In this document: positions 1 to 64,000 of the stretch, in pieces | Layout: each line of letters starts with the position of its first letter | Position numbering within the stretch: the first letter of the stretch is position 1 | Assembly (NCBI GenBank): GCA_947459185.1 | Contig: CANHCU010000004.1 | Location: forward strand, 1,673 to 65,672 | Reading direction: 5' to 3' | DNA: 64,000 nt | Source: Planctomycetaceae bacterium | GTDB lineage: Bacteria > Planctomycetota > Planctomycetia > Pirellulales > UBA1268 | Notes under the pieces: model-generated | What the model was told of the DNA's origin: nothing | The model's input: only the letters and a program-made list of their open reading frames with translations | Database searches by the model: none | Program-made: the position numbers and the translations under genes

Positions 1-1188
1 GAACAGCGTGGTGCGTCGGCCGGGCCGGCCTGTGTGCTCTTTGCCAAGCTCGACGCCTTTGAGTCGATCGCCACCACGATGAATTTCCAACAGGTAGACG
101 AGGTCTTCGATCGCGTGGCCTCGGCGATCACCCGTGTGTTTCCCTGGCCGGCGCAGCCCAGTCGACTGACCGGCGGAGCCTTCCTTTGCCTCATCACCGA
201 CACGACCGCAGAGCGGCTCAGGACGCGGGCCCAGCGACTGATCCAGTTGGTGAATCGCATCGGTGGCGAGGGGGTCTTCAACGAACTGCGGTTTGGCATG
301 TCGATCGGCATCGCCGATGTGATCGACGGAGATCACGACCTCGCGGTGCGGCTCGCGGAGACGGCCGTGCGCGAGGCCCGCGCTGCCGGCGGCAATCGCG
401 TCGTCATCGCCGGGCCGGACACACTGGTGCATCTCCGGGTTGGCGACCTTCAGTCCAACATAGACCTCGATACCTGGGAGCTCTGGCTGCAGCCCGTGGT
501 CCGTGGGATAGACGGCAAGCCGGAGTTTCACGAGGCCCTGGCGCGATTCGGCACCGCCCCGGAACCCAAAATCACCCGGCCCGATTTTTTCATCAGCGGC
601 CAGCTGACGGGACTCCTGGAACGCTTCGACCGGATCGTGATGCTGCGTTCTCTGGAACTGCTCACGGCCCATTCGCAGCTGCGGCTCTCGGTGAATGTGA
701 CCCGCGAGACCTTTGCGTCGGAGTCATTCCCAGAGGCGGCGATCGGCATGGTGCGAGACTCGCAGATCGATCCCAGTCGGATCATCATCGAGATTTCTCC
801 GGTCTGCCTGACGCTGCCTGAGGATCTCGTCAGACCGCGACTGCAGCATCTCGAAGATGCCAGCATCGCAGTCGCGCTCGACGACTTTGGCAGCGGCGTC
901 TGCTCCCTGCGGCATCTGACCGACTTCCCGATCGCTATGGTGAAGCTCGACGAACTCGTCACGAGTTACGTCGCCGACGATCCGCTGCAGCGGAATTTCG
1001 TCCGCATGGTCGTGAACCTCTGCCGCGCCCGCGGCATCCGCACGGTCGCCGAATGGACGCGGACGATCGAGCAGATGCAGCGGCTGGCCGAGGACGGCGT
1101 CGAACTTTTTCAAGGCGAGCTCCTCGGCATGCCCATGCCCCCGACGGAAGTCCTGCCACCACGTACGTCACCGCAGCCGAGGCCATGA
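1..1188 (+). CDS. c-di-GMP phosphodiesterase with degenerate GGDEF domain plus EAL domain (5' end lies outside window)
   Basis: Frame is open from nt 1 into ORF 34..1188. GGDEF-like region has a degenerate signature RLTGGAFLCL. EAL-domain motifs: HEALARF, SVNVT, IIIEISP, LDDFGSGVCSLRHL, MVKLD, FQGELLG. Confidence 0.85.
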   Translation, partial: EQRGASAGPACVLFAKLDAFESIATTMNFQQVDEVFDRVASAITRVFPWPAQPSRLTGGAFLCLITDTTAERLRTRAQRLIQLVNRIGGEGVFNELRFGMSIGIADVIDGDHDLAVRLAETAVREARAAGGNRVVIAGPDTLVHLRVGDLQSNIDLDTWELWLQPVVRGIDGKPEFHEALARFGTAPEPKITRPDFFISGQLTGLLERFDRIVMLRSLELLTAHSQLRLSVNVTRETFASESFPEAAIGMVRDSQIDPSRIIIEISPVCLTLPEDLVRPRLQHLEDASIAVALDDFGSGVCSLRHLTDFPIAMVKLDELVTSYVADDPLQRNFVRMVVNLCRARGIRTVAEWTRTIEQMQRLAEDGVELFQGELLGMPMPPTEVLPPRTSPQPRP

Positions 1189-4040
1189 GGACCGTGCAGC
1201 CTCACATGATCCTCAGACTGATCACCATCTTCTGTGTCGGCGTGCTGTCGCTCATCGGCGCGGCAGTGGAGGCGGCCACGCCCTTCGAACGTGGGTTACA
1301 GGCCGAAAGCGAACTACGCATCGATGAGGCCCGTGAGCTCTTTCGGGAGGCGCTCGTGGAGAATCCCGACACTCCGGGTGTGGCCGAACACACCGCCTGG
1401 TTTCTGTTTCTGAACGGGTTCCAAGACGAGGAGTGTCGCGATCTGTTGCGCCGGGCGGCGTCGACTGCGCAGGAACCCGCGGCGATGGAGCGAGCCGCCC
1501 GCTTCATCGAGCGCAAACTCGGCCAGCGGGGGCCACCCGATGCAGAGGAACAGGAAGCGACGAAGACCTTCCACGACCTGATGATCAAGCGGGCAGCCGA
1601 GGGCAGCGATGAGCAACGAGGCGGGGCTCTGGTCGATGCCGGCGACTTCGAGAAGGGCATTCCCCTCCTGCAAAAAGCGCAGGCCGCCGATCCGACGAAC
1701 GGCCCGATCTCGCTCCGTCTGGCACGGGCCCACGTCTGGGCCCAGCAGCTGCCGGAGGCGGATGCCACTTATGAGCAACTCATCAGGCAGTATCCCGAAA
1801 ACCCCACCCTGCTCCTTGAAGGCAGTCAGGTGGCCGCGGGCCGGGGAAATGTCGAGCGGGCCGAGACGCTCCTCGCCGCGGCCGAAAAGGTCCGGCCCGA
1901 AGACCCGCGGATCCTCCGCGATCGGGTAGGCCTGGAGGCAAAGCGAGCTGAGCTGGCCGCAGCCGCCAAGCAGAAGCCGGCTGCGGCAGCGCCAGAAAAA
2001 ATGGCCGCTGCGCCACCTGAAAAAATGGCAGAGAAACTGCCGGATGTCCCGCCGGAGAAACCGGCCGCAGCCCAGCCTGAAGAACTCCCTGCCCCCAAGC
2101 CGTCACCGGCTGCAGACACCGCCTTTTCCCGGGGCGAGAAGGCCGAAAAGCAGCTGCAGATCTACGAGGCCCGCGATCTCTTCCGGCAGGCGCTTCGAGA
2201 AACCCCCGATGCACCGGGCGTCGCCGAGCACACCGCATGGTTTCTTTTCTTGAACGGATTCCACGACGAGGAATGCCTCAACGTGCTCCGGCGGGCGGCG
2301 CCAAAGTCGGAGCAGCCCGCCGCGATGGAGCGGGCAGCCCGTCACGTCGAGCGGGAACTCGGCCTATGGGGACCCGCCGACCAGCAGGAAAAGGCCGCCA
2401 AGCGGGCGTTCGACCAGAGTCAGATCGCCAAGGCTGCCAGCGGCACCGACGAGCAACTCGGCGGCGCCCTGGTCGATGCCGGCGAATTCGCGGAGGGCAT
2501 TCCGCGGTTGGAGAAGGCGCTGGCCGCCGATCCCACAAACGGTCCGCTGGAGCTGCGGCTGGCGCGAGCCTACGTCTGGGCGCAGCGGTCGGCAGAAGCA
2601 GACGCGGCGTATGGCCGGCTGCTGCAAAAGCATCCCCGCAACCCGGTGCTCCTTGTGGAACGCAGCCGGGTGGCGGCCGACCGCAACATGCTCCATCGCG
2701 CCCGCGGGATGCTGATCGCGGCGGAGCAGGCCCGCCCGCGCGACGCGCGAATCCTGCTCGAGCGGTCACGCGTGGAGGCGAGGCTCGTCAATCGGCGGGC
2801 GGCCCTCGATGCCGTGGACAGAATGCTTCCCCGGGATCAGGCCTCAACGCTGGCCATTCTGGCCAGGGCGCGGGCGGAGCATTACAGGGGCCAGTTTGGC
2901 CCAGCACGCGACGCCTATATCTGCGTGCTGAATTCAGCCCCCTACCTCGAGGAGGCGGCCCACGGTCTGTCGGAGTGCCGCATGCGGCGTGGTGAACTCG
3001 GCAGTAGCGACGCCCTGCTCGGCACGTGGATGCCCATGGAGCGGAGCCTCGACTGGACGTCGCGGACCGACCTCTTCGCGGAGTTGACCGACCCTGGCAT
3101 CGGCGCCGACTATGCCACCTACTCGAATTCGCTCGGCTACTTCGAGCACGACTTCGGCCTCGATGGCTATTGGCATCCCACGCCGGAGACGGAAGTCCGG
3201 CCGTCGCTCGTGAATTCCATCTTCACACAGTCCGGATTCTCGAGCATCGACCGGCAGGGAGCGCTCGTGGACGTGAATCACCGACCGGAGGACTGGGTGG
3301 CAACGCACGCCCGCCTCGGCGTGAATGGCTACACGAACAACTGGGTGAGTCCCGTCGGCGGATTATCCACGGAGTTCTTCCCGACCCACTGGCTCGACAT
3401 CGGCTTCGGCGCGGAATACTTCAACCTCATCGACTTCCAGCCTCCTTTCGGCATCGGCATCTACGACATCGTCACCACGATCGGCGGCGTGGGGAACAAG
3501 ATCTCGAGCACACAGGGTTTTCTGCAGCTGCGCGTCCGGCCCTGGGCGGGCTGGACGCTCTACGGTCGGTCGCGGGTGGCCTCCTTCTCCGACGGCAATC
3601 TGTTTCAGGACAATTACGCAGAGGCGAACTACGACTTCAGGCCCGGCGGCCCCATCCGCACCCGCGCGGGAGTCGCCTACTACTTCCTCGCGCTCGCCGA
3701 GGACGCGGAACTCTATCAGCAGGTGCCGGGCGGGCCGATCACGGCCGCCTACTATTCGCCCGCGGCCCTCGACGTCATTTCCTACAATCTCGAAATGTCT
3801 GGCAAGCCCCGGGAACGCATGGAAGTCGGCGGCGAGGGTCATCTCTACCAGATCCTTGAAAACAGCGGACTCGGTGTCGGCATCTTCCTGTTCGCCAAGC
3901 AGCAGCTGGAAAGCCCGTTGAGCGTGCTGCGGTTCGACGCCCGCTATTTCACTCAAAACCGTGGCCTCACCCGGCAGAGCAAATCGGCCGGGTCGTATGA
4001 CGCGCTCAACTTTGTGATCAGCTATGACCGCCGTTACTGA
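1185..4040 (+). CDS. Secreted TPR-repeat protein with C-terminal beta-barrel-like domain (BcsC/PgaA-like exopolysaccharide export candidate)
   Basis: ATG 1185 overlaps the upstream stop (ATGA). Signal-like N-terminus MRTVQPHMILRLITIFCVGVLSLIGAAVEA. Two duplicated TPR-like modules. The last ~350 aa are G/Y/N-rich with alternating hydrophobicity and end NFVISYDRRY (aromatic terminus as in OMP barrels). Lies directly upstream of a GT2 synthase. Confidence 0.6.
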   Translation: MRTVQPHMILRLITIFCVGVLSLIGAAVEAATPFERGLQAESELRIDEARELFREALVENPDTPGVAEHTAWFLFLNGFQDEECRDLLRRAASTAQEPAAMERAARFIERKLGQRGPPDAEEQEATKTFHDLMIKRAAEGSDEQRGGALVDAGDFEKGIPLLQKAQAADPTNGPISLRLARAHVWAQQLPEADATYEQLIRQYPENPTLLLEGSQVAAGRGNVERAETLLAAAEKVRPEDPRILRDRVGLEAKRAELAAAAKQKPAAAAPEKMAAAPPEKMAEKLPDVPPEKPAAAQPEELPAPKPSPAADTAFSRGEKAEKQLQIYEARDLFRQALRETPDAPGVAEHTAWFLFLNGFHDEECLNVLRRAAPKSEQPAAMERAARHVERELGLWGPADQQEKAAKRAFDQSQIAKAASGTDEQLGGALVDAGEFAEGIPRLEKALAADPTNGPLELRLARAYVWAQRSAEADAAYGRLLQKHPRNPVLLVERSRVAADRNMLHRARGMLIAAEQARPRDARILLERSRVEARLVNRRAALDAVDRMLPRDQASTLAILARARAEHYRGQFGPARDAYICVLNSAPYLEEAAHGLSECRMRRGELGSSDALLGTWMPMERSLDWTSRTDLFAELTDPGIGADYATYSNSLGYFEHDFGLDGYWHPTPETEVRPSLVNSIFTQSGFSSIDRQGALVDVNHRPEDWVATHARLGVNGYTNNWVSPVGGLSTEFFPTHWLDIGFGAEYFNLIDFQPPFGIGIYDIVTTIGGVGNKISSTQGFLQLRVRPWAGWTLYGRSRVASFSDGNLFQDNYAEANYDFRPGGPIRTRAGVAYYFLALAEDAELYQQVPGGPITAAYYSPAALDVISYNLEMSGKPRERMEVGGEGHLYQILENSGLGVGIFLFAKQQLESPLSVLRFDARYFTQNRGLTRQSKSAGSYDALNFVISYDRRY
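1281..2800 (+). repeat. Intragenic duplication of a ~225-aa TPR module (about 1281-1960 and 2121-2800, offset 840 nt)
   Basis: Aligned by eye: PFERGLQAESELRIDEARELFREALVENPDTPGVAEHTAWFLFLNGFQDEECRDLLRRAA versus AFSRGEKAEKQLQIYEARDLFRQALRETPDAPGVAEHTAWFLFLNGFHDEECLNVLRRAA, continuing through ...ADPTNGP..LRLARA.VWAQ.... Confidence 0.85.
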
Positions 4041-5541
4041 AGGTCGGGCCAGACGGTTTCACGACGCCGCGCTTCGCAGCGCCGGCCGCCGCAATCTGGC
4101 GATCTTCGTCATCGCGCTGGGCTCGGGTCTCGTCTACCTCAGCTGGCTCGCCACGATCATCAACTGGGCGCACCCCTGGGCGAGCGGTGCATTCATGCTT
4201 GCCGAGATCATCTGCGCCGTCAGCGTTTTCCTCTGGGGGGAGATGCTGATGAGCAAACGCGAGCATCCGTCGGAGGGGCTGCCCTGGCCTGGCGACCCGC
4301 CGCCGGTGGATGTGATCATTGCCGTCTGCCATGAGCCGATGGAGGTGTTCCGGCCCACCGTGGAGGCCGTCGCCAAGATCGACTACCCGCACTTCCGCGT
4401 CACGATCCTCGACGACGGGCAGTCACACGAGGCGCAGGAGTTAGCCGAGACATATGGGTTTGCCTACACCGCGAGGCAGCGGCGGCACTTCGCCAAGAGC
4501 GGCAACCTCAATCATGGGCTGGAGATCACGTCAGCGCCGTTTGTGATGACCCTGGATGCAGACCAGGTGCCACGGCCGGAGATCATTTCTCGGTTGATCG
4601 GCTTCTTTCAGGTGCCCCAGATCGGATTCGTGGCCAGCCGGCAGGAGTTTCACGTTCCGGCAGGCGATCCCTGGGGCAATCGCGATACGGTCTTCTACGA
4701 CGCCATGCAGCCCGGGAAAAACGACGCCAATGCCGCCATCTCCTGTGGCAGCGGCGTGGTCTATCGCCGGCAGGCCTTGGAAGACGTGGGCGGCTTTCCG
4801 ACATGGAGCATGGTGGAGGATCTCTATGTCTCGATGCTTCTGGAACAGCGGGGATGGCGGGGCGTCTATTACGACTATGCCCTCACGGAGGGAACCGCAC
4901 CGACCGACGTCTTCGCCCAGCAGCAGCAGCGGTGGCAGTGGGCAGTGGATGGCCTGCGGATCATGTTCTGGCAAGCCCCGCTGTTCGCCGCGGGGCTCGA
5001 CCTGCGACAGCGGCTCAACTATTTCCACTTCGGCTGGCACTACCTCATGTATGGCATTGCCTACCCGATCTTCTTTCTGACCCCCATCTGGAGCCTGTTC
5101 ACCGGCCGGTTCGTGATCACCGCGCCGATCTGGCTCTTCCTCTGCTACCGCATCCCGTATCTGGTCTGCATGCGGCTGATGACCTGGTTCATGACGGAAC
5201 GGTCTCACGATATGAAGGCATTCCAGATGCAGGTAGGGCTCTGGCCCGTGTATCTCTCAGCCATCGGCACGGCGCTGACCCACCCCTTCACGCGGCCGGA
5301 CTACCGGGTCACCCCGAAGGTCGTACGGAGCACGACTTTTCTCCGTCGGGCAATGGCCATCTGGCCTCACCTCGCAATCATCGCTGCCTCCGTGGCCGCG
5401 GTTGCATATGGAATCCACTATCAGGTTGCCCCTCCAACCTACCTCGCGGTGCTGACGTTCTGGTGCGCGTGGTCGATCGTAGCGCTGTCTCGCTACACGG
5501 TGGTCGCACTCTTTTCGGATCGGTTCCTGCAAAAAAGGTGA
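4024..5541 (+). CDS. Processive family-2 glycosyltransferase, membrane-embedded (cellulose/chitin/PNAG-synthase-like)
   Basis: N-terminal and C-terminal TM segments flank a catalytic core with ILDDGQS, LDADQVP (DxD), GSGVVYRRQAL, VEDLYVS (ED) and QQQRWQWAV (QxxRW). The start overlaps the upstream gene by 17 nt. Confidence 0.85.
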   Translation: MTAVTEGRARRFHDAALRSAGRRNLAIFVIALGSGLVYLSWLATIINWAHPWASGAFMLAEIICAVSVFLWGEMLMSKREHPSEGLPWPGDPPPVDVIIAVCHEPMEVFRPTVEAVAKIDYPHFRVTILDDGQSHEAQELAETYGFAYTARQRRHFAKSGNLNHGLEITSAPFVMTLDADQVPRPEIISRLIGFFQVPQIGFVASRQEFHVPAGDPWGNRDTVFYDAMQPGKNDANAAISCGSGVVYRRQALEDVGGFPTWSMVEDLYVSMLLEQRGWRGVYYDYALTEGTAPTDVFAQQQQRWQWAVDGLRIMFWQAPLFAAGLDLRQRLNYFHFGWHYLMYGIAYPIFFLTPIWSLFTGRFVITAPIWLFLCYRIPYLVCMRLMTWFMTERSHDMKAFQMQVGLWPVYLSAIGTALTHPFTRPDYRVTPKVVRSTTFLRRAMAIWPHLAIIAASVAAVAYGIHYQVAPPTYLAVLTFWCAWSIVALSRYTVVALFSDRFLQKR

Positions 5542-5555
5542 CAGCCACCTTTTTC
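5531..5555. terminator. Weak bidirectional hairpin between convergent GT2 and fmt genes
   Basis: aaaaaggtg-acagc-caccttttt. A/T runs on both sides, only 4 G:C pairs. Confidence 0.35.
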
Positions 5556-5556
5556 G

Positions 5557-6582
5557 TCAGCCGAACCGTGCGGTGCTGAAGAGGGCGTGGCCCCGCAGGA
5601 ACTCGGCGGCCGACATGCTCCGCTTCCCTTCGGGAACGAGCCGCCGGACAACGAGCCGCGTGTGCTCACCGCAGGCCACGACGAGTCCGGCGTCGTCCGC
5701 GGAGAGGATCGAGCCCGGAATAACGGCTGGAACAACGGTCAGATCAGCGGCGTGACCAGCCGGCGACTCATCGACAACCGCCACGTCCTCGAGCACCACT
5801 CGCACTGGCGGCCGGTCGGCCCCGGCGTGAAGAAAGGTCGTGGTCCGTGGCCAGGGCTCGAGCGCCCGCCGCATCCGCTCAATGCGGGCTGCCGGCAGAG
5901 ACCAGTCCACGATCCCATCGGCCTTCGCGAGCCGCGGCGCGCGGGTGACACGGGCGGGATCCTGCGGAACGCCCGGCGTGCCGCCAGGCTCGGCGGCGAC
6001 AAGCAGGTCGATCGCTTCGAGCACGGCGTCCACGCCCATCTCGGCGAGCCGGCGTTCGAGTTCGGCTGCCGTTTCAGCGATACCGATCGGCGTTTCCCGC
6101 ACCGCGATCACGTTGCCGGCGTCGAGCGCCGGAGTCATGTGGATCACGCTTGCGCCAGTCGAGGCATCCCCTTCGAGAATCGCCCACTGGACCGGCGCCG
6201 CGCCCCGATGCCTGGGCAGAAGCGAGCCGTGCAGATTGATGCCGCCGTAGGGGGCGACGCCCAGCGCCGCGGGCGAAAGGATCTGGCCATAGTCGCAGAC
6301 CACGAGCAGGTCGGGGCTCAGGGCCGCGACCGCCGCGATCGCCTCGGGATCATTGATCCGCTCCGGGGCGAGGATCGGCACGCCGGCGGCATCCGCCGCG
6401 TCGCGCATCGGATTGGGAGGCGGCCTCCGTCCGGACGGCGCATGGGCGGGCCGCGTGACGACGGCGGCGACCTTGTGCGGCGATCGCAGGATCGCCTGGA
6501 AAGTTGGCACGGCGAACGGCCCCGTGCCCATCACCACGATCTTCAGGGCTCGCTTCGCTGAACTCAAGGTGGACGGACTCAT
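5557..6582 (-). CDS. fmt: Methionyl-tRNA formyltransferase
   Basis: LKIVVMGTGPFAVP, INLHGSLLPRHRGAAPVQWAILEG. ATGA overlap with def stop at 6579-6582. Confidence 0.95.
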   Translation of the reverse strand: MSPSTLSSAKRALKIVVMGTGPFAVPTFQAILRSPHKVAAVVTRPAHAPSGRRPPPNPMRDAADAAGVPILAPERINDPEAIAAVAALSPDLLVVCDYGQILSPAALGVAPYGGINLHGSLLPRHRGAAPVQWAILEGDASTGASVIHMTPALDAGNVIAVRETPIGIAETAAELERRLAEMGVDAVLEAIDLLVAAEPGGTPGVPQDPARVTRAPRLAKADGIVDWSLPAARIERMRRALEPWPRTTTFLHAGADRPPVRVVLEDVAVVDESPAGHAADLTVVPAVIPGSILSADDAGLVVACGEHTRLVVRRLVPEGKRSMSAAEFLRGHALFSTARFG

Positions 6583-7205
6583 GCTTTGCAGCGATCTGCT
6601 TCGAGCCGGTCGAGACGGGAGACGATCTCGTCATGGCCAGGCAATTCACCCCGTGACACCTGCCCCGTGAACACCTCGCGGAACGTCTCCAGCGCCCGCC
6701 TCGCCTCGATCGCCGCCACCTCCGGCAGACGGTCGGTAAACAGTTTGCCATCGAGGTGGTCGAACTCGTGCTGCACCACACGGGAGAGCAGTCCGTCGAG
6801 ATCAAGCCGGATCGGCTCGCCTTCGAGCGACCAGGCTTCGACGACAATTTTCTCCGGGCGTCGCACGTCCATCCGCAGGCCGGGCAGGCTCAGGCAGCCC
6901 TCCTCCTGCACCGCGGTGCCGCGGGGACGGCTGAGCGATGGGTTGATAAACACCAGTTCCTCTCCGTGGCCCCGACGACCCGTCGTGTTGACGATGAAGA
7001 TGCGGTAGGGCAGCGCGACCTGGTTGGCAGCGAGGCCGATCCCCTCGGCCTCATACATGATGTCGAACATCTGCTCGACGGCATCGCAGACAGCTTCATC
7101 GATCCGCACGAGCGGCTTCGCGGGACGCAGGAGCGCCGGATGGGGGTATTCGACGAGCGAGAGCGGGCCGATCGTACCTGCCGAAACCTGGGAACTGTCT
7201 GCCAT
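6579..7205 (-). CDS. def: Peptide deformylase
   Basis: Three canonical motifs: GIGLAANQV, EGCLSLPG, QHEFDHLDG. Confidence 0.95.
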   Translation of the reverse strand: MADSSQVSAGTIGPLSLVEYPHPALLRPAKPLVRIDEAVCDAVEQMFDIMYEAEGIGLAANQVALPYRIFIVNTTGRRGHGEELVFINPSLSRPRGTAVQEEGCLSLPGLRMDVRRPEKIVVEAWSLEGEPIRLDLDGLLSRVVQHEFDHLDGKLFTDRLPEVAAIEARRALETFREVFTGQVSRGELPGHDEIVSRLDRLEADRCKA

Positions 7206-7292
7206 GGGCCTGTGCGGGGAAGAAGGTGCGATGGAGGGAAGGGTGATATCGCTGCGTAGCTGCAGTCGGTTTCCCCAGCATCATACGCCGCC

Positions 7293-7832
7293 GTGCTACA
7301 TTTCGCAGGTATGCTCCCCGCCACGCCAGCCCCGACGACGTCCACCCCTGCCGCCCCACGGTGGTTCGATCCCGCAGCGCTGCTCGCCACCTGCGGCGGA
7401 CTGGGCCGGATCGGCTTCGCCCCGGGCACGTTTGGCGCGGCGGCGGGCACGCTTGTCGCACTGGCCCTTACGCGGCTGGCCCTGCCTCCCCTCATCGAGG
7501 CCGGCCTGCTCGTGGCCATCAACCTGATCGGCATCCCGATCTGCACACGGGCAACGCGAGCGCTCGGACGGGGCAAGGATCCTGGGGCGATCATCTATGA
7601 CGAGGCCGCGAGCGTGCCGCTGGCGGCCCTGGTCGTGCCTGCCGCCAGTCGATCGCCGACGGTGCTGGTGGCCCTCTTCGTGCTGCACCGGCTCTTCGAC
7701 ATCACGAAACCGTTCCCCTGTCGCCGACTCGAACACCTGCCCGCCGGGCTCGGTATCATGGCGGATGACTGGGGAGCGGCGGCCTATGTGGCCGTCTGCC
7801 TCGCCATCGGCCGCTGGCTGGGCTGGCTCTAG
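7293..7832 (+). CDS. pgpA: Phosphatidylglycerophosphatase A
   Basis: GRIGFAPGTFGAAAG, IYDEAASVP, LHRLFDITKPFP, GIMADDWGAAAY. The exact start is uncertain (7293 or 7311). Confidence 0.85.
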   Translation: MLHFAGMLPATPAPTTSTPAAPRWFDPAALLATCGGLGRIGFAPGTFGAAAGTLVALALTRLALPPLIEAGLLVAINLIGIPICTRATRALGRGKDPGAIIYDEAASVPLAALVVPAASRSPTVLVALFVLHRLFDITKPFPCRRLEHLPAGLGIMADDWGAAAYVAVCLAIGRWLGWL

Positions 7833-7872
7833 AGCGGCCTCACCGCACCCGCGCCTCCCGCCGCCCGACACC

Positions 7873-8514
7873 ATGCGACTGCTGCTGCTCGACCACGGGA
7901 GTTGCGACCACGACCACACCCGCGTGCATCACCGCCGCGCGGACCTCGGCCGGCTCGGCATTGCCGCCGCCGTCTGCGGCCCCTCGTCGATCCCGCAGTT
8001 GGAGCAGCCGAACGACGGTATGTATGGCATTCACCTCCATGCGATCGCGGCAGCATCGCACCGTTTTCTCGCGGCGGTACGGGAGGGCTCGGCGGAGTCG
8101 CTGCTGAGTGTTGTGCCCTCGCTCTCACCGCGGCTGCTGGGGCTCGTCCGCGAGACGGCGCGGCAGCTGATCGCCGAGGCGGTGGACGCCACCGATCCCG
8201 ACGTGATCTTCGTGATGCACGCCGGACTCCTCGCCGATCTCGCGGCAGAGACCGGCGTGCCGGTGGTGGTACACGTCGCCCAGACCGACCTCACCGCCGC
8301 CGCGGCGAAGCCTTTGATGCGAACGCTCGTGGGCCGCGCGCTCGGCTCCTGCGAGACGGTGATCGCCGCCGACACCGCCGCGGCCGACATGCTCCGGGCT
8401 GGCTGGATCGAGCCCGACGACACCGAGCCACTCGACGTCTGGCCGCTTGGGCCGACATGCGCGGAACAGATCGCCTCCGCCTGCCGAACCGCCCTCACCC
8501 GCCGCCGCGGGTAA
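7873..8514 (+). CDS. Hypothetical protein resembling only the N-terminal Rossmann half of GT-B (GT4-like) glycosyltransferases
   Basis: Starts MRLLLLDHG. Has a PDVIFVMHAG...GVPVVVHVAQTD...CETVIAADTAAADML layout like a GT4 N-domain. The ORF stops just before a REP cluster, and there is no C-terminal EX7E domain. Confidence 0.4.
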   Translation: MRLLLLDHGSCDHDHTRVHHRRADLGRLGIAAAVCGPSSIPQLEQPNDGMYGIHLHAIAAASHRFLAAVREGSAESLLSVVPSLSPRLLGLVRETARQLIAEAVDATDPDVIFVMHAGLLADLAAETGVPVVVHVAQTDLTAAAAKPLMRTLVGRALGSCETVIAADTAAADMLRAGWIEPDDTEPLDVWPLGPTCAEQIASACRTALTRRRG

Positions 8515-8525
8515 ATCCCCTTCCT

Positions 8526-8595
8526 ATCCCGTCGCTTGCGCTCAGGGCTTCTATCCGCGCATACAAGCCCCCGGCGCAAGCCGGGGGGGGATGGG
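8526..8595. repeat. REP-like cluster: one family-A unit (reverse) + one family-B hairpin unit
   Basis: atcccgtcgcttgcgctcagggcttctat and atacaagcccccggcgcaagccggggggggatggg. Convergent gap. Confidence 0.8.
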
Positions 8596-8615
8596 CAGCC
8601 CCGAACCGCCGGCAG

Positions 8616-9044
8616 CTACGCTTTTGCCAGCAGCCGGTCGATCTCGCCAGAGTTGACCGCGTGGGCGAAGTCCTCGAAATCACGGTAGACCGCCCGGCTC
8701 GTCAACTGCACCACCCAGTTGTGTACCAGCGGCGTGATCGTGATCACGGTGCGGCCCTGCTGGTGGGCCTCCCACATCTCGATGGCCGTTCCCATCGACG
8801 CCTCGGGAACATAGGCCACCAGCAGGTCGAATTCGCGGCACATCTCGATGTGCCCCATGAACACCTCACCCGCCCGGCGTCGGTCGTACGCGATCGAATT
8901 GCCATGATTGGCGAATGGGTCGTAGACTTGCGAATTCGGCCAGTGCGACTGCACGAGGTCGCGAAGCGTGTCCCGATACACCTGATCGTGCACCAGTGCC
9001 GCCACGTGCGAGCCCTGCATGATCCCCGCGAGAAAAATCCGCAT
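8616..9044 (-). CDS. Nucleoside 2-deoxyribosyltransferase-like small protein
   Basis: MRIFLAGIMQGS start and FDLLVAYVPEASMGTAIEMWEAHQQGRTVITI, matching the (D/E)xGTxxE pattern of this fold. The long 5' extension of ORF 8616..9572 is antisense to the peptidase gene and was discarded. Confidence 0.5.
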   Translation of the reverse strand: MRIFLAGIMQGSHVAALVHDQVYRDTLRDLVQSHWPNSQVYDPFANHGNSIAYDRRRAGEVFMGHIEMCREFDLLVAYVPEASMGTAIEMWEAHQQGRTVITITPLVHNWVVQLTSRAVYRDFEDFAHAVNSGEIDRLLAKA

Positions 9045-10344
9045 GAAAAAAGCTTCCCTGAAAACGTCCGTGAAACCGTCTCCGAAATCGTCTCGATCGG
9101 CGGCCGGCAGTGTAAGGCCTGCAGCCGCACAATCGCACACACGAGCGAATGCCTCGGGGTCGACCACGGCGGCTGCGACGAAGCCCGACCTTGCGGCTGC
9201 CCGTCGCACCGTGCTCGATCTGCTCGCCATTCCCGGCGGATCGGGCAACGAGAAGGCCGTGGCCGACCAGATCGTGAAGCGGCTGCGGGAGGCGGGCTGC
9301 CCCGCCGATGCCATCTCCTTTGACTCAGCCCACACGAAGACGCCGATCAAGGGCAACGTGGGCAATCTGATCGTGAAACTGCCGGGCACCGTGCCGGGCC
9401 CGCGACGGCTGTTCATGGCCCACATGGACACGGTGCCGGTCTGTATCGGCACGAAGCCGGTGGTGGCTGGCCGCTTCGTGAAGAGCGGCAATCCGGCGAC
9501 GGGTCTCGGTGCCGATGACCGCGCCGGCTGCGCGGTCGTGCTCTCGACGGCGCTCGAGATCTTGAACCGCAAACTGCCCCATCCGCCGCTGACCTTCTTC
9601 TTCGCGATCCAGGAAGAGATCGGCCTCTATGGCGCGCGGTTCGCCAAGGCCGCCGACCTCGGCAAACCGAAGCTGGCCTTCAACTTCGATGGCGGTGCCG
9701 TCGAGAAGATCACGGTCGGCGCGACGGGCGGCTACCGCATGGACATCACCATCGAGGGGATTCCGAGCCACGCGGGCGTGGCCCCGGAGAAGGGCGTGTC
9801 GGCGATCGCGATCGCGTCGCTGGCCATCGCATCGCTCGTCGAGGACGGCTGGCACGGCCTCGTGATGAAAGATGGCAAGCGAGGCACGAGCAACGTGGGC
9901 GTGATCCAGGCCGGCTGTGCGACCAACGTGGTGGCCGAGTCGGCCATGCTGCGGGCCGAGGCGCGGAGCCACGACCCGGCGTTCCGCGGCAGGATCGTCA
10001 AGGCGATCGAGAAAGCCTTTGCGGATGCGGTCAAGAAGGTGCGCAGTGCCGAAGGCAAGACGGGCCGCGCGACATTCGATGGACATCTCGACTACGAAGC
10101 GTTTCGCCTGGCGGACGATGAGCCCTGCGTGGTGGCGGCACAGGAGGCCGTCCGCGGCCTCGGGCTTGTGCCCCGGCTCGACATTTCCAACGGCGGCCTT
10201 GATGCCAACTGGATGGCGGCCAATGGCATCCCCACGGTGACGCTCGGCTGCGGGCAGATGGAGATCCACACGACGAAGGAGCAGCTCGACCTCGACGCCT
10301 TCGAGGCCGCCTGCACCGCCGCCCTGCGGCTGGCCACCGCGTGA
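9043..10344 (+). CDS. M20-family metallopeptidase (PepT-like)
   Basis: LLAIPGGSGNEKAV, MAHMDTVPV, GLGADDRAGCAV, AIQEEIGLYGA. Start uncertain: ATG 9043 shares CATG with the divergent gene, and an internal GTG near 9205 (VLDLLAIPG) is also possible. Confidence 0.8.
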   Translation: MKKASLKTSVKPSPKSSRSAAGSVRPAAAQSHTRANASGSTTAAATKPDLAAARRTVLDLLAIPGGSGNEKAVADQIVKRLREAGCPADAISFDSAHTKTPIKGNVGNLIVKLPGTVPGPRRLFMAHMDTVPVCIGTKPVVAGRFVKSGNPATGLGADDRAGCAVVLSTALEILNRKLPHPPLTFFFAIQEEIGLYGARFAKAADLGKPKLAFNFDGGAVEKITVGATGGYRMDITIEGIPSHAGVAPEKGVSAIAIASLAIASLVEDGWHGLVMKDGKRGTSNVGVIQAGCATNVVAESAMLRAEARSHDPAFRGRIVKAIEKAFADAVKKVRSAEGKTGRATFDGHLDYEAFRLADDEPCVVAAQEAVRGLGLVPRLDISNGGLDANWMAANGIPTVTLGCGQMEIHTTKEQLDLDAFEAACTAALRLATA

Positions 10345-10422
10345 AGACCGGGCTGGCTGGACGACGGGCGGCGCGGCCGGTACCGTGAAATTTCCAAGGC
10401 CGGCCGAAACGGAGTTCATGAG

Positions 10423-11340
10423 ATGGTCACCAAACGCGATCCCCTTGCCATCGATGCGGTGCACCGGGGCGACTGCCTCGATCTGGTGGCGCGGGTGCCC
10501 ACGGGCAGCGTCCATCTGGCCTTCGCCGACCCGCCGTTCAACATCGGCTACGACTACGACGCCTACGACGATCGCCTGTCGGCCGACGCCTACCTCGACT
10601 GGTCCCGCAAATGGATGCGGGAGGTCGTCCGGGTGCTACGGCCCGACGGTACGTTCTGGCTGGCGATCGGCGACGAATACGCGGCCGAACTGAAGGTGAT
10701 CGCCACGCGGGAACTGGGGCTCACCTGCCGCAGTTGGGTGGTCTGGTATTACACGTTCGGCGTCAACTGCAAGCAGAAGTTCAGCCGCTCGCACGTCCAC
10801 CTGTTTCACTTCGTTCGCGATCCGTTGGCATTCACCTTCAATACAGACGCGATCCGCGTGCCCTCTGCCCGCGAACTCGTCTACGGTGACAAGCGGGCCA
10901 ATCCCACGGGCCGGCTCCCCGACGACACCTGGGTGCTGCGTCCCCAAGACCTGCCCGAGGGCTTCGGCGCGGCGGAAGATACCTGGTACTTCCCGCGGAT
11001 CTGCGGCACGTTCAAAGAGCGGTCGGGCTGGCATGGCTGCCAGATGCCGGAGCAGTTGCTGGGGCGGATCATCCGCGCGTCGAGCCGTGAAGGGGAGACC
11101 GTGATCGATCCGTTCGCTGGCAGCGGCACGACCCTGGCTGTGGCCAAGAAGCTGGGCCGTTCGTTCCTCGGCATGGAACTCTCGGAGGACTACGCCGACC
11201 GAGTCAACACGCGGCTCGCCGGTATCTCGGCAGGCGATCCCCTCGACGGCGCTGCTGAGCCGCTCAAGACGGCGCCCGCCACGAAGGACGGCCGCCGACT
11301 CGACGCCCGCGGCAAGAAACGCCCATCCCGAGCGAAGTAA
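10423..11340 (+). CDS. Beta-class N6-adenine/N4-cytosine DNA methyltransferase (N6_N4_Mtase family), orphan
   Basis: Motif [14 protein letters not shown] precedes motif [29 protein letters not shown]. Basic C-terminal tail. No nuclease-like neighbour. Confidence 0.85.
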
Positions 11341-11475
11341 ACGCGGCTGCCCGAATTCGGCTGGTGCTGCGCATGGCATCCTGCCACGCCGCCCGCCTTT
11401 GACCTTGTTTGAAACCGCCCCGCCCTGCTTCAATCCAGCTGCGGCGTTTCCCTTCTGCACACTCGAGAATCAGCG

Positions 11476-12327
11476 ATGAAATACGGCCTCAATCTCCTGC
11501 TTTGGACCGACCGCATGCACGACGGGATGGTGCCCGTCGTGGAGCGGATCAAGAAGCTCGGCTACGACGGCATCGAGATCCCGATCTTCGAACTCGACGA
11601 GTCCCTCTACAAGAGCTGGTCGAAGAAACTCGACGCCATTGGCTTGGAGCGGACGGCCGTCACGGTTCGCGGCCCCGGCGACAATCCGATCAGCCCGTCG
11701 TCGAGCGTCCGCGCGGCCGCCGTCGATGCCATGAAGAAGACGCTCGACTGCTGCCACGCCGCCGGCGTGAAGATGCTCGTCGGCCCCACCCATTCCGCCA
11801 TCGGCGAGTTCACCGGCAAGGGACCGACTCCGGATGAATTCAAGTGGGGCGTGGACACGATGCGGACGGTCGCAGAGCATGCCGCGCAGGCGGGCGTGAC
11901 CATCGCCACGGAATACCTCAACCGGTTCGAGAACTATTTCCTTACGAGCGTCGCCCAGACGGTCACCTTCGTGCAGGCGGTGGATCATCCGAACGTGCGG
12001 ATGATGTACGACACCTTCCATGCCAACATCGAGGAGAAGAACCTCGCGGCGGCGATCCAGGCGGCCGCCCCGTGGACGGTGCTCGTGCACATCTCCGAAA
12101 ACGACCGCAGCATCCCCGGCACCGGCCACGTGCACTGGGACGAAACCTTCGACGCCCTCCACACGGCGGGCTATGACGGCTGGATGGTGGTGGAGGCATT
12201 TGGCCTCGCGCTGCCCAACATCGTGGCGGCGACCAAGATCTGGCGGAAGATGTTCCCGTCCGAGGATCAACTTGCGACCGACTCCCTCGCCTTCATGAAG
12301 GCCAACGTCGCCAGGCGTTGGCGGTAG
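11476..12327 (+). CDS. Sugar phosphate isomerase/epimerase, xylose-isomerase-like TIM barrel (ketose 3-epimerase-like)
   Basis: MKYGLNLLLW..., GYDGIEIPIFE, VHISENDRSIPGTGHVHWDETFDALHTAGYDGWMVVEAF. Confidence 0.8.
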   Translation: MKYGLNLLLWTDRMHDGMVPVVERIKKLGYDGIEIPIFELDESLYKSWSKKLDAIGLERTAVTVRGPGDNPISPSSSVRAAAVDAMKKTLDCCHAAGVKMLVGPTHSAIGEFTGKGPTPDEFKWGVDTMRTVAEHAAQAGVTIATEYLNRFENYFLTSVAQTVTFVQAVDHPNVRMMYDTFHANIEEKNLAAAIQAAAPWTVLVHISENDRSIPGTGHVHWDETFDALHTAGYDGWMVVEAFGLALPNIVAATKIWRKMFPSEDQLATDSLAFMKANVARRWR

Positions 12328-13124
12328 CGACCGTGGCCAAGCGCAAGACACCATCGCCGAAACCGGAAGCCGATGCGCCGTCCCCGCCGCCTGCCGGCTT
12401 CCAGGCGGCACCGGCCGACGGCGGCCTTTCCATCGACAAGCTGGCCCAGGCTTTTGCCGCGATGATGGGCACCGGCGATCCGTATGCGCAGCCGTCCGAC
12501 GGCGAGGACGTCGTGAAGGTGGATGCGTCACCCGTGCTCGACGACGACGACGGCTTCGCGTCCTCGGAAGGCGACGCCAGCTTCCGCGTCTGTCCGGAGA
12601 GCATTCTGGAGGCCATTCTGTTCGTGGGCCTGCCAGGCGGCGAGGCGATCACCAGTCGCACGGTGGCTGGCCTGATGCGCGGCGTGCGGCCGCAGGAGAT
12701 CGACGAACTGGCTGCCGACATGCGGCGACGGTATCGGGCCGATAACTGCCCCTACGAAGTCGTGGCGAAGGACGCCGGCTGGGTGATGCGGCTGCGGCCG
12801 GAGTTTGCCAGGTTTGGCAGTGTGGTCGAGGCCCGTTCCCGCACGGTGCGGCTCGACGCCGAGGCTCTCGACGTGCTGGCGTTGGTGGCGTGGAACCAGC
12901 CCGTCAAGCGCAACCGGATCGTGGAACTGGGCTGCGACGCCCGGCCGACGGTATGGCGGCAACTGGTACAGCGCGGTCTCCTGGAAGTCGTCCACGACGA
13001 GGCCGCGCATGAGGGCCACGACACGCCCGCCGAGCCGTCGTATCGCACCACGCGGAAGTTTCTCGAAGTCTTCCGGCTGGAGAGCATCGACGACCTCCCC
13101 GAGCCGACCGAACCGCCAAAATAG
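12318..13124 (+). CDS. scpB: Segregation and condensation protein B
   Basis: ILEAILFVG, YEVVAKDAGWVMRLRPEF, LDAEALDVLALVAWNQPVKRNRIVELG. The TTG start at 12318 is uncertain (a Pro/Ala-rich N-terminus precedes the domain). Confidence 0.8.
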   Translation: MAVATVAKRKTPSPKPEADAPSPPPAGFQAAPADGGLSIDKLAQAFAAMMGTGDPYAQPSDGEDVVKVDASPVLDDDDGFASSEGDASFRVCPESILEAILFVGLPGGEAITSRTVAGLMRGVRPQEIDELAADMRRRYRADNCPYEVVAKDAGWVMRLRPEFARFGSVVEARSRTVRLDAEALDVLALVAWNQPVKRNRIVELGCDARPTVWRQLVQRGLLEVVHDEAAHEGHDTPAEPSYRTTRKFLEVFRLESIDDLPEPTEPPK

Positions 13125-13149
13125 AGGCGGCGAGTGACGCGTCACCCGC

Positions 13150-13240
13150 TTTTCCCTTGCTTGCGCTGCGGGCTTGGATGAGCACCGACCGAGGTGCCGC
13201 CCCGCTCCCATGCAAGCCCGAAGCGCAAGCGAGAGGAATC
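13150..13240. repeat. REP-like inverted pair of family-A units
   Basis: ttttcccttgcttgcgctgcgggcttggatg (13150-13180) and catgcaagcccgaagcgcaagcgagaggaatc (13209-13240) are reverse complements. Convergent scpB/cca gap. Confidence 0.85.
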
Positions 13241-13275
13241 CGCACCGCTTCAACAGGGGCACCACCTGGCGTTGC

Positions 13276-14550
13276 TCATTCGCTCTGCTGCGTTCTCACC
13301 CACTCCACCGCCGCGTCACGCGTCGCGATCCTGCCGTCGAGCTGCAGCGCCCGCAGGGCCGCGAGCGTCTGCCCCACCGCGCGGCCGGCCGGCACGCCGG
13401 CGCCGAGCAGGTCGTTGCCCGTCACGAGCGGCGGTGGATCGAGCTGCTCTCGCGGTAGCTGCAGCTTCGCAGTCACCCAACCGGCGGTGGCAGCGGAGCC
13501 GTGGCCGCAGGCGGCGCGGGCCCGCAGCAGATCGGCCAGCAGGAAGGCCGCATCGTGGGCAAGCCACGGCTGCAGCTGCGACCAGGGACACTGATCGAGG
13601 TCGCGTGCACTCAGGCCGTCCACAAAGGCGACAGCCTCGTGCAGCCAGCAGGCTGTCTTCAGATCGCGTGTGGAGAGCCGCAGCCGGGCCGCGATGTGGC
13701 GGGGCGACTCCGGTGGCAGCCTCGCCGTGAGGATGGCCAGCGCCGAGGCAAGTTCAGGCTCGTCGAGGGCCTCGATGATGCGGGCGGAGTCGTGCCAGGC
13801 TGCGCGTTCGCCGTCCGCGTCGTCCGCCGGCGCCACCTCGGGCAGCACCTCGCGGGCCAGGCCGGTCTGCGCCAGCAGTTCGAGCCCCCGCCGCCGGCCC
13901 GGCCGCGACACCAGCGTCCGCAGTTCCGCAGCGATCCGCTCGGGGCTCACGGTGGTCACCAGGTGCGCCATGCGAGCGATCGCCGCCTGCGTCTGCTCTT
14001 CGAGCGCAAAGCCAAACCCCGCCGCAAACCGTACCGCGCGGAGCATCCGCAGGTGATCCTCGCCGAACCGCATCGCCGCGTTGCCGATCGCCCGCACGAT
14101 CCCGGCGGTGAGATCGGCCCGGCCGCCGACATAGTCGTGCACCTCGCCTGAGATGGGATCGAGGAATAGCCCGTTGATCGTGAAGTCGCGCCGCACCGCA
14201 TCCTCGCGGGCGTTGGTGAACGTCACGCCGGCCGGATGACGGCCGTCGGTGTAGGCTGCGTCGCTGCGAAACGTCGCCACCTCCACCTGCCCGGCGCCGC
14301 GGGGACCGAGCACCGTGATGACGCCGAATGCCGCCCCCACGGCGAGGGTGCGGCGGTTGCCGAAAACCGCCCGCACCTGATCGGGATGGGCCGACGTCGC
14401 GACGTCGTAGTCGGCCGGTGTGCGGCCGAGCAGTTCATCGCGAACGCAGCCGCCAGCCCAGAGCGCCTCGTGGCCCGCCGACCGTAGCCGGCCGACCACG
14501 ACGAGGGCAAATTCACGTGCCGCGGCGGGATCGCAGGGGATGGCGGGCAT
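13276..14550 (-). CDS. cca: CCA-adding enzyme / poly(A) polymerase-family tRNA nucleotidyltransferase
   Basis: GHEALWAGGCVRDELLGRTPADYDVAT, VEVATFRSDAAYTDGRHP, RRDFTINGLF. Start taken at MPAIPCD (14550). Confidence 0.9.
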   Translation of the reverse strand: MPAIPCDPAAAREFALVVVGRLRSAGHEALWAGGCVRDELLGRTPADYDVATSAHPDQVRAVFGNRRTLAVGAAFGVITVLGPRGAGQVEVATFRSDAAYTDGRHPAGVTFTNAREDAVRRDFTINGLFLDPISGEVHDYVGGRADLTAGIVRAIGNAAMRFGEDHLRMLRAVRFAAGFGFALEEQTQAAIARMAHLVTTVSPERIAAELRTLVSRPGRRRGLELLAQTGLAREVLPEVAPADDADGERAAWHDSARIIEALDEPELASALAILTARLPPESPRHIAARLRLSTRDLKTACWLHEAVAFVDGLSARDLDQCPWSQLQPWLAHDAAFLLADLLRARAACGHGSAATAGWVTAKLQLPREQLDPPPLVTGNDLLGAGVPAGRAVGQTLAALRALQLDGRIATRDAAVEWVRTQQSE

Positions 14551-14762
14551 GGCGGCGGAGGCTCGAGGGGATGACGCGGACGTCGATGGTAACGGATGAC
14601 CGCGGCCCAGGCGTCGGGCAGCACATCCGGATTTCCAGGCAATCGCACCAGAGGGTATGATCGCTGAGCCAGGCGAGGTGTCCCACCGCCAGCTCGTTTC
14701 ACTCTTTCGCCCCGCGTCGACGGGTGTTCGCCCGCCCCCCCCACACTCTGGAGTGCCCAAGC

Positions 14763-16082
14763 ATGTCCGCTTCCCGCGAGCCTTCTGCCTCGAGCCATCT
14801 GTCCCGTCGTGATGCCCTGAAGGCTGCCGGTATCGCCGGCGCCGCGCTGACCGGAGTGCAGGCCAGCATGCGTGCCGTGCACGCCCAGTCGCCCTCAGCA
14901 GACGTCATCCGCGTCGGACTCATCGGGGCCGGTGGCCGCGGCACCGGTGCTCTCCAGCAGGCGCTCTCCGTGCCCGGCTCGAACGTGAAGGTGACCGCGA
15001 TCGCCGACGCCTTCGACGATCGCATCAAGGGCGCCCTCAAGGCTGTCGAGTCGATGAAAGACAAGGTCGAAGTGCCCGAGGACAGGCAGTTCAAGGGGCT
15101 CGACGGCTACAAGCAGGTGCTCGAGCACTGCGACCTGGTCATCCTCGCTACGCCGCCGGGCTTTCGTCCCTTCCACTTCGAAGAGGCGATCAAAGCGGGC
15201 AAGCACGTCTTCATGGAGAAGCCTGTCTGCGTCGATGCGTTCGGCGCGAACATCTGCCTGCAGGCCGCGAAGCTCGCCGACGAGAAGAAGCTCAAGGTCG
15301 TGGTCGGCCTGCAGCGTCATTACGACGACAAGTATCGACAGACACTGGCCCGCGTGCGTGAGGGACTGGCGGGCGACATCATCGGCGGGCAGGTCTACTG
15401 GAACGGCGGCGGCATCTGGTATCGCCCCCGCAAGCCGGAGATGACCGAGATGGAGTTTCAGGTCAACAACTGGTACCACTTCAACTGGCTCTGCGGCGAC
15501 CACATCTGCGAGCAGCACGTTCACAACATCGACATCGCCAACTGGTTCCTCGACAAGCTTCCCGAAACGGCCTACGGCGTGGGCGGCAAGCAGAATCGCG
15601 TGGCGAATCAGCCCAGCGAGATCTACGACCATCACGCGGTCAACTTCACCTACCCGGGGGGCGTGCGGATCGCCAGCCAGTGCCGTCAGTTCCCCGGCGG
15701 CGACGGCCGCGTGAACGAGGAGTTCCAGGGCACGAAGGGCTACGTGAAGATCGGCGAGATCACCGACCACGCGGGCAAGGTGCTCTGGAAGTACGACGGC
15801 AAGGCTGCGAACCCCTACCAGGTCGAGCACGACGAACTGCAGGACGCGATCCGCAACGACAAGCCGCTCAACAACGCCTACTACGGCACGACGTCGAGCT
15901 TCTCGTCCGTGCTCGGCAGGACGGCCACCTACACGGGCAAGCAGGTCAGCTACAGCGACCTGCTGAAGAGCAACTTCCGCACGATGCCGGAGAAGCTGTC
16001 GTGGGACGCCCAACCGCCGGTCATGCCCGACAAGGACGGCAACTACCCGATCCCGATGCCGGCCAGCTACAAGATCGCCTGA
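14763..16082 (+). CDS. Gfo/Idh/MocA-family oxidoreductase with twin-arginine signal
   Basis: TAT-type N-terminus SRRDALKAAGIAGAALTG. Rossmann IRVGLIGAGGRGTGA. HVFMEKP motif. Confidence 0.85.
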   Translation: MSASREPSASSHLSRRDALKAAGIAGAALTGVQASMRAVHAQSPSADVIRVGLIGAGGRGTGALQQALSVPGSNVKVTAIADAFDDRIKGALKAVESMKDKVEVPEDRQFKGLDGYKQVLEHCDLVILATPPGFRPFHFEEAIKAGKHVFMEKPVCVDAFGANICLQAAKLADEKKLKVVVGLQRHYDDKYRQTLARVREGLAGDIIGGQVYWNGGGIWYRPRKPEMTEMEFQVNNWYHFNWLCGDHICEQHVHNIDIANWFLDKLPETAYGVGGKQNRVANQPSEIYDHHAVNFTYPGGVRIASQCRQFPGGDGRVNEEFQGTKGYVKIGEITDHAGKVLWKYDGKAANPYQVEHDELQDAIRNDKPLNNAYYGTTSSFSSVLGRTATYTGKQVSYSDLLKSNFRTMPEKLSWDAQPPVMPDKDGNYPIPMPASYKIA

Positions 16083-16351
16083 CGAAAAGGATTGTGGCTT
16101 ACCCCAGAGCACCCCCCATTCGTCGCGTGATCGGTTCATACAACGCCTCCCTGCCTTCGGGAGGCAAACAAGCTCCCGATGCTGAGGAGCCGGTCGGAGG
16201 CACGCGCAGGAGCCGGTGAATTCTGCGACTCACGGGCGATCCGCCATCGTCCAAGAGCCTCCCGTAGCAGAATCCGCCGGCGACGAGCATGCCGCAGCCG
16301 GCGAACCAACCCGCGCGTCTTCAACCCCTCCACCCCCAACCCGAGGCCCGC

Positions 16352-17485
16352 ATGATCGTCGGCATCCCGAAGGAAACGAAGAAGGACGAGTATCGGGTGT
16401 CGATGCTCCCGGTGGGCGTGGAGGAACTGGTGCGTGCCGGCCATCGCGTGCTCGTGCAGCGGTCGGCCGGTGCCGGTTCGGGCCTCGCCGACGAGGCCTA
16501 TGCGACGTGCGGCGCGGAACTCGTTGACACAGCCGAGGAGGTGTTTGGCCGGGCTGACATGATCGTGAAGGTGAAGGAGCCTCAGCCCCCGGAGTTGAAG
16601 CTCATCCGTCCGGGCCAGACGGTGTTCACCTATTTTCACTTTGCCGCCGATCGCGGACTCACGGAGGGTTTTCTCGCCACCGGCGCCACCGCCGTGGCCT
16701 ATGAAACACTCCGCGACGACCGCGGCCGGCTGCCGCTGCTGATTCCGATGAGCGAGGTGGCGGGACGGATGAGCATCCAGGAGGGGGCGAAGTATCTGGA
16801 GAAGCCGCAGATGGGCCGCGGCATCCTCCTGGGTGGCGTGCCGGGCGTGGCGCCCGCCCACGTGACGGTGCTCGGGGCGGGCAGCGTCGGGGCCAATGCC
16901 GCCAAGGTTGCTGCGGGCTTTGGCGCGAACGTCGGCCTGCTCGACACCAACCTCGAACGGCTGCGGTATCTCGACGATGTGACGCCACCAAACATCGACT
17001 GCCTCTATTCCGACCGCCACACGATCCGCGAGCAGATCGCCCGCGCCGACCTCGTGATCGGCAGCGTGCTGATTCCGGGCGCGAGGGCGCCCCACCTGGT
17101 CGAGCGCGACGACCTCAAACTCATGAAGCCGGGGGCCGTGATCATCGACGTGGCGATCGATCAGGGGGGCTGCGTGGCCACCAGCCGGCCGACCACGCAT
17201 GCCAACCCGACCTTCGTGGTGGACGACGTCGTGCACTACTGCGTGACCAACATGCCCGGCGCCGTGGGCCGCACGAGCACCTATGCCCTCTGCAACGCCA
17301 CGCTTCCCTACGTCTTGCACTTGGCGGCAGAGGGCGTGGAGAAGGCAGCGGCCGGCAGCACCGCGATCCTCTCGGCAGTGAACGTCTATCGGGGCCATCT
17401 GGTCTATCGCGCCGTGGCCGATGCCTTCGGCCTGCCCTGCGAGCCAATGCACTTCGCGAAGGAAGGGAAAATCTCCCCATCATGA
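16352..17485 (+). CDS. ald: Alanine dehydrogenase
   Basis: MIVGIPKETKKDEYRVSMLPVGV, VTVLGAGSVGANAA, length ~377 aa. Confidence 0.9.
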   Translation: MIVGIPKETKKDEYRVSMLPVGVEELVRAGHRVLVQRSAGAGSGLADEAYATCGAELVDTAEEVFGRADMIVKVKEPQPPELKLIRPGQTVFTYFHFAADRGLTEGFLATGATAVAYETLRDDRGRLPLLIPMSEVAGRMSIQEGAKYLEKPQMGRGILLGGVPGVAPAHVTVLGAGSVGANAAKVAAGFGANVGLLDTNLERLRYLDDVTPPNIDCLYSDRHTIREQIARADLVIGSVLIPGARAPHLVERDDLKLMKPGAVIIDVAIDQGGCVATSRPTTHANPTFVVDDVVHYCVTNMPGAVGRTSTYALCNATLPYVLHLAAEGVEKAAAGSTAILSAVNVYRGHLVYRAVADAFGLPCEPMHFAKEGKISPS

Positions 17486-18573
17486 TTCCCGCATCTCTTC
17501 GATGGCATGGCAACGCGGCAGGCCATCCCGACGCCGGCCACCTCGAACTCATCGACCAGACGCTGCTGCCCACGCGGCACGAGTGGATCCCCTGCCGCGA
17601 TGTCGCCACGCTCGTGGAGGCGATCAAAATGCTGCGGGTCCGCGGCGCTCCCGCGATAGGCATCGCCGGCGCTTATGGCCTGGCCGTGGCGGCGGGCGAG
17701 GCCGTTCGTGATGGGCTGTCTCCGGAGGCGGCGCGGGCCCATCTGCTGGCCCGGGCCGAACTGCTCGCCTGTGCCCGGCCGACCGCGGTCAACCTGCGCT
17801 GGGCTGTGGAGCGGGTGGTCGACGTTGTGGCCAGCCTGCCTGAAAACACCTCAGCTGCGGCACTCGCCGCGGCGGCTCTGGCCGAGGCCAGAAGCATCCA
17901 CGAAGAGGATCGGCGGCTGTGCGCGGCCATCGGTCGGCACGGCGCGGCCATTCTGCCCGAGGGCGGCGTGCTCACGCACTGCAACACAGGGTCGCTCGCC
18001 ACGGGCGGCGATGGCACGGCACTTGCGGTGATCACGACGGCCTGGGAGCAGGGACGGCGGTTCGACGTGTTTGCCGACGAGACCCGCCCACTCTTTCAGG
18101 GCGCCCGGCTGACAGCCTGGGAGCTGGTGGAGCGCGGCATACCCGTGACCGTGCTCGTCGATTCGGCGGCGGCCCAACTGCTTCGAACCGGCCGGGTGGG
18201 GGCCTGCATCGTCGGTGCCGACCGGATCACGGCCAACGGCGACACCGCCAACAAGATCGGCACCTACGGGCTGGCCGTGCTCGCCGAGGCCCACGGGGTG
18301 CCATTCTTCGTGGCTGCCCCGTCGAGCACGTTCGACCTGTCGCTGGAAACAGGTGTCGATATCCCGATCGAGGAGCGGGCCGCCGCCGAGGTGCTGCGGC
18401 CACTGGGCGTGCAGGCAGCGCCCGAACACGCCCGAGCCTACAATCCTGCCTTCGACGTCACGCCCGCTCGACTGATCACCGCGATCATCACCGAGCACGG
18501 CGTCATCCAGCCCGTCACCCGCGACCACGTCCTAAAAATGGTGCCAGCCACCAAATCTCGGTCGGCGAGGTAA
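17482..18573 (+). CDS. mtnA: S-methyl-5-thioribose-1-phosphate isomerase
   Basis: LELIDQTLLP, LRVRGAPAIGIAGAYGL, GADRITANGDTANKIGTY. ATGA overlap with ald. The last ~9 codons lie in a dispersed repeat. Confidence 0.9.
   Translation: MIPASLRWHGNAAGHPDAGHLELIDQTLLPTRHEWIPCRDVATLVEAIKMLRVRGAPAIGIAGAYGLAVAAGEAVRDGLSPEAARAHLLARAELLACARPTAVNLRWAVERVVDVVASLPENTSAAALAAAALAEARSIHEEDRRLCAAIGRHGAAILPEGGVLTHCNTGSLATGGDGTALAVITTAWEQGRRFDVFADETRPLFQGARLTAWELVERGIPVTVLVDSAAAQLLRTGRVGACIVGADRITANGDTANKIGTYGLAVLAEAHGVPFFVAAPSSTFDLSLETGVDIPIEERAAAEVLRPLGVQAAPEHARAYNPAFDVTPARLITAIITEHGVIQPVTRDHVLKMVPATKSRSAR
18536..18558 (+). repeat. Solo copy of 23-mer aaatggtgccagccaccaaatct, shared with 39222-39244
   Basis: Exact 23-nt match read directly. 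Here it forms the last codons of mtnA. Confidence 0.85.
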
Positions 18574-18654
18574 GCTGGGACGGTTTGGCGTGCTGATCAC
18601 GCCCGCCGATCGGGTGAGACCGGTCACTGCCCCCCACACGCCCGAGATGTACCC

Positions 18655-20010
18655 TTGGTTCTCAAGTTCATCCCCAAGATCGCGATCGTCGGCCGGCCCA
18701 ATGTCGGCAAATCGACCCTCTTCAACTGGCTCGTCGAGAAGCGGATCGCCATCGAGGACCCGACGGCAGGCGTAACGCGAGACCGGCTCGTGCAGCGGCT
18801 CTCGCTGGAGGGCCGCACGGTCGATCTGGTTGACACCGGCGGCATGGGCTTCGACGACCCCGACGGCCTCACCGCGCGGATCGACGCCCAGATCGAGGCG
18901 GGCCTGGGCGAGGCTGCGGTCATCCTGCTCGTCGTCGATGTCCGGAGTGGTCTGGTGGCGGCCGACCACGAGGTGGCCGCCCGCGTTCGCCGCATCGGCG
19001 TGCCGGTCCTGCTCGTCGCGAACAAGGCCGACGATGCCAAACTCGACAACCATGCCCACGAGTTCGCCGCGCTCGGTTTCGGTGAGCCGCTGATCGTGAG
19101 CGCCCGGCAGCACCGCAACCGCGAGCCGCTCATCGACGCAATCCTGGCCCGCCTGCCAGAGACGGCCGCCGGCGAGGAGGAGCCTTCCGCCGAACTCCCG
19201 GAGATGAAACTGGCGATTGTTGGACGGCGAAACGTCGGCAAGAGCACGTTCGTGAACAGTCTGGCCCAGGAAGAGCGGGTGATCACGAGCCCCGTGGCGG
19301 GCACGACCCGAGACTCGGTAGACGTGCGGTTTGAGGTGGACGGCCACACGTTCCTCGCCATCGACACGCCCGGTCTGCGGCGGACGAAGAGCCGCACCAC
19401 CGACATCGACTTTTATTCCACGCACCGGGCACAGCGGAGCATCCGCCGCGCCGACGTCGTGCTGCTCTTCTTCGACGCCTCGGAGCCGGTGGGCCGTGTC
19501 GACAAGCAGCTTGCCGACACGATCATGGAGGAGGCGAAGCCGGTGGTGTTCGTCGTCAACAAGTGGGACCTCTACGCTGCGGATGTCGAACGCGGCGAGT
19601 GGGCCGACTACCTGCGGGATACTTTCCGCACCATGCCGTGGGCGCCGGTGGCATTTGTGACGTCCACGAGCGGCCGCAACGTGAAGGCGGTGGTGGACAC
19701 CGCGCAGCGGCTCTACCGGCAGAGTCACGAACGGGTGCCGACGGCGAAGCTCAACACGATCTTGCGTGAGGCGATCGACGCCAACCATCCACCGGCCGAT
19801 CCCCGGGGGCGGCCGGTGCGGATCTACTATGCCACGCAGGTGGAAACCGCTCCACCGACGATCGTGCTCTCGACGAGCGCACCGAAGAGCGTGTCGGAGG
19901 GCTACAAGCGGTATCTCGTCGGCGCCCTCCGCAAGACGACGCCCTTCCGCGAGGTGCCGATCCGGCTCTACGTCCGCGGCCGCACGAAAGAGGAGAAGGA
20001 CGAGGAGTAG
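18655..20010 (+). CDS. der: Ribosome-associated GTPase Der (EngA), two GTPase domains
   Basis: IAIVGRPNVGKSTLFN and LAIVGRRNVGKSTFVN P-loops, DTGG/DTPG, NKAD/NKWD. TTG start. Confidence 0.92.
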   Translation: MVLKFIPKIAIVGRPNVGKSTLFNWLVEKRIAIEDPTAGVTRDRLVQRLSLEGRTVDLVDTGGMGFDDPDGLTARIDAQIEAGLGEAAVILLVVDVRSGLVAADHEVAARVRRIGVPVLLVANKADDAKLDNHAHEFAALGFGEPLIVSARQHRNREPLIDAILARLPETAAGEEEPSAELPEMKLAIVGRRNVGKSTFVNSLAQEERVITSPVAGTTRDSVDVRFEVDGHTFLAIDTPGLRRTKSRTTDIDFYSTHRAQRSIRRADVVLLFFDASEPVGRVDKQLADTIMEEAKPVVFVVNKWDLYAADVERGEWADYLRDTFRTMPWAPVAFVTSTSGRNVKAVVDTAQRLYRQSHERVPTAKLNTILREAIDANHPPADPRGRPVRIYYATQVETAPPTIVLSTSAPKSVSEGYKRYLVGALRKTTPFREVPIRLYVRGRTKEEKDEE

Positions 20011-20017
20011 AAGGTCA

Positions 20018-20139
20018 ATACAAGCCCGGAGCGCAAGCGATGGGATACGCCCCCGCCGGTGCACCATCCCCCGGCTCGCGCCGGGGGCTTTTATGGGATC
20101 CGCCCCCCATACAAGCCCGGAGCGCAAGCGATGGGATAC
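20018..20139. repeat. REP-like cluster A-B-A
   Basis: atacaagcccggagcgcaagcgatgggatac at 20018-20048 and 20108-20139 (direct), flanking catcccccggctcgcgccgggggcttttatggg (20065-20097). Convergent der/mnmE gap. Confidence 0.85.
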
Positions 20140-20154
20140 CGGGGCCGTGACGCC

Positions 20155-21384
20155 TCACAGCCCACTGCCTTTCCCGACGAACATTCCGTCCATCGCCTGC
20201 CCGCGCAGCCCCTCCACCAACGCCGCCTGTCGCTCCGTAAACGGCACGCCGCTGTCGAGAAGCCCAGGTTCCTGAGCCTCCTCCGGAACGAGCCGCCGCA
20301 CGATCTCCGTGGCCAGTGCTGCGACACCAGCACCGCTCGTGGCGCTCGTCCAGACCACTCCGCTTGTTTCGGCCGCGGCGACGGCTCCTCCGGTCAGGTC
20401 GGCCTTCGATGCCACCAGCAGTTCGCGGTTCGGCATCGCGGCCGACGAGGTCATGCCGACCTGCCGCCCATCGACGACACGGAGCACGAGATCGGCCTCC
20501 TCACGGGCGGCGATCGCCCGGTCGATGCCGGCCTGCTCGACGCCGATCGCCGCGTCATCACCACCGTCCTCCCGAAGCCCGGCCGTATCGACCAAATCAA
20601 TCTCCCAGCCGTCGAGTACAACACGCGTTTCCAGCAGGTCGCGGGTGGTGCCCGGCTCGGGCGACACGATGCTCCGGGCGTGACCTGCCAGGGCATTGAC
20701 GAGGCTGCTCTTGCCAGCGTTCACACTCCCCGTCACGACGACCCGCCACGGCCGCGTCAGCCGCAGGCCGACACGTGCCGCACGGCCGAGCCTGTCGAGG
20801 GCAACTCGCGCCTCGGCCACGCGGCCATCGGCGAGGAGCCCCTTCGCTCGCACAATCTCCGCCTCCAGCCCGCCGGCCAACTGCCGCGAGAGGATCCTCA
20901 CCGCCTTCGGCCCGCCAGCGATGGCGAGAGCCTCGCGGGCCTCCACCTCGATCTCCGGAGTGCCGCCCGCCCGCAGCCACGCCGGCCATGCCTGCCGCGC
21001 AGCCCCGAACTGCTCGAGGCTCGCGATGACCGCCTCGGATGCGGCAAGCCCGCCATGGCAATGGATCTCGAGATCGTCTGCCCCGCGCCGAACGACGACC
21101 AGATCCTCACCCGGCCCTTCCGCAGCACCCGTCCAGCGGCCAAACACGATCGCTCCCTCTGGCCGTTGGGCCAGCGGCAGCGGACCGCGCGGCGAGAATA
21201 GCCGTGCGACCGATTCCTGAGCACCCGACCCAGCAACTCCCACCACTGCCAGGGCACCGCGGCCCACGGGCGTGAGCAGAGCCACCCTCACGGCATCACG
21301 CCCCACTGGCCGGCCATCGCCATCATCGCTAGAACCTTGCGTGCGTCGATCGTCCTGCAAACCGTTCACGGAGTTCGTAGCCAT
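20155..21384 (-). CDS. mnmE: tRNA modification GTPase MnmE
   Basis: VVVTGSVNAGKSSLVNALAG, DTAGLRE, C-terminal FVGK motif. Start uncertain: ATG 21384 shares CCATGG with bcp, and a downstream GTG is possible. Confidence 0.88.
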   Translation of the reverse strand: MATNSVNGLQDDRRTQGSSDDGDGRPVGRDAVRVALLTPVGRGALAVVGVAGSGAQESVARLFSPRGPLPLAQRPEGAIVFGRWTGAAEGPGEDLVVVRRGADDLEIHCHGGLAASEAVIASLEQFGAARQAWPAWLRAGGTPEIEVEAREALAIAGGPKAVRILSRQLAGGLEAEIVRAKGLLADGRVAEARVALDRLGRAARVGLRLTRPWRVVVTGSVNAGKSSLVNALAGHARSIVSPEPGTTRDLLETRVVLDGWEIDLVDTAGLREDGGDDAAIGVEQAGIDRAIAAREEADLVLRVVDGRQVGMTSSAAMPNRELLVASKADLTGGAVAAAETSGVVWTSATSGAGVAALATEIVRRLVPEEAQEPGLLDSGVPFTERQAALVEGLRGQAMDGMFVGKGSGL

Positions 21385-21871
21385 GGCTGACTGGATCGAG
21401 GAAGGTTCAAAGGCGCCCGATTTCACGCTGCCGACGCACGACGGCACGAAGCTCAAGCTGTCGAGCCTCAAGGGCACGCCGGTGGTCCTCTATTTCTACC
21501 CCAAGGACGACACGCCCGGGTGCACGAAGGAGGCCTGCGGCTTCCGCGACGCCAAGGCCACGTTGGCCAAGCACAAGGCCGTGATCCTGGGCGTGAGCCC
21601 CGACGACTCCGAGAGCCACGAGCAATTTCGACTGAAATACAAGCTGCCGTTCACGCTGCTGGCCGACGTCGATCACAAGGTCGCCGAGAAATACGGCGCC
21701 TGGCGTGAGAAGAACATGTACGGCAAGAAGTCGATGGGAATCGCCCGGAGCACCTTCATCATCGACGCTGCCGGCATGGTGGCGAAGGTGTTCAAGGCGG
21801 TGAGGGCGGATGGCCACGCGGACCAGGTGCTCGAGTCGCTCGCGTTGTTGCCGCCTGCACGGAAGGCATAA
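21383..21871 (+). CDS. bcp: Thioredoxin-dependent peroxiredoxin Bcp
   Basis: MADWIEEGSKAPDFTLP, VVLYFYPKDDTPGCTKEACGFRD. Confidence 0.92.
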   Translation: MADWIEEGSKAPDFTLPTHDGTKLKLSSLKGTPVVLYFYPKDDTPGCTKEACGFRDAKATLAKHKAVILGVSPDDSESHEQFRLKYKLPFTLLADVDHKVAEKYGAWREKNMYGKKSMGIARSTFIIDAAGMVAKVFKAVRADGHADQVLESLALLPPARKA

Positions 21872-21992
21872 CCGTCACCACACGCCGGAGAGCATCTCTG
21901 GAACCTGCATCCGTCGCTGCCGCACGGCAGCCAGCGAGGCTGGGCGGTGCATACTTGCGGGCCGGATCCACCGGCATGCAACAAGGAGCACC

Positions 21993-22688
21993 ATGCAGTC
22001 ATTCCTCGCCAAGTGTGCCGCTCTGGGCATCGTTGCGGGCGGCTTCACGCTCACCGGCGACGTGGGCCGGCTCGCGGAACGCGGCCAGCGACTCCTTGAT
22101 GCCCGCACGGTGCCGTCGGAGACACCCGCTGAGCCTGTGACCAACGGGCTCGATGCCACACCGCAAACCACCGAAGCCCCACAACCCGCTCCGGCCGTGG
22201 CATCTCAGTCCGCCGGCGAGCCGGCCCCCGCTGCGGCTCCTGCATCCCCCTCCCCGGCCCCCACGCGGCCGCTGCCCAGCGTTCCGCTCCTCGACGCACC
22301 GGTTGGCCGAACCGTCGCAATCCCACCGCCGCCCACCAGTGGCCCCGCCAGTGTCGATCTTCGCCAGGTGCCGGCCGGCAGTCGGATGCTCGTCTGGGTC
22401 CGACGGCCCGGCTCCACGGGCCGATCCGGTTCGGCCGACCTGATCGCGCTTGATCTCATCGATCCGAACACCGGCGAAGCGCTCGAGCATCGCCATGCCG
22501 CGATGACCCACGGCAGCGAGGGCACGACCGTGCATGCAGCCCCGCGTCGCGTGGTGATCACGCGCGACGCCACCAACAGGATTGCCAAGGGCGGGATGCT
22601 GCGGATCACGCCGCTGCACGGCGTCATCGGGCTCGGGAATGAGGAAGCGATCGGCACCGTGCTGGCGGTCGAAGTCCAGAGCCGGTGA
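21993..22688 (+). CDS. Hypothetical exported Pro/Ala-rich protein
   Basis: AAGGAG-like RBS before ATG 21993. Hydrophobic N-terminus MQSFLAKCAALGIVAGGF. No recognised domain. Confidence 0.5.
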   Translation: MQSFLAKCAALGIVAGGFTLTGDVGRLAERGQRLLDARTVPSETPAEPVTNGLDATPQTTEAPQPAPAVASQSAGEPAPAAAPASPSPAPTRPLPSVPLLDAPVGRTVAIPPPPTSGPASVDLRQVPAGSRMLVWVRRPGSTGRSGSADLIALDLIDPNTGEALEHRHAAMTHGSEGTTVHAAPRRVVITRDATNRIAKGGMLRITPLHGVIGLGNEEAIGTVLAVEVQSR

Positions 22689-22697
22689 CGTTCGCCG

Positions 22698-24386
22698 TCA
22701 CGCCTCGTCGCCGGCTTCCTGGGCTTCGCGATCGCTCGACCAGCCGACCCGCTTCTTGGAGAGGCCGATCTTCCGCTCGTCGGTATCGACACGGAGGATT
22801 TTGACCTCGAGCGGATCGCCAACCTTCACGACATCCTCGGCGTTCTCGATCTTGTCTTCCGAGAGTTCGGAGATGTGAAGGAGGCCCTCGAGGCCGTCCT
22901 CCAGCCCGACGAACACGCCGAAGTTGGTGATCTTTGTGACGGTGCCCTTCACGACGTCGCCGGTTTTGTAACGCTGCGGAATGTCCGTGGACCAGGGATC
23001 GTCGGCCATCTGCTTGAGCCCAAGGGCGATCCGCCGACGCTGCTGGTCAACTGAGAGCACCTTGCACTCGACCTCGTTGCCCTTGTCGAGCATTTCGCTG
23101 GGATGCGTCACCTTGCGCGTCCACGACATGTCGGTCACATGGAGCAGGCCGTCGATGCCATCGTCGATCTCGATGAACGCGCCGTAGTTGGTGAGGTTCC
23201 GCACCACGCCCTTGACGATCGCGCCCGGCGGGTAATCGGCGGCCACCTTCTCCCAGGGATTCTGCTGGGTCTGCTTCATGCCCAGCGAGATTTCCTGCTT
23301 TTCCTTGTTGATGGCGAGCACCACCACCTCGACCTCGTCGCCCGGCTTGACCAGTTCGCTGGGATGGCTGACCCGCTTTGTCCAGCTCATCTCGCTGATG
23401 TGGACAAGTCCCTCGACGCCGTCTTCCAGCTTCACGAAGGCACCATAGCTCATCACGTTGACGACCGTGCCCTTGCAGACGGTGCCGACCGGATACTTGT
23501 CGGCCACCTTCGCCCACGGGCTTGCGGTTCGCTGCTTCATGCCCAGCGCGATCTTCTCCCGCTCGCGGTCGATGTGGAGCACCTGCACCTCGACCTCCTG
23601 GTCGATCTGCACCATCTCGCTCGGATGGCCGATGCGGCCCCAGCTCATGTCGGTGATGTGCAGCAGACCGTCGATGCCGCCCAGATCGACGAAGGCGCCG
23701 AAGTCGGCGATGTTCTTGACGACGCCACGGCGGATCTGGCCCACCTCGAGCGTCTCCATGAGTTGCTTCTTCCGCTCGGCCCGCTCCTGTTCGATGAGTG
23801 CCCGACGCGACACGACGATGTTCCGCCTCGCCTCGTCGATTTTCAGCACGAGGCACTGGATCGCCCGACCGCAGTAGTCGCCGATGTCGGCGGGGCGACG
23901 AATGTCAACCTGGCTCGCCGGCAGGAAGACGTTGACGCCGGAGATGTCCACGAGCAGACCACCCTTGATCTTGCGGGTGACGAAGCCGGTGACGACGTCG
24001 TTCTCGTGAACGCTCTCCATCACGCGCAGCCAGTCCTCGATCCGGCGCGCCTTCCGCTTGGAGAGCGTGATCAGCCCACGCTGCTCCTCGACCTGACCGT
24101 CCTCGAACTCCTCGAGCAGCACCTTGACGATGTCGCCCACCTGCGGCGGCGGCTCGGTCTCATCCCATTCGTTCCGCGGGATGTGGCCTTCGCTCTTGTA
24201 GCCCACGTCAACGAGCACAAACTCGTCATCGACCCGCAACACCTTCCCCTCGAGCACCGAGTTGACCGCCAGCGTGGAGGTTCCGATCGAGTATTCGCCC
24301 TCTTCCGTTCCAGCCAGGGCGAGTTCCAGTTCCTGATCGAGTTCGTCTCCGAGTTCAAGTTCGCGAATGAGGTTGCGGTTGACCAT
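22698..24386 (-). CDS. rpsA: 30S ribosomal protein S1 (six S1 domains)
   Basis: Repeated S1 motifs (GxVxxVxxFGAFVDLGG.DGLLHISE) six times. Start at MVNRNLIRE. Confidence 0.95.
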   Translation of the reverse strand: MVNRNLIRELELGDELDQELELALAGTEEGEYSIGTSTLAVNSVLEGKVLRVDDEFVLVDVGYKSEGHIPRNEWDETEPPPQVGDIVKVLLEEFEDGQVEEQRGLITLSKRKARRIEDWLRVMESVHENDVVTGFVTRKIKGGLLVDISGVNVFLPASQVDIRRPADIGDYCGRAIQCLVLKIDEARRNIVVSRRALIEQERAERKKQLMETLEVGQIRRGVVKNIADFGAFVDLGGIDGLLHITDMSWGRIGHPSEMVQIDQEVEVQVLHIDREREKIALGMKQRTASPWAKVADKYPVGTVCKGTVVNVMSYGAFVKLEDGVEGLVHISEMSWTKRVSHPSELVKPGDEVEVVVLAINKEKQEISLGMKQTQQNPWEKVAADYPPGAIVKGVVRNLTNYGAFIEIDDGIDGLLHVTDMSWTRKVTHPSEMLDKGNEVECKVLSVDQQRRRIALGLKQMADDPWSTDIPQRYKTGDVVKGTVTKITNFGVFVGLEDGLEGLLHISELSEDKIENAEDVVKVGDPLEVKILRVDTDERKIGLSKKRVGWSSDREAQEAGDEA

Positions 24387-24577
24387 GCGTGGGGGGGGTT
24401 TTGGGTAAACGGGTTGGGGGAGGAGGACTCGCGGGCCACAATGGATCGAGCCGCGAAGTGTATCAGCCAGAGGGCGGCTGAACAATCGAGTGTTTGCCCC
24501 CGCCGCCCCAGATTCTCCGATCGTTACGGCGGCCCCGCCCCGCGAGGCGGCATACGGCCGCGGCCGATGAAATTCGT

Positions 24578-25540
24578 ATGAATCGGTTCCACCCCCTCCC
24601 GCTGCTGGCCGCCTTGGCAGCACTCGCCCTCACCTTGCCTGCCAGGGCCCAATTCGCGGCCCCGGAGGCGGGTTCTGCGGCCCCCTCGCTGGGTGACGCC
24701 CGCACGCAGAAATACCGGGTCGGCGTGATGGTGACGGCCGAGGGCGGGGCGTGCCGGGATATCTATGCCACCCTCCCAGTGCCTGCCGACTGGCCTGAGC
24801 AGAAGGTGCAGATCCTCCAGGAGGACGTCTCGCCCGACGTCCGCGGCCTGCGGTATCGCACGCTGCCGGGGGGAGTGAAGCAGATGATCGTGGAGATCCC
24901 CAGCCTGGCCGCCGGCGACAAGGCGCACGCGATCGTGACCTTTTCGCTCGAACGCGCATCGATCACCCCGCCAGCCAACCCGTCGCCGCTGACGATCCCG
25001 CAGAAGCCCGACCGGGCGCTGCGGGCCTTCCTCGGGGCGAGCCCCTACATCGAAACACGTCACCCGAAGATCATGAAACTGGCGAAGGCGACCGGCGAGG
25101 ATCTCGATGGCTGGCAGAAGGTGGAGGCGATCTATGACACGGTTCGCGAGAAGGTCGAATACCGCAACGGCGACCTGAAGGGGGCGGCACGGGCGTTGGC
25201 CGACGGCTGGGGGGACTGCGAGGAACTCACCTGCCTGTTCATCGCCATGGCGCGGGCCGAAGGCATTCCGGCGCGGACGGTCTGGGTCGAAGGCCACTGC
25301 TACCCGGAGTTTTACCTCGTCGATGCAGACGGCCAGGGCTGGTGGTATCCTTGCCAGGCGGCCGGCACACGGGCCTTCGGCGGCATGCCCGACCAACTGC
25401 CGATCCTGCAGAAGGGGGATGCCTTTCGCGATCCCGACCGCCCCGGCAAAACGCTGCGATACGTCTCGGAGTTCATCAAGGGCTCCGCCAAGGATGGCGG
25501 CGGCTCGCCCAAGGTGACATGGATCCGAGAAGGGGCGTGA
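24578..25540 (+). CDS. Secreted transglutaminase-like cysteine protease-fold protein
   Basis: Signal peptide MNRFHPLPLLAALAALALTLPARA. Core GWGDCEELTCLFIAMARAEGIPARTVWVEGHCYPEFY (Cys...His). Confidence 0.8.
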   Translation: MNRFHPLPLLAALAALALTLPARAQFAAPEAGSAAPSLGDARTQKYRVGVMVTAEGGACRDIYATLPVPADWPEQKVQILQEDVSPDVRGLRYRTLPGGVKQMIVEIPSLAAGDKAHAIVTFSLERASITPPANPSPLTIPQKPDRALRAFLGASPYIETRHPKIMKLAKATGEDLDGWQKVEAIYDTVREKVEYRNGDLKGAARALADGWGDCEELTCLFIAMARAEGIPARTVWVEGHCYPEFYLVDADGQGWWYPCQAAGTRAFGGMPDQLPILQKGDAFRDPDRPGKTLRYVSEFIKGSAKDGGGSPKVTWIREGA

Positions 25541-25546
25541 TGCCGC

Positions 25547-26482
25547 TTACTCGGCGCCGGCGAAGATTTCTTCGTTGAGCGGACGGCCGAAGGCGTCCTT
25601 GGCGACGGGCGTGAACCACCGCGGCACGATCGGCAGACCGGCCTCTCGCCAGACTGCTTCCAGCCGATCCCCGGCCACCTTCACGATCCGTTCGCGACCG
25701 CGGCCGGCCAGCGTGGAGCGATCGGCCCACGGCGTCACAGGTCCCTCGAAGCCGGCGTTCTTCGCCTGCGTCAGCACGGCGGCGGAATTGATCACCCCGG
25801 TGTCACCAGGCATCAGCCGCTGCGCGTGCGTGAGTTCCGCCGCTGCCACATCGCGGGGGGCATCGGAAAGCCGCACTTCGACGATCCGACCCTTCGGCAC
25901 CTTCGTGATCATCTCGAGCGGTTCGCCCGTGATGTGCAGGGCCCAGGAATCGACCACCGCGCCGACGCGGGGATGCGACACGGCCAACAGGCCGAGCAGC
26001 CCTTCGAAGGTGTGCACGAACTGATGAGTCTTCTCGGCGCGGGCCTCGGCCTCCGGCGTGATCGCCAGGCCGAGCGAGATGCCGTGGGGATCGAGCATGC
26101 CGCCGATGGTGTCGAGCCGCGTGCGGTACTGCTCGAAGAAGTCCTTGAAGGAATGTTCGTCGGATGCGGCCGCAATCGAGGCAACCGCACGGGTGGCCTC
26201 GGTCGCCTGGGCAAACTCGAGCCGTTTCGGCAGGAGTGCCAATTCGGCATTGAAAGTCGCGTCGTCCGCATCAAGCGTCACGGGGAGTCGAAACACGCCG
26301 CACTTCAGCCGCGCGCTCACCATCAGCCGCCGTGCATGGGGCACGCCGAAGGTCTCTGCCTGCTGCTGAAAATCGACGAGGTCGATGTCCATCGCGTCGA
26401 AGCCGAACGACAGGGCCAGTTCGATGAGTTCGCTGGGGCGTCCGGAAAGCGGCAGGCCAAACGTGCTGAGGTTGCGGAACAT
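25547..26482 (-). CDS. Sugar phosphate isomerase/epimerase-family TIM-barrel protein
   Basis: MFRNLSTFGLPLSGRPSELIELALSFGFDAMDIDL, and a periodic beta/alpha pattern typical of AP-endonuclease-2/xylose-isomerase-like barrels. Confidence 0.65.
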   Translation of the reverse strand: MFRNLSTFGLPLSGRPSELIELALSFGFDAMDIDLVDFQQQAETFGVPHARRLMVSARLKCGVFRLPVTLDADDATFNAELALLPKRLEFAQATEATRAVASIAAASDEHSFKDFFEQYRTRLDTIGGMLDPHGISLGLAITPEAEARAEKTHQFVHTFEGLLGLLAVSHPRVGAVVDSWALHITGEPLEMITKVPKGRIVEVRLSDAPRDVAAAELTHAQRLMPGDTGVINSAAVLTQAKNAGFEGPVTPWADRSTLAGRGRERIVKVAGDRLEAVWREAGLPIVPRWFTPVAKDAFGRPLNEEIFAGAE

Positions 26483-26601
26483 CCTGGGGAAAATCTCCTG
26501 TGTTCTTGAAGGCTGGGGTGTCGCAGTATGACCGAAACCCGCCGGTTTTTGAAGCGGGGGGTGGCGAGCGCGAGCGAAGGGACGGTGCGCCCGTGAAAAC
26601 G

Positions 26602-26672
26602 CTATCCCCCGGCTTCCGCCGGGGGCTTGTATGAAAACGTTCATACAAGCCCTGAGCGCGAGCGACGGGATC
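26602..26672. repeat. REP-like pair: family B (reverse) + family A
   Basis: ctatcccccggcttccgccgggggcttgtatg and catacaagccctgagcgcgagcgacgggatc. Confidence 0.8.
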
Positions 26673-26694
26673 CCGCGTCCCCGTTGTGCCCCCC

Positions 26695-28122
26695 CTACCT
26701 CGCCGGCTGCAGCTCGGCGAGATTCATGCCCAGCCGCTTCAGCTTCTTGTAGAGAGTGGTGCGGTTGATACCGAGGGCCCTGGCGGCGGCGTCCCGCCGC
26801 CAGTTGGATCGCTCCAACGCCTCGATGATCAGCCGCCGCTCCGGATGGGCCATCGATGTCTTCAGCGAGGTCTTGAGCGATCCCGCGGCGGCGGCAGCCG
26901 CACCAGCCGCCACCATCTCAACCCCGTCCCCTTCGGCGGCGAGCCTGACCGCGGGCGGCAGGTCGGCGGCTCCGATCCATGCCCCACGACCGAGAAACAC
27001 CGCGTATTCCACCGCGTGCTCGAGTTCGCGGACGTTGCCCGGCCAGCGATACCTCGCGAGTGCGTCCAGGGCCGCGGGTGAGAATCCCTCCACCTCGCGG
27101 CCGCCGCGGGCCACGGCGGCGACCCGAAAATGCTCCGCGAGCATCGGAATGTCGCTGGCCCGATCCCGGAGCGTGGGCATTTCGATCGTGATCACGTTCA
27201 CTCGCCAGAAGAGATCGGCGCGAAACGTGCCCGCTGCCACGAGCGCCGCGAGGTCCTCGTTGGTGGCCAAGATCACCCGCGTATCGACCGCATGCGTCTG
27301 CGAGCCACCCACCGACTCGAACCGCAGGTCCTGAAGCACCCGCAGGAGCTTCACCTGCATGGCAGGCGACGCAGTGGCGATCTCGTCGAGAAAGATCGTA
27401 CCGCCATCGGCCTGGCGGAACTTTCCGTCACGGTCGGCCGTGGCGCCTGTGAAGGCACCAGCCACGTGGCCGAAGAGTTCGCTTTCGAGCAGCGTTTCGC
27501 TGAGACAGCCGCAGGCCACTTCGACGAAACGCTTCTCACGGCGATGACTGGCCCGATGGATCTCACGGGCCAGGAGCGACTTGCCCGTGCCGCTCTCTCC
27601 GGTGATGAGCAGCGTCGCTGGGGCATCGGCGAGCCGGGCCACGAGGTCGAGCACATGCCGCATCGCCTCCGAAGAGCCGAGCAGTTTCGGCGTCGGGGGC
27701 TGGGCCTCGGCGGCCGCAGCACGCCGCCTGGCCGCCGCGAACGCCGTGTCGAGCGCGGCCAGCAGTTCCGCATCGCGTGCCGGCGTGCGGACGATCGCAT
27801 CGGGATCGATGCCCGGGGCCATCGACGTGGCAGGAGCCTCCGGCATCGTGATCACCAGTCCGGTGCCCGTCGCAGCGAGTCGCAGGCTGGCCGCGATTCG
27901 AGCAGCCCCATTCCCTGCCAGCAGACCGTCAACGATGCAGGCCGCATAGGGCTCACGGGCGAGAAGCGGCAGCGCCTCCTCGGCACGGCTGACGGCGCTC
28001 GCATGCCAACCGAGGCTGCAGAGCCACTGGGCGGTGCGGGATGCCACGCGGCGGTCGTCGTCCACCACAAGTACACGTCCCGGACTGGAAGGGCGATCGA
28101 CCGGCGCCGTGGAGCGGATCAT
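26695..28122 (-). CDS. Sigma54-dependent response regulator (NtrC family: REC + AAA+ + Fis-type HTH)
   Basis: REC VLVVDDDRRV...CIVDGLL. Walker A GESGTGKSLLAREIH, GAFTGA loop, C-terminal AAARALGINRTTLYKKLKRLG. Confidence 0.9.
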   Translation of the reverse strand: MIRSTAPVDRPSSPGRVLVVDDDRRVASRTAQWLCSLGWHASAVSRAEEALPLLAREPYAACIVDGLLAGNGAARIAASLRLAATGTGLVITMPEAPATSMAPGIDPDAIVRTPARDAELLAALDTAFAAARRRAAAAEAQPPTPKLLGSSEAMRHVLDLVARLADAPATLLITGESGTGKSLLAREIHRASHRREKRFVEVACGCLSETLLESELFGHVAGAFTGATADRDGKFRQADGGTIFLDEIATASPAMQVKLLRVLQDLRFESVGGSQTHAVDTRVILATNEDLAALVAAGTFRADLFWRVNVITIEMPTLRDRASDIPMLAEHFRVAAVARGGREVEGFSPAALDALARYRWPGNVRELEHAVEYAVFLGRGAWIGAADLPPAVRLAAEGDGVEMVAAGAAAAAAGSLKTSLKTSMAHPERRLIIEALERSNWRRDAAARALGINRTTLYKKLKRLGMNLAELQPAR

Positions 28123-28292
28123 GGTGGCATCCTGGGGAGCAAAGGTGCTGGCGAGAAAAGTCTCCACCAGTTCTTTAGGTCGCAATCCGGCGACAGCAAA
28201 GTCGCCGCAGGGCGACAATCCTGCCCAGGCGTCACCCTCGTGCCGACAGAATCGGCACAGGCCTCACACGCCGTTGGCATCGGCCGCAGGTG

Positions 28293-29021
28293 TCAGTCTC
28301 TCGGCCCGGACGGCCGGTCGTGCTCGGTGTGCCGGCTGTCGCCGAGGGCGACGGCGTCGGCAATCCGGTCGGCGGCGGGGCCGAGCAAGATCTCCCGGTT
28401 GTCAAAGAGCGACTCCGGATCCTGATCGAGCATGCGGATCCGCCGTTGCCGGAAGGAGAAGAAGGCGATCACGGTCAGGGCAACGACCGCCATCGCGATC
28501 GTAATCGCCGTGAACCCACGGGTTGCCGACTGGATGAGGCCGGTGATCCGTTCTCCGAATAGGTAGGCCAGACCAAAAAAGCCACCGATGACGATCGACG
28601 CGCAGATGAAATCCGCCAGCAGGAACCAGCGATACTTCACCTTGAGGATGCCGGCCGTCAGATAGAAGGGGCTGCGGAGCCCCACCAGAAACCGGGCCAC
28701 GAAAAACGCCTTAATTCCATGCTTGCGGAGCAGGTTCTCGATCGTGCGTTCGCGCTCGGGCGTGAGAAAGCCCGACCACCATGGATGCTCCTTGAGAATC
28801 CGGGCTCCGAAGAACCGGCCGATGGCATACATCAGGCTGTCGCCGAGCAATGCCCCCACCATGCAGGCGGGCAACGCGTAATACCACTTCAGTTGAGACA
28901 GCCTGCTGGCCACACCAGCGGCCACGATCGGTACCTCCTCCGGCACGGGCAGACCGATGCCAGTGAGCGTGAGGAACACCACAATGCCGAGGTAGGAACC
29001 CCGCTCAAACCAGTCGAACAT
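28293..29021 (-). CDS. dedA: DedA/VTT-family membrane protein
   Basis: GIVVFLTLTGIGLPVPEEVPIVAAGV, FVARFLVGLRSPFYLTAG. Confidence 0.85.
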   Translation of the reverse strand: MFDWFERGSYLGIVVFLTLTGIGLPVPEEVPIVAAGVASRLSQLKWYYALPACMVGALLGDSLMYAIGRFFGARILKEHPWWSGFLTPERERTIENLLRKHGIKAFFVARFLVGLRSPFYLTAGILKVKYRWFLLADFICASIVIGGFFGLAYLFGERITGLIQSATRGFTAITIAMAVVALTVIAFFSFRQRRIRMLDQDPESLFDNREILLGPAADRIADAVALGDSRHTEHDRPSGPRD

Positions 29022-29155
29022 GTCAGATTGGGTATCGCGGGCGGAGGTTCACGGCAGGAGCATAGGGCAGAGCCCAAAACCGTAGTGTATCCCGGGGATC
29101 AAAAAAGGCACGGCTAGCGGGAGCATCGCGAGAAAGGAAGCGGGTAAGGCAGGCC

Positions 29156-29183
29156 AAAAAGCCCCGGACGGAAGTCCGGGGAC
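29156..29183 (-). terminator. Intrinsic terminator after apbE (family-C hairpin)
   Basis: Minus strand reads gtccccggac-ttcc-gtccggggc followed by TTTTT. Lies 30 nt after the apbE stop. Confidence 0.7.
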
Positions 29184-29212
29184 ACCGGTTCATCGGGCTC
29201 TTGCCGTTCTCG

Positions 29213-30214
29213 TCAGACTTCCACGCCCTCGCCCGGCTCGATCGACAACACGTCTTCGGCGAGGTTGGCCGTGATGACCCGCACGGCCCCTGCTGCCTTG
29301 CCGGGTGCGACCAGAATTGCCCCCACGGCTCCGCCGGCCGGCGCCACCCGAGCCAAGCCCGCCGGACCGAGCACATAGAGGGCCGTGGAGAGGCTGTCAG
29401 CCTCGGCCGCCGTGGGAGCGACCACCGTCGCCGACAGCACCCCCTCGGCGGGCACGCCCGTGCGGGGATCGAGGATGTGGCCGAGCCGGCGGCCGCGTTC
29501 GATGAAGAACTGCGTGCCCGACCCGCTGGTGCCCAGGGCCCTGTCTGTGAGTTGGACTGTCGCAAGCCGACGGCCGGGCCGCAGCGGGTGCCGCACGCCC
29601 ACCGGCCAGGACCGCCGACCCGTCAGGGCGATTCCCTGTCCGCCGATGGCCCGCACGCTGCTGGCCCCGCCATGCACGAGCGCACTGGGCACGTCACAGT
29701 CGCGAAGCTTTTCCATCACGCGATCGATCGCCCAGCCTTTTCCGATGCCGCCAGGGTTCAACTCCACGCCCGGCCTGATGAACCGCACCCGACTGCCAGC
29801 CGTGTCGAATTCCACCCACTGCATGCCGGCGGACTCACGGGCCAGAACGAGTTCCTCCGCGGTGGGAGTCCGGCCCTGTCGGCGGAGGAATCCCCAGGTT
29901 CTCACAAGTGAGCCGGCCGCCATGTCGAACGCGCCACCCGTCCGCTGATGGAGATCGCGGGCCTCGAGCAGGAGCGCGAAGAGACCGGCCTCCACCGGCT
30001 GCCAGCCGGCCGCCGCCGTGGCGTTGAGTCGAGCCAGGTCGCTGGTGTCGCGATAGACCGTGATCTGGCTCTCGATCTCATCGACGAGGTCGAGGCAGTC
30101 AACGGCGATGGCCGTGGCGTCTGGAACTTCGCCGGCGTTGAACACGACCTCGAACCGGCAGGCCATGGCGTCGCGGCCGATGACGAGCGTATGAACGTCG
30201 TTCTCACCCTGCAT
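29213..30214 (-). CDS. apbE: FAD:protein FMN transferase (ApbE family), no obvious signal peptide
   Basis: GRDAMACRFEVV, NPGGIGKGWAIDRV, GTSGSG. Confidence 0.85.
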   Translation of the reverse strand: MQGENDVHTLVIGRDAMACRFEVVFNAGEVPDATAIAVDCLDLVDEIESQITVYRDTSDLARLNATAAAGWQPVEAGLFALLLEARDLHQRTGGAFDMAAGSLVRTWGFLRRQGRTPTAEELVLARESAGMQWVEFDTAGSRVRFIRPGVELNPGGIGKGWAIDRVMEKLRDCDVPSALVHGGASSVRAIGGQGIALTGRRSWPVGVRHPLRPGRRLATVQLTDRALGTSGSGTQFFIERGRRLGHILDPRTGVPAEGVLSATVVAPTAAEADSLSTALYVLGPAGLARVAPAGGAVGAILVAPGKAAGAVRVITANLAEDVLSIEPGEGVEV

Positions 30215-30220
30215 GCGTCA

Positions 30221-31696
30221 CTACCGCGGCGCGAGACCGCGGTCGAAGGCGTCCTGGTCGCGGCGAAACACCGCGAGCACCGTGTCGAATCGTTCGAGCG
30301 GAATCTTGTAGACCGCCTGCTCGCCCGTGTGGGCGTGGCAGTGGGCCACGAGAAGCCGGTAGAGAAACTTGAACAGCTGCCGCGGCACGCGGAGGCTGCG
30401 CAGGCCCTCCAGCAGGCGGCGTTGATCGACCTCCGGCTCGAAGAGCTGCGCGAGAGTGGCTGGCGGGCTGCCCACGCTCGCCGCCTTCACGCGGGTGGAA
30501 GCGATGTCATAGAGCGTCTCGCCAGACCATTCGAGCGATGGCACGAGGTTCTGCTTGTCGAGCCGGGCCCGCTGGTTGAACTGCTCATCCTCGCGTTCGA
30601 TGAAGCGATAGAGCTCAAGCGGCAGGAGCATCTTCAACCCGATGCCTGGCGACTTGAGGAACTTGTTGTCGAGCATGGGCCAGATCACCTGCCGCATCCG
30701 GTCGGCGGAGCCATTGATGAGATGCGGTTCGTCGAGCCGGTCAACGATCACCACCATGCCGGCATAGCCCTGGGAGGCGAGAATCCCCTGAAACTTCGCC
30801 AGCAGTTCATAGCGGTCGTCGCTGCGAGCGGAGGCGGGAACCGGCTGACCGGCAAGATCCACCTCCGGCACACGTGCCAGCGCGCGGGCCAGTTGGCCCG
30901 TGGTGCGGTTGCCGGTTCGCATGCTCCGCACGATCCGCGTGGCCAGCCACCAACTGCGGGCGCGACGCCATGCCCACGGTGCCCAGGCGGCGGCCAGAAG
31001 CAGCCACGGCCACCACGCCCCGGCCCACCCCAGCGAACTGCGCTGAAAGCTGATCAGCAGGGCGATGCCCATGATGATCGCGGCCGCGACGCCGACCATT
31101 GTCGGCCAGAGCCCCTGCCAGGCCTGGTAGCCCACGCGGCTGCGGAGCTTTCGCCATCGCGAGGGGAAGGTCTCAGCCGTGGACTGGTCGTAGCAGGCGG
31201 CCAGCAGGCTGAGATCCCGCGCCTGCGGCGGCGTGAGCTTTGGCCTACCTGCCACCTCGCGGGCAGGCGGATCGACGAGCGTCGATACGAACTGCGTCAC
31301 GCCCAGCGAGAGGATCGCGTCCATGTGATCCCAGAGCTTCCACTGCGAGAGCACCTTGTCAACGGGCCGGTTGGGTCCGACGCGGCTCACGAAACGATCC
31401 AAAAAGGGATTGAAGTCGTCGTAGAGCACGACGAGCGTCTTGCTTTCGGGATGCGTCTCGTTGTGCCGATCGAACTGCCGCACCATCTGCAGCTTGAGCG
31501 CCGTCTTGCCCGCCCCCTTTTCGCCAAACACGATCGCGGTGCTCGGATCGGCCGGGTCGCCGTAGATCTTGTCCCAGGCGGGATGAAACGTCGATTCCAA
31601 GCAGGTGCGTTTGAAGACGGTGTCGTTCTGCGCGTCTTCCTCGGCAAACGGATTGCCGGCGATGCCGTGATGCTCGAGAAATTCCTGAATCTTCAT
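30221..31696 (-). CDS. P-loop NTPase with a TM hairpin inserted between Walker A and Walker B (KAP-family-like)
   Basis: Walker A VFGEKGAGKTAL. Two hydrophobic helices, WPTMVGVAAAIIMGIALLISF and WWPWLLLAAAWAPWAW. Walker B-like GMVVIVDRLDEP. Confidence 0.6.
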   Translation of the reverse strand: MKIQEFLEHHGIAGNPFAEEDAQNDTVFKRTCLESTFHPAWDKIYGDPADPSTAIVFGEKGAGKTALKLQMVRQFDRHNETHPESKTLVVLYDDFNPFLDRFVSRVGPNRPVDKVLSQWKLWDHMDAILSLGVTQFVSTLVDPPAREVAGRPKLTPPQARDLSLLAACYDQSTAETFPSRWRKLRSRVGYQAWQGLWPTMVGVAAAIIMGIALLISFQRSSLGWAGAWWPWLLLAAAWAPWAWRRARSWWLATRIVRSMRTGNRTTGQLARALARVPEVDLAGQPVPASARSDDRYELLAKFQGILASQGYAGMVVIVDRLDEPHLINGSADRMRQVIWPMLDNKFLKSPGIGLKMLLPLELYRFIEREDEQFNQRARLDKQNLVPSLEWSGETLYDIASTRVKAASVGSPPATLAQLFEPEVDQRRLLEGLRSLRVPRQLFKFLYRLLVAHCHAHTGEQAVYKIPLERFDTVLAVFRRDQDAFDRGLAPR

Positions 31697-31725
31697 GACT
31701 CGATCTTCCTGGGGGTTTCAGTCGC

Positions 31726-32313
31726 TCACTTCCCGGCGGGCACCAGGCCCTCGACCATCTTTCGGAAGCCATCGGCCTCCTTCGCCACGGTTGCGGCCGG
31801 CCCATAAAACTTGAGGAAGTGGTTCCCCGCGTCGGCCGTCTCGACGATCGCGGCCAGCATCCGGTAGTCGGGGCGTTCGACCGTCTTGCCACCGGCGAAC
31901 GGACCGCCCGGCATGTCCTTGAAGGTGCCCGACACATCGACCATCGTCACGGTGCTGCCGGCGAGCTTGAGCGTCTTGGTGGTCGCCTTGGCCTTGGTGT
32001 CGCCGCCATCGGGCTGCGCAAACTGGCCATACCAACGGTCGATGTTGGCCTGCACGCTGCCGCCGGCGCCCATCACGGTCATACGTCCGGCAGGCAGATC
32101 ACCCGCGGACGGAATCGAAAACTCCGTCTCGACGATCCCCGACTTCGGCTGCACGCGCTTCCAGCCTGCCGGAGCCTCGAGCAGGAGCGCGCCGCCAGCG
32201 ATGGCAAATGCCCGCGTATCCTCCGCGACCACACCCTGTGCCGCCGCCGGGGCAGCCACGGCAAACGGAACGAACGCGACAAACAGACAAACGAGGGCGA
32301 ATGAACCGCGCAT
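31726..32313 (-). CDS. Secreted hypothetical protein
   Basis: Signal peptide MRGSFALVCLFVAFVPFAVAAPAAAQG. Coding-like composition. The 5' extension of ORF 31726..33006 was rejected. Confidence 0.6.
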   Translation of the reverse strand: MRGSFALVCLFVAFVPFAVAAPAAAQGVVAEDTRAFAIAGGALLLEAPAGWKRVQPKSGIVETEFSIPSAGDLPAGRMTVMGAGGSVQANIDRWYGQFAQPDGGDTKAKATTKTLKLAGSTVTMVDVSGTFKDMPGGPFAGGKTVERPDYRMLAAIVETADAGNHFLKFYGPAATVAKEADGFRKMVEGLVPAGK

Positions 32314-32467
32314 GATGGGGTGGTCTCCTCTGGATTGGTGCGTTGGTAGGCTGCGTGACAGACGATCCAGCCAGCGAGGCCCGAGCATCTGCAGGCCCCT
32401 GACTCTATCACACCCCCACGGCCTCCCGCGCGGAAAAACACCCGGCCATCTCCGGTGCAATCGCCGT

Positions 32468-33073
32468 TCAGACCCCCGGAAAAAACTCTGGAAACACCGT
32501 TCGAACCGGCTGCCAGTCGGCCCAATCGGCCCGCCAGACCAGCTCTGGACCCTCCGCCTGACCGCCAGCGAGCCAGTCCTGCATGGTCGCCGCGTCCACA
32601 GGCTCCGACGGCTCGCCTCCGGGAAACGCGATCCGCCAGGCGAGGTCGGGCCGGTCGGCAATCGCGGGGTGGAGTTGCGACGGAGCGGTATCCGACGGCC
32701 CGCCGGCGAATGGATCGACTCCCAAGGGCATCGTCTCCGCGTAGGGCTCCATCGACTCCGGCGGTTCCGCTGCCGCTGCCGTTGCAGCCGCAGCCGCAGC
32801 CGCAGCTGCTGGAGCTGCCGCGCGTGCCGCGTTAAATGGCATGGCCCGCGGCAGCGTCGCAATGACTGATGGCTCCAGTGGCACGAACCGGGCCAGCGGG
32901 AGCTGCGAATGGTCAGGCGTGCCCTCAGGTGCACGAGATCCCTCTGCTGCCCCTCCGCCCGCCGCCGGGATGGAAAACGTCGCCCCACAGGTCGGACAGA
33001 GCCCACGTTTCCCAGCTTGACGATCCTTGACTTTCATGCGGTGCCCGTTCGGGCAGCGGCAGACGATTCCCAT
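32468..33073 (-). CDS. Zinc-ribbon + GYF_2 (DUF4339-like) domain protein
   Basis: N-terminal CRCPNGH...CPTCG ribbon, an Ala-rich linker, and C-terminal WRIAFPGGEPSEPVDAATMQDWLAGG...VWRADWADWQPV. Confidence 0.65.
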   Translation of the reverse strand: MGIVCRCPNGHRMKVKDRQAGKRGLCPTCGATFSIPAAGGGAAEGSRAPEGTPDHSQLPLARFVPLEPSVIATLPRAMPFNAARAAAPAAAAAAAAATAAAAEPPESMEPYAETMPLGVDPFAGGPSDTAPSQLHPAIADRPDLAWRIAFPGGEPSEPVDAATMQDWLAGGQAEGPELVWRADWADWQPVRTVFPEFFPGV

Positions 33074-33202
33074 TGGATGGAGTGCTCCCTTCGCGGCAGC
33101 CGAGCCTTTGCATGCGAGGCTCGCGACGGTCGCGTCGGCAGTATTGTAAGCTCGTCGCTCATTCCCGCAGCCCCTGCCCGCAGCCCCTGAGGGAGCACCA
33201 CC

Positions 33203-33793
33203 ATGCGACCAAGAGATTCAAAACGTCAGCAGCCGGAACACGACCAGGAGCAGGAACAGGAGCGGACGGGCCCTCTGGAAGTGGCCATCGTCGGCGATCT
33301 GACCGACAACGAGTCGGACCTCACCGAACGGCTGCTCGGCGTCGAGCCGGGGGGCGAGTGCGTCATCTACTTCGATTCGCCAGGTGGCAGCCCCTACTGC
33401 GGCATGTCGCTGGTCACGCTCCTACGGCTTCGCGGGATCCGCGCCACAGCCGTGGTGACGGGGGAGTGTTCCTCGGCCGCGCTCTGGCCCTTCGCCGCCT
33501 GCCAGCGGCGGCTGGTGACGCCCTTCAGCGTCTTCCTCTTCCATCCGATGAAGTGGCAGAGCGAGGAGCACATCGGCATCCGTGAGGCCGCCGAGTGGTC
33601 ACGGCATTTTGCGGAGTTGGAGCACGAGATGGACGTGCTGCTCTGCGATCTCTTCGGCAGGTCTGCCGACCAGATCAACGAATGGAGCCGCACCCACCGC
33701 TACGTGACCGGCCGTGAACTCGTGGCGGCCGGACTCGCCGAACTCATCGAACTCGCGCCGCTGCCATCGCTCTTCGAGCAGCCGAAGTCCTGA
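33203..33793 (+). CDS. ClpP/S14-like serine protease-fold protein, atypical
   Basis: YFDSPGGSPYCGMSL (cf. INSPGG), GECSSAAL (Ser position), FLFHPM (His position). The Asp position appears replaced (THRYVTGRE). Confidence 0.6.
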   Translation: MRPRDSKRQQPEHDQEQEQERTGPLEVAIVGDLTDNESDLTERLLGVEPGGECVIYFDSPGGSPYCGMSLVTLLRLRGIRATAVVTGECSSAALWPFAACQRRLVTPFSVFLFHPMKWQSEEHIGIREAAEWSRHFAELEHEMDVLLCDLFGRSADQINEWSRTHRYVTGRELVAAGLAELIELAPLPSLFEQPKS

Positions 33794-33811
33794 CGGGTGG
33801 CAACCCATCCC

Positions 33812-33943
33812 CATCCAAGCCCGCAGCGCAAGCAAGGGAAAACGTCCGCCATCACGGGAGTGCCACGCGGATTCCTCTCGCTTGCGCTTCGGGCTTCTAT
33901 GGCAACGCCTCTCCATCCAAGCCCGCAGCGCAAGCAAGGGTAT
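33812..33943. repeat. REP-like cluster of three family-A units (forward, reverse, forward)
   Basis: catccaagcccgcagcgcaagcaagggaaaa (33812-33842), attcctctcgcttgcgcttcgggcttctatg (33871-33901), catccaagcccgcagcgcaagcaagggtat (33914-33943). Confidence 0.88.
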
Positions 33944-34008
33944 ACGGGCTACCCTCGCATCCCCCGCCGAACACCACCGCCGGAGTTGCCAATGTGTTTC
34001 GCGTAAAG

Positions 34009-34995
34009 TCAGCTGCGGTAGTCGCCGTGACAGGAGTCGCACGACTTCTTCAGTGCGCCGAGGGCGGCCCGGGCGGTTTCGTAGTCTTTCTTCTGCGCGG
34101 CATCGCGCAGCCGCAGGGCGGCATCGCGCATCGTCGAAGCGTAGCCCCGGTAGGTGTCATCGTCGAAATACTCGTAGTCGGCCTGTTGGATCACTTCCCC
34201 GATCACGGCCACGATCTCCGCATCCCGTAGCACCCGCTCCACGGCCTTGTCGAAGTCGGCCTTCGATGCGCTGGCGGCAGCCAACGTGGCATCGGCCGAT
34301 TCCAGCCGCGACATCAGCGCCGGTCGGCCGGCCACCTGGCTCCATCGAAAATCTTCCTCGCGATCGGCCCTCGCGGTGGGAGCGATGCCATCGAGCAGCG
34401 ATTCGAGGTCAGCGACCCGCAGCTTCGATTCGTTGAAGGATTGATCCGTGCCCACCTTGCAGTTGGAGCCGACCCGCGCGAACAGGTCGCGTGCCGTCTC
34501 CGCGTCCTTCTTCCAGCGAATCTCCTGGTCGTAGGCCGCGATGACCCCAAAGGCGAGAGCCACGGCGCTGAAGGCCTCGCGGGCCTTGTCGTAGCCTCCC
34601 CCTTTGAAATCGGATTGGCTCGCCACGGCCCCGACGAGCGCCAGCTTCATGTCCTTGATCTCGTCGGTCAGCGTCTCCTCCGAGACCAGAGCCGACCACT
34701 TCAAGCCGCCAACGCTGGACGCCGAGGCAACGTCTGCTTGAACACTTCCTGACGCTGCCTGCCTTTGGGCGGCGGCTGTGAAATTGGGCCGTTCGCCCTC
34801 GAGTTCCGTAAACGCATCATCGTGGAATGTCTTGGCGGTGTTCCGGTCCCAGGCCGCCGCGGGGGGCTTGGCCCGGCGGATCGCTTGCGGCGAGGAGCGG
34901 CCATCGCGGGCCGCGGAAAGACCGCCCGAGACTGCCAGACAGCCGATCAGTCCGACGACCAGTGCTTTCTGGGACGCTGCCATGGATGCCATCAT
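34009..34995 (-). CDS. Exported cytochrome c class II (cytochrome c'-like) protein with long N-terminal extension
   Basis: Single CxxCH (CDSCH) 6 residues from the C-terminus after helical repeats. Signal-like N-terminus MMASMAASQKALVVGLIGCLAVSGG. Confidence 0.6.
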   Translation of the reverse strand: MMASMAASQKALVVGLIGCLAVSGGLSAARDGRSSPQAIRRAKPPAAAWDRNTAKTFHDDAFTELEGERPNFTAAAQRQAASGSVQADVASASSVGGLKWSALVSEETLTDEIKDMKLALVGAVASQSDFKGGGYDKAREAFSAVALAFGVIAAYDQEIRWKKDAETARDLFARVGSNCKVGTDQSFNESKLRVADLESLLDGIAPTARADREEDFRWSQVAGRPALMSRLESADATLAAASASKADFDKAVERVLRDAEIVAVIGEVIQQADYEYFDDDTYRGYASTMRDAALRLRDAAQKKDYETARAALGALKKSCDSCHGDYRS

Positions 34996-35232
34996 GCGGC
35001 CTCGTTGCAATCCACACCTCACTCGTAAGCCCTACTCTCAGGGCCCGAACTTCATCATACGACAAGGACGAAAAAAGCTCTGGCCAACACTGTTTTTCGG
35101 GCCTCTTTTTCCGCCTTGACGGGCTGCGGCCAGCTCGTCACTCTCTCGCCCCCAATGGCCCCCAACCGCCAGCATGGCTGGAAACTGGATGGGCCCCGCG
35201 AGACCTCACTGTCTGAGCATCGGAGGAGCAGC

Positions 35233-35883
35233 ATGACCGCCAAGCCATCAACGTCGGGATCGCCCGTGAGCACCATCATCCGCACAAGGGTCTATTCCCT
35301 CTGGGTGGCCTGCCTCCTGACCGGCTGTGGCTTGGCAGCCCTGGCCCTGGCAGGCTGTTCCGGCGGCGGCACGGTGGTCTCCGCGACCGGCACCGAACCT
35401 GCGAAGGCAACAGTCACCGCATTTCTCGAAGCCATCAAACGTGGCGACGACCCCGGGGCTCAGGCCATGCTGACGAAGGTGGCCCGGGCCAAGACCCAGG
35501 AATTGGGTATTTCCGTGGCCCCACCCGTGACCTCCACGGCAACCTATTCGATCCGCGAGTGCGAAGTGATTCCGGGAAACGAGGAACTGGTCCACGTCGG
35601 CACCACTTGGACCGACACCGATCCGGATGGTTTTACAACCACCGAAAACGTGGTCTGGGCCGTCCGGCTCGACCCCGAGGGCTGGCGGGTAGCGGGCATG
35701 GCAACCCGAATTTTCGATGACCTGCCGCCGCTGCTGCTGAATTTCGAGGATCCGGAAGACATGATCGCCAAGCAGGAACTGGTGGCGCAAGAACTGCAAA
35801 AACGCGCTGCGCAGGCCGCCCAGCAGGCCAAGCAGCCCCAGCAGCGGACAGCGGTGGGCCCTGCCGACGGCCAACGGAAGTAG
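35233..35883 (+). CDS. Hypothetical lipoprotein
   Basis: GGAGGA RBS. Lipobox-like LALAGCSGG after a hydrophobic stretch. Gln/Ala-rich C-terminal tail. Confidence 0.6.
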   Translation: MTAKPSTSGSPVSTIIRTRVYSLWVACLLTGCGLAALALAGCSGGGTVVSATGTEPAKATVTAFLEAIKRGDDPGAQAMLTKVARAKTQELGISVAPPVTSTATYSIRECEVIPGNEELVHVGTTWTDTDPDGFTTTENVVWAVRLDPEGWRVAGMATRIFDDLPPLLLNFEDPEDMIAKQELVAQELQKRAAQAAQQAKQPQQRTAVGPADGQRK

Positions 35884-36045
35884 TCGGCTTCCGGAGAGTG
35901 ACAGGCGGCAGCCAGGGGAGCGACAGGCGGCGGGCCGCCGGAGCAACAGGCGGCGGCCGCTGGGCTACAGCCGGAGGCTGCGGGGGCGTCGAGACAACGC
36001 CTCGCCACCCCCCTCCAGGCGGTCTGGGGTATCTCTAAGCCCCTG

Positions 36046-36073
36046 AAAAAGGCCCCCTTCATGGGGCCTTTTT
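36046..36073. terminator. Bidirectional hairpin terminator
   Basis: aaaaa-ggcccc-cttcat-ggggcc-ttttt. Confidence 0.55.
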
Positions 36074-36130
36074 CGCGGAATTATCGCGAAAAAAGCGGAT
36101 TCACCGCGCCTTCTGACCGACCGGGCGTCC

Positions 36131-36158
36131 TTGACAGCCCCGGAGGCACTGTTAGCCT
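36131..36158 (+). promoter_or_regulatory. Candidate sigma70-type promoter for the Cys/His-rich gene
   Basis: TTGACA - 16 nt - TAGCCT, about 210 nt upstream of ATG 36369. Confidence 0.25.
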
Positions 36159-36368
36159 AACCGCCTGGATTACCCAGGCCGGAGAGTTTCCCCAACCCGC
36201 AGCTCTTGCAGGGCAGTGCTGCCGGTTGCCGGATTCCCGCTTGTGCCCCGGGTGGTCTCGTTGCTCGCTCGGTTTTCTGCGGTCCGGTGGCCGTCCCGGA
36301 TCGGGGTTGTTTCGTGACGGCTTTTAGGAACGCACCCCGCGTTCAATGTTTCCATCTGGAGGTATGTG

Positions 36369-36872
36369 ATGAAGCGTATTCTCGGACTCTGTTTCGCTAT
36401 GTTCATTGCTCTCGTTGCCATCGCCCTCGTCGGCGGTGACTCGGGTGCCGTCGCTGGCCACGGCTGCCATGGCCGTGCCCGCTGCCACGGCGGTCTGTTT
36501 GCCCACAAGAAGAAGGGCTGCCATGGCGGTCTCTTCGGCCACAAGAAGAACCGTTGCCACGGTCAGGCTGCTGCCGCTCCGGCTTGTGAGTCGGGCTGCG
36601 GTGAGGCTGCTGCTGCCCCGGCTTGTGAGTCGGGCTGCGGTGAGTCGGCTGCCGTCGAAGGCGGCTGCTCGAGCTGCGGTGGTGAGTCGGCTGCCGTTGA
36701 GAGCGGCTGCTCGAGCTGCGGCGGTGAGGTTGCCGGTGGCGAGGTCGTCAGCGGCGGCTGCGCCGGCGGCAACTGCGAAGGCAGCAGCGTGATCTCGGAA
36801 GGCGTGCCGACCGAGGCTGCTCCGGCTGCCCCGGCCGCCGTTGAGGCCCCGGCTGCTCCGGCCAAGACCTGA
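36369..36872 (+). CDS. Secreted/anchored Cys-His-Gly-rich tandem-repeat protein (putative metal-binding)
   Basis: GGAGG RBS 7 nt upstream. N-terminal TM/signal KRILGLCFAMFIALVAIALVGG. Five CHG motifs, 2x AAAAPACESGCGE, 2x SAAVExGCSSCGGE. A strong terminator follows. Confidence 0.7.
   Translation: MKRILGLCFAMFIALVAIALVGGDSGAVAGHGCHGRARCHGGLFAHKKKGCHGGLFGHKKNRCHGQAAAAPACESGCGEAAAAPACESGCGESAAVEGGCSSCGGESAAVESGCSSCGGEVAGGEVVSGGCAGGNCEGSSVISEGVPTEAAPAAPAAVEAPAAPAKT
36483..36728 (+). repeat. Coding tandem repeats: 2 x 36 nt, 2 x 39 nt, 2 x 42 nt
   Basis: 36483-36518/36519-36554 (CHGGLFxHKKxx), 36567-36605/36606-36644 (AAAAPACESGCGE), 36645-36686/36687-36728 (SAAVExGCSSCGGE). Confidence 0.9.
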
Positions 36873-36952
36873 GCTGCGAATCGAGAGCCAGTCGCACCAT
36901 CGCAACCAGGTCTGCCCTGAGGCGAGCGTTGATGCGGGTGGACAATGCATAG

Positions 36953-36986
36953 GCCGGGCCTTCCCCAGGGAAGGCCCGGCTTTTTT
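36953..36986 (+). terminator. Strong intrinsic terminator after the Cys/His-rich gene
   Basis: Perfect 12-bp stem gccgggccttcc / ggaaggcccggc, loop ccag, then TTTTTT. Confidence 0.85.
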
Positions 36987-37001
36987 CATGGTTGCAACGC
37001 G

Positions 37002-37110
37002 AATTCCCTCGCTTGCGCTTCGGGCTTGCATAGAGCGGGGTGTCATCCCGCTCCCCATCCAAGCCCGCTCCGCTCCCCATCCAAGCCCGCAGCGCAAGCA
37101 AGGGAATATG
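37002..37110. repeat. REP-like cluster of family-A units (reverse, partial, forward)
   Basis: aattccctcgcttgcgcttcgggcttgcat (37002-37031), the partial ccccatccaagcccgc (37054-37068), and ccccatccaagcccgcagcgcaagcaagggaatatg (37075-37110). Confidence 0.85.
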
Positions 37111-37138
37111 GCCTACCCGTCCGCACCGCGGATTCGGC

Positions 37139-38812
37139 TTACCCGCCGGCGGCCGGTGTCGGCACTGGCTGCAATGGCGGCGTGGCCGCGGGCGGTGCTG
37201 GCGGGGTCGTCGCGGGCGGCGATGGCGGCTGGATCAACCGCCGCAACAGCCTCCCGCGGCGGGGAGGCTCGGCCTGCTGTGGGTTCGCCGCCTCGGCAGC
37301 CTGGCGTTCGGCCCGCCGCTTCGCCACCTCGCCCAACACGCCGCCCACGAGATCGATGACCGCCTCAGCGGTGGGATCGGCCTTCATGTCGGGCGGCAGC
37401 GCAGACTTGATCTTGTCTGCCGGGGATGGCGTGCCAGCCTGCTGGCCGGGGGCTGCGTTGGCCCCGTCATCAGCCGGAGCAGAAGCCGGTTTTGTGGCAT
37501 CGGGCGTCGCCGTTTTGGAATCCTTTCCCGCGGAGGCATCGGGCTTCCAGGCGGGAGCAGGCGGTGCCTGCGGCCGTGGTGGCCCGGCCGGCTGCCGCAC
37601 TGCCTGCTGCCCACCGGAGCCGCGCAGCCGATCGATGAGTTCTGCCACCACGCCGCCCGCATTGGCCCGCAGTGAGCCATCGAAATCGATGCGGGGTTCG
37701 CCGAGGAAGCCACCGACGCCCACGGAGAGCGTCCGCCCCGAGAGGGCCGCCAACAGCGGCCTGTCCTGCGGCAGATCGGCCGGAATGGGGAGTTCGAGCT
37801 TGATATCGAGTTTCTTGTCGTCGAGGCCCACCGAGCCGCTCGACCGGATGTCGAGCCGCTGCCCCGGCTTCGCCAGTGGCACCCCAAATGCCAGCCCCTT
37901 GTGCGCCATCCGGCGGTCGGCGAGTGCAAACTCGATGTGCGATTCGTCGGCGATCCGGATCGACTGCGGGATTGGCAGGTTGACCGGCAGCGACTCGATG
38001 ACTCGCTGCGCGAGCGGTCCTGGGCCGAGATCGACGGCGTGCATCGCGAGTACACCAGAGAGATGCCCACCCTCGGGGGCGCCCACCGGCAACGTGGCGC
38101 CGTTGATGCGAAGCGAAAACCGTCCGCTGGTCCGCGTGGCGTTGGCCATCACCGGCGCGATGTAGGCCAACACGCCCTGCGCCACCGCCGGCTCGAGTTT
38201 CGCATCGGCCAAAAGCTGCACGGGCTCGACCGTCCATTCGCTCCGCGTCCCGCTCGCCGAGGGGGCGAGCGCTGCCCGCACGTGGATCGGCTCGCTCACC
38301 CATGGGTCGTCCGCCCACGGGCCGATCATGCGGACGATCGCCCCGACCACGTCAAGTTGCATCCTGACCGCTCCAGGCTTTCCATTGTGGGGGCGGGCCG
38401 CCGCGCCCGGGCCTGCAAGGGCCGGAGAGAACAGCCCCTTGAGGTTGGAATTGCGGTCGGCGTCAAACTCCACAGTGGCGTCAAGCCCTTCCACACGCAC
38501 GCGGCCGAGATCGCCGAGCGAGAGGATGATGCCGGCGATTCCGTGGCTCAGTTCCACACGTTTGATGGAAGCCGGCTCGCGACTGCCGTCGTGCGGCACG
38601 ATGTGGATGTCTTCGAAGACCATCGGCCCGACCCAGCCGAGCTGCACGCTGCCGAAGCGCACGGCGGCCTGAAGCGCGGGCGCGGCGTTGGAGATGAGCT
38701 TTGAAAGCCGGGCCGGGCTGGACAAGAGCCAGGGCAGGCTGCCGATTCCGAGCACGGCGATGACGGCGAGGGCGGCCAGCGTGGCCTTCACCTGCGACGA
38801 CAGAAATGACAT
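37139..38812 (-). CDS. N-terminally anchored envelope protein (AsmA-like architecture), Pro/Ala-rich C-terminus
   Basis: Start MSFLSSQVKATLAALAVIAVLGIGSLPWLL (TM anchor), then VRFGSVQLGWVGPMVFEDIHIV, reminiscent of AsmA N-termini. The ORF extension over the tRNA region was rejected. Confidence 0.45.
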   Translation of the reverse strand: MSFLSSQVKATLAALAVIAVLGIGSLPWLLSSPARLSKLISNAAPALQAAVRFGSVQLGWVGPMVFEDIHIVPHDGSREPASIKRVELSHGIAGIILSLGDLGRVRVEGLDATVEFDADRNSNLKGLFSPALAGPGAAARPHNGKPGAVRMQLDVVGAIVRMIGPWADDPWVSEPIHVRAALAPSASGTRSEWTVEPVQLLADAKLEPAVAQGVLAYIAPVMANATRTSGRFSLRINGATLPVGAPEGGHLSGVLAMHAVDLGPGPLAQRVIESLPVNLPIPQSIRIADESHIEFALADRRMAHKGLAFGVPLAKPGQRLDIRSSGSVGLDDKKLDIKLELPIPADLPQDRPLLAALSGRTLSVGVGGFLGEPRIDFDGSLRANAGGVVAELIDRLRGSGGQQAVRQPAGPPRPQAPPAPAWKPDASAGKDSKTATPDATKPASAPADDGANAAPGQQAGTPSPADKIKSALPPDMKADPTAEAVIDLVGGVLGEVAKRRAERQAAEAANPQQAEPPRRGRLLRRLIQPPSPPATTPPAPPAATPPLQPVPTPAAGG

Positions 38813-39084
38813 GTGGGAAGCCTTCTGGGGCGGCACTGTTTCGGGAGATGGTTCGGGGGACGGCAGGCCCGCGTTCGGACTGGTCATATCGTGAATCTCA
38901 CGGAACGGGATCGGCTTGCGATTGGGAAATGGAGACTGGCAATGCAGGGGAAGAACGGGTCGATTGTATCCACTGCCCCATCGCGAGGCATGGAACCGGC
39001 AGAGTACGCACGCGATAAAAAGGGCGGGTAGGCCCCCCGGTCGCACTCGCGGGTTGAATTGGATAGGCTGTTTACGGTTTCTCC

Positions 39085-39157
39085 GCGGGCGTAGCTCAGT
39101 TGGTAGAGCGCTAGCTTCCCAAGCTGGATGTCGAGGGTTCGAGTCCCTTCGCCCGCT
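39085..39157 (+). tRNA. tRNA-Gly (anticodon CCC)
   Basis: Hand-folded cloverleaf. Acceptor GCGGGCG/CGCCCGC, D arm GCTC-AGTTGGTA-GAGC, anticodon arm CTAGC-TTCCCAA-GCTGG, T arm GAGGG-TTCGAGT-CCCTT, discriminator T. CCA is not encoded. Confidence 0.92.
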
Positions 39158-39168
39158 CTGTCTTCCCG

Positions 39169-39312
39169 CCCGCAGTGCCATCCATGGCCACTGCGGGCTG
39201 ACGGGAATGCTTCCCGGAGAGAAATGGTGCCAGCCACCAAATCTGGGCAAGATGCCAGCTTCTCTATTTTTGGTGGCTGGCACCTTTTCCCGTGCCATCC
39301 ATGGCCACCGCG
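39169..39312. repeat. Composite repeat 3' of tRNA-Gly: direct repeats flanking a 16-bp perfect inverted repeat
   Basis: cccgcagtgCCATCCATGGCcactgcggg (39169-39197). ggtgccagccaccaaa (39226-39241) pairs with tttggtggctggcacc (39269-39284). cccgtgCCATCCATGGCcaccgcg (39289-39312). Confidence 0.85.
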
Positions 39313-39314
39313 AT

Positions 39315-39527
39315 TCACGGAACGAGACGCTCAGCCCGGCGGGCCGCCCATGCCGAAGCCCGATTGAAGGCCAATGCCAAGATGGCCGAGCCGGCGGCGT
39401 AGTACAGCGGCCTCGAGCCATACGCTGCGTCTTTCGGATTGATTGCGACCAGGAAAAACAGGACGACCGACGTCACGCTCGTCAGCGACAGACCGGTGAA
39501 AACGACGCTCCAGGCATCCCACTTCAT
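39315..39527 (-). CDS. Small two-TM hypothetical protein, last gene of the rhodopsin/carotenoid operon
   Basis: MKWDAWSVVFTGLSLTSVTSVVLFFLVAI...YYAAGSAILALAF. Lies 47 nt downstream of crtB. The 3' end runs into the repeat next to the tRNA. Confidence 0.35.
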   Translation of the reverse strand: MKWDAWSVVFTGLSLTSVTSVVLFFLVAINPKDAAYGSRPLYYAAGSAILALAFNRASAWAARRAERLVP

Positions 39528-39574
39528 GACAAGACTCCATGTTTGTGTATCGAACTTTGAAAACCCGCACACGC

Positions 39575-40490
39575 TTAACCCTGCACCGATACTCCATACT
39601 CCGCGAGCAGTCGTTCTGCCGCGGCGAGGGCTCGCCGGGCCGAGTCGTCAAGCTGTATCGGCCGATTGCCGCCGGTAGGGGTGAGCATGGCGCGGGCGAA
39701 GATCTTGAACTTCTCCAGCGTCGATACCCGCGCCCGCTCGTCGAGCACCTCGAAGCCGCGCCCTCTGATCTTCGTCCCGATCGCGCGATAGATTCTCGCC
39801 GCCGCCCGGACAGCCAGGCGAGAATCGGTATCGAGCCCGCTGATGCCCGCCTCGCCGGCAGAGTAGTAGCTGTCGGCGACTTCGAGGATCGTCTGCACAC
39901 CCCGCCGTACCTGCCGTGGGTCGGGCGGCCCACCGCCGGGCCGCAGCCCGTCGGTCCATTCAAGCGGCAGGTAGCAGCGAGACCGACGCCAGTCTTCCGC
40001 GACGTCGCGGGCGATGTTGGTCAGTTGCATGCCCATGCCAAGCGCCGCCGCGTGGGGGAGATGGCGGCGATCCGCGAGGCCGAGGACAGGACACAAGAGC
40101 ACGCCGACCGCGCCGGCGACCCGAAAGCAGTACAGCAGGAGGTCGGCCTCGTGAAAGCCGGCCGCCGGCGTGAGGTCCGACCGCATCCCATCGAGCAGGG
40201 CGAGGGCCGCGTCGAGTGGCAGGTCATTTCGGCCGACGAGTTCTGCCAGCCAGCGGCTCTCGGGGGCGACCGGGCTGTTTCCACCGGCGATCTGGCGGAC
40301 GTCCTGCGTGGCCCGTTCGACGAACTCCAGCGCCTGCTGCGGCGAGGCAGCGGTATCGACGCCGTCGTCGCACCACCGACACCACGCGTAGAGCCGCTCG
40401 ACGTCGGCCCGTTTGCCGGCGGGCAGCAGGCGGCTGGCAAACGAGAACGAGCGGCTGTGCCGCCGGATCGACTCACCCGCTGTCGGGCTG

Positions 40491-40507
<17 letters not shown>
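39575..40507 (-). CDS. crtB: Phytoene synthase
   Basis: SRSFSFASRLLP, LYAWCRWCDDGVD, QLTNIARDVAEDW. Start MSSPVSS overlaps the crtI 3' end by 17 nt. Confidence 0.9.
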
Positions 40508-42037
<1,530 letters not shown>

Positions 42038-42041
<4 letters not shown>

Positions 42042-43036
42042 AGAAGAGCCTCCGCCCTCGTCGGCTCGATGGCCACCCGCAGGGCGTCGCAGATCGCTGC
42101 CAGCGGAATGGCTTCACGGGCTCCGCCCGTCGCAGCAGTGAGCCTGTCGATTGCCCGGTCGAGCCGGGTGTTGATCGCAGCCACCGCCCGGCGGTGGGTC
42201 GCTTCCAGCAGATCCTTGGCGAGCGGGCGAAACTCAGCCCGCTGCTCTTCCGATTGCCGCAGCCGGCGCTGCCACACTGTGAACTGCTGGGCCGACACTT
42301 CGCTTGCGGCCCAGGCCCACGGCCAGGTGACACGGCGGTTGCGGAGGTCGTCGCACCGATCCGACCCTTCGAGCAGTTCGCAGAGCTCGTCGAGGTCGTT
42401 TTTCATTTGCAGGCAGATGCCGATCCGGCAGCCGAAGGCGGCTACGGCTTTGAGCGTCTGCCGGTCTCCCGCGGCGGCCTGGGCACCACACCACGCGGCC
42501 AATGACGCGAGGCGGCCGGTCTTCCAACGCGAGATCGCCAGCGCCGTGACCTGGGCTTGTCGCGGCGTGACCTCGTCGATCCGCGTGGCGAGGTCGATCG
42601 CCTGCCCCTCGTGACATTGCCGTGCCACCGTGATGAACCTGCCCACGAGCGCCGCCGACCGCGTGGGATCGTCCAAGGCGGCTGACGCCAGTTCCAGAGC
42701 GCGGAAATACATCCAGTTGCCAGCGTTGACGGCCCGGGCCGGCCCGATCACCTGATGCAGCGCCGGCTGGCCGCGGCGGGTGAGCGATTCGTCCTCGAAG
42801 TCGTCGATCACGAGCGAACCAGCGTGCAGGAGTTCGACCGCATCGACGATCAGCGAGGGCGCCGCGGAGCGGCCACCGGCAAATGCATAGGACTCCTCGA
42901 GCAGAGTTGCCCGAAGCCGCTTGCCACCTACGCCGGGATAGAGGTCGGGCGCGAGTTGGAGGGCCTTGGACCAGCCGTGCCCTGTGCGGGTGGTCTGGTG
43001 CGTCGCGCCGGCGAACCCGAGGAGATTTTTCGTCAT
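42038..43036 (-). CDS. crtE: Polyprenyl (geranylgeranyl) diphosphate synthase
   Basis: First Asp-rich motif LLHAGSLVIDDFEDESLTRRG. Second motif is the variant QMKNDLDEL. ATGA overlap with the crtY stop. Confidence 0.8.
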
Positions 43037-44223
43037 GTCGGCAGCGGCCCCGGGAGTGAGACAAACGATCTGGCAAAACGAATCGGCGCCAGGCCCATGG
43101 GCGGCCAGCCAATCATGATCCGAGCCGCATCGGTGAACGTAAAGCGATGCGCGTAAAACCGGGCGATTCGCGCTTCCGGCAGGACACGGTAGAACCGCCG
43201 GAAGATCTTCCAGCGGTCTTCTGGCCTGACCAAGCAAAAGAGCAGCCGGTTCAGAAAGCGGGCGAATCCTCGCCGCAGCCGGTCCTTTGCGACCGCAGAG
43301 GCGACCTCCGCGCCGACTCGGTCCGGGCATGCCCGGGCGACGAGTTCCGCGAAGCGAACGGCCAGCGGCATCGAGTATCCCGTGGCGGCGTGGTACCAGC
43401 CGCCGGCATAGCCGCCGGCTGGCGACCGCCCCTCGCGCCGGGCTGTGGCTGCATAGGGCATCGGGAGACACCCCCGCTCGGTTCGGATCAGCTTCGCCGA
43501 TCCTGCGTCGGCCTCGGCCAGCCGAGCCGAGATCAGCGAGGCGGCCCGCGATTCATCGCACGCCGGCTCCTCGTGGAACCGGGTGTACTCGAGCAGCACG
43601 CGATCAGGACCGAGCGGGAGTTCGTAGAGAAATTCGAAGCCCGCTGCCTGGTCTGCCGGGACATCCATGACAGTCGGTTCCGATGCCGGCCAGCGCCGAG
43701 CAGTCGCATACTCGTGGCCGATGAAGGTCTGATAGCCTGCTCCGCTCGGCGCCCCTGCCTCCGCCCGACCGCGACAGTCGAGGACAGCACGGCAGGAGAT
43801 GTCGGTGGTCCCGCCGAGTCTCACCGCGGTCGGCGAGAGGATCTCACACGACTCGCCTGTGCGAACGACGAGCCGGCCGGGGCGAGCCGCTCCCCCCGCT
43901 CCGCCTGCCAGTGACAGCGTCGCCTCGCGGAGGCGGTCGGACGTGATCGTCGCGTAGGAGATTTTGACTCGCCGCGACAGCGTCGGAAACCTGACGCGAT
44001 AGCCGGGCCAACGGTGGGCGACCAGCGGGTCAAACCAGTTTCTCGCCTGTTCGTCGACGTCTGTCTCGTGGAACGACCAGGTGTGATTGCCGCACAGTTC
44101 AGCGGCCCGTTCGAGGAGCAGGACTGTTGCCTCCGGCCGGTGCCAGGCCAGAGCATGCGCCAAGAGACAGCCTTGAAGACCACCGCCCACGATGCAGTAG
44201 TCGAACTCCGTGACAATTGTCAT
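43033..44223 (-). CDS. crtY: Lycopene beta-cyclase (CrtY type)
   Basis: FDYCIVGGGLQGCLLA dinucleotide fold, GNHTWSFHETD. ATGA overlap with the blh stop. Confidence 0.88.
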   Translation of the reverse strand: MTIVTEFDYCIVGGGLQGCLLAHALAWHRPEATVLLLERAAELCGNHTWSFHETDVDEQARNWFDPLVAHRWPGYRVRFPTLSRRVKISYATITSDRLREATLSLAGGAGGAARPGRLVVRTGESCEILSPTAVRLGGTTDISCRAVLDCRGRAEAGAPSGAGYQTFIGHEYATARRWPASEPTVMDVPADQAAGFEFLYELPLGPDRVLLEYTRFHEEPACDESRAASLISARLAEADAGSAKLIRTERGCLPMPYAATARREGRSPAGGYAGGWYHAATGYSMPLAVRFAELVARACPDRVGAEVASAVAKDRLRRGFARFLNRLLFCLVRPEDRWKIFRRFYRVLPEARIARFYAHRFTFTDAARIMIGWPPMGLAPIRFARSFVSLPGPLPT

Positions 44224-45215
44224 GCGGGGCTCCCCGAGGCTATGCGGGGTTTCAAGTTCATGCGGGGCTTGACGTGCAGCGACTGCATCCGCCGCCGGAC
44301 AGACGCCTCGCACAGCGGGGCGACGCCGTGCAGGAGCAGATGCGGCACAGCCACGGCGCTCAAGCCGACAAAGGTCGCCCGAATGAGCGTGCCATTCCAG
44401 CCCGCCCCGCCGAGCACGAGCCACGCGGCCAGCCCGACCAGAGCGATCGCCCCCACGGTCAAGGGCGCAAGGCTTCGGACTAATTCCGGCCAGCTCTCGC
44501 CAAGTTCACGACGAAGTCGCTCAAGGCCCCGCGCCGAGTGCCAGCCACAGAAATAAACCGGGAAGCTCACCAGCGGGCTCGTGACGGCGAAGAGCACCAC
44601 CAGTGATGCGACCAACGCATTATCGGCGAGCAAGACCCGCCGCCTCCGCCCGGTGCTTCTGCAGGCCATCAGGCCCTGGAACGCCCAGGCGGCCGCCGCA
44701 AGCGGCAGCATGATCCACGAGCAAGCCGTCAGCACGCTGATGGCCTGCTGGATGGCCGGGCCCGAGCCCCCCGGCGCGGTCAGGCCGAGGATCGTGGCGA
44801 CGTCCGTGGCGCGAAACAGCAGCGGCGTCCAGACCACGAGGCCTCCTCGTGCGAATCGGAACACCGGCCGCATGCCCCGCGGACCAACAGGGAGCCGCGG
44901 CTCTTCCTGGCCGAAATGCCAGGCTGAAGCCAGAAAAAATGCCACCACCGTGGCGGCCGGCGCCACGAACCAGCCGCACACAACCACCACCGCAACCGTC
45001 AGATACCCGGCCAGAAACACCGGCAGCCACGCAGTTCCAAGAACCGGTTCGAGCCGCGGCCGGGCGAAGCGATGGTCGGCCGCGCCGTGCGGCAGACCGA
45101 TCAGCGCGACGAGAGCCGCCAAAACGCCGGCCGTGACGCCGGCAGTGGCCTGAGAAAAAAAGAACGCGGCCCCGATAATAGCCCAAGAGAGCAAGATTAC
45201 CGAGGCCGCGTGCAT
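44220..45215 (-). CDS. blh: Beta-carotene 15,15'-dioxygenase (Brp/Blh family), retinal-forming
   Basis: Polytopic membrane protein with conserved His sites LIGLPHGAADH, SAWHFGQ, CGWHSARG and VPHLLLH. Starts 34 nt after the rhodopsin stop. Confidence 0.85.
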   Translation of the reverse strand: MHAASVILLSWAIIGAAFFFSQATAGVTAGVLAALVALIGLPHGAADHRFARPRLEPVLGTAWLPVFLAGYLTVAVVVVCGWFVAPAATVVAFFLASAWHFGQEEPRLPVGPRGMRPVFRFARGGLVVWTPLLFRATDVATILGLTAPGGSGPAIQQAISVLTACSWIMLPLAAAAWAFQGLMACRSTGRRRRVLLADNALVASLVVLFAVTSPLVSFPVYFCGWHSARGLERLRRELGESWPELVRSLAPLTVGAIALVGLAAWLVLGGAGWNGTLIRATFVGLSAVAVPHLLLHGVAPLCEASVRRRMQSLHVKPRMNLKPRIASGSPA

Positions 45216-45249
45216 GGAAACACTATTCTTTTGCAGAGGGTCCCGCCGC

Positions 45250-46107
45250 TCAGACGGTGCCGTACGCCTCACCGTGGGCAGTCTTCGTGCTCTTGGCCTT
45301 GGCGATGAGATAGATCAGCACGCCGAAGCCCGCCTTGGCGGTCATGTCGGCGATCGCGTAACCAATCTGCAGGCCAACGACACCATTGGCACCCGTGACG
45401 CCATTGGCAGCATTCGCGGTCCCGGCCTTCGCCGCCAGGGCATCGGGCGTGCCACCGAGCGCGTAGGCGATCGGGTAGACCGCCCAGGTGACCAGGATCA
45501 CCAGACGGGCGATCTCAAGGAGCTTGCGAGCCGCGGGCGGCTGGCTGTCGAGCGAATTCGTCAGTTCCGTCCAGAGCACATAGAGAATGTAGAAGAACGG
45601 AATCGACGAGAGCCCACCCCAAATAACCCGCTCGGACCAACGCGACGGATCGGAGATCACCTCGCCCGGATAGCCGAGCGCAATCATCAAGGCCGCGGCG
45701 ATCACCAGCCGAGTCAGCAGACTCGTCGCCTTGGCCGAATGCAGTCGCAGGACGGCCACGAGTTCGACCATCAGCAGCGGCACCGTCAGAATCCAGTCGG
45801 CATACCGATAGAAGTCGTTGAAGGCGGCGCCGGTGCCCTTATACCCAGTTGCGCCAACCAGCGAGTAGGCATCGTGCCAGCTGTGGCGGATCATGAAGTA
45901 GTGGTAGCAGGCGATCGAAACCACGATGCCAGACACCAGCAGAGCCGGACGGTATTCCTGATCAACGTGCGAACGGGCCATGAACAAGAACAGGGCGGCC
46001 GCCCCCATCGTCGCGACAGTCATCGAAAAGATGTTGTCTACTGCGTTGTATTGGAGCACTGACAGGTCGGGCATCGCCGACCCAAGCAAACAGAAGCCTT
46101 CGATCAT
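45250..46107 (-). CDS. Microbial rhodopsin, xanthorhodopsin/Gloeobacter-rhodopsin clade, outward proton-pump type (DTE)
   Basis: Seven TM. IACYHYF (His partner), FNDFYRYADWILTVPLLMVEL (D-T-E, Leu at the tuning site), LGYPGEV, VIWGGLSSIPFFYILYVLW, WAVYPIAY, IADMTAKAGFG (Schiff-base Lys). AGGTGA RBS. Confidence 0.93.
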   Translation of the reverse strand: MIEGFCLLGSAMPDLSVLQYNAVDNIFSMTVATMGAAALFLFMARSHVDQEYRPALLVSGIVVSIACYHYFMIRHSWHDAYSLVGATGYKGTGAAFNDFYRYADWILTVPLLMVELVAVLRLHSAKATSLLTRLVIAAALMIALGYPGEVISDPSRWSERVIWGGLSSIPFFYILYVLWTELTNSLDSQPPAARKLLEIARLVILVTWAVYPIAYALGGTPDALAAKAGTANAANGVTGANGVVGLQIGYAIADMTAKAGFGVLIYLIAKAKSTKTAHGEAYGTV

Positions 46108-46266
46108 CGCTTCACCTGTTTTCAATATGGTGTTGGAAAAACTGCAGCCGCTTCGCTCCCTCGGCAACGATCACCAGATCCAAGGGCAAGCCACAACCGG
46201 CCGGCCTCTTGCAACGGATGACTCCCCCTCCGAGAGGGTCTAAGCGACTCCCTAAACAATCGCGAC

Positions 46267-46295
46267 ATAGTAGCCCGTTAGGGACATAACGGCAA
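46267..46295 (-). promoter_or_regulatory. Candidate sigma70-type promoter for the rhodopsin operon
   Basis: Minus strand reads TTGCCG - 17 nt - TACTAT, about 160 nt upstream of ATG 46107. Planctomycete promoter rules are poorly known. Confidence 0.3.
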
Positions 46296-46428
46296 GCGGA
46301 TACCGACTGAGAAGCAGGTTCAAACCCTCGCCGACGGCGACACAGCAGCGGCATAAAGACCGCTTTTCCTACGATATCGCCCGACTCGGCAGGATGTGGG
46401 CCACTGTCTTCAAGAGACGTCCCTGCCC

Positions 46429-47553
46429 TCAGTAGACGTCTTTGAGGTAGCGTTTTTCATTTTTCATGAGGGTTTCCGAGACCCACTCGTCGGCCTGATC
46501 AGGCGTTTTACCGCCATGCTTGGCCACGATCGTCACCAGAGATGCATGAACGTCTTTGGCCATTCGCTTTGCGTCGCCGCAGACGTAGAAGAAAGCACCC
46601 TCGTCCAGCCAGCGATAGAGTTCAGCACCCTCTTCTTCCATGCGGTGCTGCACATAGATTTTGTCGGCCTGATCTCGGGAAAATGCGGTGGAGAGTTTGT
46701 GAAGGAGTCGGGATTTCTGGGCAGCCCGAAATTCCTCGCCGTAAAGGAAATCGGTTTTCGCGTGCTGATCTCCGAACAAGAGCCAATTGCGACCCGAGTG
46801 GCCATGGATGGCACGGTGCTGGAGAAAGCCTCGAAACGGGGCGACACCAGTTCCCGGGCCGACCATGATCATGTCGCGATCTGGTGGTGGGAGATGAAAA
46901 TGGCGTGTGGGTTGGACATAGACGGGGACTGACGACTGGTCGGCCAGATCGGCGAGGTAACCAGACGCGAGGCCCTTTTTGTGCCGACCGTGGGACGTGT
47001 ACTGAACGAGGGCGACAGTAAGGTGAGCCTCTCCGGGACGGTGGTCGGGCGAGGACGCGATTGAGTAGAGACGCGGTGCAATCGTGTTCAGGAGACCGGG
47101 AATTTCCGCGGGCTCAAAGTGCACTCCCGGAGCATCACGAAGAACGTCGATCACGTCCCGGTCGAAAATATAGTGGTCGAACTTTTTGTCATCGGCACAA
47201 ACGTCCTGGAATCTCTGCTTTGCCGGGCCCACAGCTTTTTCCGCCACAGCTCGAACAAACTTTTTCCTCACACGGTTGAGCACGGCAGAGGTTGCAATTG
47301 TTTCGTGCAGGGCCGCATCGTTTTGAAGGCCCAACGTTTCGACGAATTCACTCACCAAAGGTTCGGGGTTCCGCGGCACGACGCCGAGGGCATCGCCACA
47401 GGTGTACGTCGGACCCGCGGAGCCTAAATCGATGACGATGTGGCGGGTATCTTTGCTCGAACCTTGCTGGTTGAGTCGGCGATTTTCACGAAGCCGCGAG
47501 GCAAACGGGTTGCGCCGACCGAAAGCCGTCTGGGGAGTGGGGAATTCGGCCAT
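46429..47553 (-). CDS. Stand-alone FAD/NADPH-binding reductase, CysJ C-terminal (FNR-like) module without flavodoxin domain
   Basis: DTRHIVIDLG, PRLYSIASSP, MVGPGTGVAPFRGFLQ, FYVCGDAKRMAKDV, C-terminal RYLKDVY. Collinear with my recollection of the E. coli CysJ FAD/NADPH half. Confidence 0.85.
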   Translation of the reverse strand: MAEFPTPQTAFGRRNPFASRLRENRRLNQQGSSKDTRHIVIDLGSAGPTYTCGDALGVVPRNPEPLVSEFVETLGLQNDAALHETIATSAVLNRVRKKFVRAVAEKAVGPAKQRFQDVCADDKKFDHYIFDRDVIDVLRDAPGVHFEPAEIPGLLNTIAPRLYSIASSPDHRPGEAHLTVALVQYTSHGRHKKGLASGYLADLADQSSVPVYVQPTRHFHLPPPDRDMIMVGPGTGVAPFRGFLQHRAIHGHSGRNWLLFGDQHAKTDFLYGEEFRAAQKSRLLHKLSTAFSRDQADKIYVQHRMEEEGAELYRWLDEGAFFYVCGDAKRMAKDVHASLVTIVAKHGGKTPDQADEWVSETLMKNEKRYLKDVY

Positions 47554-47624
47554 AGTGCTTCAGGCCACCCCTGAGCGACGTGTACCTGAGCGACGTACGA
47601 GGATTTCAGCGACGTTCCGGGATT

Positions 47625-48584
47625 TCACCGTGCCAGTCCTTCTTTCTCTCGGGGGGGCAGGGCATTGCCTTCCGGTCGTTTCCCCTGTTCCAGCCTGGCG
47701 ATCGAACTGAACCAGCTAAACACGCCGAGAACCACGACCCCATAGACCATAGCGACGAGCGCAACGACAAGATCGTAAGGCTTTGGTGTCGACAAGGATA
47801 CACGGAGAAGCACCGTCGAAATAACGAACCCCGCGTTCCGAAAGACATACTCGTACCGATCGTAGTAGGACAGTGACACGATCAGAAGAAACACGTCTGA
47901 AAAAATCATGAACTCGAAGAAGAGCGGGAAGAAAAAGAGGTCCGGATTCTGCGGCGGATGCGGCTGACCTATGACCGTCGCCGGCACGATTCGCAACCAA
48001 CTCGCGAAATTGAGTGCGGCGAGTCCTACCAGGACGAAGAGCAGCAACACGGCAACGGCTTTTTTCAGCTCGATGAAGCCGTCGAGATTTTTCTCAATCG
48101 AGATCTTGGGCGTCCTCTGGCGAATCAGGGTGAATCCGGTAACGATTACGAACATCGCCACAGCACCCACCATGTCGAGCAACACCGCGCCGGCTGCTGC
48201 AGGTTCTGACAGCCAGTTTTCTATGTCTTCAAAGCCTCCGATGTCTTTAAAGACACGACGCACGATGATGAGCGACATGATCTGATACTGCTTGGCGATT
48301 TCTCCGGTATGGGAATTCGCGATGGCGAAAACGAGGAGAATGACCTCGTAGAAAAGAATGATGCTGAACGGTGTGTAGACCGCGTGAAGAGGGCTGCGAT
48401 CGACGCCTTCAAGGATCGTCTGCGGCATGTCGGGCAGATTCCGAACGGCCGCGATGAGCAGGAGATGCATGAGAAAGCCACCTGCGGCGGCAATCACCAC
48501 ACCTTTTTCGAACCAATCCTGTTTCGAGCATTCCGCCAGCCGATCGAATAACGTGGCCAGGAGATGGCGGACTGATAGAAACAT
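47625..48584 (-). CDS. Polytopic membrane protein of unknown function (~8 predicted TM)
   Basis: Clean 319-aa ORF with repeated hydrophobic helices (FLMHLLLIAAV, FSIILFYEVILLVFAIA, LLDMVGAVAMFVIVTGF, VAVLLLFVLVGLAAL, LFFFPLFFEFMIF, VVALVAMVYGVVVLGVF). No family recognised. Confidence 0.6.
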   Translation of the reverse strand: MFLSVRHLLATLFDRLAECSKQDWFEKGVVIAAAGGFLMHLLLIAAVRNLPDMPQTILEGVDRSPLHAVYTPFSIILFYEVILLVFAIANSHTGEIAKQYQIMSLIIVRRVFKDIGGFEDIENWLSEPAAAGAVLLDMVGAVAMFVIVTGFTLIRQRTPKISIEKNLDGFIELKKAVAVLLLFVLVGLAALNFASWLRIVPATVIGQPHPPQNPDLFFFPLFFEFMIFSDVFLLIVSLSYYDRYEYVFRNAGFVISTVLLRVSLSTPKPYDLVVALVAMVYGVVVLGVFSWFSSIARLEQGKRPEGNALPPREKEGLAR

Positions 48585-48697
48585 CGGGTACCAAAGCTTT
48601 CAGTGGAACTGCTGCGTGGGGGGTGTACTCGATGCATCCTAACGCTGCGTCAACAAAGCGAGTTGCGTCACTTTTTTCGGCTCTTTGTTGGGCTGCG

Positions 48698-48735
48698 AAA
48701 AAAAAGCACCCCGCACGTTGAAACGTACGGGGTGC
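48698..48735 (-). terminator. Intrinsic terminator after the fasciclin gene
   Basis: Minus strand: gcaccccgtacgt-ttc-acgtgcggggtgc (one mismatch) followed by T8. Confidence 0.75.
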
Positions 48736-48792
48736 CGATTGAGAGAGCCGGAACATGTCAGCCGGAACCTGGCAGTCAGTTCGGCACGATCG

Positions 48793-49281
48793 TTACGGCA
48801 GAATCACGGCGTCGATCACGTGGATCACGCCGTTGCTCGTCTTGATGTCGGTCTTGGTGACGTTCGACATCCCCTTCGCGGTGCCGACCTTCACGCCGCC
48901 CGTGGTGGAGATCTTCACAGCCGCTCCGCCGGCCGTCTTGGCTTCCGTGAGCTTGACGACGTCAGCCGCCATCACCGAGCCCGGCACGACGTGGAGCAGC
49001 AGGATTTCCTTCAGCTTGCCCTTGTTTTCGGGCTTGAGGAGGGTTTCGAGCGTGCCAGCCGGCAGCTTGGCGAAGGCTTCGTCGGTCGGAGCAAAGACCG
49101 TGAACGGTCCGGCACCCTTGAGGGTATCGACCAGTTCGGCAGCGGTGAGGGCGGCGGCCAACGTCTTAAACGAGCCGGCTCCGACAGCCGTCTCGACGAT
49201 ATCAGCAGCCCGACCGACCGACATCGAACCAATCAGGCAGCAGGCCATCGCCACGATGGCGGAAAAACGGGACATCTTCAT
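48793..49281 (-). CDS. Secreted fasciclin (FAS1) domain protein
   Basis: Signal [72 protein letters not shown]. Confidence 0.9.
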
Positions 49282-49536
49282 GGGGAAATTTCTCTCATAG
49301 GGAAAGGATTGAGTACTCACGTCGGGGGAAGAGTAGCAACCCCAAGCACGCTGCCAAGTGGCAAATCCGGCGCATGAGCCTCTGAAGATGAACGCGGCCC
49401 GCGGCTTTTCGATGTTTTGCCGAAAAGAGAATCGATCGTTTTGTGATAGGACACTTTCGATGGACATGCCGCTCCGCAGAGACGGCACTGCTCCATCGAC
49501 AGCCTGCGGTTAAGGATTCTGATCGATGATTCGTGC

Positions 49537-50799
49537 TCAGCGGCCCGCCCACGCGGCCTCGATCGCGTCGCAGGCGAGTTCGAGGCCGTCGGCATCGGCT
49601 AGCCTGGCGGCGACGTCGCGGCAGCGGGTCGCCACGGCCGAATCGTCGAGCAGCCCGCGAATCATCTCGGCGACCGCCGGCCCACGAAAGCGTTTTGGTG
49701 GCAGGCTCTTCCCTACGCCGAGGCGTTCGATGCGGGCTGCGTTGTCGCACTGATCGAAGCCCATCGGCATGATCACCTGCGGCACGCCCGCCGCGAGCGC
49801 CTGCGACATCGAGCCGATGCCGCCGTGGTGCGCGAGCAGGGCCGATCGCGCGAGCAGCCAGCGAAATGGCACGAAATCAACGTGCCGCACGCCATCGGGC
49901 AGCGATGTCGGCACCTGCTCGGGAAACCGCGTGAGCAGCAGGCCGCGACGGCCAAGCCGCAGGCAGGCCTCGGCGGCGGCTAGAAAGAAGTCGCGTCCAT
50001 ACACATTGGCCGAGCCGGGCGTGAACACCAGCGGCGGCGGGCCAGCTTCGATGAACCGCACGACATCGGCCGAGGGCTCGACCACGCCCTCCTCGCTGTA
50101 AAGCGGAAACCCGGCGAGTCGCGTCTGGGGAGGCCAGTCTCGCTGCCGCGGCGCAAACCACTCGGGAAACATCGCGACCAGTCCCAGCGGCGAATGCATC
50201 CACTCGCGAAAAACACCGCGGACCGGCGGCAGACCGAGACGGCCTCGAAACTCGTTGAGCCACGGGCAGATCGCGCGATCCGAGACGCCATCGACAAGCT
50301 GCCACTGCAGTCGCCGAAACCAGGCCGGTCCGCGGTGCACCGGCAGCACCGGCAGCCGTGGGCCCTCGAAGTCGCTGCGAAAGAGCATCGGCGAGAGGTG
50401 AACGCTTACGAGCGGGATGCCCTGCGCTTCCTGGGCGACACGCGCTCCGAAGGCGAGGCTCGACCCACCAACGAGCGTGCGGCCCGGTGTCTGGTGGTCG
50501 AGGATGCTGCGATACACAGGCTCGAGCAGCGGGCGGATCGCCAGATCGATGATCGTTCGCGCGCCGTGGATCGGATGCCAGATCCGCGGGTTGCGAATCA
50601 TCTCCCGAAAGTCGCTCTCTGGTAGCGGATCGACGAACTCCAGGCCCGCCTCTTCGACGAGCCTGCGGAAATACCCGGCCGTGATGACCGTCACCCGATA
50701 GCCGCGCCGTCGCAACACCCGCCCCAGGCCCACAAAGGGATGCACGTCTCCCGAACTGCCGATGGTGCAGAGGATGACATGGACAAGGCTGTCATCCAT
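49537..50799 (-). CDS. GT1-family (UDP-glycosyltransferase/MGT-like) glycosyltransferase
   Basis: VILCTIGSSGDVHPFVGLGRVLRRRGYRVTV. C-terminal HHGGIGSMSQALAAGVPQVIMPMGFDQCDNA nucleotide-sugar signature. Confidence 0.85.
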   Translation of the reverse strand: MDDSLVHVILCTIGSSGDVHPFVGLGRVLRRRGYRVTVITAGYFRRLVEEAGLEFVDPLPESDFREMIRNPRIWHPIHGARTIIDLAIRPLLEPVYRSILDHQTPGRTLVGGSSLAFGARVAQEAQGIPLVSVHLSPMLFRSDFEGPRLPVLPVHRGPAWFRRLQWQLVDGVSDRAICPWLNEFRGRLGLPPVRGVFREWMHSPLGLVAMFPEWFAPRQRDWPPQTRLAGFPLYSEEGVVEPSADVVRFIEAGPPPLVFTPGSANVYGRDFFLAAAEACLRLGRRGLLLTRFPEQVPTSLPDGVRHVDFVPFRWLLARSALLAHHGGIGSMSQALAAGVPQVIMPMGFDQCDNAARIERLGVGKSLPPKRFRGPAVAEMIRGLLDDSAVATRCRDVAARLADADGLELACDAIEAAWAGR

Positions 50800-50800
50800 G

Positions 50801-52204
50801 CTAATTTTGGCCGCTCTTGCGGAAGTCCCAGGGGGCGACAGGGCTAGGCTGGGCCCAGAGGCCGAGCCGTTGCGACTGGGCCTGCGACTGCAGGGCCGCG
50901 AGCGATGTGTCACGGGAATAGTCTACGTAGTGCCAGGCGTTGCCGGTGGCAACCATCTGCCGGTTGACGTCAACGCCGTTCGAGGAGAGGTGGCCGATCC
51001 AGCGGCCGTAGCGGTCCTTGCCGTCTTCCGTCACCTCGACCGTCTTGCCAAACACCATCTCCGCCAGCACCTCGCGAGACACCTTGCCGTAGTCCTGGCC
51101 GATCTCCGGCGCGTCGATCTCCGCCAGCCTCACCTTCTGCTGCTGGTTCGACTCGTCGAGGCAGGTAACCGTGTCGCCGTCGTGCACGCCCACCACACGC
51201 CAGAGATGTGGACCTACGGAGCGGTTCGCCGACGACTGCATCGGCGAGACACTCACCGGCTGCGCGGGTGTTGACGACGGCGAGATCGGCGTGGGAAACG
51301 ACGAGGCTGGCGACGCGGGAGGGACCGGCGGCTGCGTTGCCGTGGCGATGGCGGCTGCCGAACCGGCCACCATCGGCGGCGCTTCCGTTGACGATGCCCA
51401 CTGGCTCGGCGGTGGCGCCGCCTGAGGGACTCCCGGCGGGGTCTGCTGGACCGGTGCCCACGATGCTGATGATGGTGCTGGTGTAGGCGGCGGTGGTGCC
51501 AGCGCCGGGGCCAAGGGCTGTGGCTGATAGGTCGGTGGTGCCGAAGCGAACGACGTGGCTGGCAGCGTTCCCTGCGGCGGCACGATCGGCGTGCCGGTGA
51601 GCGCCTTCGACCCCGGAGGATATTGGTAGGGCACCGGCTGATAACGGGCCACCGTGGCCGGCGGCAGCGTGTAGGTCGCTGCCGGCGCGCCCTGCGTCTG
51701 ATAGTTCCAGCCCTGCATCGATGCCGGCTGTGTCGCCATCGGCATCGCCTGCCGTCGATTCACCTGCGATGGGCTGGGCATGCCTGCCGCCGCGGCAAGC
51801 ACGGGGGGCCCGATCTGATAGGTGAAGACGTAGGTGGGCGAGTAATACATCGTCAGGGGACGGCCATCCGGTCCGACGCCCTGATAGGGCACGGCCTGCG
51901 GCGTCCAGCCGGTAGGAATGGCGCCGCCCTGGATCACGGCTGAAGGAAGCGCTGGCGCCTGCCAGTAGGGATGCGAGCCGCCTCCGGCCGTCGCTGTGCC
52001 CGACACACCGCCTGTGGCCCAGGCATTCACCGCCTGCGTCGCGGGTGTCGTGGCGACGGGTGATTGCGCGGAAGCGCCGCGGCCGGCCGCGCAGAGGATG
52101 ACCACTGCCACGAGCCGGACGTACAGAGAACCCCAGCGATGTCGGCGTCCCTGCCGCACGTTGTTCGCCCTCCTGGCGACGCCAGGGTTGTAACAGCCCA
52201 CCAC
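50801..52204 (-). CDS. Exported protein: ~330-aa Pro/Gln/Ala/Thr-rich region + C-terminal staphylococcal-nuclease (SNase/thermonuclease) domain
   Basis: VVGVHDGDTVTCLD, KVRLAEIDAPEIGQDYG, DRYGRWIGHL, NRQMVATGNAWHY, LGLWA. Stop is 1 nt from the GT1 start. Confidence 0.8.
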   Translation of the reverse strand: MVGCYNPGVARRANNVRQGRRHRWGSLYVRLVAVVILCAAGRGASAQSPVATTPATQAVNAWATGGVSGTATAGGGSHPYWQAPALPSAVIQGGAIPTGWTPQAVPYQGVGPDGRPLTMYYSPTYVFTYQIGPPVLAAAAGMPSPSQVNRRQAMPMATQPASMQGWNYQTQGAPAATYTLPPATVARYQPVPYQYPPGSKALTGTPIVPPQGTLPATSFASAPPTYQPQPLAPALAPPPPTPAPSSASWAPVQQTPPGVPQAAPPPSQWASSTEAPPMVAGSAAAIATATQPPVPPASPASSFPTPISPSSTPAQPVSVSPMQSSANRSVGPHLWRVVGVHDGDTVTCLDESNQQQKVRLAEIDAPEIGQDYGKVSREVLAEMVFGKTVEVTEDGKDRYGRWIGHLSSNGVDVNRQMVATGNAWHYVDYSRDTSLAALQSQAQSQRLGLWAQPSPVAPWDFRKSGQN

Positions 52205-52410
52205 CCAAGTCCCCGAGAGGACTTTTCAAGTCTCCGCGTGCGGGGAGCTATTTCCTCAGAGAAACATCGGGTGTTTCACCGAATCCGGTGGAATCGACCG
52301 ACGGCTCACGGCACGACTTGCCCCGGCGTTGCCAAATGGGCGGCTGTGGCAAGCTGCGGGGTTTAGTCGGGTTGGAAATCTGCTCGATCCGCGGCCTACA
52401 CTCGACGGCC

Positions 52411-53775
52411 ATGCGGTCGCGGTCGCTCATCGTCGTGTCGGTTCTGGCTGCCTCCCTGTCCGGCATGTGGTGCACTGCTGCCGACACGCTCGAGGCACCC
52501 TCGGTCGATGCCCTCACGGCGTCGGCACGACGGGCAGGGCTACGGGTTCTGGAGGGCGACCACCTCGTGCTCGTCACCGACCGACCGGCCCGCGTCGGAG
52601 ATGGCGTCGAGGATCTGCCCCGCATCTTCGACGAGGCGTGGCTGGCGTGGTGCGGCCATTACGCCCTCGATCCCGCCTCGCATGAAAAATGGCGGGCCTT
52701 CGGCTGCCTTGTCGTCGATCGCGAGCGGTTTCGTGCCGCCGGTCTGCTGCCCGATGCGATCCCCGACTTTGCCAATGGCCATTGCTCCAACCACCGATTC
52801 TGGATGGCAGACCAGTCGAGTCCAGCCTACCGGCGTCATCTTCTGCTGCACGAAGGCGTGCATGCGTTCACGCTCACGCTCCGTTCACTCGACACGCCGC
52901 CGTGGTATACGGAGGGCATCGCCGAACGCCTGGCCACACACCGCCTCGACAACGACAACACGAATCATGATCCCAAGGGAACGATCGTTCGCTTCGTGCC
53001 GTCACCGCTGCCACTGCGTGCCACCGACGTCGAACAGCTCGGCCGCATCGAGACGATCCGGGCCTTGAGGACCGCTGGTGAGTGTCCTGGTCTCGCCGAC
53101 ATCTTCGCCACGCCAGGGGCGAACCACCGCGACCTCTCCGCCTACGCCGGGAGTTGGGCCGCTGTCGCGTTGCTCTCGCTCCATCCGCGGCACGCGCCGA
53201 CCTTTGCCGTGGCCGAACGAGGCCCTCTCGACCCCCAGTTCAATCGGCGACTCAGCGACACGCCCGGCTGGGACGGCGATCAGGCCGAACGAGACTTCGA
53301 CGCGTTCACCGACGAGATCGACTACGGCTACGACTTTTCCCGTTCCGCGATCGACTGGAAACCGGGACGGCCGCTCGATTCGTGCCAGACGATCAGCGTC
53401 GCCGCCGGCCGCGGCTGGCAGAACTCCGGCTGGTCGCTCCGCAAGGGGGCGCACTATTCGCTACGAGCGACGGGCCGCTGCACGATCGGCACGCTGACAG
53501 GGCCTGCCGCCGAGCCGCCTCTAAGGCTGGAAACCGAGGCCAACGGCATCTCACTGCGGTGGTATCGAGGCCGGCCGCTTGGAAGGCTGCTGATCGCGCA
53601 GTGGGTGGAGCAGCCAGACGACGGCGGCCGCCCGCGGTTCGTCGTGGTCGCTGAATGTGAAGGCCGCGAGTTTACCGCCGCCACCGACGGCACGCTCTTC
53701 TGCAAGCTCAACGATCCGCCGGGCGAGTTGGCCGATAACGACGGCCACCTCACGGTCGAGATCGAGCCCAAGTAG
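52411..53775 (+). CDS. Secreted HExxH putative zinc metallopeptidase-like protein
   Basis: Signal MRSRSLIVVSVLAASLSGMWCTAA. HLLLHEGVHAF motif. No further family assignment possible by eye. Confidence 0.55.
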   Translation: MRSRSLIVVSVLAASLSGMWCTAADTLEAPSVDALTASARRAGLRVLEGDHLVLVTDRPARVGDGVEDLPRIFDEAWLAWCGHYALDPASHEKWRAFGCLVVDRERFRAAGLLPDAIPDFANGHCSNHRFWMADQSSPAYRRHLLLHEGVHAFTLTLRSLDTPPWYTEGIAERLATHRLDNDNTNHDPKGTIVRFVPSPLPLRATDVEQLGRIETIRALRTAGECPGLADIFATPGANHRDLSAYAGSWAAVALLSLHPRHAPTFAVAERGPLDPQFNRRLSDTPGWDGDQAERDFDAFTDEIDYGYDFSRSAIDWKPGRPLDSCQTISVAAGRGWQNSGWSLRKGAHYSLRATGRCTIGTLTGPAAEPPLRLETEANGISLRWYRGRPLGRLLIAQWVEQPDDGGRPRFVVVAECEGREFTAATDGTLFCKLNDPPGELADNDGHLTVEIEPK

Positions 53776-53833
53776 CTGCCCGATTCCCTCGCTGGCGCTT
53801 CAGCTTTGATGCGCACGGCAAACTCGCACGCGC

Positions 53834-55108
53834 CTACCCGACCGCCAGTTCTTTCACGGTGCCCGTGCTGTCGCCAAACGCGTCGATCTCGACTCCCGTG
53901 CCCTTGAGCAACGTAAGCCAGACGTTGCAGAGCGGCGTATTCCTGGGTTGGACGATATGGTGGCCCAGTGTGATGCCGGCGCCGCCGCCCGCGATCAGGG
54001 TGGGGCAGTTGTCGAGATAGTGGATCGAGCGGATCGTGCTGCCAAAGACAACGGTGGTATGGTCGAACAGGCTCGACCCATCCGTCTCCTTCGTGGCCTT
54101 CAGTTTGTCGAGGAGCGTGGCCAGCATCTCGCTCTGCGCGAGGTCGCGTTTCTGCGAGGCCGCCATTCGGTCGCCGGGGTGGTAGTGGCTCATGTCGTGG
54201 GAGGCCACCGCGATTCCCAGGCTCTTGAGCAGGTGCTGGATCGGCTGACGGTAGGTGACGACGCGTGTGCTGTCGGTCTGCAGAGCCGCCACGAGCAGGT
54301 CGTACATGATCAAGACCTCCTCGCGGCCGACCAGCCCTTCGCCCGGTTGTGTGAGCGGCGTCTTCGGCTTGGCCGCACCCAGCCAGCGTTCCTCCTTCGC
54401 GAGCCGCGTCTCGATATCGCGGACTCCCTGGAAATATTCGTCGAGCTTGTCGGTGTCGGCGGCACTGAGCCCGCGTTGCACGCTCTTCGCGTCTTCGAGC
54501 ACCGCGTCGAGCACGCTCCGCTTTTTGACGAGCATCTGCTGCCGCTGTGCGAGCGGCACGTCGTCGGCCGAGAAGAGTTTGTGGAAGGCGATCACAGGGC
54601 TGTTGAAACCCGCGATCGGCTTCCCGCGGCGATCCCAGGCCAGGGACAGGCCAGGGCCGTGTCCAGCACCGTCGAGGCCGGGCTCGCTGCCGTTGAGTTG
54701 AAGCGACGCAAACCGCGTGTCGCTGCCGAGTTGGCCGGCCACGACCTGGTCCATCGAGAGCGATTTCGTGGGGCCGGCGCCGGTGAGCCAGACCGTGCTG
54801 CCGCCGTGCGGGTCGCCCGCGAACGCATGCGTGCAGCCCTGCACGACCGTGAAGCTGTCTTTGTGCCGGGCGAGCGGCGCGAGCCCCTCGGTGAGCGTGT
54901 AACCGGCGCCGACATCGTCTTTCTTCGGAAACCATGTCTCCTCGGTCACGCCGTAGCCGATGCCCAGGCAGACCATCCGCCTCGGCCGGGCGGCCACTGC
55001 CGCCCGTGCACACCTGCGGAAGCCAAACGATTCGAGCGAGGGGAGGGCCAGGAGCGTGGTCGCTGCCTGGAGCACGCGGCGGCGGGACGGCATGGGCATG
55101 GGGGGCAT
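53834..55108 (-). CDS. TAT-signal DUF1552-like protein (planctomycete paired family)
   Basis: SRRRVLQAATTLLALP twin-arginine signal. DMSHYHPG, TVVFGSTIRSIHYLDNCPTLIAGGGAG, FGDSTG. Family name is from memory of Rhodopirellula-type DUF pairs. Confidence 0.65.
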   Translation of the reverse strand: MPPMPMPSRRRVLQAATTLLALPSLESFGFRRCARAAVAARPRRMVCLGIGYGVTEETWFPKKDDVGAGYTLTEGLAPLARHKDSFTVVQGCTHAFAGDPHGGSTVWLTGAGPTKSLSMDQVVAGQLGSDTRFASLQLNGSEPGLDGAGHGPGLSLAWDRRGKPIAGFNSPVIAFHKLFSADDVPLAQRQQMLVKKRSVLDAVLEDAKSVQRGLSAADTDKLDEYFQGVRDIETRLAKEERWLGAAKPKTPLTQPGEGLVGREEVLIMYDLLVAALQTDSTRVVTYRQPIQHLLKSLGIAVASHDMSHYHPGDRMAASQKRDLAQSEMLATLLDKLKATKETDGSSLFDHTTVVFGSTIRSIHYLDNCPTLIAGGGAGITLGHHIVQPRNTPLCNVWLTLLKGTGVEIDAFGDSTGTVKELAVG

Positions 55109-55136
55109 CTCCGGGAGGTGCGGCGGCGTTTGAGGT

Positions 55137-57851
55137 CTATTGCTTCGTGCAGAAAACCGGGCTCTGGACAACCGCATGGATAAACTCGCGGACGGAAAAG
55201 TCGCTGGTAGCGGCCCGGTCAACGACCGCCTTCACGAGGTCGTCGTCTGAAAACCCCACCGGCCGGCCAAGGGCGTACGTAAGCAGGGCCTCGGTGAAGC
55301 CCGTCGCGAAGTCGGTGTGGCGAGAGGCCACGATCTCCCGCAGTTCATTGAAATCCTTGAACGCAGGACCGTTGTGAAACGCCCCCGACGGGTCGATCTC
55401 CCATTCCTTTGTGCCTACGCCGGACTTCTGATACGAGTCCTTCGACCGCCACATGCCGACGGCGTCGAAGTTCTCCAGGCCGAACCCGATCGGGTCGATC
55501 TTCCGGTGGCAGGAGGCACACTGCGGCTGCTCCTGGTGCATTTGGATCCGCTCGCGCGAGGTGAGGAGTTTGTCCTCGAGCCTCGTGATCTGCGGAACGT
55601 TGGGAGGGGCGGGCGGCGGCGGATCGTGGAGCAGTTTCCGCAGCACCCATGCGCCCCGCTCCACCGGGCTCGTCTGTTCGCCGTTGCTGCCCATGGCGGC
55701 CACGGCCGCCATGCCGAGGAGCCCGCCCCGAGGTGAGCCTTCTGGCAGCTTCACCATCCGATACGCGTCGCCGCTAACCCCATCGAGACCGTAGTAGTTG
55801 GCCATCATCGAATTGACGACCACGAAGTCGCTCTTGAGCAGGTTGCGAAGGCTCAGGTTTTCCTTCAAGAGCATCGCGAACGTCTCGTAGATTTCCTGCC
55901 GAGAAGCGTCTTTGGTTTTCGGGTCGTAGCGGGGATACACGCTGTCCTTGAACTGGAAAAAGTCGAGGCGTTCGACTCCGAGCCACTGATGCGTAAACGC
56001 CGTGACGAACTCCCGCGATCGCGGATCGTCGAGCATCCGCTCGACCTGTGCGGCCCGGCCTTCCGGCTTGAGCAGCTCGCCTGAGCGGGCCGACTCGAGC
56101 AAGGCGTCGTCGGGCGGCCCGCTCCACAGGAAGTAGGAGAGCCGGCTGGCGAGTTCGAATCCGTCGAGCGGCCGTCGCACCTGCGACTCCGTTGGCTCTG
56201 CCAGATAGAGGAAGTGTGGCGACGAGAGCATGGTCGCCAGCGATTCCGTCACCGCTTCGCGAAACGGCCGGCCGTCAGCACGCTCCCGCTCGTAGATCGC
56301 AAGCAGACGGTCGAGAAACGCCGGCTCGGGCTGGCGGCCGCGAAATGCCCGCGTGGCAAACCGCTCGAGCACGCCACGAATATCCTGCTCGGCGGAGGGC
56401 TTCGTCGCGGTCGGCTGCGGGGCGGCCGGCACGGTGAGCAGTTCGGCAAGTGCCGCCGGTGCCTGCTGATTCGCGGGCAAAGGGCCCTCGATCTCCACCC
56501 AGTCGATCCAGATGCCCAGCGGCGGGCCGATGCCGTTGGCATGGAAGGCGTCGAAGAAGATGCGATGCCCCTGATTGTCGTTGTCGTAGCTCCCCTTCTC
56601 CCTGAAGACAAAAATCTGCGAACCCTCAGTCTCGACCGGGATCTCGACGATCTGCGGCTCCTTCATCGAGCCCGTAATCTCCCGGCATTCGGCGTGCTCG
56701 CCCGCCACACCCCGCGGGCCGCAGACAATGAACCGTCGCTCGGGCAGAGACTCCTCCGTCGCCGCGACGCGGAGCCTGAGCATGTATGCGCCCGGAGGCC
56801 AGCCGCCCGGCACGCCAAACTGCATGTGGATGTTCACATAGGGGTCGTTGACGCCGAGAAATGCTCCCGTTTCCACGGCGGGGTGCGACGCGTAGGCGGC
56901 ATGGTTGGGCACCCGCATGTTCCAGTCACGGCTGCCCGCCTGGAACGCGGAGATCGCGTCGACGAATTGAAACTCCTTCGGGGATGGGGCTCCCTGCAGC
57001 TTGTCCCAGTTGTGCAGGAGTGGCTCGGGCTGATTGGGATTCGCCTTGCGAATGTCGGCGGCGGCAGTCTGATTCTCCGGCCTGCGGGCTGCCGCCTCCA
57101 CGGCATTTTTCCAGAGGACGAACCGGCGGCGTTCGTCCAGTCGCGTGGCCAGCCTGCTCCGCACTCCCGGCGTGCTTGTCTCGGCCTCCATCCGATGGGT
57201 ACGGGACGGATGCACCGTGCCATACCGCCGCCACGACTCCTGGATCGCGGCCGCGGCGATCTCGTGGTACTGCTCGATCTGATCTGCCGAGATGAAGAGT
57301 CTTTCGCCCGCGGTGTCGAACGTACCCGAACCGCCGTCGGCCGGTAGCCCGTCTGAACGCGGCTGCACACCCAGCAGCTCGCGGAGCGTGTTGACATACT
57401 CGCGACGGTTGAGCCGCCGCATTGTGGTGCGGCCGCCGGTGTCGGCCAACGCCTTCCCGGCCACGACCATCGCCTTGGAGAGATCCTCCAGCAGGTCAGC
57501 CTTGGCAGCGGCCGCGAGTTGCTCGGCGTCTTTCGGCGGCATCTCACCTGCATTCAAGACGTTGAGCACCTTCCGCCAGCGGTCGGCCGTGTCGGCTGAG
57601 TCGATCTCCGCCGGAAGCGTGTCGATGCGAAATCCACCGCCAGCGTCATCGGGGCCGTGGCAGTCCGCACAATGGGCGGCAAGGAGCGGCGGGGTCGAGG
57701 CCTTGACCCTGGCCACGACCGCAGGCTCGGCGGCCCCGGCAGCGGCAGCAGCCGCGAATATCGCGAAAACAAGGCCGACGGCCGTCGTCCGTCCAAACGA
57801 GATCACAAAAAACCTCGTGGCAACTTTTTTTATCTTGAAGCAATGACACAT
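55137..57851 (-). CDS. Large DUF1592/DUF1588-family-like protein with two CxxCH motifs (planctomycete cytochrome-like)
   Basis: N-terminal anchor, CADCHGPDD, and near the C-terminus QCASCHRKIDPIGFGLENFDAVGMWR. Partner gene immediately downstream. Confidence 0.65.
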   Translation of the reverse strand: MCHCFKIKKVATRFFVISFGRTTAVGLVFAIFAAAAAAGAAEPAVVARVKASTPPLLAAHCADCHGPDDAGGGFRIDTLPAEIDSADTADRWRKVLNVLNAGEMPPKDAEQLAAAAKADLLEDLSKAMVVAGKALADTGGRTTMRRLNRREYVNTLRELLGVQPRSDGLPADGGSGTFDTAGERLFISADQIEQYHEIAAAAIQESWRRYGTVHPSRTHRMEAETSTPGVRSRLATRLDERRRFVLWKNAVEAAARRPENQTAAADIRKANPNQPEPLLHNWDKLQGAPSPKEFQFVDAISAFQAGSRDWNMRVPNHAAYASHPAVETGAFLGVNDPYVNIHMQFGVPGGWPPGAYMLRLRVAATEESLPERRFIVCGPRGVAGEHAECREITGSMKEPQIVEIPVETEGSQIFVFREKGSYDNDNQGHRIFFDAFHANGIGPPLGIWIDWVEIEGPLPANQQAPAALAELLTVPAAPQPTATKPSAEQDIRGVLERFATRAFRGRQPEPAFLDRLLAIYERERADGRPFREAVTESLATMLSSPHFLYLAEPTESQVRRPLDGFELASRLSYFLWSGPPDDALLESARSGELLKPEGRAAQVERMLDDPRSREFVTAFTHQWLGVERLDFFQFKDSVYPRYDPKTKDASRQEIYETFAMLLKENLSLRNLLKSDFVVVNSMMANYYGLDGVSGDAYRMVKLPEGSPRGGLLGMAAVAAMGSNGEQTSPVERGAWVLRKLLHDPPPPAPPNVPQITRLEDKLLTSRERIQMHQEQPQCASCHRKIDPIGFGLENFDAVGMWRSKDSYQKSGVGTKEWEIDPSGAFHNGPAFKDFNELREIVASRHTDFATGFTEALLTYALGRPVGFSDDDLVKAVVDRAATSDFSVREFIHAVVQSPVFCTKQ

Positions 57852-57917
57852 GTACCGTATTCTAGAGAGGGTTGGGGACCAATCCAAGACAAAAACTTGT
57901 GCCGGCAGGGGAATGGC

Positions 57918-58967
57918 ATGCCTGCGTTGAAATCATCCCGTCCGCCCAAGCCCAACATCAGGCACGTTGCGCAGGCCGCTGGCGTGTCGTTGATCACAGC
58001 GTCGCGTGCGATCAGCGGCCGGGGGAGCGTGGCCGAGGCAACTCGCGAGCGAGTCTTGGCAGTGGCGCGACGGCTCAAATATCGGCCTAACCGGCTCGCC
58101 TCGGCCGTTCTGGGAGGCCGCTCCCGCACCGTCGGCGTCATGGTGCCGATCGGATCGTGGTTTCAGGCGCAGATCATCCGCGGCATCCACGACACACTCT
58201 CTGAGCAAGCCTATCTGCCCATCGTCCATTTCCACGGGAATGGCCCCGGCGCACTCCGCGACGGCGAGGAGCTGGCCTTTTTGCATCGCCTCATCGAACA
58301 TCGGGTCGATGGCCTCATCTTCTTCCCCTCGGATGAGTCTGTGACGCAGAACTACCTCAAGGAAGTCTGGGAGCAGGGTCTGCCGCTTGTCGCCGTCGAT
58401 CGCCGGCTCGCCCGGACAAATGCCGACTTCAGCGGCACCGATGACGTTGCGGGCGGTCGCATGGTGGCGGAACACCTGCTTTCGCTTGGCCACCGACGCA
58501 TCACGCACATCACCGGAGAACGCTGGGTTTCGACCTACTGCGACCGCCAACGCGGCTTCGAGTCAGTCATCCGCGATGGCACCGATGTGACCTATCGATG
58601 CGTGGAATGCGAGAAGGGCGACTGCGAGGCCATCGCCAAAGATATTCTCCAGGCCCCCGACCGACCGACTGCGATATTCGCCGCATCCGACAAGATGGCG
58701 ATTCATGTCTATGCGGCTGCTGCGGCGGCTGGGCTGCGGATTGGCAGCGACCTGACAGTCGTCGGATTCGCCGACCTCATGGAAGCCCACGGGCTGCGGC
58801 CGCGGCTGACAACGGTCAGGCAGGACGCAGTCGTGATCGGCGCCAACGCGGCGAGGCTGCTCCTCGACAGGCTCGAGGACCGCGTCTCGTCCAACGAGCC
58901 GCGAGCGATTCGGTTGATGCCTGAATTCGTGATCCGTGATTCGTGTGCGACGGTGTCATTGACCTAA
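57918..58967 (+). CDS. LacI-family transcriptional regulator
   Basis: HTH IRHVAQAAGVSLITASRAISG, followed by a periplasmic-binding-protein-like sugar-binding fold (VGVMVP..., VDGLIFFP). Confidence 0.9.
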   Translation: MPALKSSRPPKPNIRHVAQAAGVSLITASRAISGRGSVAEATRERVLAVARRLKYRPNRLASAVLGGRSRTVGVMVPIGSWFQAQIIRGIHDTLSEQAYLPIVHFHGNGPGALRDGEELAFLHRLIEHRVDGLIFFPSDESVTQNYLKEVWEQGLPLVAVDRRLARTNADFSGTDDVAGGRMVAEHLLSLGHRRITHITGERWVSTYCDRQRGFESVIRDGTDVTYRCVECEKGDCEAIAKDILQAPDRPTAIFAASDKMAIHVYAAAAAAGLRIGSDLTVVGFADLMEAHGLRPRLTTVRQDAVVIGANAARLLLDRLEDRVSSNEPRAIRLMPEFVIRDSCATVSLT

Positions 58968-59010
58968 ACGATTGTATTTTTCAGTTCTTTCTTTTTTGAG
59001 GGGGGGTTCT

Positions 59011-60027
59011 ATGGCTCGGTCAATCGTGTGCGCCGGCGAACATCGGCGAGTTCACCTACGCGGTTTCACGCTCGTCGAACTCTTGGTGGTCATTGCCATC
59101 ATCGGCACCTTGGTGGGGCTGCTGCTTCCCGCCGTCCAGGCGGCCCGCGAAAGCGCCCGGCGGTCCAGCTGTACCAACAACGTGAAGCAAATAGCGCTCG
59201 GACTTCAGAACTTTCACGACGCCCAAGGGTGTCTGCCGTCGGCGCGGACAACGAAAGGATCGTTTCCCGGTGCGAGTCTCGGAGGCAGCAACAGGGCCAC
59301 GTGGTTCCTCTATCTGCTGCCGTACGTCGAGGCTGCCGACGTCTATAACAAAATAACGTTTACCAACACAATTATCTGGAACTCTCCCTCTTCGTCGTGG
59401 GGTATTCCAGTCGCGTTGTGTCCGTCGGATCCGACCGCTCCGTTTGTGAAACCTCGTGGGATTTACGCGAACTATAGCGGGAACGTTGGCTCGATGGCGC
59501 TCGACCAAATCTGGTCGGGCGCTGTTTGCGATGGAATTTTCTATCAAGACTCGCAGATGCGGATGAAAAATGTCTCCGATGGACTGTCGAAAACGATGGT
59601 GATCGCTGAGACTCTGGTAAGCAAAACAGCGTCATCATCCGCGCCAGATAACCGCGGTCGCATATGGGACGGCGAACTTGGGTTTGGGGCTGTGTTCAAT
59701 GCGCGAACCGAGCCGAACTCGGGTTCGATCGACGTTCTTCTGTACTGCGCAACCAGCAGCGACGCTGACTGGCTGCAATGGACCCCCTGCACTACGACGA
59801 GCACGACGGGGAGGGTTGCAGCCGCACGGAGCCGACATGTGGGCGGCGTGCTGGTTGGCATGATGGATGGTTCGGTTGGCTTCGTTGACAATTCGGTTGA
59901 GAGCTGGGCGGCGGGCGGGGTTCCAACCGCGTGGAATACCGCACTCGACTTTACGAAAATGGGCGTGTGGCAAAAGCTCGCTTGCCGGTACGACGGCCAG
60001 GCGGTCTCAACTCCGTTTGGCAACTAG
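59011..60027 (+). CDS. DUF1559-type protein with prepilin N-terminal methylation motif and H-X9-DG motif
   Basis: RGFTLVELLVVIAIIGTLVGLLLPAVQAARESARR. C-terminal HVGGVLVGMMDGS (H-X9-DG). Confidence 0.9.
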   Translation: MARSIVCAGEHRRVHLRGFTLVELLVVIAIIGTLVGLLLPAVQAARESARRSSCTNNVKQIALGLQNFHDAQGCLPSARTTKGSFPGASLGGSNRATWFLYLLPYVEAADVYNKITFTNTIIWNSPSSSWGIPVALCPSDPTAPFVKPRGIYANYSGNVGSMALDQIWSGAVCDGIFYQDSQMRMKNVSDGLSKTMVIAETLVSKTASSSAPDNRGRIWDGELGFGAVFNARTEPNSGSIDVLLYCATSSDADWLQWTPCTTTSTTGRVAAARSRHVGGVLVGMMDGSVGFVDNSVESWAAGGVPTAWNTALDFTKMGVWQKLACRYDGQAVSTPFGN

Positions 60028-60037
60028 AGAGAACTCG

Positions 60038-60454
60038 ATGAAAACGAATCCTCTTCGGGGCTCTGCGAGGCGATTGGCTCAGCGCATGGCCGCAGTGGCC
60101 GCCGTGCTGCTGGTGGCCTTTGTCTGCACGGGCTGTGGGCAGACAGGGCCGCGCAACTGCCGAATTTCCGGTGCGGTGACGCTTGACGGAACGCCGGTAC
60201 AAGACGGCGCGATCCAATTCGACATCGTGAAGCCAGGCGACGTTCCGGGGGGTGCAGTGATCATCAACGGGCGATACCAGACGTGGGTGTCGCCAGGGCC
60301 CAAGACAGTGAGGTTCGCCGTCTCGGGTAGTCGGGAGGGGCTTGCCCCACAAGACGGCACGCCGAATATCTGCCCGCCAAAGTATCAAAAGTCCCCGCTT
60401 GAAATCGACGTGCGGAAAGACGGCGTTTACGACTTTCCACTCACCTCGAAATGA
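60038..60454 (+). CDS. Small lipoprotein with carboxypeptidase-regulatory-like beta-sandwich
   Basis: Lipobox VAFVCTGCGQ. ISGAVTLDGTPVQDGAIQF pattern. Typical neighbour of DUF1559 genes. Confidence 0.6.
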   Translation: MKTNPLRGSARRLAQRMAAVAAVLLVAFVCTGCGQTGPRNCRISGAVTLDGTPVQDGAIQFDIVKPGDVPGGAVIINGRYQTWVSPGPKTVRFAVSGSREGLAPQDGTPNICPPKYQKSPLEIDVRKDGVYDFPLTSK

Positions 60455-60520
60455 GGTGAGTCCTTGATGCTCGTGATCGAGCCCACGTGACGCCGCCGAT
60501 TGACGGAGCGGGCCGCTGGA

Positions 60521-60773
60521 ATAAAAGCCCCCGGCGGAAGCCGGGGGACTCCGGGCATGACCACCGCCCAACGTGCCACGCCGATCCGGGAAGAGCCCAA
60601 CCACACGGTGTCCCCGGACTTCCGTCCGGGGCTTTTTGTGAAACGCGTGTCAGGCCCGGAGGGCCGGGTAAGCACCAGCGGGCGGAGGCCCGCCAAGAAA
60701 AAATCGCACGATGCGATGTTTTTCGTGAAATAGTGTCCCCGGACTTCCGTCCGGGGCTTTGTGTCAAACGCGT
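60521..60773. repeat. REP/terminator-like cluster: family-B hairpin + two 41-nt family-C direct repeats
   Basis: ataaaagcccccggcggaagccgggggact (60521-60550). gtgtccccggacttccgtccggggctttttgtgaaacgcgt (60608-60648) and its 39/41-identical copy (60733-60773). Another family-C copy in reverse lies at 29156-29185. Confidence 0.85.
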
Positions 60774-60788
60774 TGCTCCCGCGACCGC

Positions 60789-62288
60789 TCACGCATGCAC
60801 GGCGAACTCGCCCGCTGACAGGCTCGGCAGGTTGGTCTGACCCATCAGCCAGAGGTCAACCGACCTCGCCGCCTCACGGCCTTCGTGGATCGCCCACACC
60901 ACGAGCGACTGCCCACGCCGCAAGTCGCCCGCGGCGAACACGCCGTCTCGGCTGGTCTTGTAGTCGCTGCCGGTCTTCACGTTGCCACGGGGATCGAGTT
61001 CGAGGCCCAAGTCAGCGATCGGCCCCTGCTTCTCAGGGCCCATGAAGCCCATCGCAAGGAGCGCGAGTTGGCAGGGCCATTCCTGCTCGCTGCCCGGCAC
61101 CTCGCGAAACTTCTGCTGGCCCGAGGCCTCGTCGGTATACCATTCGATCCGCACGGTCTTCACCGCCCGCACGTGGCCCTTGTCATCGCCGAGAAACTCC
61201 TTCGACAGGATGCCCCACTCGCGACGGCAGCCCTCTTCGTGCGAGGAGGTCGTCCTCAGAATGACCGGCCAGTTCGGCCACGGGGTGTTCGTCGGCCGCT
61301 GGCTGCGGCGCGGATACTTCCCGAGATCCGGCGGCTGCGGCAGCAGTTCGAACTGCGTCAGGCTCTTCGCCCCCTGCCGGTTGCTCGTGCCGTCGCAGTC
61401 GGAGCCGGTGTCGCCACCGCCGATCACGACCACGTCCTTGCCCTCGGCGACGATCTGACCCTGCACGTCGTCGCCGGCGTTTCGCTTGTTCTGCTGCGGC
61501 AGGAACTCCATCGCGTAGTGCACACCCTTGAGTTCGCGGCCCGGGATCGGCAGGTCGCGGCCGAGCGTCGCCCCGCCGGTGAGCAGGATGGCGTCGTATT
61601 CATCCGCCAGCGACTGCGTGCTCACGTCCACGCCGACATTCACACCGCAACGGAACTCGACGCCTTCTTCGCGCATCTGCTCGACCCGCCGCCAGACACG
61701 CCACTTCTCGAGCTTGAAGTCGGGGATGCCATACATCAGCAGGCCGCCCGGTCGGTCAGCCCGTTCGAAGACCGTGACCAGATGTCCGGCCCGGTTCAGT
61801 TGCTGCGCCGCGGCCAGCCCCGCCGGTCCGCTGCCCACCACTGCCACCCGCTTGCCAGTCCGCACGGCTGGCGGCTCCGGCACGACCCAGCCCTCGTCGA
61901 AGGCGCGGTCCGCGATTGTCATCTCGATCTGCTTGATCGCGACCGGATCTTCGTTAATGCCGAGCACGCAGGCCGCCTCACAGGGGGCGGGGCAGACACG
62001 ACCGGTGAACTCCGGGAAGTTGTTCGTGGCATGCAGCCGCTGGCTGGCCTCGTGCCATTGCTGGCGATACACGAGGTCGTTGAAGTCGGGGATGATATTC
62101 CCCAACGGGCAGCCGGTATGGCAGAAGGGAACGCCGCAGTCCATGCAGCGAGCACCCTGCTGCGTGAGTTCCTCTTGCGGGAGCACCGTCAGGAACTCGT
62201 TGTAGTGCTTGAGCCTATCGGTGACCGGCGTGTAGCCGCTCACCTTCCGCTCGTATTTCATGAATCCGCGTGGCTCACCCATGGACAT
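60789..62288 (-). CDS. gltD: Glutamate synthase (NADPH) small subunit
   Basis: [57 protein letters not shown]. Confidence 0.93.
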
Positions 62289-64000
62289 TGACCTCCTGCT
62301 GACGTGCTTCCTGCTGTTCCTGTTCCGCGAGCTTGCGGAGTTCCGCGATAGCCCGCTTGTAGTCGGTCGGCATCACCTTCACGAAGCGTGACTGCTCCGT
62401 CTTCCAACCATCGAGAATCGCGCGACCGCGGGCCGAGTCGGTGTATTCGACGTGCTTCTCGATCCGTCCCTTCAGATACTCGAGGTCGCCCGCATCGAGC
62501 GGCTCCAGCTCCACCATCTCCTTGTTCACCTTCTGGCCGAACGTGCCCTTGGCATCCCAGACATACGCGATGCCGCCGCTCATGCCCGCCGCGAAGTTGC
62601 GGCCCGTCTCGCCGAGGATCACGACCCGGCCGCCGGTCATGTATTCGCAGCCGTGGTCGCCCGTGCCCTCGACAACCGCCTCGGCGCCGGAGTTCCGCAC
62701 GCAGAACCGCTCACCGCAGATGCCGCGGATGTAGATCTCACCGCTGGTGGCTCCGTAGCCCACAACATTGCCGGCGATGACGTTATCCTCCGCCTTGAAG
62801 CCGGCGTCGCGAGCGGGCCGCACGATCACACGGCCGCCCGAGAGCCCCTTGCCGCAGTAGTCGTTGACGTCGCCCTCCACCGTCACGGTCACGCCGGGCA
62901 CGCCAAACGCCATGATGCTCTGCCCGGCCGTGCCGGTGAAGGTGATCTGGATCGTGCCATCGGGAAGACCGGCCGCCCCATGCCGACGGGTCACCTCGCT
63001 GGAGAGGATCGTGCCGACGGTGCGGTTGATGTTGCGGATCGGCAGATCGAGCTTCACGGGCTTGCGGTCTTGCAGGGCCGGCTTGCACAGGTCCAGCAGC
63101 GTGGTCATGTCGAGCGACTCCTCAATGCCGTGATCCTGCGACGACTCATGGTGCGTCTTCACGTGCTTCGGCACCACGGGCTTGTGCAGGATCGTGGAGA
63201 GGTCGAGGCCCTTTGCCTTCCAGTGGGCGATCGCGGCCCGCGTGTCGAGCCGGTCCACCCGGCCCACCATCTCGTCGATCGTGCGGAAACCGAGCTTGGC
63301 CATCAGCTCACGGATCTCCTCGGCCAGCATGAAGAAGAAGTTGACGACGTGCTCCGGCTGACCGGTGAACCTCTTTCGCAGCTCCGGATCCTGCGTGGCG
63401 ACCCCCACCGGACAGGTGTTCAAATGGCACTTCCGCATCATGATGCAGCCGATCACGACGAGCGACGCCGTGGCGATGCCGAATTCCTCGGCACCGAGCA
63501 TGGTGGCGATCACCACGTCCTTGGCCGTGCGGATCATGCCGTCGGTCTGCACGACGATCCGCCCGCGGAGATCGTTCATCACGAGCACCTGATGCGCTTC
63601 GGCGAGGCCGAGTTCCCACGGCAGACCGCAGTGCATGATCGAGGACTGCGGGCTCGCACCGGTACCACCGTCGTGGCCGGAGATGAGCACCACGTCGGCC
63701 TTGCCCTTCGACACGCCGGCGGCGACCGTGCCCACGCCCACTTCCGCCACCAGCTTCACGCTGATCCGCGCATGGTGGTTGGCGTTCTTCAGGTCATGGA
63801 TCAGCTGCGCGAGATCCTCGATCGAGTAGATGTCGTGGTGGGGCGGCGGCGAAATCAGCCCCACGCCCGGCGTGCTGTGGCGAATCCGCGCGATCTCACG
63901 GTCGACCTTGTGGCCGGGAAGCTGGCCGCCCTCGCCAGGCTTCGCCCCCTGCGCCATCTTGATCTGCAGCTCTTTCGCATTGACGAGATAGAGACTCGTC
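62275..64000 (-). CDS. gltB: Glutamate synthase large subunit, C-terminal part (5' end beyond window)
   Basis: FMN/GXGXG domain motifs: [43 protein letters not shown]. The frame stays open to nt 64000. Confidence 0.93.

Follow-up and report, generated by a model that had tools for sequence, protein, structure and literature searches.

A probable xanthorhodopsin photosystem operon in a variable tRNA-Gly segment of a freshwater Pirellulales planctomycete

Clusters that combine an opsin gene with crtEIBY and blh into a "photosystem" are classic in proteobacteria. Among the rhodopsins themselves, the closest solved relatives of the protein discussed here are Salinibacter xanthorhodopsin (XR), Gloeobacter rhodopsin (GR), Kin4B8 and psXR, which we take to be outward proton pumps. 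Three reports show that such proteins have also been seen in planctomycetes: Andrei et al. (2019, PMC6461901) described green-light rhodopsins from freshwater members of the phylum, and others are reported in metagenome-assembled genomes (MAGs) from Lake Mendota (bioRxiv 2022.08.01.502354) and from marine samples (PMC13043013). The protein also appears by name in public MAG records. We analyzed a 64,000-nucleotide stretch of planctomycete DNA (the window), for which an initial annotation, made from the sequence alone, had supposed rhodopsin phototrophy to be undescribed in this lineage; given reports from 2019, 2023 and 2026, that claim of novelty fails. The window very probably holds the whole of a xanthorhodopsin photosystem, encoded on the chromosome of a freshwater planctomycete of the order Pirellulales. 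Within that order the operon is most probably an old unit whose genes are inherited together, and here it lies in a flexible 9.5-kb segment. The operon is real and complete, yet it is a standard trait of the order that metagenome surveys had already recorded, neither new nor recently imported.

The initial annotation had described seven co-directional minus-strand genes with very tight junctions, and both points are borne out. The open reading frames are present, contiguous and mostly overlapping, in the order rhodopsin-blh-crtY-crtE-crtI-crtB-small membrane protein gene, and six of them are identified by family (Table 1). Alignment with homologs, together with gene calls made on independent contigs, fixed the gene starts. 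In the sequence itself, 34 nt separate the rhodopsin stop from the blh ATG, ATGA overlaps join blh to crtY (44220-44223) and crtY to crtE (43033-43036), and crtI and crtB overlap by 17 nt (40491-40507). At the crtE/crtI junction there is a GTGA overlap (42038-42041), where crtI starts with GTG, or a 2-nt gap if an alternative ATG two codons inward serves as the start. These overlapping or nearly overlapping junctions imply a single transcript, which would begin at a conserved promoter-like site (46295-46267) and reach to the hairpin at 39221-39289. The candidate promoter is absent from the list produced by a consensus promoter scan; its two hexamers are conserved in position in closer relatives, and it would yield a leader of ~155 nt, with an AGGTGA Shine-Dalgarno sequence at its end, close before the rhodopsin ATG.

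Table 1. Coordinates of the operon and neighboring features in the window
Feature	Position	Strand	Length	Basis or remark
tRNA-Gly(CCC)	39085-39158	+		ARAGORN; Rfam RF00005, 70 bits; convergent with operon
REP-like hairpin GCCCGCAGTG-CCATCCATGGC-CACTGCGGGC	39168-39198	+		begins 10 nt past tRNA
Long hairpin, candidate bidirectional terminator	39221-39289	.		between operon end and tRNA; T-rich on both sides
Small two-helix membrane protein gene	39315-39527	-	70 aa	
crtB, phytoene synthase (assigned)	39575-40507	-	310 aa	Pfam SQS_PSY, E = 2e-61
crtI, phytoene desaturase	40491-42041	-	516 aa	Pfam Amino_oxidase
crtE, polyprenyl diphosphate synthase, assigned GGPP synthase	42038-43036	-	332 aa	Pfam polyprenyl_synt, E = 5e-38
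crtY, lycopene beta-cyclase	43033-44223	-	396 aa	Pfam Lycopene_cycl, E = 2e-60
blh, Brp/Blh beta-carotene 15,15'-dioxygenase	44220-45215	-	331 aa	Pfam BCD, E = 1e-45
Rhodopsin (xanthorhodopsin-family opsin)	45250-46107	-	285 aa	Pfam Bac_rhodopsin, E = 4e-41
Sigma-70-like promoter candidate	46267-46295	-		TTGCCG (46295-46290), 17-nt spacer, TACTAT (46272-46267); predicted
CysJ-like reductase-domain protein	46429-47553	-	374 aa	Pfam FAD_binding_1 and NAD_binding_1
Planctomycete membrane protein	47625-48584	-	319 aa	GC3 0.67; within variable segment
Fasciclin-gene terminator, hairpin and T8	48698-48735	-		read from sequence
Fasciclin gene	48793-49281			

Across ~80 species-level genomes, each locus that is long enough shows the identical seven-gene order, which also recurs on contigs that were retrieved through the small protein rather than the rhodopsin. 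Carriers include cultured strains, namely SH139 and SH449 (complete genomes) and Rubripirellula obstinata (draft genome). In a comparison of 37 species, operon GC follows flank GC from 0.50 to 0.71 (r = 0.93), and rhodopsin GC3 follows that of the other operon genes (r = 0.94). Because the same order is found in ~80 Pirellulales species and GC follows each host, the lineage did not acquire the operon recently; it is a standard, old, co-inherited feature of Pirellulales.

A mosaic composition had been proposed, and one part of that proposal stands: the rhodopsin gene is lower in GC (61.4%) than the five other enzyme genes (66.7-69.2%). However, its GC3 (0.79) falls within the range of the other operon genes (0.75-0.86), and the deficit sits in codon positions 1 and 2, which points to the amino-acid composition of a membrane protein. 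The truly low-GC stretch lies at 45.5-49.5 kb, past the region covered by the initial annotation and into two upstream genes. The "mosaic" of the operon is thus amino-acid composition, not foreign DNA.

The surroundings of the operon are variable. Three independent close-relative contigs lack the 9.5 kb in which the operon sits here: the fasciclin gene and its terminator stand right beside tRNA-Gly, and the backbone to the left and right of this empty site is conserved. The left-hand boundary of the variable segment is the fasciclin terminator, which is kept in these three relatives, with similarity stopping right past its T-run; the right-hand boundary is tRNA-Gly(CCC). The segment is flexible in this genus: some close relatives have it and others do not. 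Besides the operon it holds two upstream genes. One encodes a protein with only the FAD/NADPH reductase domain, matched below cut-off by TIGR01931 and NF004859 (E = 1e-116), and precedes the operon in the four closest relatives only. Its GC3 is atypically low (0.63), but this value is stable in all four and so gives no evidence of recency. The other encodes the 319-aa membrane protein, which has no match in Pfam, NCBIfam or PDB and an AlphaFold model with pLDDT of 50. A homolog adjoins the operon in about 28 related loci, and on three long contigs picked via this protein the homologs have no operon beside them.

As the initial annotation had it, the operon adjoins tRNA-Gly(CCC) and ends at a composite repeat. 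A 21-nt direct repeat, for which 0.01 matches are expected by chance, lies at 39175 and 39292 around an inverted repeat with 34-nt arms, which forms the long hairpin of Table 1 (16-bp core, 39227-39242 paired with 39271-39286). The intergenic region has a predicted fold of -84 kcal/mol (z = -5.8) and also gives a terminator-like match. The core of the REP-like hairpin has a degenerate second copy at 39290-39312, and the same element follows tRNA-Gly in six relatives (L091, L092, L099, L105, L109 and L110), with two copies in L092 and three in tandem in L109.

Could the segment have arrived as an island? The initial annotation had suggested so, and its model, once limited to exchange inside the order, would make the membrane protein, reductase and operon a genomic islet, transferred from another Pirellulales via a tRNA-Gly(CCC) hot spot. 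We consider this unlikely, although it is the most serious of the alternatives. The site itself is variable, as the empty contigs show, and other relatives hold different cargo at the same place. In L094 a phage-integrase gene abuts this tRNA, and in L092 the 3' 40 nt of the tRNA recur as a displaced copy, 1 kb away from an intact tRNA with the T-arm variant of L094; tRNA-Gly(CCC) is a proven integration site in relatives. Both upstream genes are low in GC3, and the operon is flanked differently in species that mostly share 73-97% identity with the window in their operon proteins. Against this, the window holds no partial copy of the tRNA-Gly 3' end (an att-type repeat), at the far end of the segment or elsewhere, and no integrase or transposase domain among the ~50 window ORFs scanned against Pfam, the latter as had been claimed. 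The operon's GC3 is native, and the reductase's low value is constant among its four relatives. Deletion is also a documented alternative: three relatives (L114-L116) retain only a crtB 3' fragment and the small gene, with an rve transposase near the remnant in two of them (L114 and L115).

The best solved relatives of the opsin are psXR (9wfa), XR (3ddl) and Gloeobacter rhodopsin (6nwd), with E = 1e-65 to 1e-69, and its identity to solved xanthorhodopsins is about 50-55%. It has the DTE proton-pump motif (D104/T108/E115), H69, D254, the Schiff-base lysine K258, L112 for green tuning, and G164, which aligns with the carotenoid-fenestration glycine G156 of Salinibacter XR. In 20 clade members all of these residues are invariant except L112. 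The sequence thus places the opsin in the xanthorhodopsin family as a predicted light-driven proton pump. G164 would keep the side window open, where relatives bind a carotenoid antenna, so a second chromophore is possible; Pfam scans of the window ORFs, those of the operon included, turned up neither a ketolase nor a hydroxylase gene that could serve an antenna carotenoid.

The enzymes that would supply retinal are assigned with differing precision. Three exceed their NCBIfam cut-offs: Blh (TIGR03753, 166 bits against 95), CrtY (the TIGR01789 equivalog, 268.6 against 215.2) and CrtI (TIGR02734 crtI_fam, 629 against 238). In Blh, H43, H100, H226, H292 and H296 are retained in 74-78 related loci. 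CrtE attains family-level thresholds and no NCBIfam equivalog cut-off; its first Asp-rich motif, DDFED, is conserved, and the second is NDLDE, not DDxxD, across the whole clade. Its chain length (GGPP) is assigned from operon context. The NCBIfam models for CrtB and for HpnD, a presqualene synthase, match CrtB equally well (both ~1e-50, both below cut-off), and its role in phytoene synthesis is likewise assigned from operon context.

The seventh gene encodes a 70-aa protein with no match in Pfam or NCBIfam and a conserved motif, G-x-SLT ... LF-xx-V-xx-NPK-xxx-Y-xxx-P-xx-YA. Wherever a related locus extends far enough, the gene comes after crtB; in about half of these loci (~22) the two overlap by 4 nt at the crtB stop. 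In 11 more distant loci, among them those of Rubripirellula obstinata and strains SH139 and SH449, it forms an in-frame fusion with CrtB. In the searches made it was not found outside Planctomycetota. Gene fusion and synteny suggest that it is most likely the detached C-terminal membrane anchor of CrtB.

Profile matches, conserved catalytic residues and a gene order kept in ~80 genomes all agree with the self-contained route from isoprenoids to a retinal-loaded rhodopsin that had been proposed for this operon. CrtE would supply geranylgeranyl diphosphate, as its family membership suggests, and CrtB would join two of these into phytoene, working with a two-helix anchor that in more distant Pirellulales is its own C-terminal end. 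CrtI would desaturate phytoene to lycopene, CrtY would cyclize lycopene to beta-carotene, and Blh would cleave one beta-carotene with O2 into two all-trans-retinal. Retinal would then attach to opsin K258 as a Schiff base, and green light (L112) would drive protons outward, D104, paired with H69, acting as the acceptor and E115 as the donor, which would contribute to the proton-motive force. Since crtE, crtB, crtI and crtY suffice for beta-carotene, the cluster might instead serve mainly as a pigment operon for photoprotection, with the rhodopsin as a sensor rather than an energy-conserving pump. This is very improbable: Blh is dedicated to retinal formation and its gene comes right after that of the opsin in all loci, the DTE pump motif is complete and includes a carboxylate donor (E115), Pfam and NCBIfam reveal no adjacent transducer or signaling gene, and the close solved relatives are all outward proton pumps by name.

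The planctomycete-like surroundings noted earlier are confirmed by hallmark families on the contig, with PSD/PSCyt and DUF1552 genes at 53.8-57.9 kb and a DUF1559 gene at 59-60 kb (side scanned, 53.8-60 kb), and the host belongs to the order Pirellulales, whose MAGs hold the closest loci (rhodopsin identity 97-98%). The exact window protein is present in metagenome assemblies labelled MEHR18-2. The window does come from a metagenomic assembly, and two related records are titled Chitinophagaceae, but an assembly or binning artefact that gave the planctomycete an operon not its own is scarcely credible when the fas-mem319-FNR-operon-tRNA-Gly-p557 order, tRNA junction included, is repeated on an independent ENA contig from another sample, its left part recurs in three MAGs (L004, L005 and L017), the hallmark families share the contig with the operon, and cultured strains carry the operon in their genomes.

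How does this locus compare with what has been described? Like tRNA-associated genomic islands, the segment abuts a tRNA 3' end, is present in some relatives and absent from others, and has a relative with an integrase-bearing element at the same tRNA; unlike them, the window has neither an integrase nor a direct repeat of the tRNA end, and the operon's own synonymous-site composition is not atypical. The opsin belongs to the same family as Salinibacter ruber XR (3ddl), GR (6nwd), psXR (9wfa) and Kin4B8 (7ytb), with E = 1e-60 to 1e-69, and shares with them the DTE motif, the His-Asp pair, the Schiff-base lysine and the fenestration-opening glycine. In contrast to XR-type pumps, there is no linked ketolase or hydroxylase gene in the window, and the helix F-G loop is longer, by 10 residues than in XR and by 15 than in psXR and GR; much of this loop is conserved inside the planctomycete clade. 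The rhodopsins reported from Planctomycetes MAGs come from the same phylum and habitat type (freshwater lakes, reservoirs) and are the same green-light, DTE, XR-branch proteins. Judging by their label, the MEHR18-2 assemblies may be reservoir samples from the same research group. In their available text, the three papers cited above list rhodopsins but do not describe how the operon is built or how widely it occurs in Pirellulales, cultured strains included, nor do they mention the CrtB anchor or the variable site at tRNA-Gly. Finally, the proteorhodopsin and xanthorhodopsin photosystem clusters of marine and freshwater bacteria have the same gene set, a self-sufficient route from isoprenoid diphosphate to retinal beside the opsin. 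The window differs from them in its contiguous, mostly overlapping opsin-blh-crtY-crtE-crtI-crtB order and in having, as an addition, a two-helix membrane protein associated with CrtB, either as a separate protein or as a fusion.

The opsin is assigned by its sequence to the xanthorhodopsin (XR) family. An HMM search for the bacteriorhodopsin-like family matched PF01036 over residues 44-289 of the 305-aa ORF, scoring 141 bits where the cut-off is 24.6. Among solved structures, its best matches are psXR (55% identity), Salinibacter XR (50%), Gloeobacter rhodopsin (GR), Kin4B8, and 5azd, a chain deposited merely as "Bacteriorhodopsin." K258, the Schiff-base lysine of helix G, and D254, its aspartate counter-ion, align with the lysine and aspartate of XR (...IADVLAKAG...). 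Helix C, RYADWILTVPLLMVEL, carries D104, T108, and E115, i.e., the DTE motif of acceptor Asp, Thr, and donor Glu, and H69, the histidine paired with the acceptor, lies within ACYHYF. All of these residues are invariant in the clade, as is W163-G164, the aligned counterpart of a W-G pair in XR, psXR, and GR. At G164, the residue of XR is the glycine responsible for its open carotenoid window; we take the fenestration glycine, which stands in place of Trp, to be G156 in XR and G178 in GR. L112 occupies the site that tunes proteorhodopsins to green light. The planctomycete opsin differs from its relatives in the F-G loop, which exceeds that of XR by 10 residues and those of psXR and GR by 15. We predict that it works as an outward proton pump that could accept a carotenoid antenna.

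The products of the operon match Pfam families Bac_rhodopsin, BCD (Blh), Lycopene_cycl, polyprenyl_synt, Amino_oxidase (CrtI), and SQS_PSY. Curated models agree with the initial annotation for Blh (TIGR03753, 166 bits against a cut-off of 95), CrtY (the TIGR01789 equivalog, 268.6 against 215.2), and CrtI (TIGR02734 crtI_fam, 629 against 238). CrtI is a phytoene desaturase by this model, with a predicted four-step desaturation to lycopene. Blh residues H43, H100, H226, H292, and H296 are kept in 74-78 related loci, and we take these conserved histidines to be the iron ligands in this family. CrtE matches the Pfam family and reaches no NCBIfam equivalog cut-off, while CrtB matches SQS_PSY and scores alike, and below every cut-off, with the CrtB models NF045921 (179 bits) and NF042419 (154 bits) and the presqualene synthase model HpnD (172 bits). 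Since both proteins fall below the curated cut-offs and CrtB does no better on its own models than on HpnD, the two assignments rest on operon context. The first Asp-rich motif of CrtE, DDFED, is kept across the 74-78 related loci; the second is NDLDE, not DDxxD, across the whole clade.

Three genes near the operon, in the window or in relatives, were considered as further parts of the pathway, and two of them were rejected. The GT28/UDPGT gene, a candidate CrtX-like glycosyltransferase, is a backbone gene: it is present in relatives without the operon at this site, and in other species it shows no linkage to the operon. A fatty-acid-desaturase (FA_desaturase) gene 3′ of the small gene in some relatives, a candidate CrtW/CrtR-type oxygenase, occurs in one sub-clade only (L012 and L114-L119), and its His boxes (HECGH, HALHH, and HVAHH) are what we take to be an acyl-lipid desaturase pattern. 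The 319-aa membrane protein is a weak lead as a photosystem part, e.g., an antenna-carotenoid enzyme acting with the reductase. About 28 related loci have a homolog adjoining the operon, its position and orientation varying from locus to locus, but none of the homologs on three long contigs has a rhodopsin nearby. It has no match in Pfam, NCBIfam, or PDB, and its AlphaFold model has a pLDDT of 50.

The small gene that ends the operon has no family match in Pfam or NCBIfam. It has 212 detectable homologs, all of them small proteins, and the few that carry organism labels are Planctomycetota. The protein has two hydrophobic helices and a conserved NPK loop. Its gene lies 3′ of crtB in all loci, including those retrieved via the small protein rather than the rhodopsin; in about 22 of them, the two genes overlap by 4 nt at the crtB stop. 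In 11 more distant loci, the small protein is instead the in-frame C-terminal end of CrtB, joined by a linker of roughly 30-50 residues. Rubripirellula obstinata, SH139, SH449, and eight further, more distantly related Pirellulales share this fused form, a single ORF of about 370 aa or more, whose C-terminal 60 residues are homologous to the separate 70-aa gene product. The separate and joined genes thus form a gene fusion/fission pair and, by the logic of gene fusion, the small protein is probably a membrane anchor that works with phytoene synthase.

The seven minus-strand ORFs proposed initially were recovered, spanning 39315-46107. Gene starts were set by a 20-homolog alignment, gene calls from independent contigs, and the sequence itself, and the tight junctions read as first described. 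The rhodopsin and blh genes are 34 nt apart, ATGA overlaps join blh to crtY (44220-44223) and crtY to crtE (43033-43036), and crtI and crtB overlap by 17 nt. The crtE/crtI junction is a GTGA overlap (42038-42041); starting crtI at the ATG that lies two codons inward would make it a 2-nt gap. The tRNA-Gly(CCC) gene lies on the opposite strand. Between it and the operon is the composite repeat, a 21-nt direct repeat (39175 and 39292) around an inverted repeat with 34-nt arms, and this intergenic region is far more stably folded than shuffled sequence (z = -5.8).

At the other end of the operon lies a conserved pair of promoter-like hexamers, TTGCCG and TACTAT, spaced 17 nt apart. The leader that comes next is about 155 nt long and contains conserved blocks. 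Many relatives have an 8-9-bp hairpin and U-run about 35 nt before the rhodopsin start codon. A structured regulatory leader or attenuator was considered here and would be at most a tentative candidate: the window's own hairpin is unstable (z = +1.3), the leader as a whole has z = -1.6, RNAalifold gives -4.7 kcal/mol with scant covariation, and an Rfam search of the leader found no match.

Coordinates of features in the window and in loci of relatives (L numbers)
Feature	Location	Strand	Positions	Remark
Rhodopsin gene	window	-	45250-46107
blh	window	-	44220-45215
crtY	window	-	43033-44223
crtE	window	-	42038-43036
crtI	window	-	40491-42041
crtB	window	-	39575-40507
Small gene	window	-	39315-39527	70 aa; putative CrtB anchor
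Promoter-like pair and leader	window	-	46108-46300
tRNA-Gly(CCC)	window	+	39085-39158
REP-like hairpin	window		39168-39198
Degenerate hairpin copy	window		39290-39312
Inverted 19-nt REP-core copy	window		46798-46816	compared with 39290-39308 and 39175-39192
Reductase gene	window	-	46429-47553	CysJ-like
Membrane-protein gene	window	-	47625-48584	319 aa
Variable segment	window		48697 down to 39159	9.5 kb
Fasciclin terminator	window		48698-48735
Fasciclin gene	window		48793-49281
GT28/UDPGT gene	window		49537-50922
p557	window		37139-38812	557 aa
Second low-GC stretch	window		58500-60000	GC 0.58-0.60
Fused CrtB ORF	L078		15756-16865	equivalents in L072 and L076
Displaced tRNA 3′ copy and intact tRNA region	L092		6420-6520, 7445-7580
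Region of the phage-integrase-family gene	L094		2254-4037
Tandem REP-like hairpins	L109		2278-2440	three copies
Operon remnant	L114		8662-9210	equivalents in L115 and L116

Several lines of evidence place the operon in planctomycetes, as first suggested. The exact rhodopsin is present on ENA contigs from freshwater metagenomes. In a distribution scan taking one genome per species, 202 species had a relative, and the best 80 of the 202 are nearly all titled Pirellulales, Planctomycetia, or Planctomycetota, among them strains SH139 and SH449 (complete genomes) and Rubripirellula obstinata CECT 8602 (draft). The window itself carries housekeeping genes (fmt, def, der, rpsA, gltB/gltD, and scpB) and planctomycete hallmark families (PSD/PSCyt, DUF1552, and DUF1559). 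The contigs, the relatives' titles, and these genes together support the host assignment. Two metagenome-assembled genomes (MAGs) with a planctomycete-type operon, L010 and L070, are titled "uncultured Chitinophagaceae bacterium," and several others with it bear the title "Candidatus Kuenenia"; such names are probably placeholders or products of binning and do not denote the true hosts.

Is the operon foreign to this lineage? The initial annotation noted a mosaic composition, but a foreign signature does not survive analysis by codon position. The rhodopsin's lower GC sits in codon positions 1 and 2, and its third-position GC (GC3) is 0.79, against 0.75-0.86 in the other operon genes; the operon as a whole has GC3 like its flanks. 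Across 37 species with flanks of 0.51-0.72 GC, the GC of the operon tracks that of its flanks (r = 0.93, with a mean difference of 0.01), and rhodopsin GC3 follows that of the other operon genes (r = 0.94). Gene order, from the rhodopsin through blh, crtY, crtE, crtI, and crtB to the small gene, is kept in every locus of sufficient length, and the identities of the operon proteins drop in parallel with distance among related loci. The kept order, the native GC3, and the tracking of host GC argue against recent import into the lineage. Low GC3 is confined to the two co-directional genes upstream of the operon, the reductase (0.63) and the membrane protein (0.67), against about 0.8 in the rest of the window. 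The reductase is a 374-aa protein with a CysJ-like FAD/NADPH domain and without the flavodoxin domain; four relatives have the gene, and its GC3 is equally low in each. Elsewhere in the window, a second stretch of low overall GC contains the gene for a DUF1559 protein, which bears a methylation motif at its N-terminus and is of the pseudopilin-like kind typical of planctomycetes; a LacI-family regulator lies just upstream.

The site itself is variable. We compared it across metagenome contigs retrieved with p557, the gene on the far side of the tRNA, and found the backbone SNase-GT28-...-tRNA-Gly-p557 conserved. On one side, tRNA-Gly(CCC), p557, and three further genes form a conserved block; on the other, the nuclease-glycosyltransferase(-fasciclin) backbone is kept. 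In relatives, p557 (36-94% identity) always adjoins tRNA-Gly(CCC). This conserved protein matches no family, and its C-terminal third is rich in proline and alanine. L086, L087, and L096 have the fasciclin gene, with its terminator, about 100 to 700 nt from the tRNA, against 9.5 kb in the window, and similarity between the window and its relatives stops directly past the T-run of the fasciclin terminator and at the tRNA end. Other relatives have different cargo at the site, either a peroxiredoxin or a sugar-modification cassette 3′ of crtB and the small gene. L094 has a gene of the phage-integrase family whose end falls within or beside this tRNA, and L092 has a displaced 3′ 40 nt of tRNA-Gly(CCC) with the downstream hairpin 1 kb from the intact tRNA, which is a classical footprint of tRNA-gene integration. 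The intact tRNAs of L092 and L094 share a T-arm variant, GTGAGTTCGAGTCTCAT, unlike the window's. The integrase and the displaced copy show that this tRNA is a genuine hot spot in the lineage.

Thus, of the island first proposed at tRNA-Gly, presence/absence within a conserved backbone stands, but the recombinase, the tRNA-end repeat, and a host-unlike operon composition do not. No integrase or transposase domain was found in the segment or elsewhere in the window, in agreement with the integrase-free locus first described (about 50 window ORFs searched with Pfam), and a search within the window for the 24-nt tRNA 3′ end, allowing up to 3 mismatches, matched only the tRNA itself. Loss has also occurred: L114-L116 keep a 92-aa SQS_PSY (crtB) fragment, an intact small gene, and the fatty-acid-desaturase gene, remnants which indicate that the rhodopsin operon was lost by deletion in some relatives. 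A rve-family transposase gene lies near the remnant in L114 and L115; the neighbors in L116 differ. The 9.5-kb segment could reflect either insertion here or deletion in relatives.

The repeat beside the tRNA is part of this history. The hairpin GCCCGCAGTG-CCATCCATGGC-CACTGCGGGC recurs directly 3′ of tRNA-Gly in many relatives, with two copies in L092, and L109 has a REP-like hairpin, ACGCCCGCAGTGCCATCCATGGCCACTGCGGGCTGA, three times in tandem at 65-nt spacing directly 3′ of its tRNA-Gly. This recurrence and the multiple copies in L092 and L109 mark it as a REP-like element and part of the integration duplicate; it seems to be a lineage-specific repeat family. We speculate that the degenerate copy and the long hairpin between the copies are what is left of an earlier event. 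The REP core also occurs, inverted and perfect over 19 nt, in the reductase gene (chance expectation, about 0.01). This copy was considered as a recombination or inversion site and rejected, since it encodes RAIHGH, conserved in all relatives, and inversion would destroy the gene; the copy is possibly due to chance.

It is tempting to see in all this a Pirellulales-specific XR photosystem, with an anchor-tethered CrtB (fused, or split and translationally coupled), an antenna-capable pump, and a cassette gained and lost at a tRNA-Gly(CCC) hot spot. We offer this only tentatively, as a reading of sequence that we consider more doubtful than probable. The cultured strains have the complete operon, so the trait is directly testable. 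If the reading is true, R. obstinata CECT 8602, SH139, and SH449 could provide the first experimental demonstration of phototrophy in Planctomycetota. The operon places light-energy harvesting firmly among the genetic traits of an entire order of the phylum, whose members are abundant in lakes and usually viewed as plain heterotrophs. The fused and split CrtB-anchor forms provide a concrete, testable idea for the membrane attachment of the first committed enzyme of carotenoid synthesis, and the fasciclin/tRNA-Gly site offers a natural presence/absence system for the gain and loss of rhodopsin photosystems. The split/fused anchor, the antenna-capable opsin in culturable hosts, and the presence/absence polymorphism at a proven tRNA integration site are the points worth carrying forward.

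How does this compare with known systems? Rhodopsin phototrophy was initially thought to be undescribed in this lineage, but earlier reports exist, and public MAG records already annotate these proteins. Rhodopsins of freshwater Planctomycetes were reported in 2019 (PMC6461901), and planctomycete rhodopsins with DTE motifs on the XR branch were described from Lake Mendota (bioRxiv 2022.08.01.502354). In 2024, six other cultured planctomycetes were compared, and rhodopsin genes were found in none of them. Rubripirellula is mentioned once in an ecology paper that also mentions rhodopsin. Within the literature searched, the operon in cultured strains, its conserved anatomy, the CrtB anchor, and the variable tRNA-Gly site appear to be undescribed. 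Clusters of an opsin with crtEIBY and blh are a well-known layout, for which the term "xanthorhodopsin operons" is in use in one report (PMC13043013). The operon is an ordinary feature of a known type, and it extends, rather than changes, the accepted picture of rhodopsin phototrophy.

Follow-up and report, generated by a model that had tools for sequence, protein, structure and literature searches.

A planctomycete opsin of the xanthorhodopsin family with a clade-specific insertion in the F-G loop

The opsin gene and its retinal operon

The DNA analysed here, a stretch of 64 kb referred to as the window, belongs to a freshwater Pirellulales planctomycete and shows a G+C content of 65-68% except between 46 and 50 kb. 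It encodes an opsin followed downstream, on the same strand, by five genes of carotenoid and retinal synthesis, in the order rhodopsin-blh-crtY-crtE-crtI-crtB (Table 1). The opsin ORF is taken to start at an ATG, as in its homologues, while a longer TTG-initiated ORF extends to position 46167. Its product matches the Pfam family PF01036 (Bac_rhodopsin, 4e-41), and comparison with the sequences of the PDB returned psXR (9WFA, 1.8e-68), the Salinibacter XR (3DDL, 2.3e-66), the Gloeobacter rhodopsin GR (6NWD, 8.9e-65), the thermophilic rhodopsin TR (5AZD, 2e-61) and Kin4B8 (7YTB, 1.9e-60). In general, chains of the XR clade gave values of 1e-55 to 1e-68, in contrast to the far weaker matches of KR2, PR and ClR (1e-27 to 1e-18).

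The AF2 model of the opsin, calculated from 52 sequences, displays seven long helices with a mean pLDDT of 90.2 and a pTM of 0.88, and its Foldseek comparison with the PDB ranked TR, psXR, GR, XR and Kin4B8 first, with target-normalised TM values of 0.91-0.95 and identities of 45-51%. The family is also distinguished by the "omega rhodopsin" feature, in which an N-terminal strand and the B-C loop form a three-stranded sheet; the model exhibits strands at residues 81-83 and 89-91 and, at position 15, one isolated bridge residue. By its sequence matches and its predicted fold, the opsin is a microbial (type 1) rhodopsin and a member of the xanthorhodopsin family.

Table 1. Features of the opsin and of its operon, with their coordinates in the window.
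Feature	Coordinates	Strand	Evidence or remark
Xanthorhodopsin-family opsin gene, 285 aa + stop	45250..46107	-	Pfam Bac_rhodopsin, PDB matches, AF2, Foldseek
His69 in IACYHYF, counter-ion partner	45901..45903	-	Equivalent to XR H62 and PR H75
Helix C motif RYADWILTVPLLMVEL, residues 101-116	45760..45807	-	Carries D104, T108, L112, E115
Gly164-Gly165, helix E (VIWGGLSS)	45613..45618	-	G164 at the fenestration position
Insertion core TPDALAAKAG, residues 220-229	45421..45450	-	AF2 helix 221-227; clade alignment
Extra TANAAN, residues 230-235	45403..45420	-	Restricted to the spacing-41 subclade
DMTAK, helix G: D254 (second counter-ion), K258 (Schiff-base lysine)	45334..45348	-	Alignment
blh, beta-carotene 15,15'-dioxygenase (maximal ORF)	44220..45272	-	Pfam BCD 9.6e-46; TIGR03753 165 bits, cut-off 95
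crtY, lycopene beta-cyclase (maximal ORF)	43033..44424	-	TIGR01789 267.8 bits, cut-off 215; Pfam Lycopene_cycl
crtE-like polyprenyl (GGPP-type) diphosphate synthase (maximal ORF)	42038..43471	-	Pfam polyprenyl_synt 4.7e-38
crtI, phytoene desaturase	40491..42041	-	TIGR02734 629 bits, cut-off 238
crtB, phytoene synthase (maximal ORF)	39575..40648	-	Pfam SQS_PSY 1.5e-61

For the crtE-like ORF the Pfam match covers residues 180-417 and all NCBIfam matches stay below their cut-offs, its true start probably lying downstream of that of the maximal ORF. NCBIfam CrtB models matched the crtB product at 1e-44 to 1e-52, also under their equivalog cut-offs. Scanning a collection with a single genome for each species yielded 277 stretches encoding a relative of the opsin, and among the best 80 of these 277 loci the order of the operon was kept wherever enough flanking sequence was available, with blh present in 73, crtY in 72, crtE in 65, crtI in 60 and crtB in 48. 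As read from its genes, the pathway stops at beta-carotene and retinal, and the operon is self-sufficient for retinal. Pfam searches over most of the high-GC3 ORFs of the window found no CrtZ-type (FA_hydroxylase), CrtW-type (desaturase) or CrtO-like gene, and six-frame tblastn of the window and of the best 80 of the 277 loci, using CrtZ and CrtW queries, gave nothing significant. The first negative applies to the window and the second to the window and the flanks of the 80 loci, in both cases to a part of the genome. Within the window they agree with the preliminary description of this DNA, which had described the local operon as making only beta-carotene and retinal, with crtZ, crtW and crtO all absent.

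When the flanking ORFs were clustered across the best 80 of the 277 loci, operon genes and their shadow ORFs dominated, and the sole other conserved neighbour was a 319-aa membrane protein (47625-48584 in the window). Searches with this protein in Pfam, NCBIfam and the PDB sequences returned no match, none of its 689 homologues bears a name other than "hypothetical protein", and its AF2 model (25 homologues) reached a pLDDT of 56.8 and a pTM of 0.37. It was considered as a carotenoid-modifying enzyme and, with no match in these three collections, set aside in that role. A GT1-family glycosyltransferase (49537-50913) was likewise rejected as a CrtX-like enzyme, its NCBIfam matches being sub-threshold and of macrolide type and its position beside the operon recurring in 2 of the 80 loci. 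The CysJ-like FAD/NADPH reductase directly upstream of the opsin (46429-47553) is linked to it in 4 of the 80 loci and probably lies outside the system.

Residues of the pump and of the carotenoid fenestration

Residue positions were mapped through a HMMER alignment to XR (3DDL) that runs gap-free from helix C to helix F. The counter-ion D104, the middle residue T108 of the DTE motif and the proton donor E115 correspond to XR D96, T100 and E107, respectively, while L112 occupies the PR-105 spectral tuning position, counted as D+8 within the motif, where Leu is the residue of the green type. In the 120 closest clusters at 90% identity, DTE was found in 119/120, Leu in 119/119 and the histidine equivalent to His69 in 119/120. 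D254 and K258, both within IADMTAK, are invariant in the alignment of homologues as well as in that of the 197 clusters of the clade described below. The preliminary description had proposed this same set of residues, namely a D/T/E pattern, Leu at the tuning position, the counter-ion His in IACYHYF, the Asp and Schiff-base Lys in IADMTAKAGFG and a Gly at the antenna fenestration, and the alignments bore out each of these assignments.

To our knowledge, all characterised DTE members of the xanthorhodopsin family are outward H+ pumps. Because of this, and of the DTE motif that it carries, the opsin, as a member of the XR family, very probably pumps protons outward as well. By the standard chemistry of XR and PR, K258 would then act as the Schiff-base lysine, D104 would form the counter-ion complex with H69, D254 would serve as second counter-ion, and E115 as cytoplasmic proton donor.

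In helix E, G164 aligns with XR G156, Kin4B8 G153 and psXR G172, the glycine of the fenestration. The preliminary description had regarded it as antenna-permissive; the residue is indeed present, but it is unremarkable by itself, since such a Gly is found in about 55% of environmental XRs (10.1101/2022.08.24.505090). The DTE motif, the Leu, the His and the retinal operon are all ordinary for the family as well. The adjacent G165 stands in place of XR F157, Kin4B8 V154 and GR T179. This Gly-Gly pair was absent from all 13 fenestrated representatives outside the clade, which carry A, V, T, L or I at the second position, while most Gly-type clusters of the clade have it (110 of 175).

The F-G loop insertion and its clade

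Gaps in the HMMER alignments indicate that the F-G loop of the opsin is longer by 15 residues than those of GR (6NWD) and psXR (9WFA), by about 15 than that of TR, by about 14 than that of Kin4B8 and by 10 than that of XR. The preliminary description had given an excess of about 15 residues over a quoted GR sequence, and that sequence agrees with the 6NWD alignment. As a proxy for loop length, residues were counted from the YP motif of helix F to the Asp of helix G, hereafter the spacing, which is 41 in the opsin and would be about 25 in BR, PR and KR2. Among 66 full-length sequences, drawn from the 150 best representatives at 50% identity, the mode was 26 (39/66), and the maximum outside the opsin's own clade was 34. 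At the family level, the loop is therefore the longest seen among these 66 diverse representatives, and its long form is restricted to the clade of the opsin.

Closer relatives provide a different picture. Every one of the 120 closest clusters displays a spacing of 35-41, and a second search, seeded with a 76%-identical representative (P0121), yielded a clade set of 197 clusters, about 73-99% identical overall, all of which have the long loop with spacings of 35, 40 or 41. In the best 80 of the 277 genome loci, spacings of 42 and of 29 also occur, each at a single locus. Thus, the expectation that the loop would be unusual holds against the diversity of the family but fails among close relatives (197/197), and the insertion is a trait shared by a clade rather than a peculiarity of one gene.

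Nearly all of the best 80 of the 277 loci are labelled as planctomycete (Pirellulales, Planctomycetia, Planctomycetota or "Ca. Kuenenia"), the exceptions being two labelled Chitinophagaceae and one "uncultured bacterium", and most come from freshwater-lake MAGs, such as those of Lakes Mendota and Pavin. Some protein clusters of the clade hold hundreds of member sequences. The clade also includes the cultured strains Rubripirellula obstinata CECT 8602, SH139 and SH449, which carry the spacing-35 form with Gly. Rhodopsins were noted earlier in freshwater planctomycete MAGs (PMC6461901; 10.1101/2022.08.01.502354), one of these surveys mentioning "green-light rhodopsins" (PMC6461901). When the literature was searched for planctomycete rhodopsins already characterised, or for a name given to the clade, such survey-level mentions were all that was found, with no biochemical or structural work on planctomycete rhodopsins and no description of the loop insertion, and a 2025 review of Planctomycetota does not mention rhodopsins.

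In the AF2 model, helix F ends at residue 218 and is followed by a short helix at 221-227 (mean pLDDT of 81 for the block 221-230), by coil at 228-239 (mean pLDDT of 65 for the block 231-240) and by helix G, which begins at 240. The core segment of the insertion is missing from GR, psXR, TR and Kin4B8 in the alignment, while G218, T220, A223, L224, A226, G229 and G242 are invariant in 197/197 clusters and P221 nearly so. The small-x-x-small arrangement of A223 and A226, together with L224, suggests a predicted helix that packs against the protein body. On the contrary, residues 230-235 and their surroundings are variable, of low complexity and of low AF2 confidence, with a 6-residue indel of the TANAAN type occurring in about 92 of the 175 Gly-type clusters and in none of the 22 Phe-type ones. 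The characterisation of the loop as Gly/Ala/Asn-rich overlooked the strictly conserved core G-x-T-P-x-A-L-x-A-x-x-G. No N-glycosylation sequon was found in the Asn-rich stretch of the loop sequence.

The fenestration of Kin4B8 is lined by G153, T157, Y204, A205, S208 and Y209, of which S208 and Y209 hydrogen-bond the 3-hydroxy ring of the xanthophyll, their mutants showing weaker binding and energy transfer (PMC12423958; 10.1101/2022.08.24.505090). These six residues align to G164, S168, Y215, A216, G219 and T220 of the opsin, the first four being kept or conservatively replaced. The two ring anchors pair with G219 and T220, only the latter being polar, in a region where the alignment is uncertain beyond G218. 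The clade insertion of 9-15 residues (G219-T220-P221...) hence begins at the ring-anchor positions themselves, which suggests, as far as the alignment can indicate, that it may reshape the floor of the ring pocket.

A natural control is found within the clade, where position 164 is Gly in 175/197 clusters and Phe in the remaining 22. The Phe164 subclade, in which the fenestration is closed, retains both the spacing-35 loop and its invariant core. The loop helix must consequently have a role that is independent of an open window, and the view of the loop as an antenna feature alone is contradicted. Other positions covary with this difference. Ser168 is present in 138/175 Gly-type clusters and in 0/22 Phe-type ones, which have Cys, Met or Val; Lys227 in 139/175 and 0/22, respectively; and Asp or Glu at position 222 in 121/175 and 0/22; position 172 is Phe in the Gly type and Val, Leu or Ile in the Phe type. 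Such covariation would fit selection on a functional pocket in the Gly type, although it is weak evidence because it probably reflects one or two ancestral splits instead of independent events.

Interpretation and comparison with characterised rhodopsins

Considering all these observations jointly, the explanation that we regard as somewhat probable, and that we partly infer, is that of a green H+ pump of the XR family, served by its retinal operon, in which the insertion remodels the ring pocket and the Gly type carries a xanthophyll antenna. The insertion, in the model a short, tightly conserved helix (221-227) and then a flexible linker rich in Gly and Ala, would be structural in nature, placed where helix F reaches the extracellular side, and would also remodel the floor of the carotenoid-ring pocket. 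The Gly-type majority would bind a xanthophyll, either synthesised by enzymes encoded at other genomic sites or acquired from the surroundings, and T220 and S168, perhaps joined by D222 and K227, would make the polar contacts. In vitro, such rhodopsins bind xanthophylls present in chromophore extracts of lake or marine origin (10.1101/2022.08.24.505090, PMC12137139), and saproxanthin-type carotenoids are made by cultured planctomycetes (Kallscheuer 2019, as cited in PMC12673574). Nonetheless, a fenestration Gly is no guarantee of carotenoid binding, since the window can be blocked secondarily by other side chains, and psXR failed to bind canthaxanthin (PMC12779958). Also counting against this explanation, no hydroxylase or ketolase gene that could supply an endogenous antenna pigment turned up in the window or beside the operon at the 80 loci, and the helix core kept by the Phe-blocked subclade may point to a main role unrelated to carotenoids. 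As parts of this explanation, the binding of some carotenoid antenna by the Gly-type protein is predicted from its sequence with about even chances, and a contribution of the inserted helix to such binding appears doubtful, albeit possible.

The insertion might instead be purely an element of structure or assembly that caps helices F and G on the extracellular side, contacts lipids or the planctomycete periplasm, or forms the outer rim of an oligomer, in which case the pump would need nothing but retinal or would bind carotenoid exactly as other XRs do. We consider this rather unlikely, but not lightly so: the helix core (T220, A223, L224, A226 and G229) is invariant in the Phe-blocked subclade too, and its small i/i+3 residues A223 and A226 together with L224 resemble a helix-packing face. 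The insertion, however, begins 1-2 residues from the xanthophyll-ring anchors of Kin4B8 (PMC12423958), and only the Gly type has the charged residues D/E222 and K227 and, at position 168, the polar Ser. That the inserted helix folds over the opening and seals the fenestration secondarily, leaving a retinal-only pump despite Gly164, is improbable. It would fit an operon that makes nothing past beta-carotene and retinal, as well as the failure to find xanthophyll genes near the operon, in the window or at the 80 loci; but Gly164 is kept in 175/197 clusters, Gly165 or Ala165 widens the opening, S168 is conserved alongside, and where this lineage does close the window it does so by the ordinary route, as the Phe subclade illustrates. 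Finally, it is highly improbable that the extra length is a functionless, neutral expansion of low-complexity Ala/Gly codons in a genome of 65% G+C. The variability of residues 230-241, with their 6-residue indel between subclades and low AF2 confidence, and the 65-68% G+C of the window outside 46-50 kb would agree with it, yet the 197 clusters, with overall identities of only about 73-99%, agree without exception at seven loop positions and have no spacing other than 35, 40 or 41, and such an expansion could account for residues 230-235 at most.

A more far-reaching possibility, which we consider unlikely, is that helix 220-229 constitutes a new carotenoid determinant replacing the Ser/Tyr anchor and, together with the wide Gly164-Gly165 window, confers a distinct antenna selectivity. 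The antenna might then be a planctomycete carotenoid, saproxanthin-type or glycosylated, or algal xanthophylls scavenged from outside; or else the helix might move as a lid over the fenestration. The conserved 319-aa membrane protein of the neighbourhood might be part of the same system. Were this so, abundant lake planctomycetes would possess an antenna selectivity of their own.

Returning to the reading of a remodelled ring pocket, nothing found here contradicts current understanding: the pump is of a known kind, and the clade-specific loop insertion is a previously uncharacterised variation on it. Little work has been devoted to rhodopsin-based phototrophy in Planctomycetota, and yet the clade is widespread, mostly in lakes. 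At present, carotenoid binding by antenna rhodopsins is predicted on the basis of a single Gly together with how polar the fenestration floor is; as this clade alters that floor by an insertion, it tests the reliability of the rule that Gly156 means antenna, and it may reveal a different way to hold the carotenoid ring. Phe-blocked members and members with spacings of 35 and 41 provide natural controls inside the clade, which also offers cultured hosts. Should the loop turn out to have a purely structural role, this opsin would simply add to the known green proton pumps.

The best sequence matches of the opsin, the cyanobacterial psXR (9WFA) and GR (6NWD), are 50-51% identical to it and share its DTE motif, His and fenestration Gly, but they lack 15 of its F-G loop residues and 3 of its D-E loop residues. 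Of these two rhodopsins, psXR binds lutein and GR echinenone, and the bulky L224 of psXR tilts the lutein (PMC12779958), whereas the opsin has the small A216 at that position, Ala being found also in Kin4B8. The cyanobacterial hosts of both produce their own xanthophylls. XR of Salinibacter ruber (3DDL) is 47% identical to the opsin, has a D-E loop of equal length and carries G156 as the equivalent of G164. Its F-G spacing is 31, and its smaller insertion differs in sequence (PMAFPEAFPSNTPGT). Unlike the opsin, it has F157, its pocket floor carries hydrophobic Met residues, and its carotenoid is the 4-keto acyl-glycoside salinixanthin.

Kin4B8 (PDB 7YTB/8I2Z), an XR with zeaxanthin or lutein as its bound carotenoid, has the DTE motif and the freshwater origin in common with the opsin, to which it is 45-46% identical with target-normalised TM values of 0.92-0.95. 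The likeness extends to the fenestration, where G153, T157, Y204 and A205 correspond to G164, S168, Y215 and A216. On the contrary, Kin4B8 has V154 in place of G165, and its F-G loop is short (spacing of about 27), while G219 and T220 of the opsin are followed by a 14-residue insertion. For the loop helix, the nearest conceptual precedent is HeimdallR1 (PDB 9JTQ), an antenna-binding rhodopsin of Asgard archaea that is distant from the opsin in sequence (E 7e-19), and whose ICL3 loop forms a short extra helix that packs on TM6 and makes contact with the bound carotenoid at its distal ring (PMC12137139). That helix is intracellular and sits at the distal ring, whereas the helix predicted for the opsin would lie on the extracellular side, beside the ring that enters the fenestration.

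A conserved membrane protein beside the operon

The 319-aa multi-pass membrane protein encoded upstream of the opsin retrieved no match in Pfam, NCBIfam or PDB sequence searches, and every named one among its 689 homologues is annotated as "hypothetical protein". The homologue alignment reveals a highly conserved family, with a mean column identity of 70% and many invariant charged and His residues. AF2 prediction yielded no usable model (pLDDT 56.8). Homologues adjoin the rhodopsin-carotenoid operon in 26 of the 80 loci evaluated (the best 80 of 277), these planctomycete loci displaying three different arrangements. The protein is a possible accessory component of the rhodopsin or carotenoid system.

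Other neighbors and the limits of a possible transcription unit

Linkage to the opsin is narrower for two other neighbors within the same best 80 of 277 loci. The CysJ-like reductase, placed directly upstream of the opsin and devoid of a flavodoxin domain, shows linkage confined to the four nearest loci, namely L001, L002, L003 and L014, and the GT1 glycosyltransferase is linked in only two. The latter was considered as a CrtX-like carotenoid glycosyltransferase, a role set aside given this sparse linkage and matches to macrolide glycosyltransferases that all fell below threshold.

Features surrounding the rhodopsin-carotenoid operon
Feature	Position	Strand	Remarks
tRNA-Gly(CCC) gene	39085-39158	+	Opposite strand to operon
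CysJ-like FAD/NADPH-binding reductase	46429-47553	-	TIGR01931, 388 bits, below cut-off
319-aa multi-pass membrane protein	47625-48584	-	
Terminator-like hairpin	48705-48736	-	Strong; 14 pairs, then T-run
Fasciclin-domain protein	48793-49488		Within low-G+C region
GT1 glycosyltransferase	49537-50913	-	MGT/EryCIII-like
DUF1552 (HXXSHH) and PSCyt/PSD-domain protein gene pair	53834-57887	-	Typical planctomycete pair

The hairpin sits between the fasciclin and membrane protein genes. Its position points to a transcription unit, distinct from the genes upstream, that would comprise the membrane protein, the reductase and possibly the opsin operon. At the other side, the tRNA gene, ~420 bp past the crtB 3' end, marks the end of the operon.

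Base composition and origin

G+C content falls to 0.57-0.60 at ~46000-50000, a region spanning the reductase, membrane protein and fasciclin genes, versus 0.65-0.69 over most of the window; the 58-60 kb interval has a value of 0.61. The low-G+C region immediately preceding the opsin could be a more recent acquisition or be under different constraints. The DUF1552 and PSCyt/PSD pair, the latter protein containing domains DUF1585, 1587, 1588, 1592 and 1595, fits a Pirellulales origin of the window.

Relatives with a closed fenestration

Among long-loop relatives of the opsin, one subclade (protein clusters P0121 and P0271-P0290) carries Phe at the fenestration position, within WF[GAV]LSC, and GSTPAAL.AA.G in its F-G loop, and offers a natural "closed-window" control for experiments.
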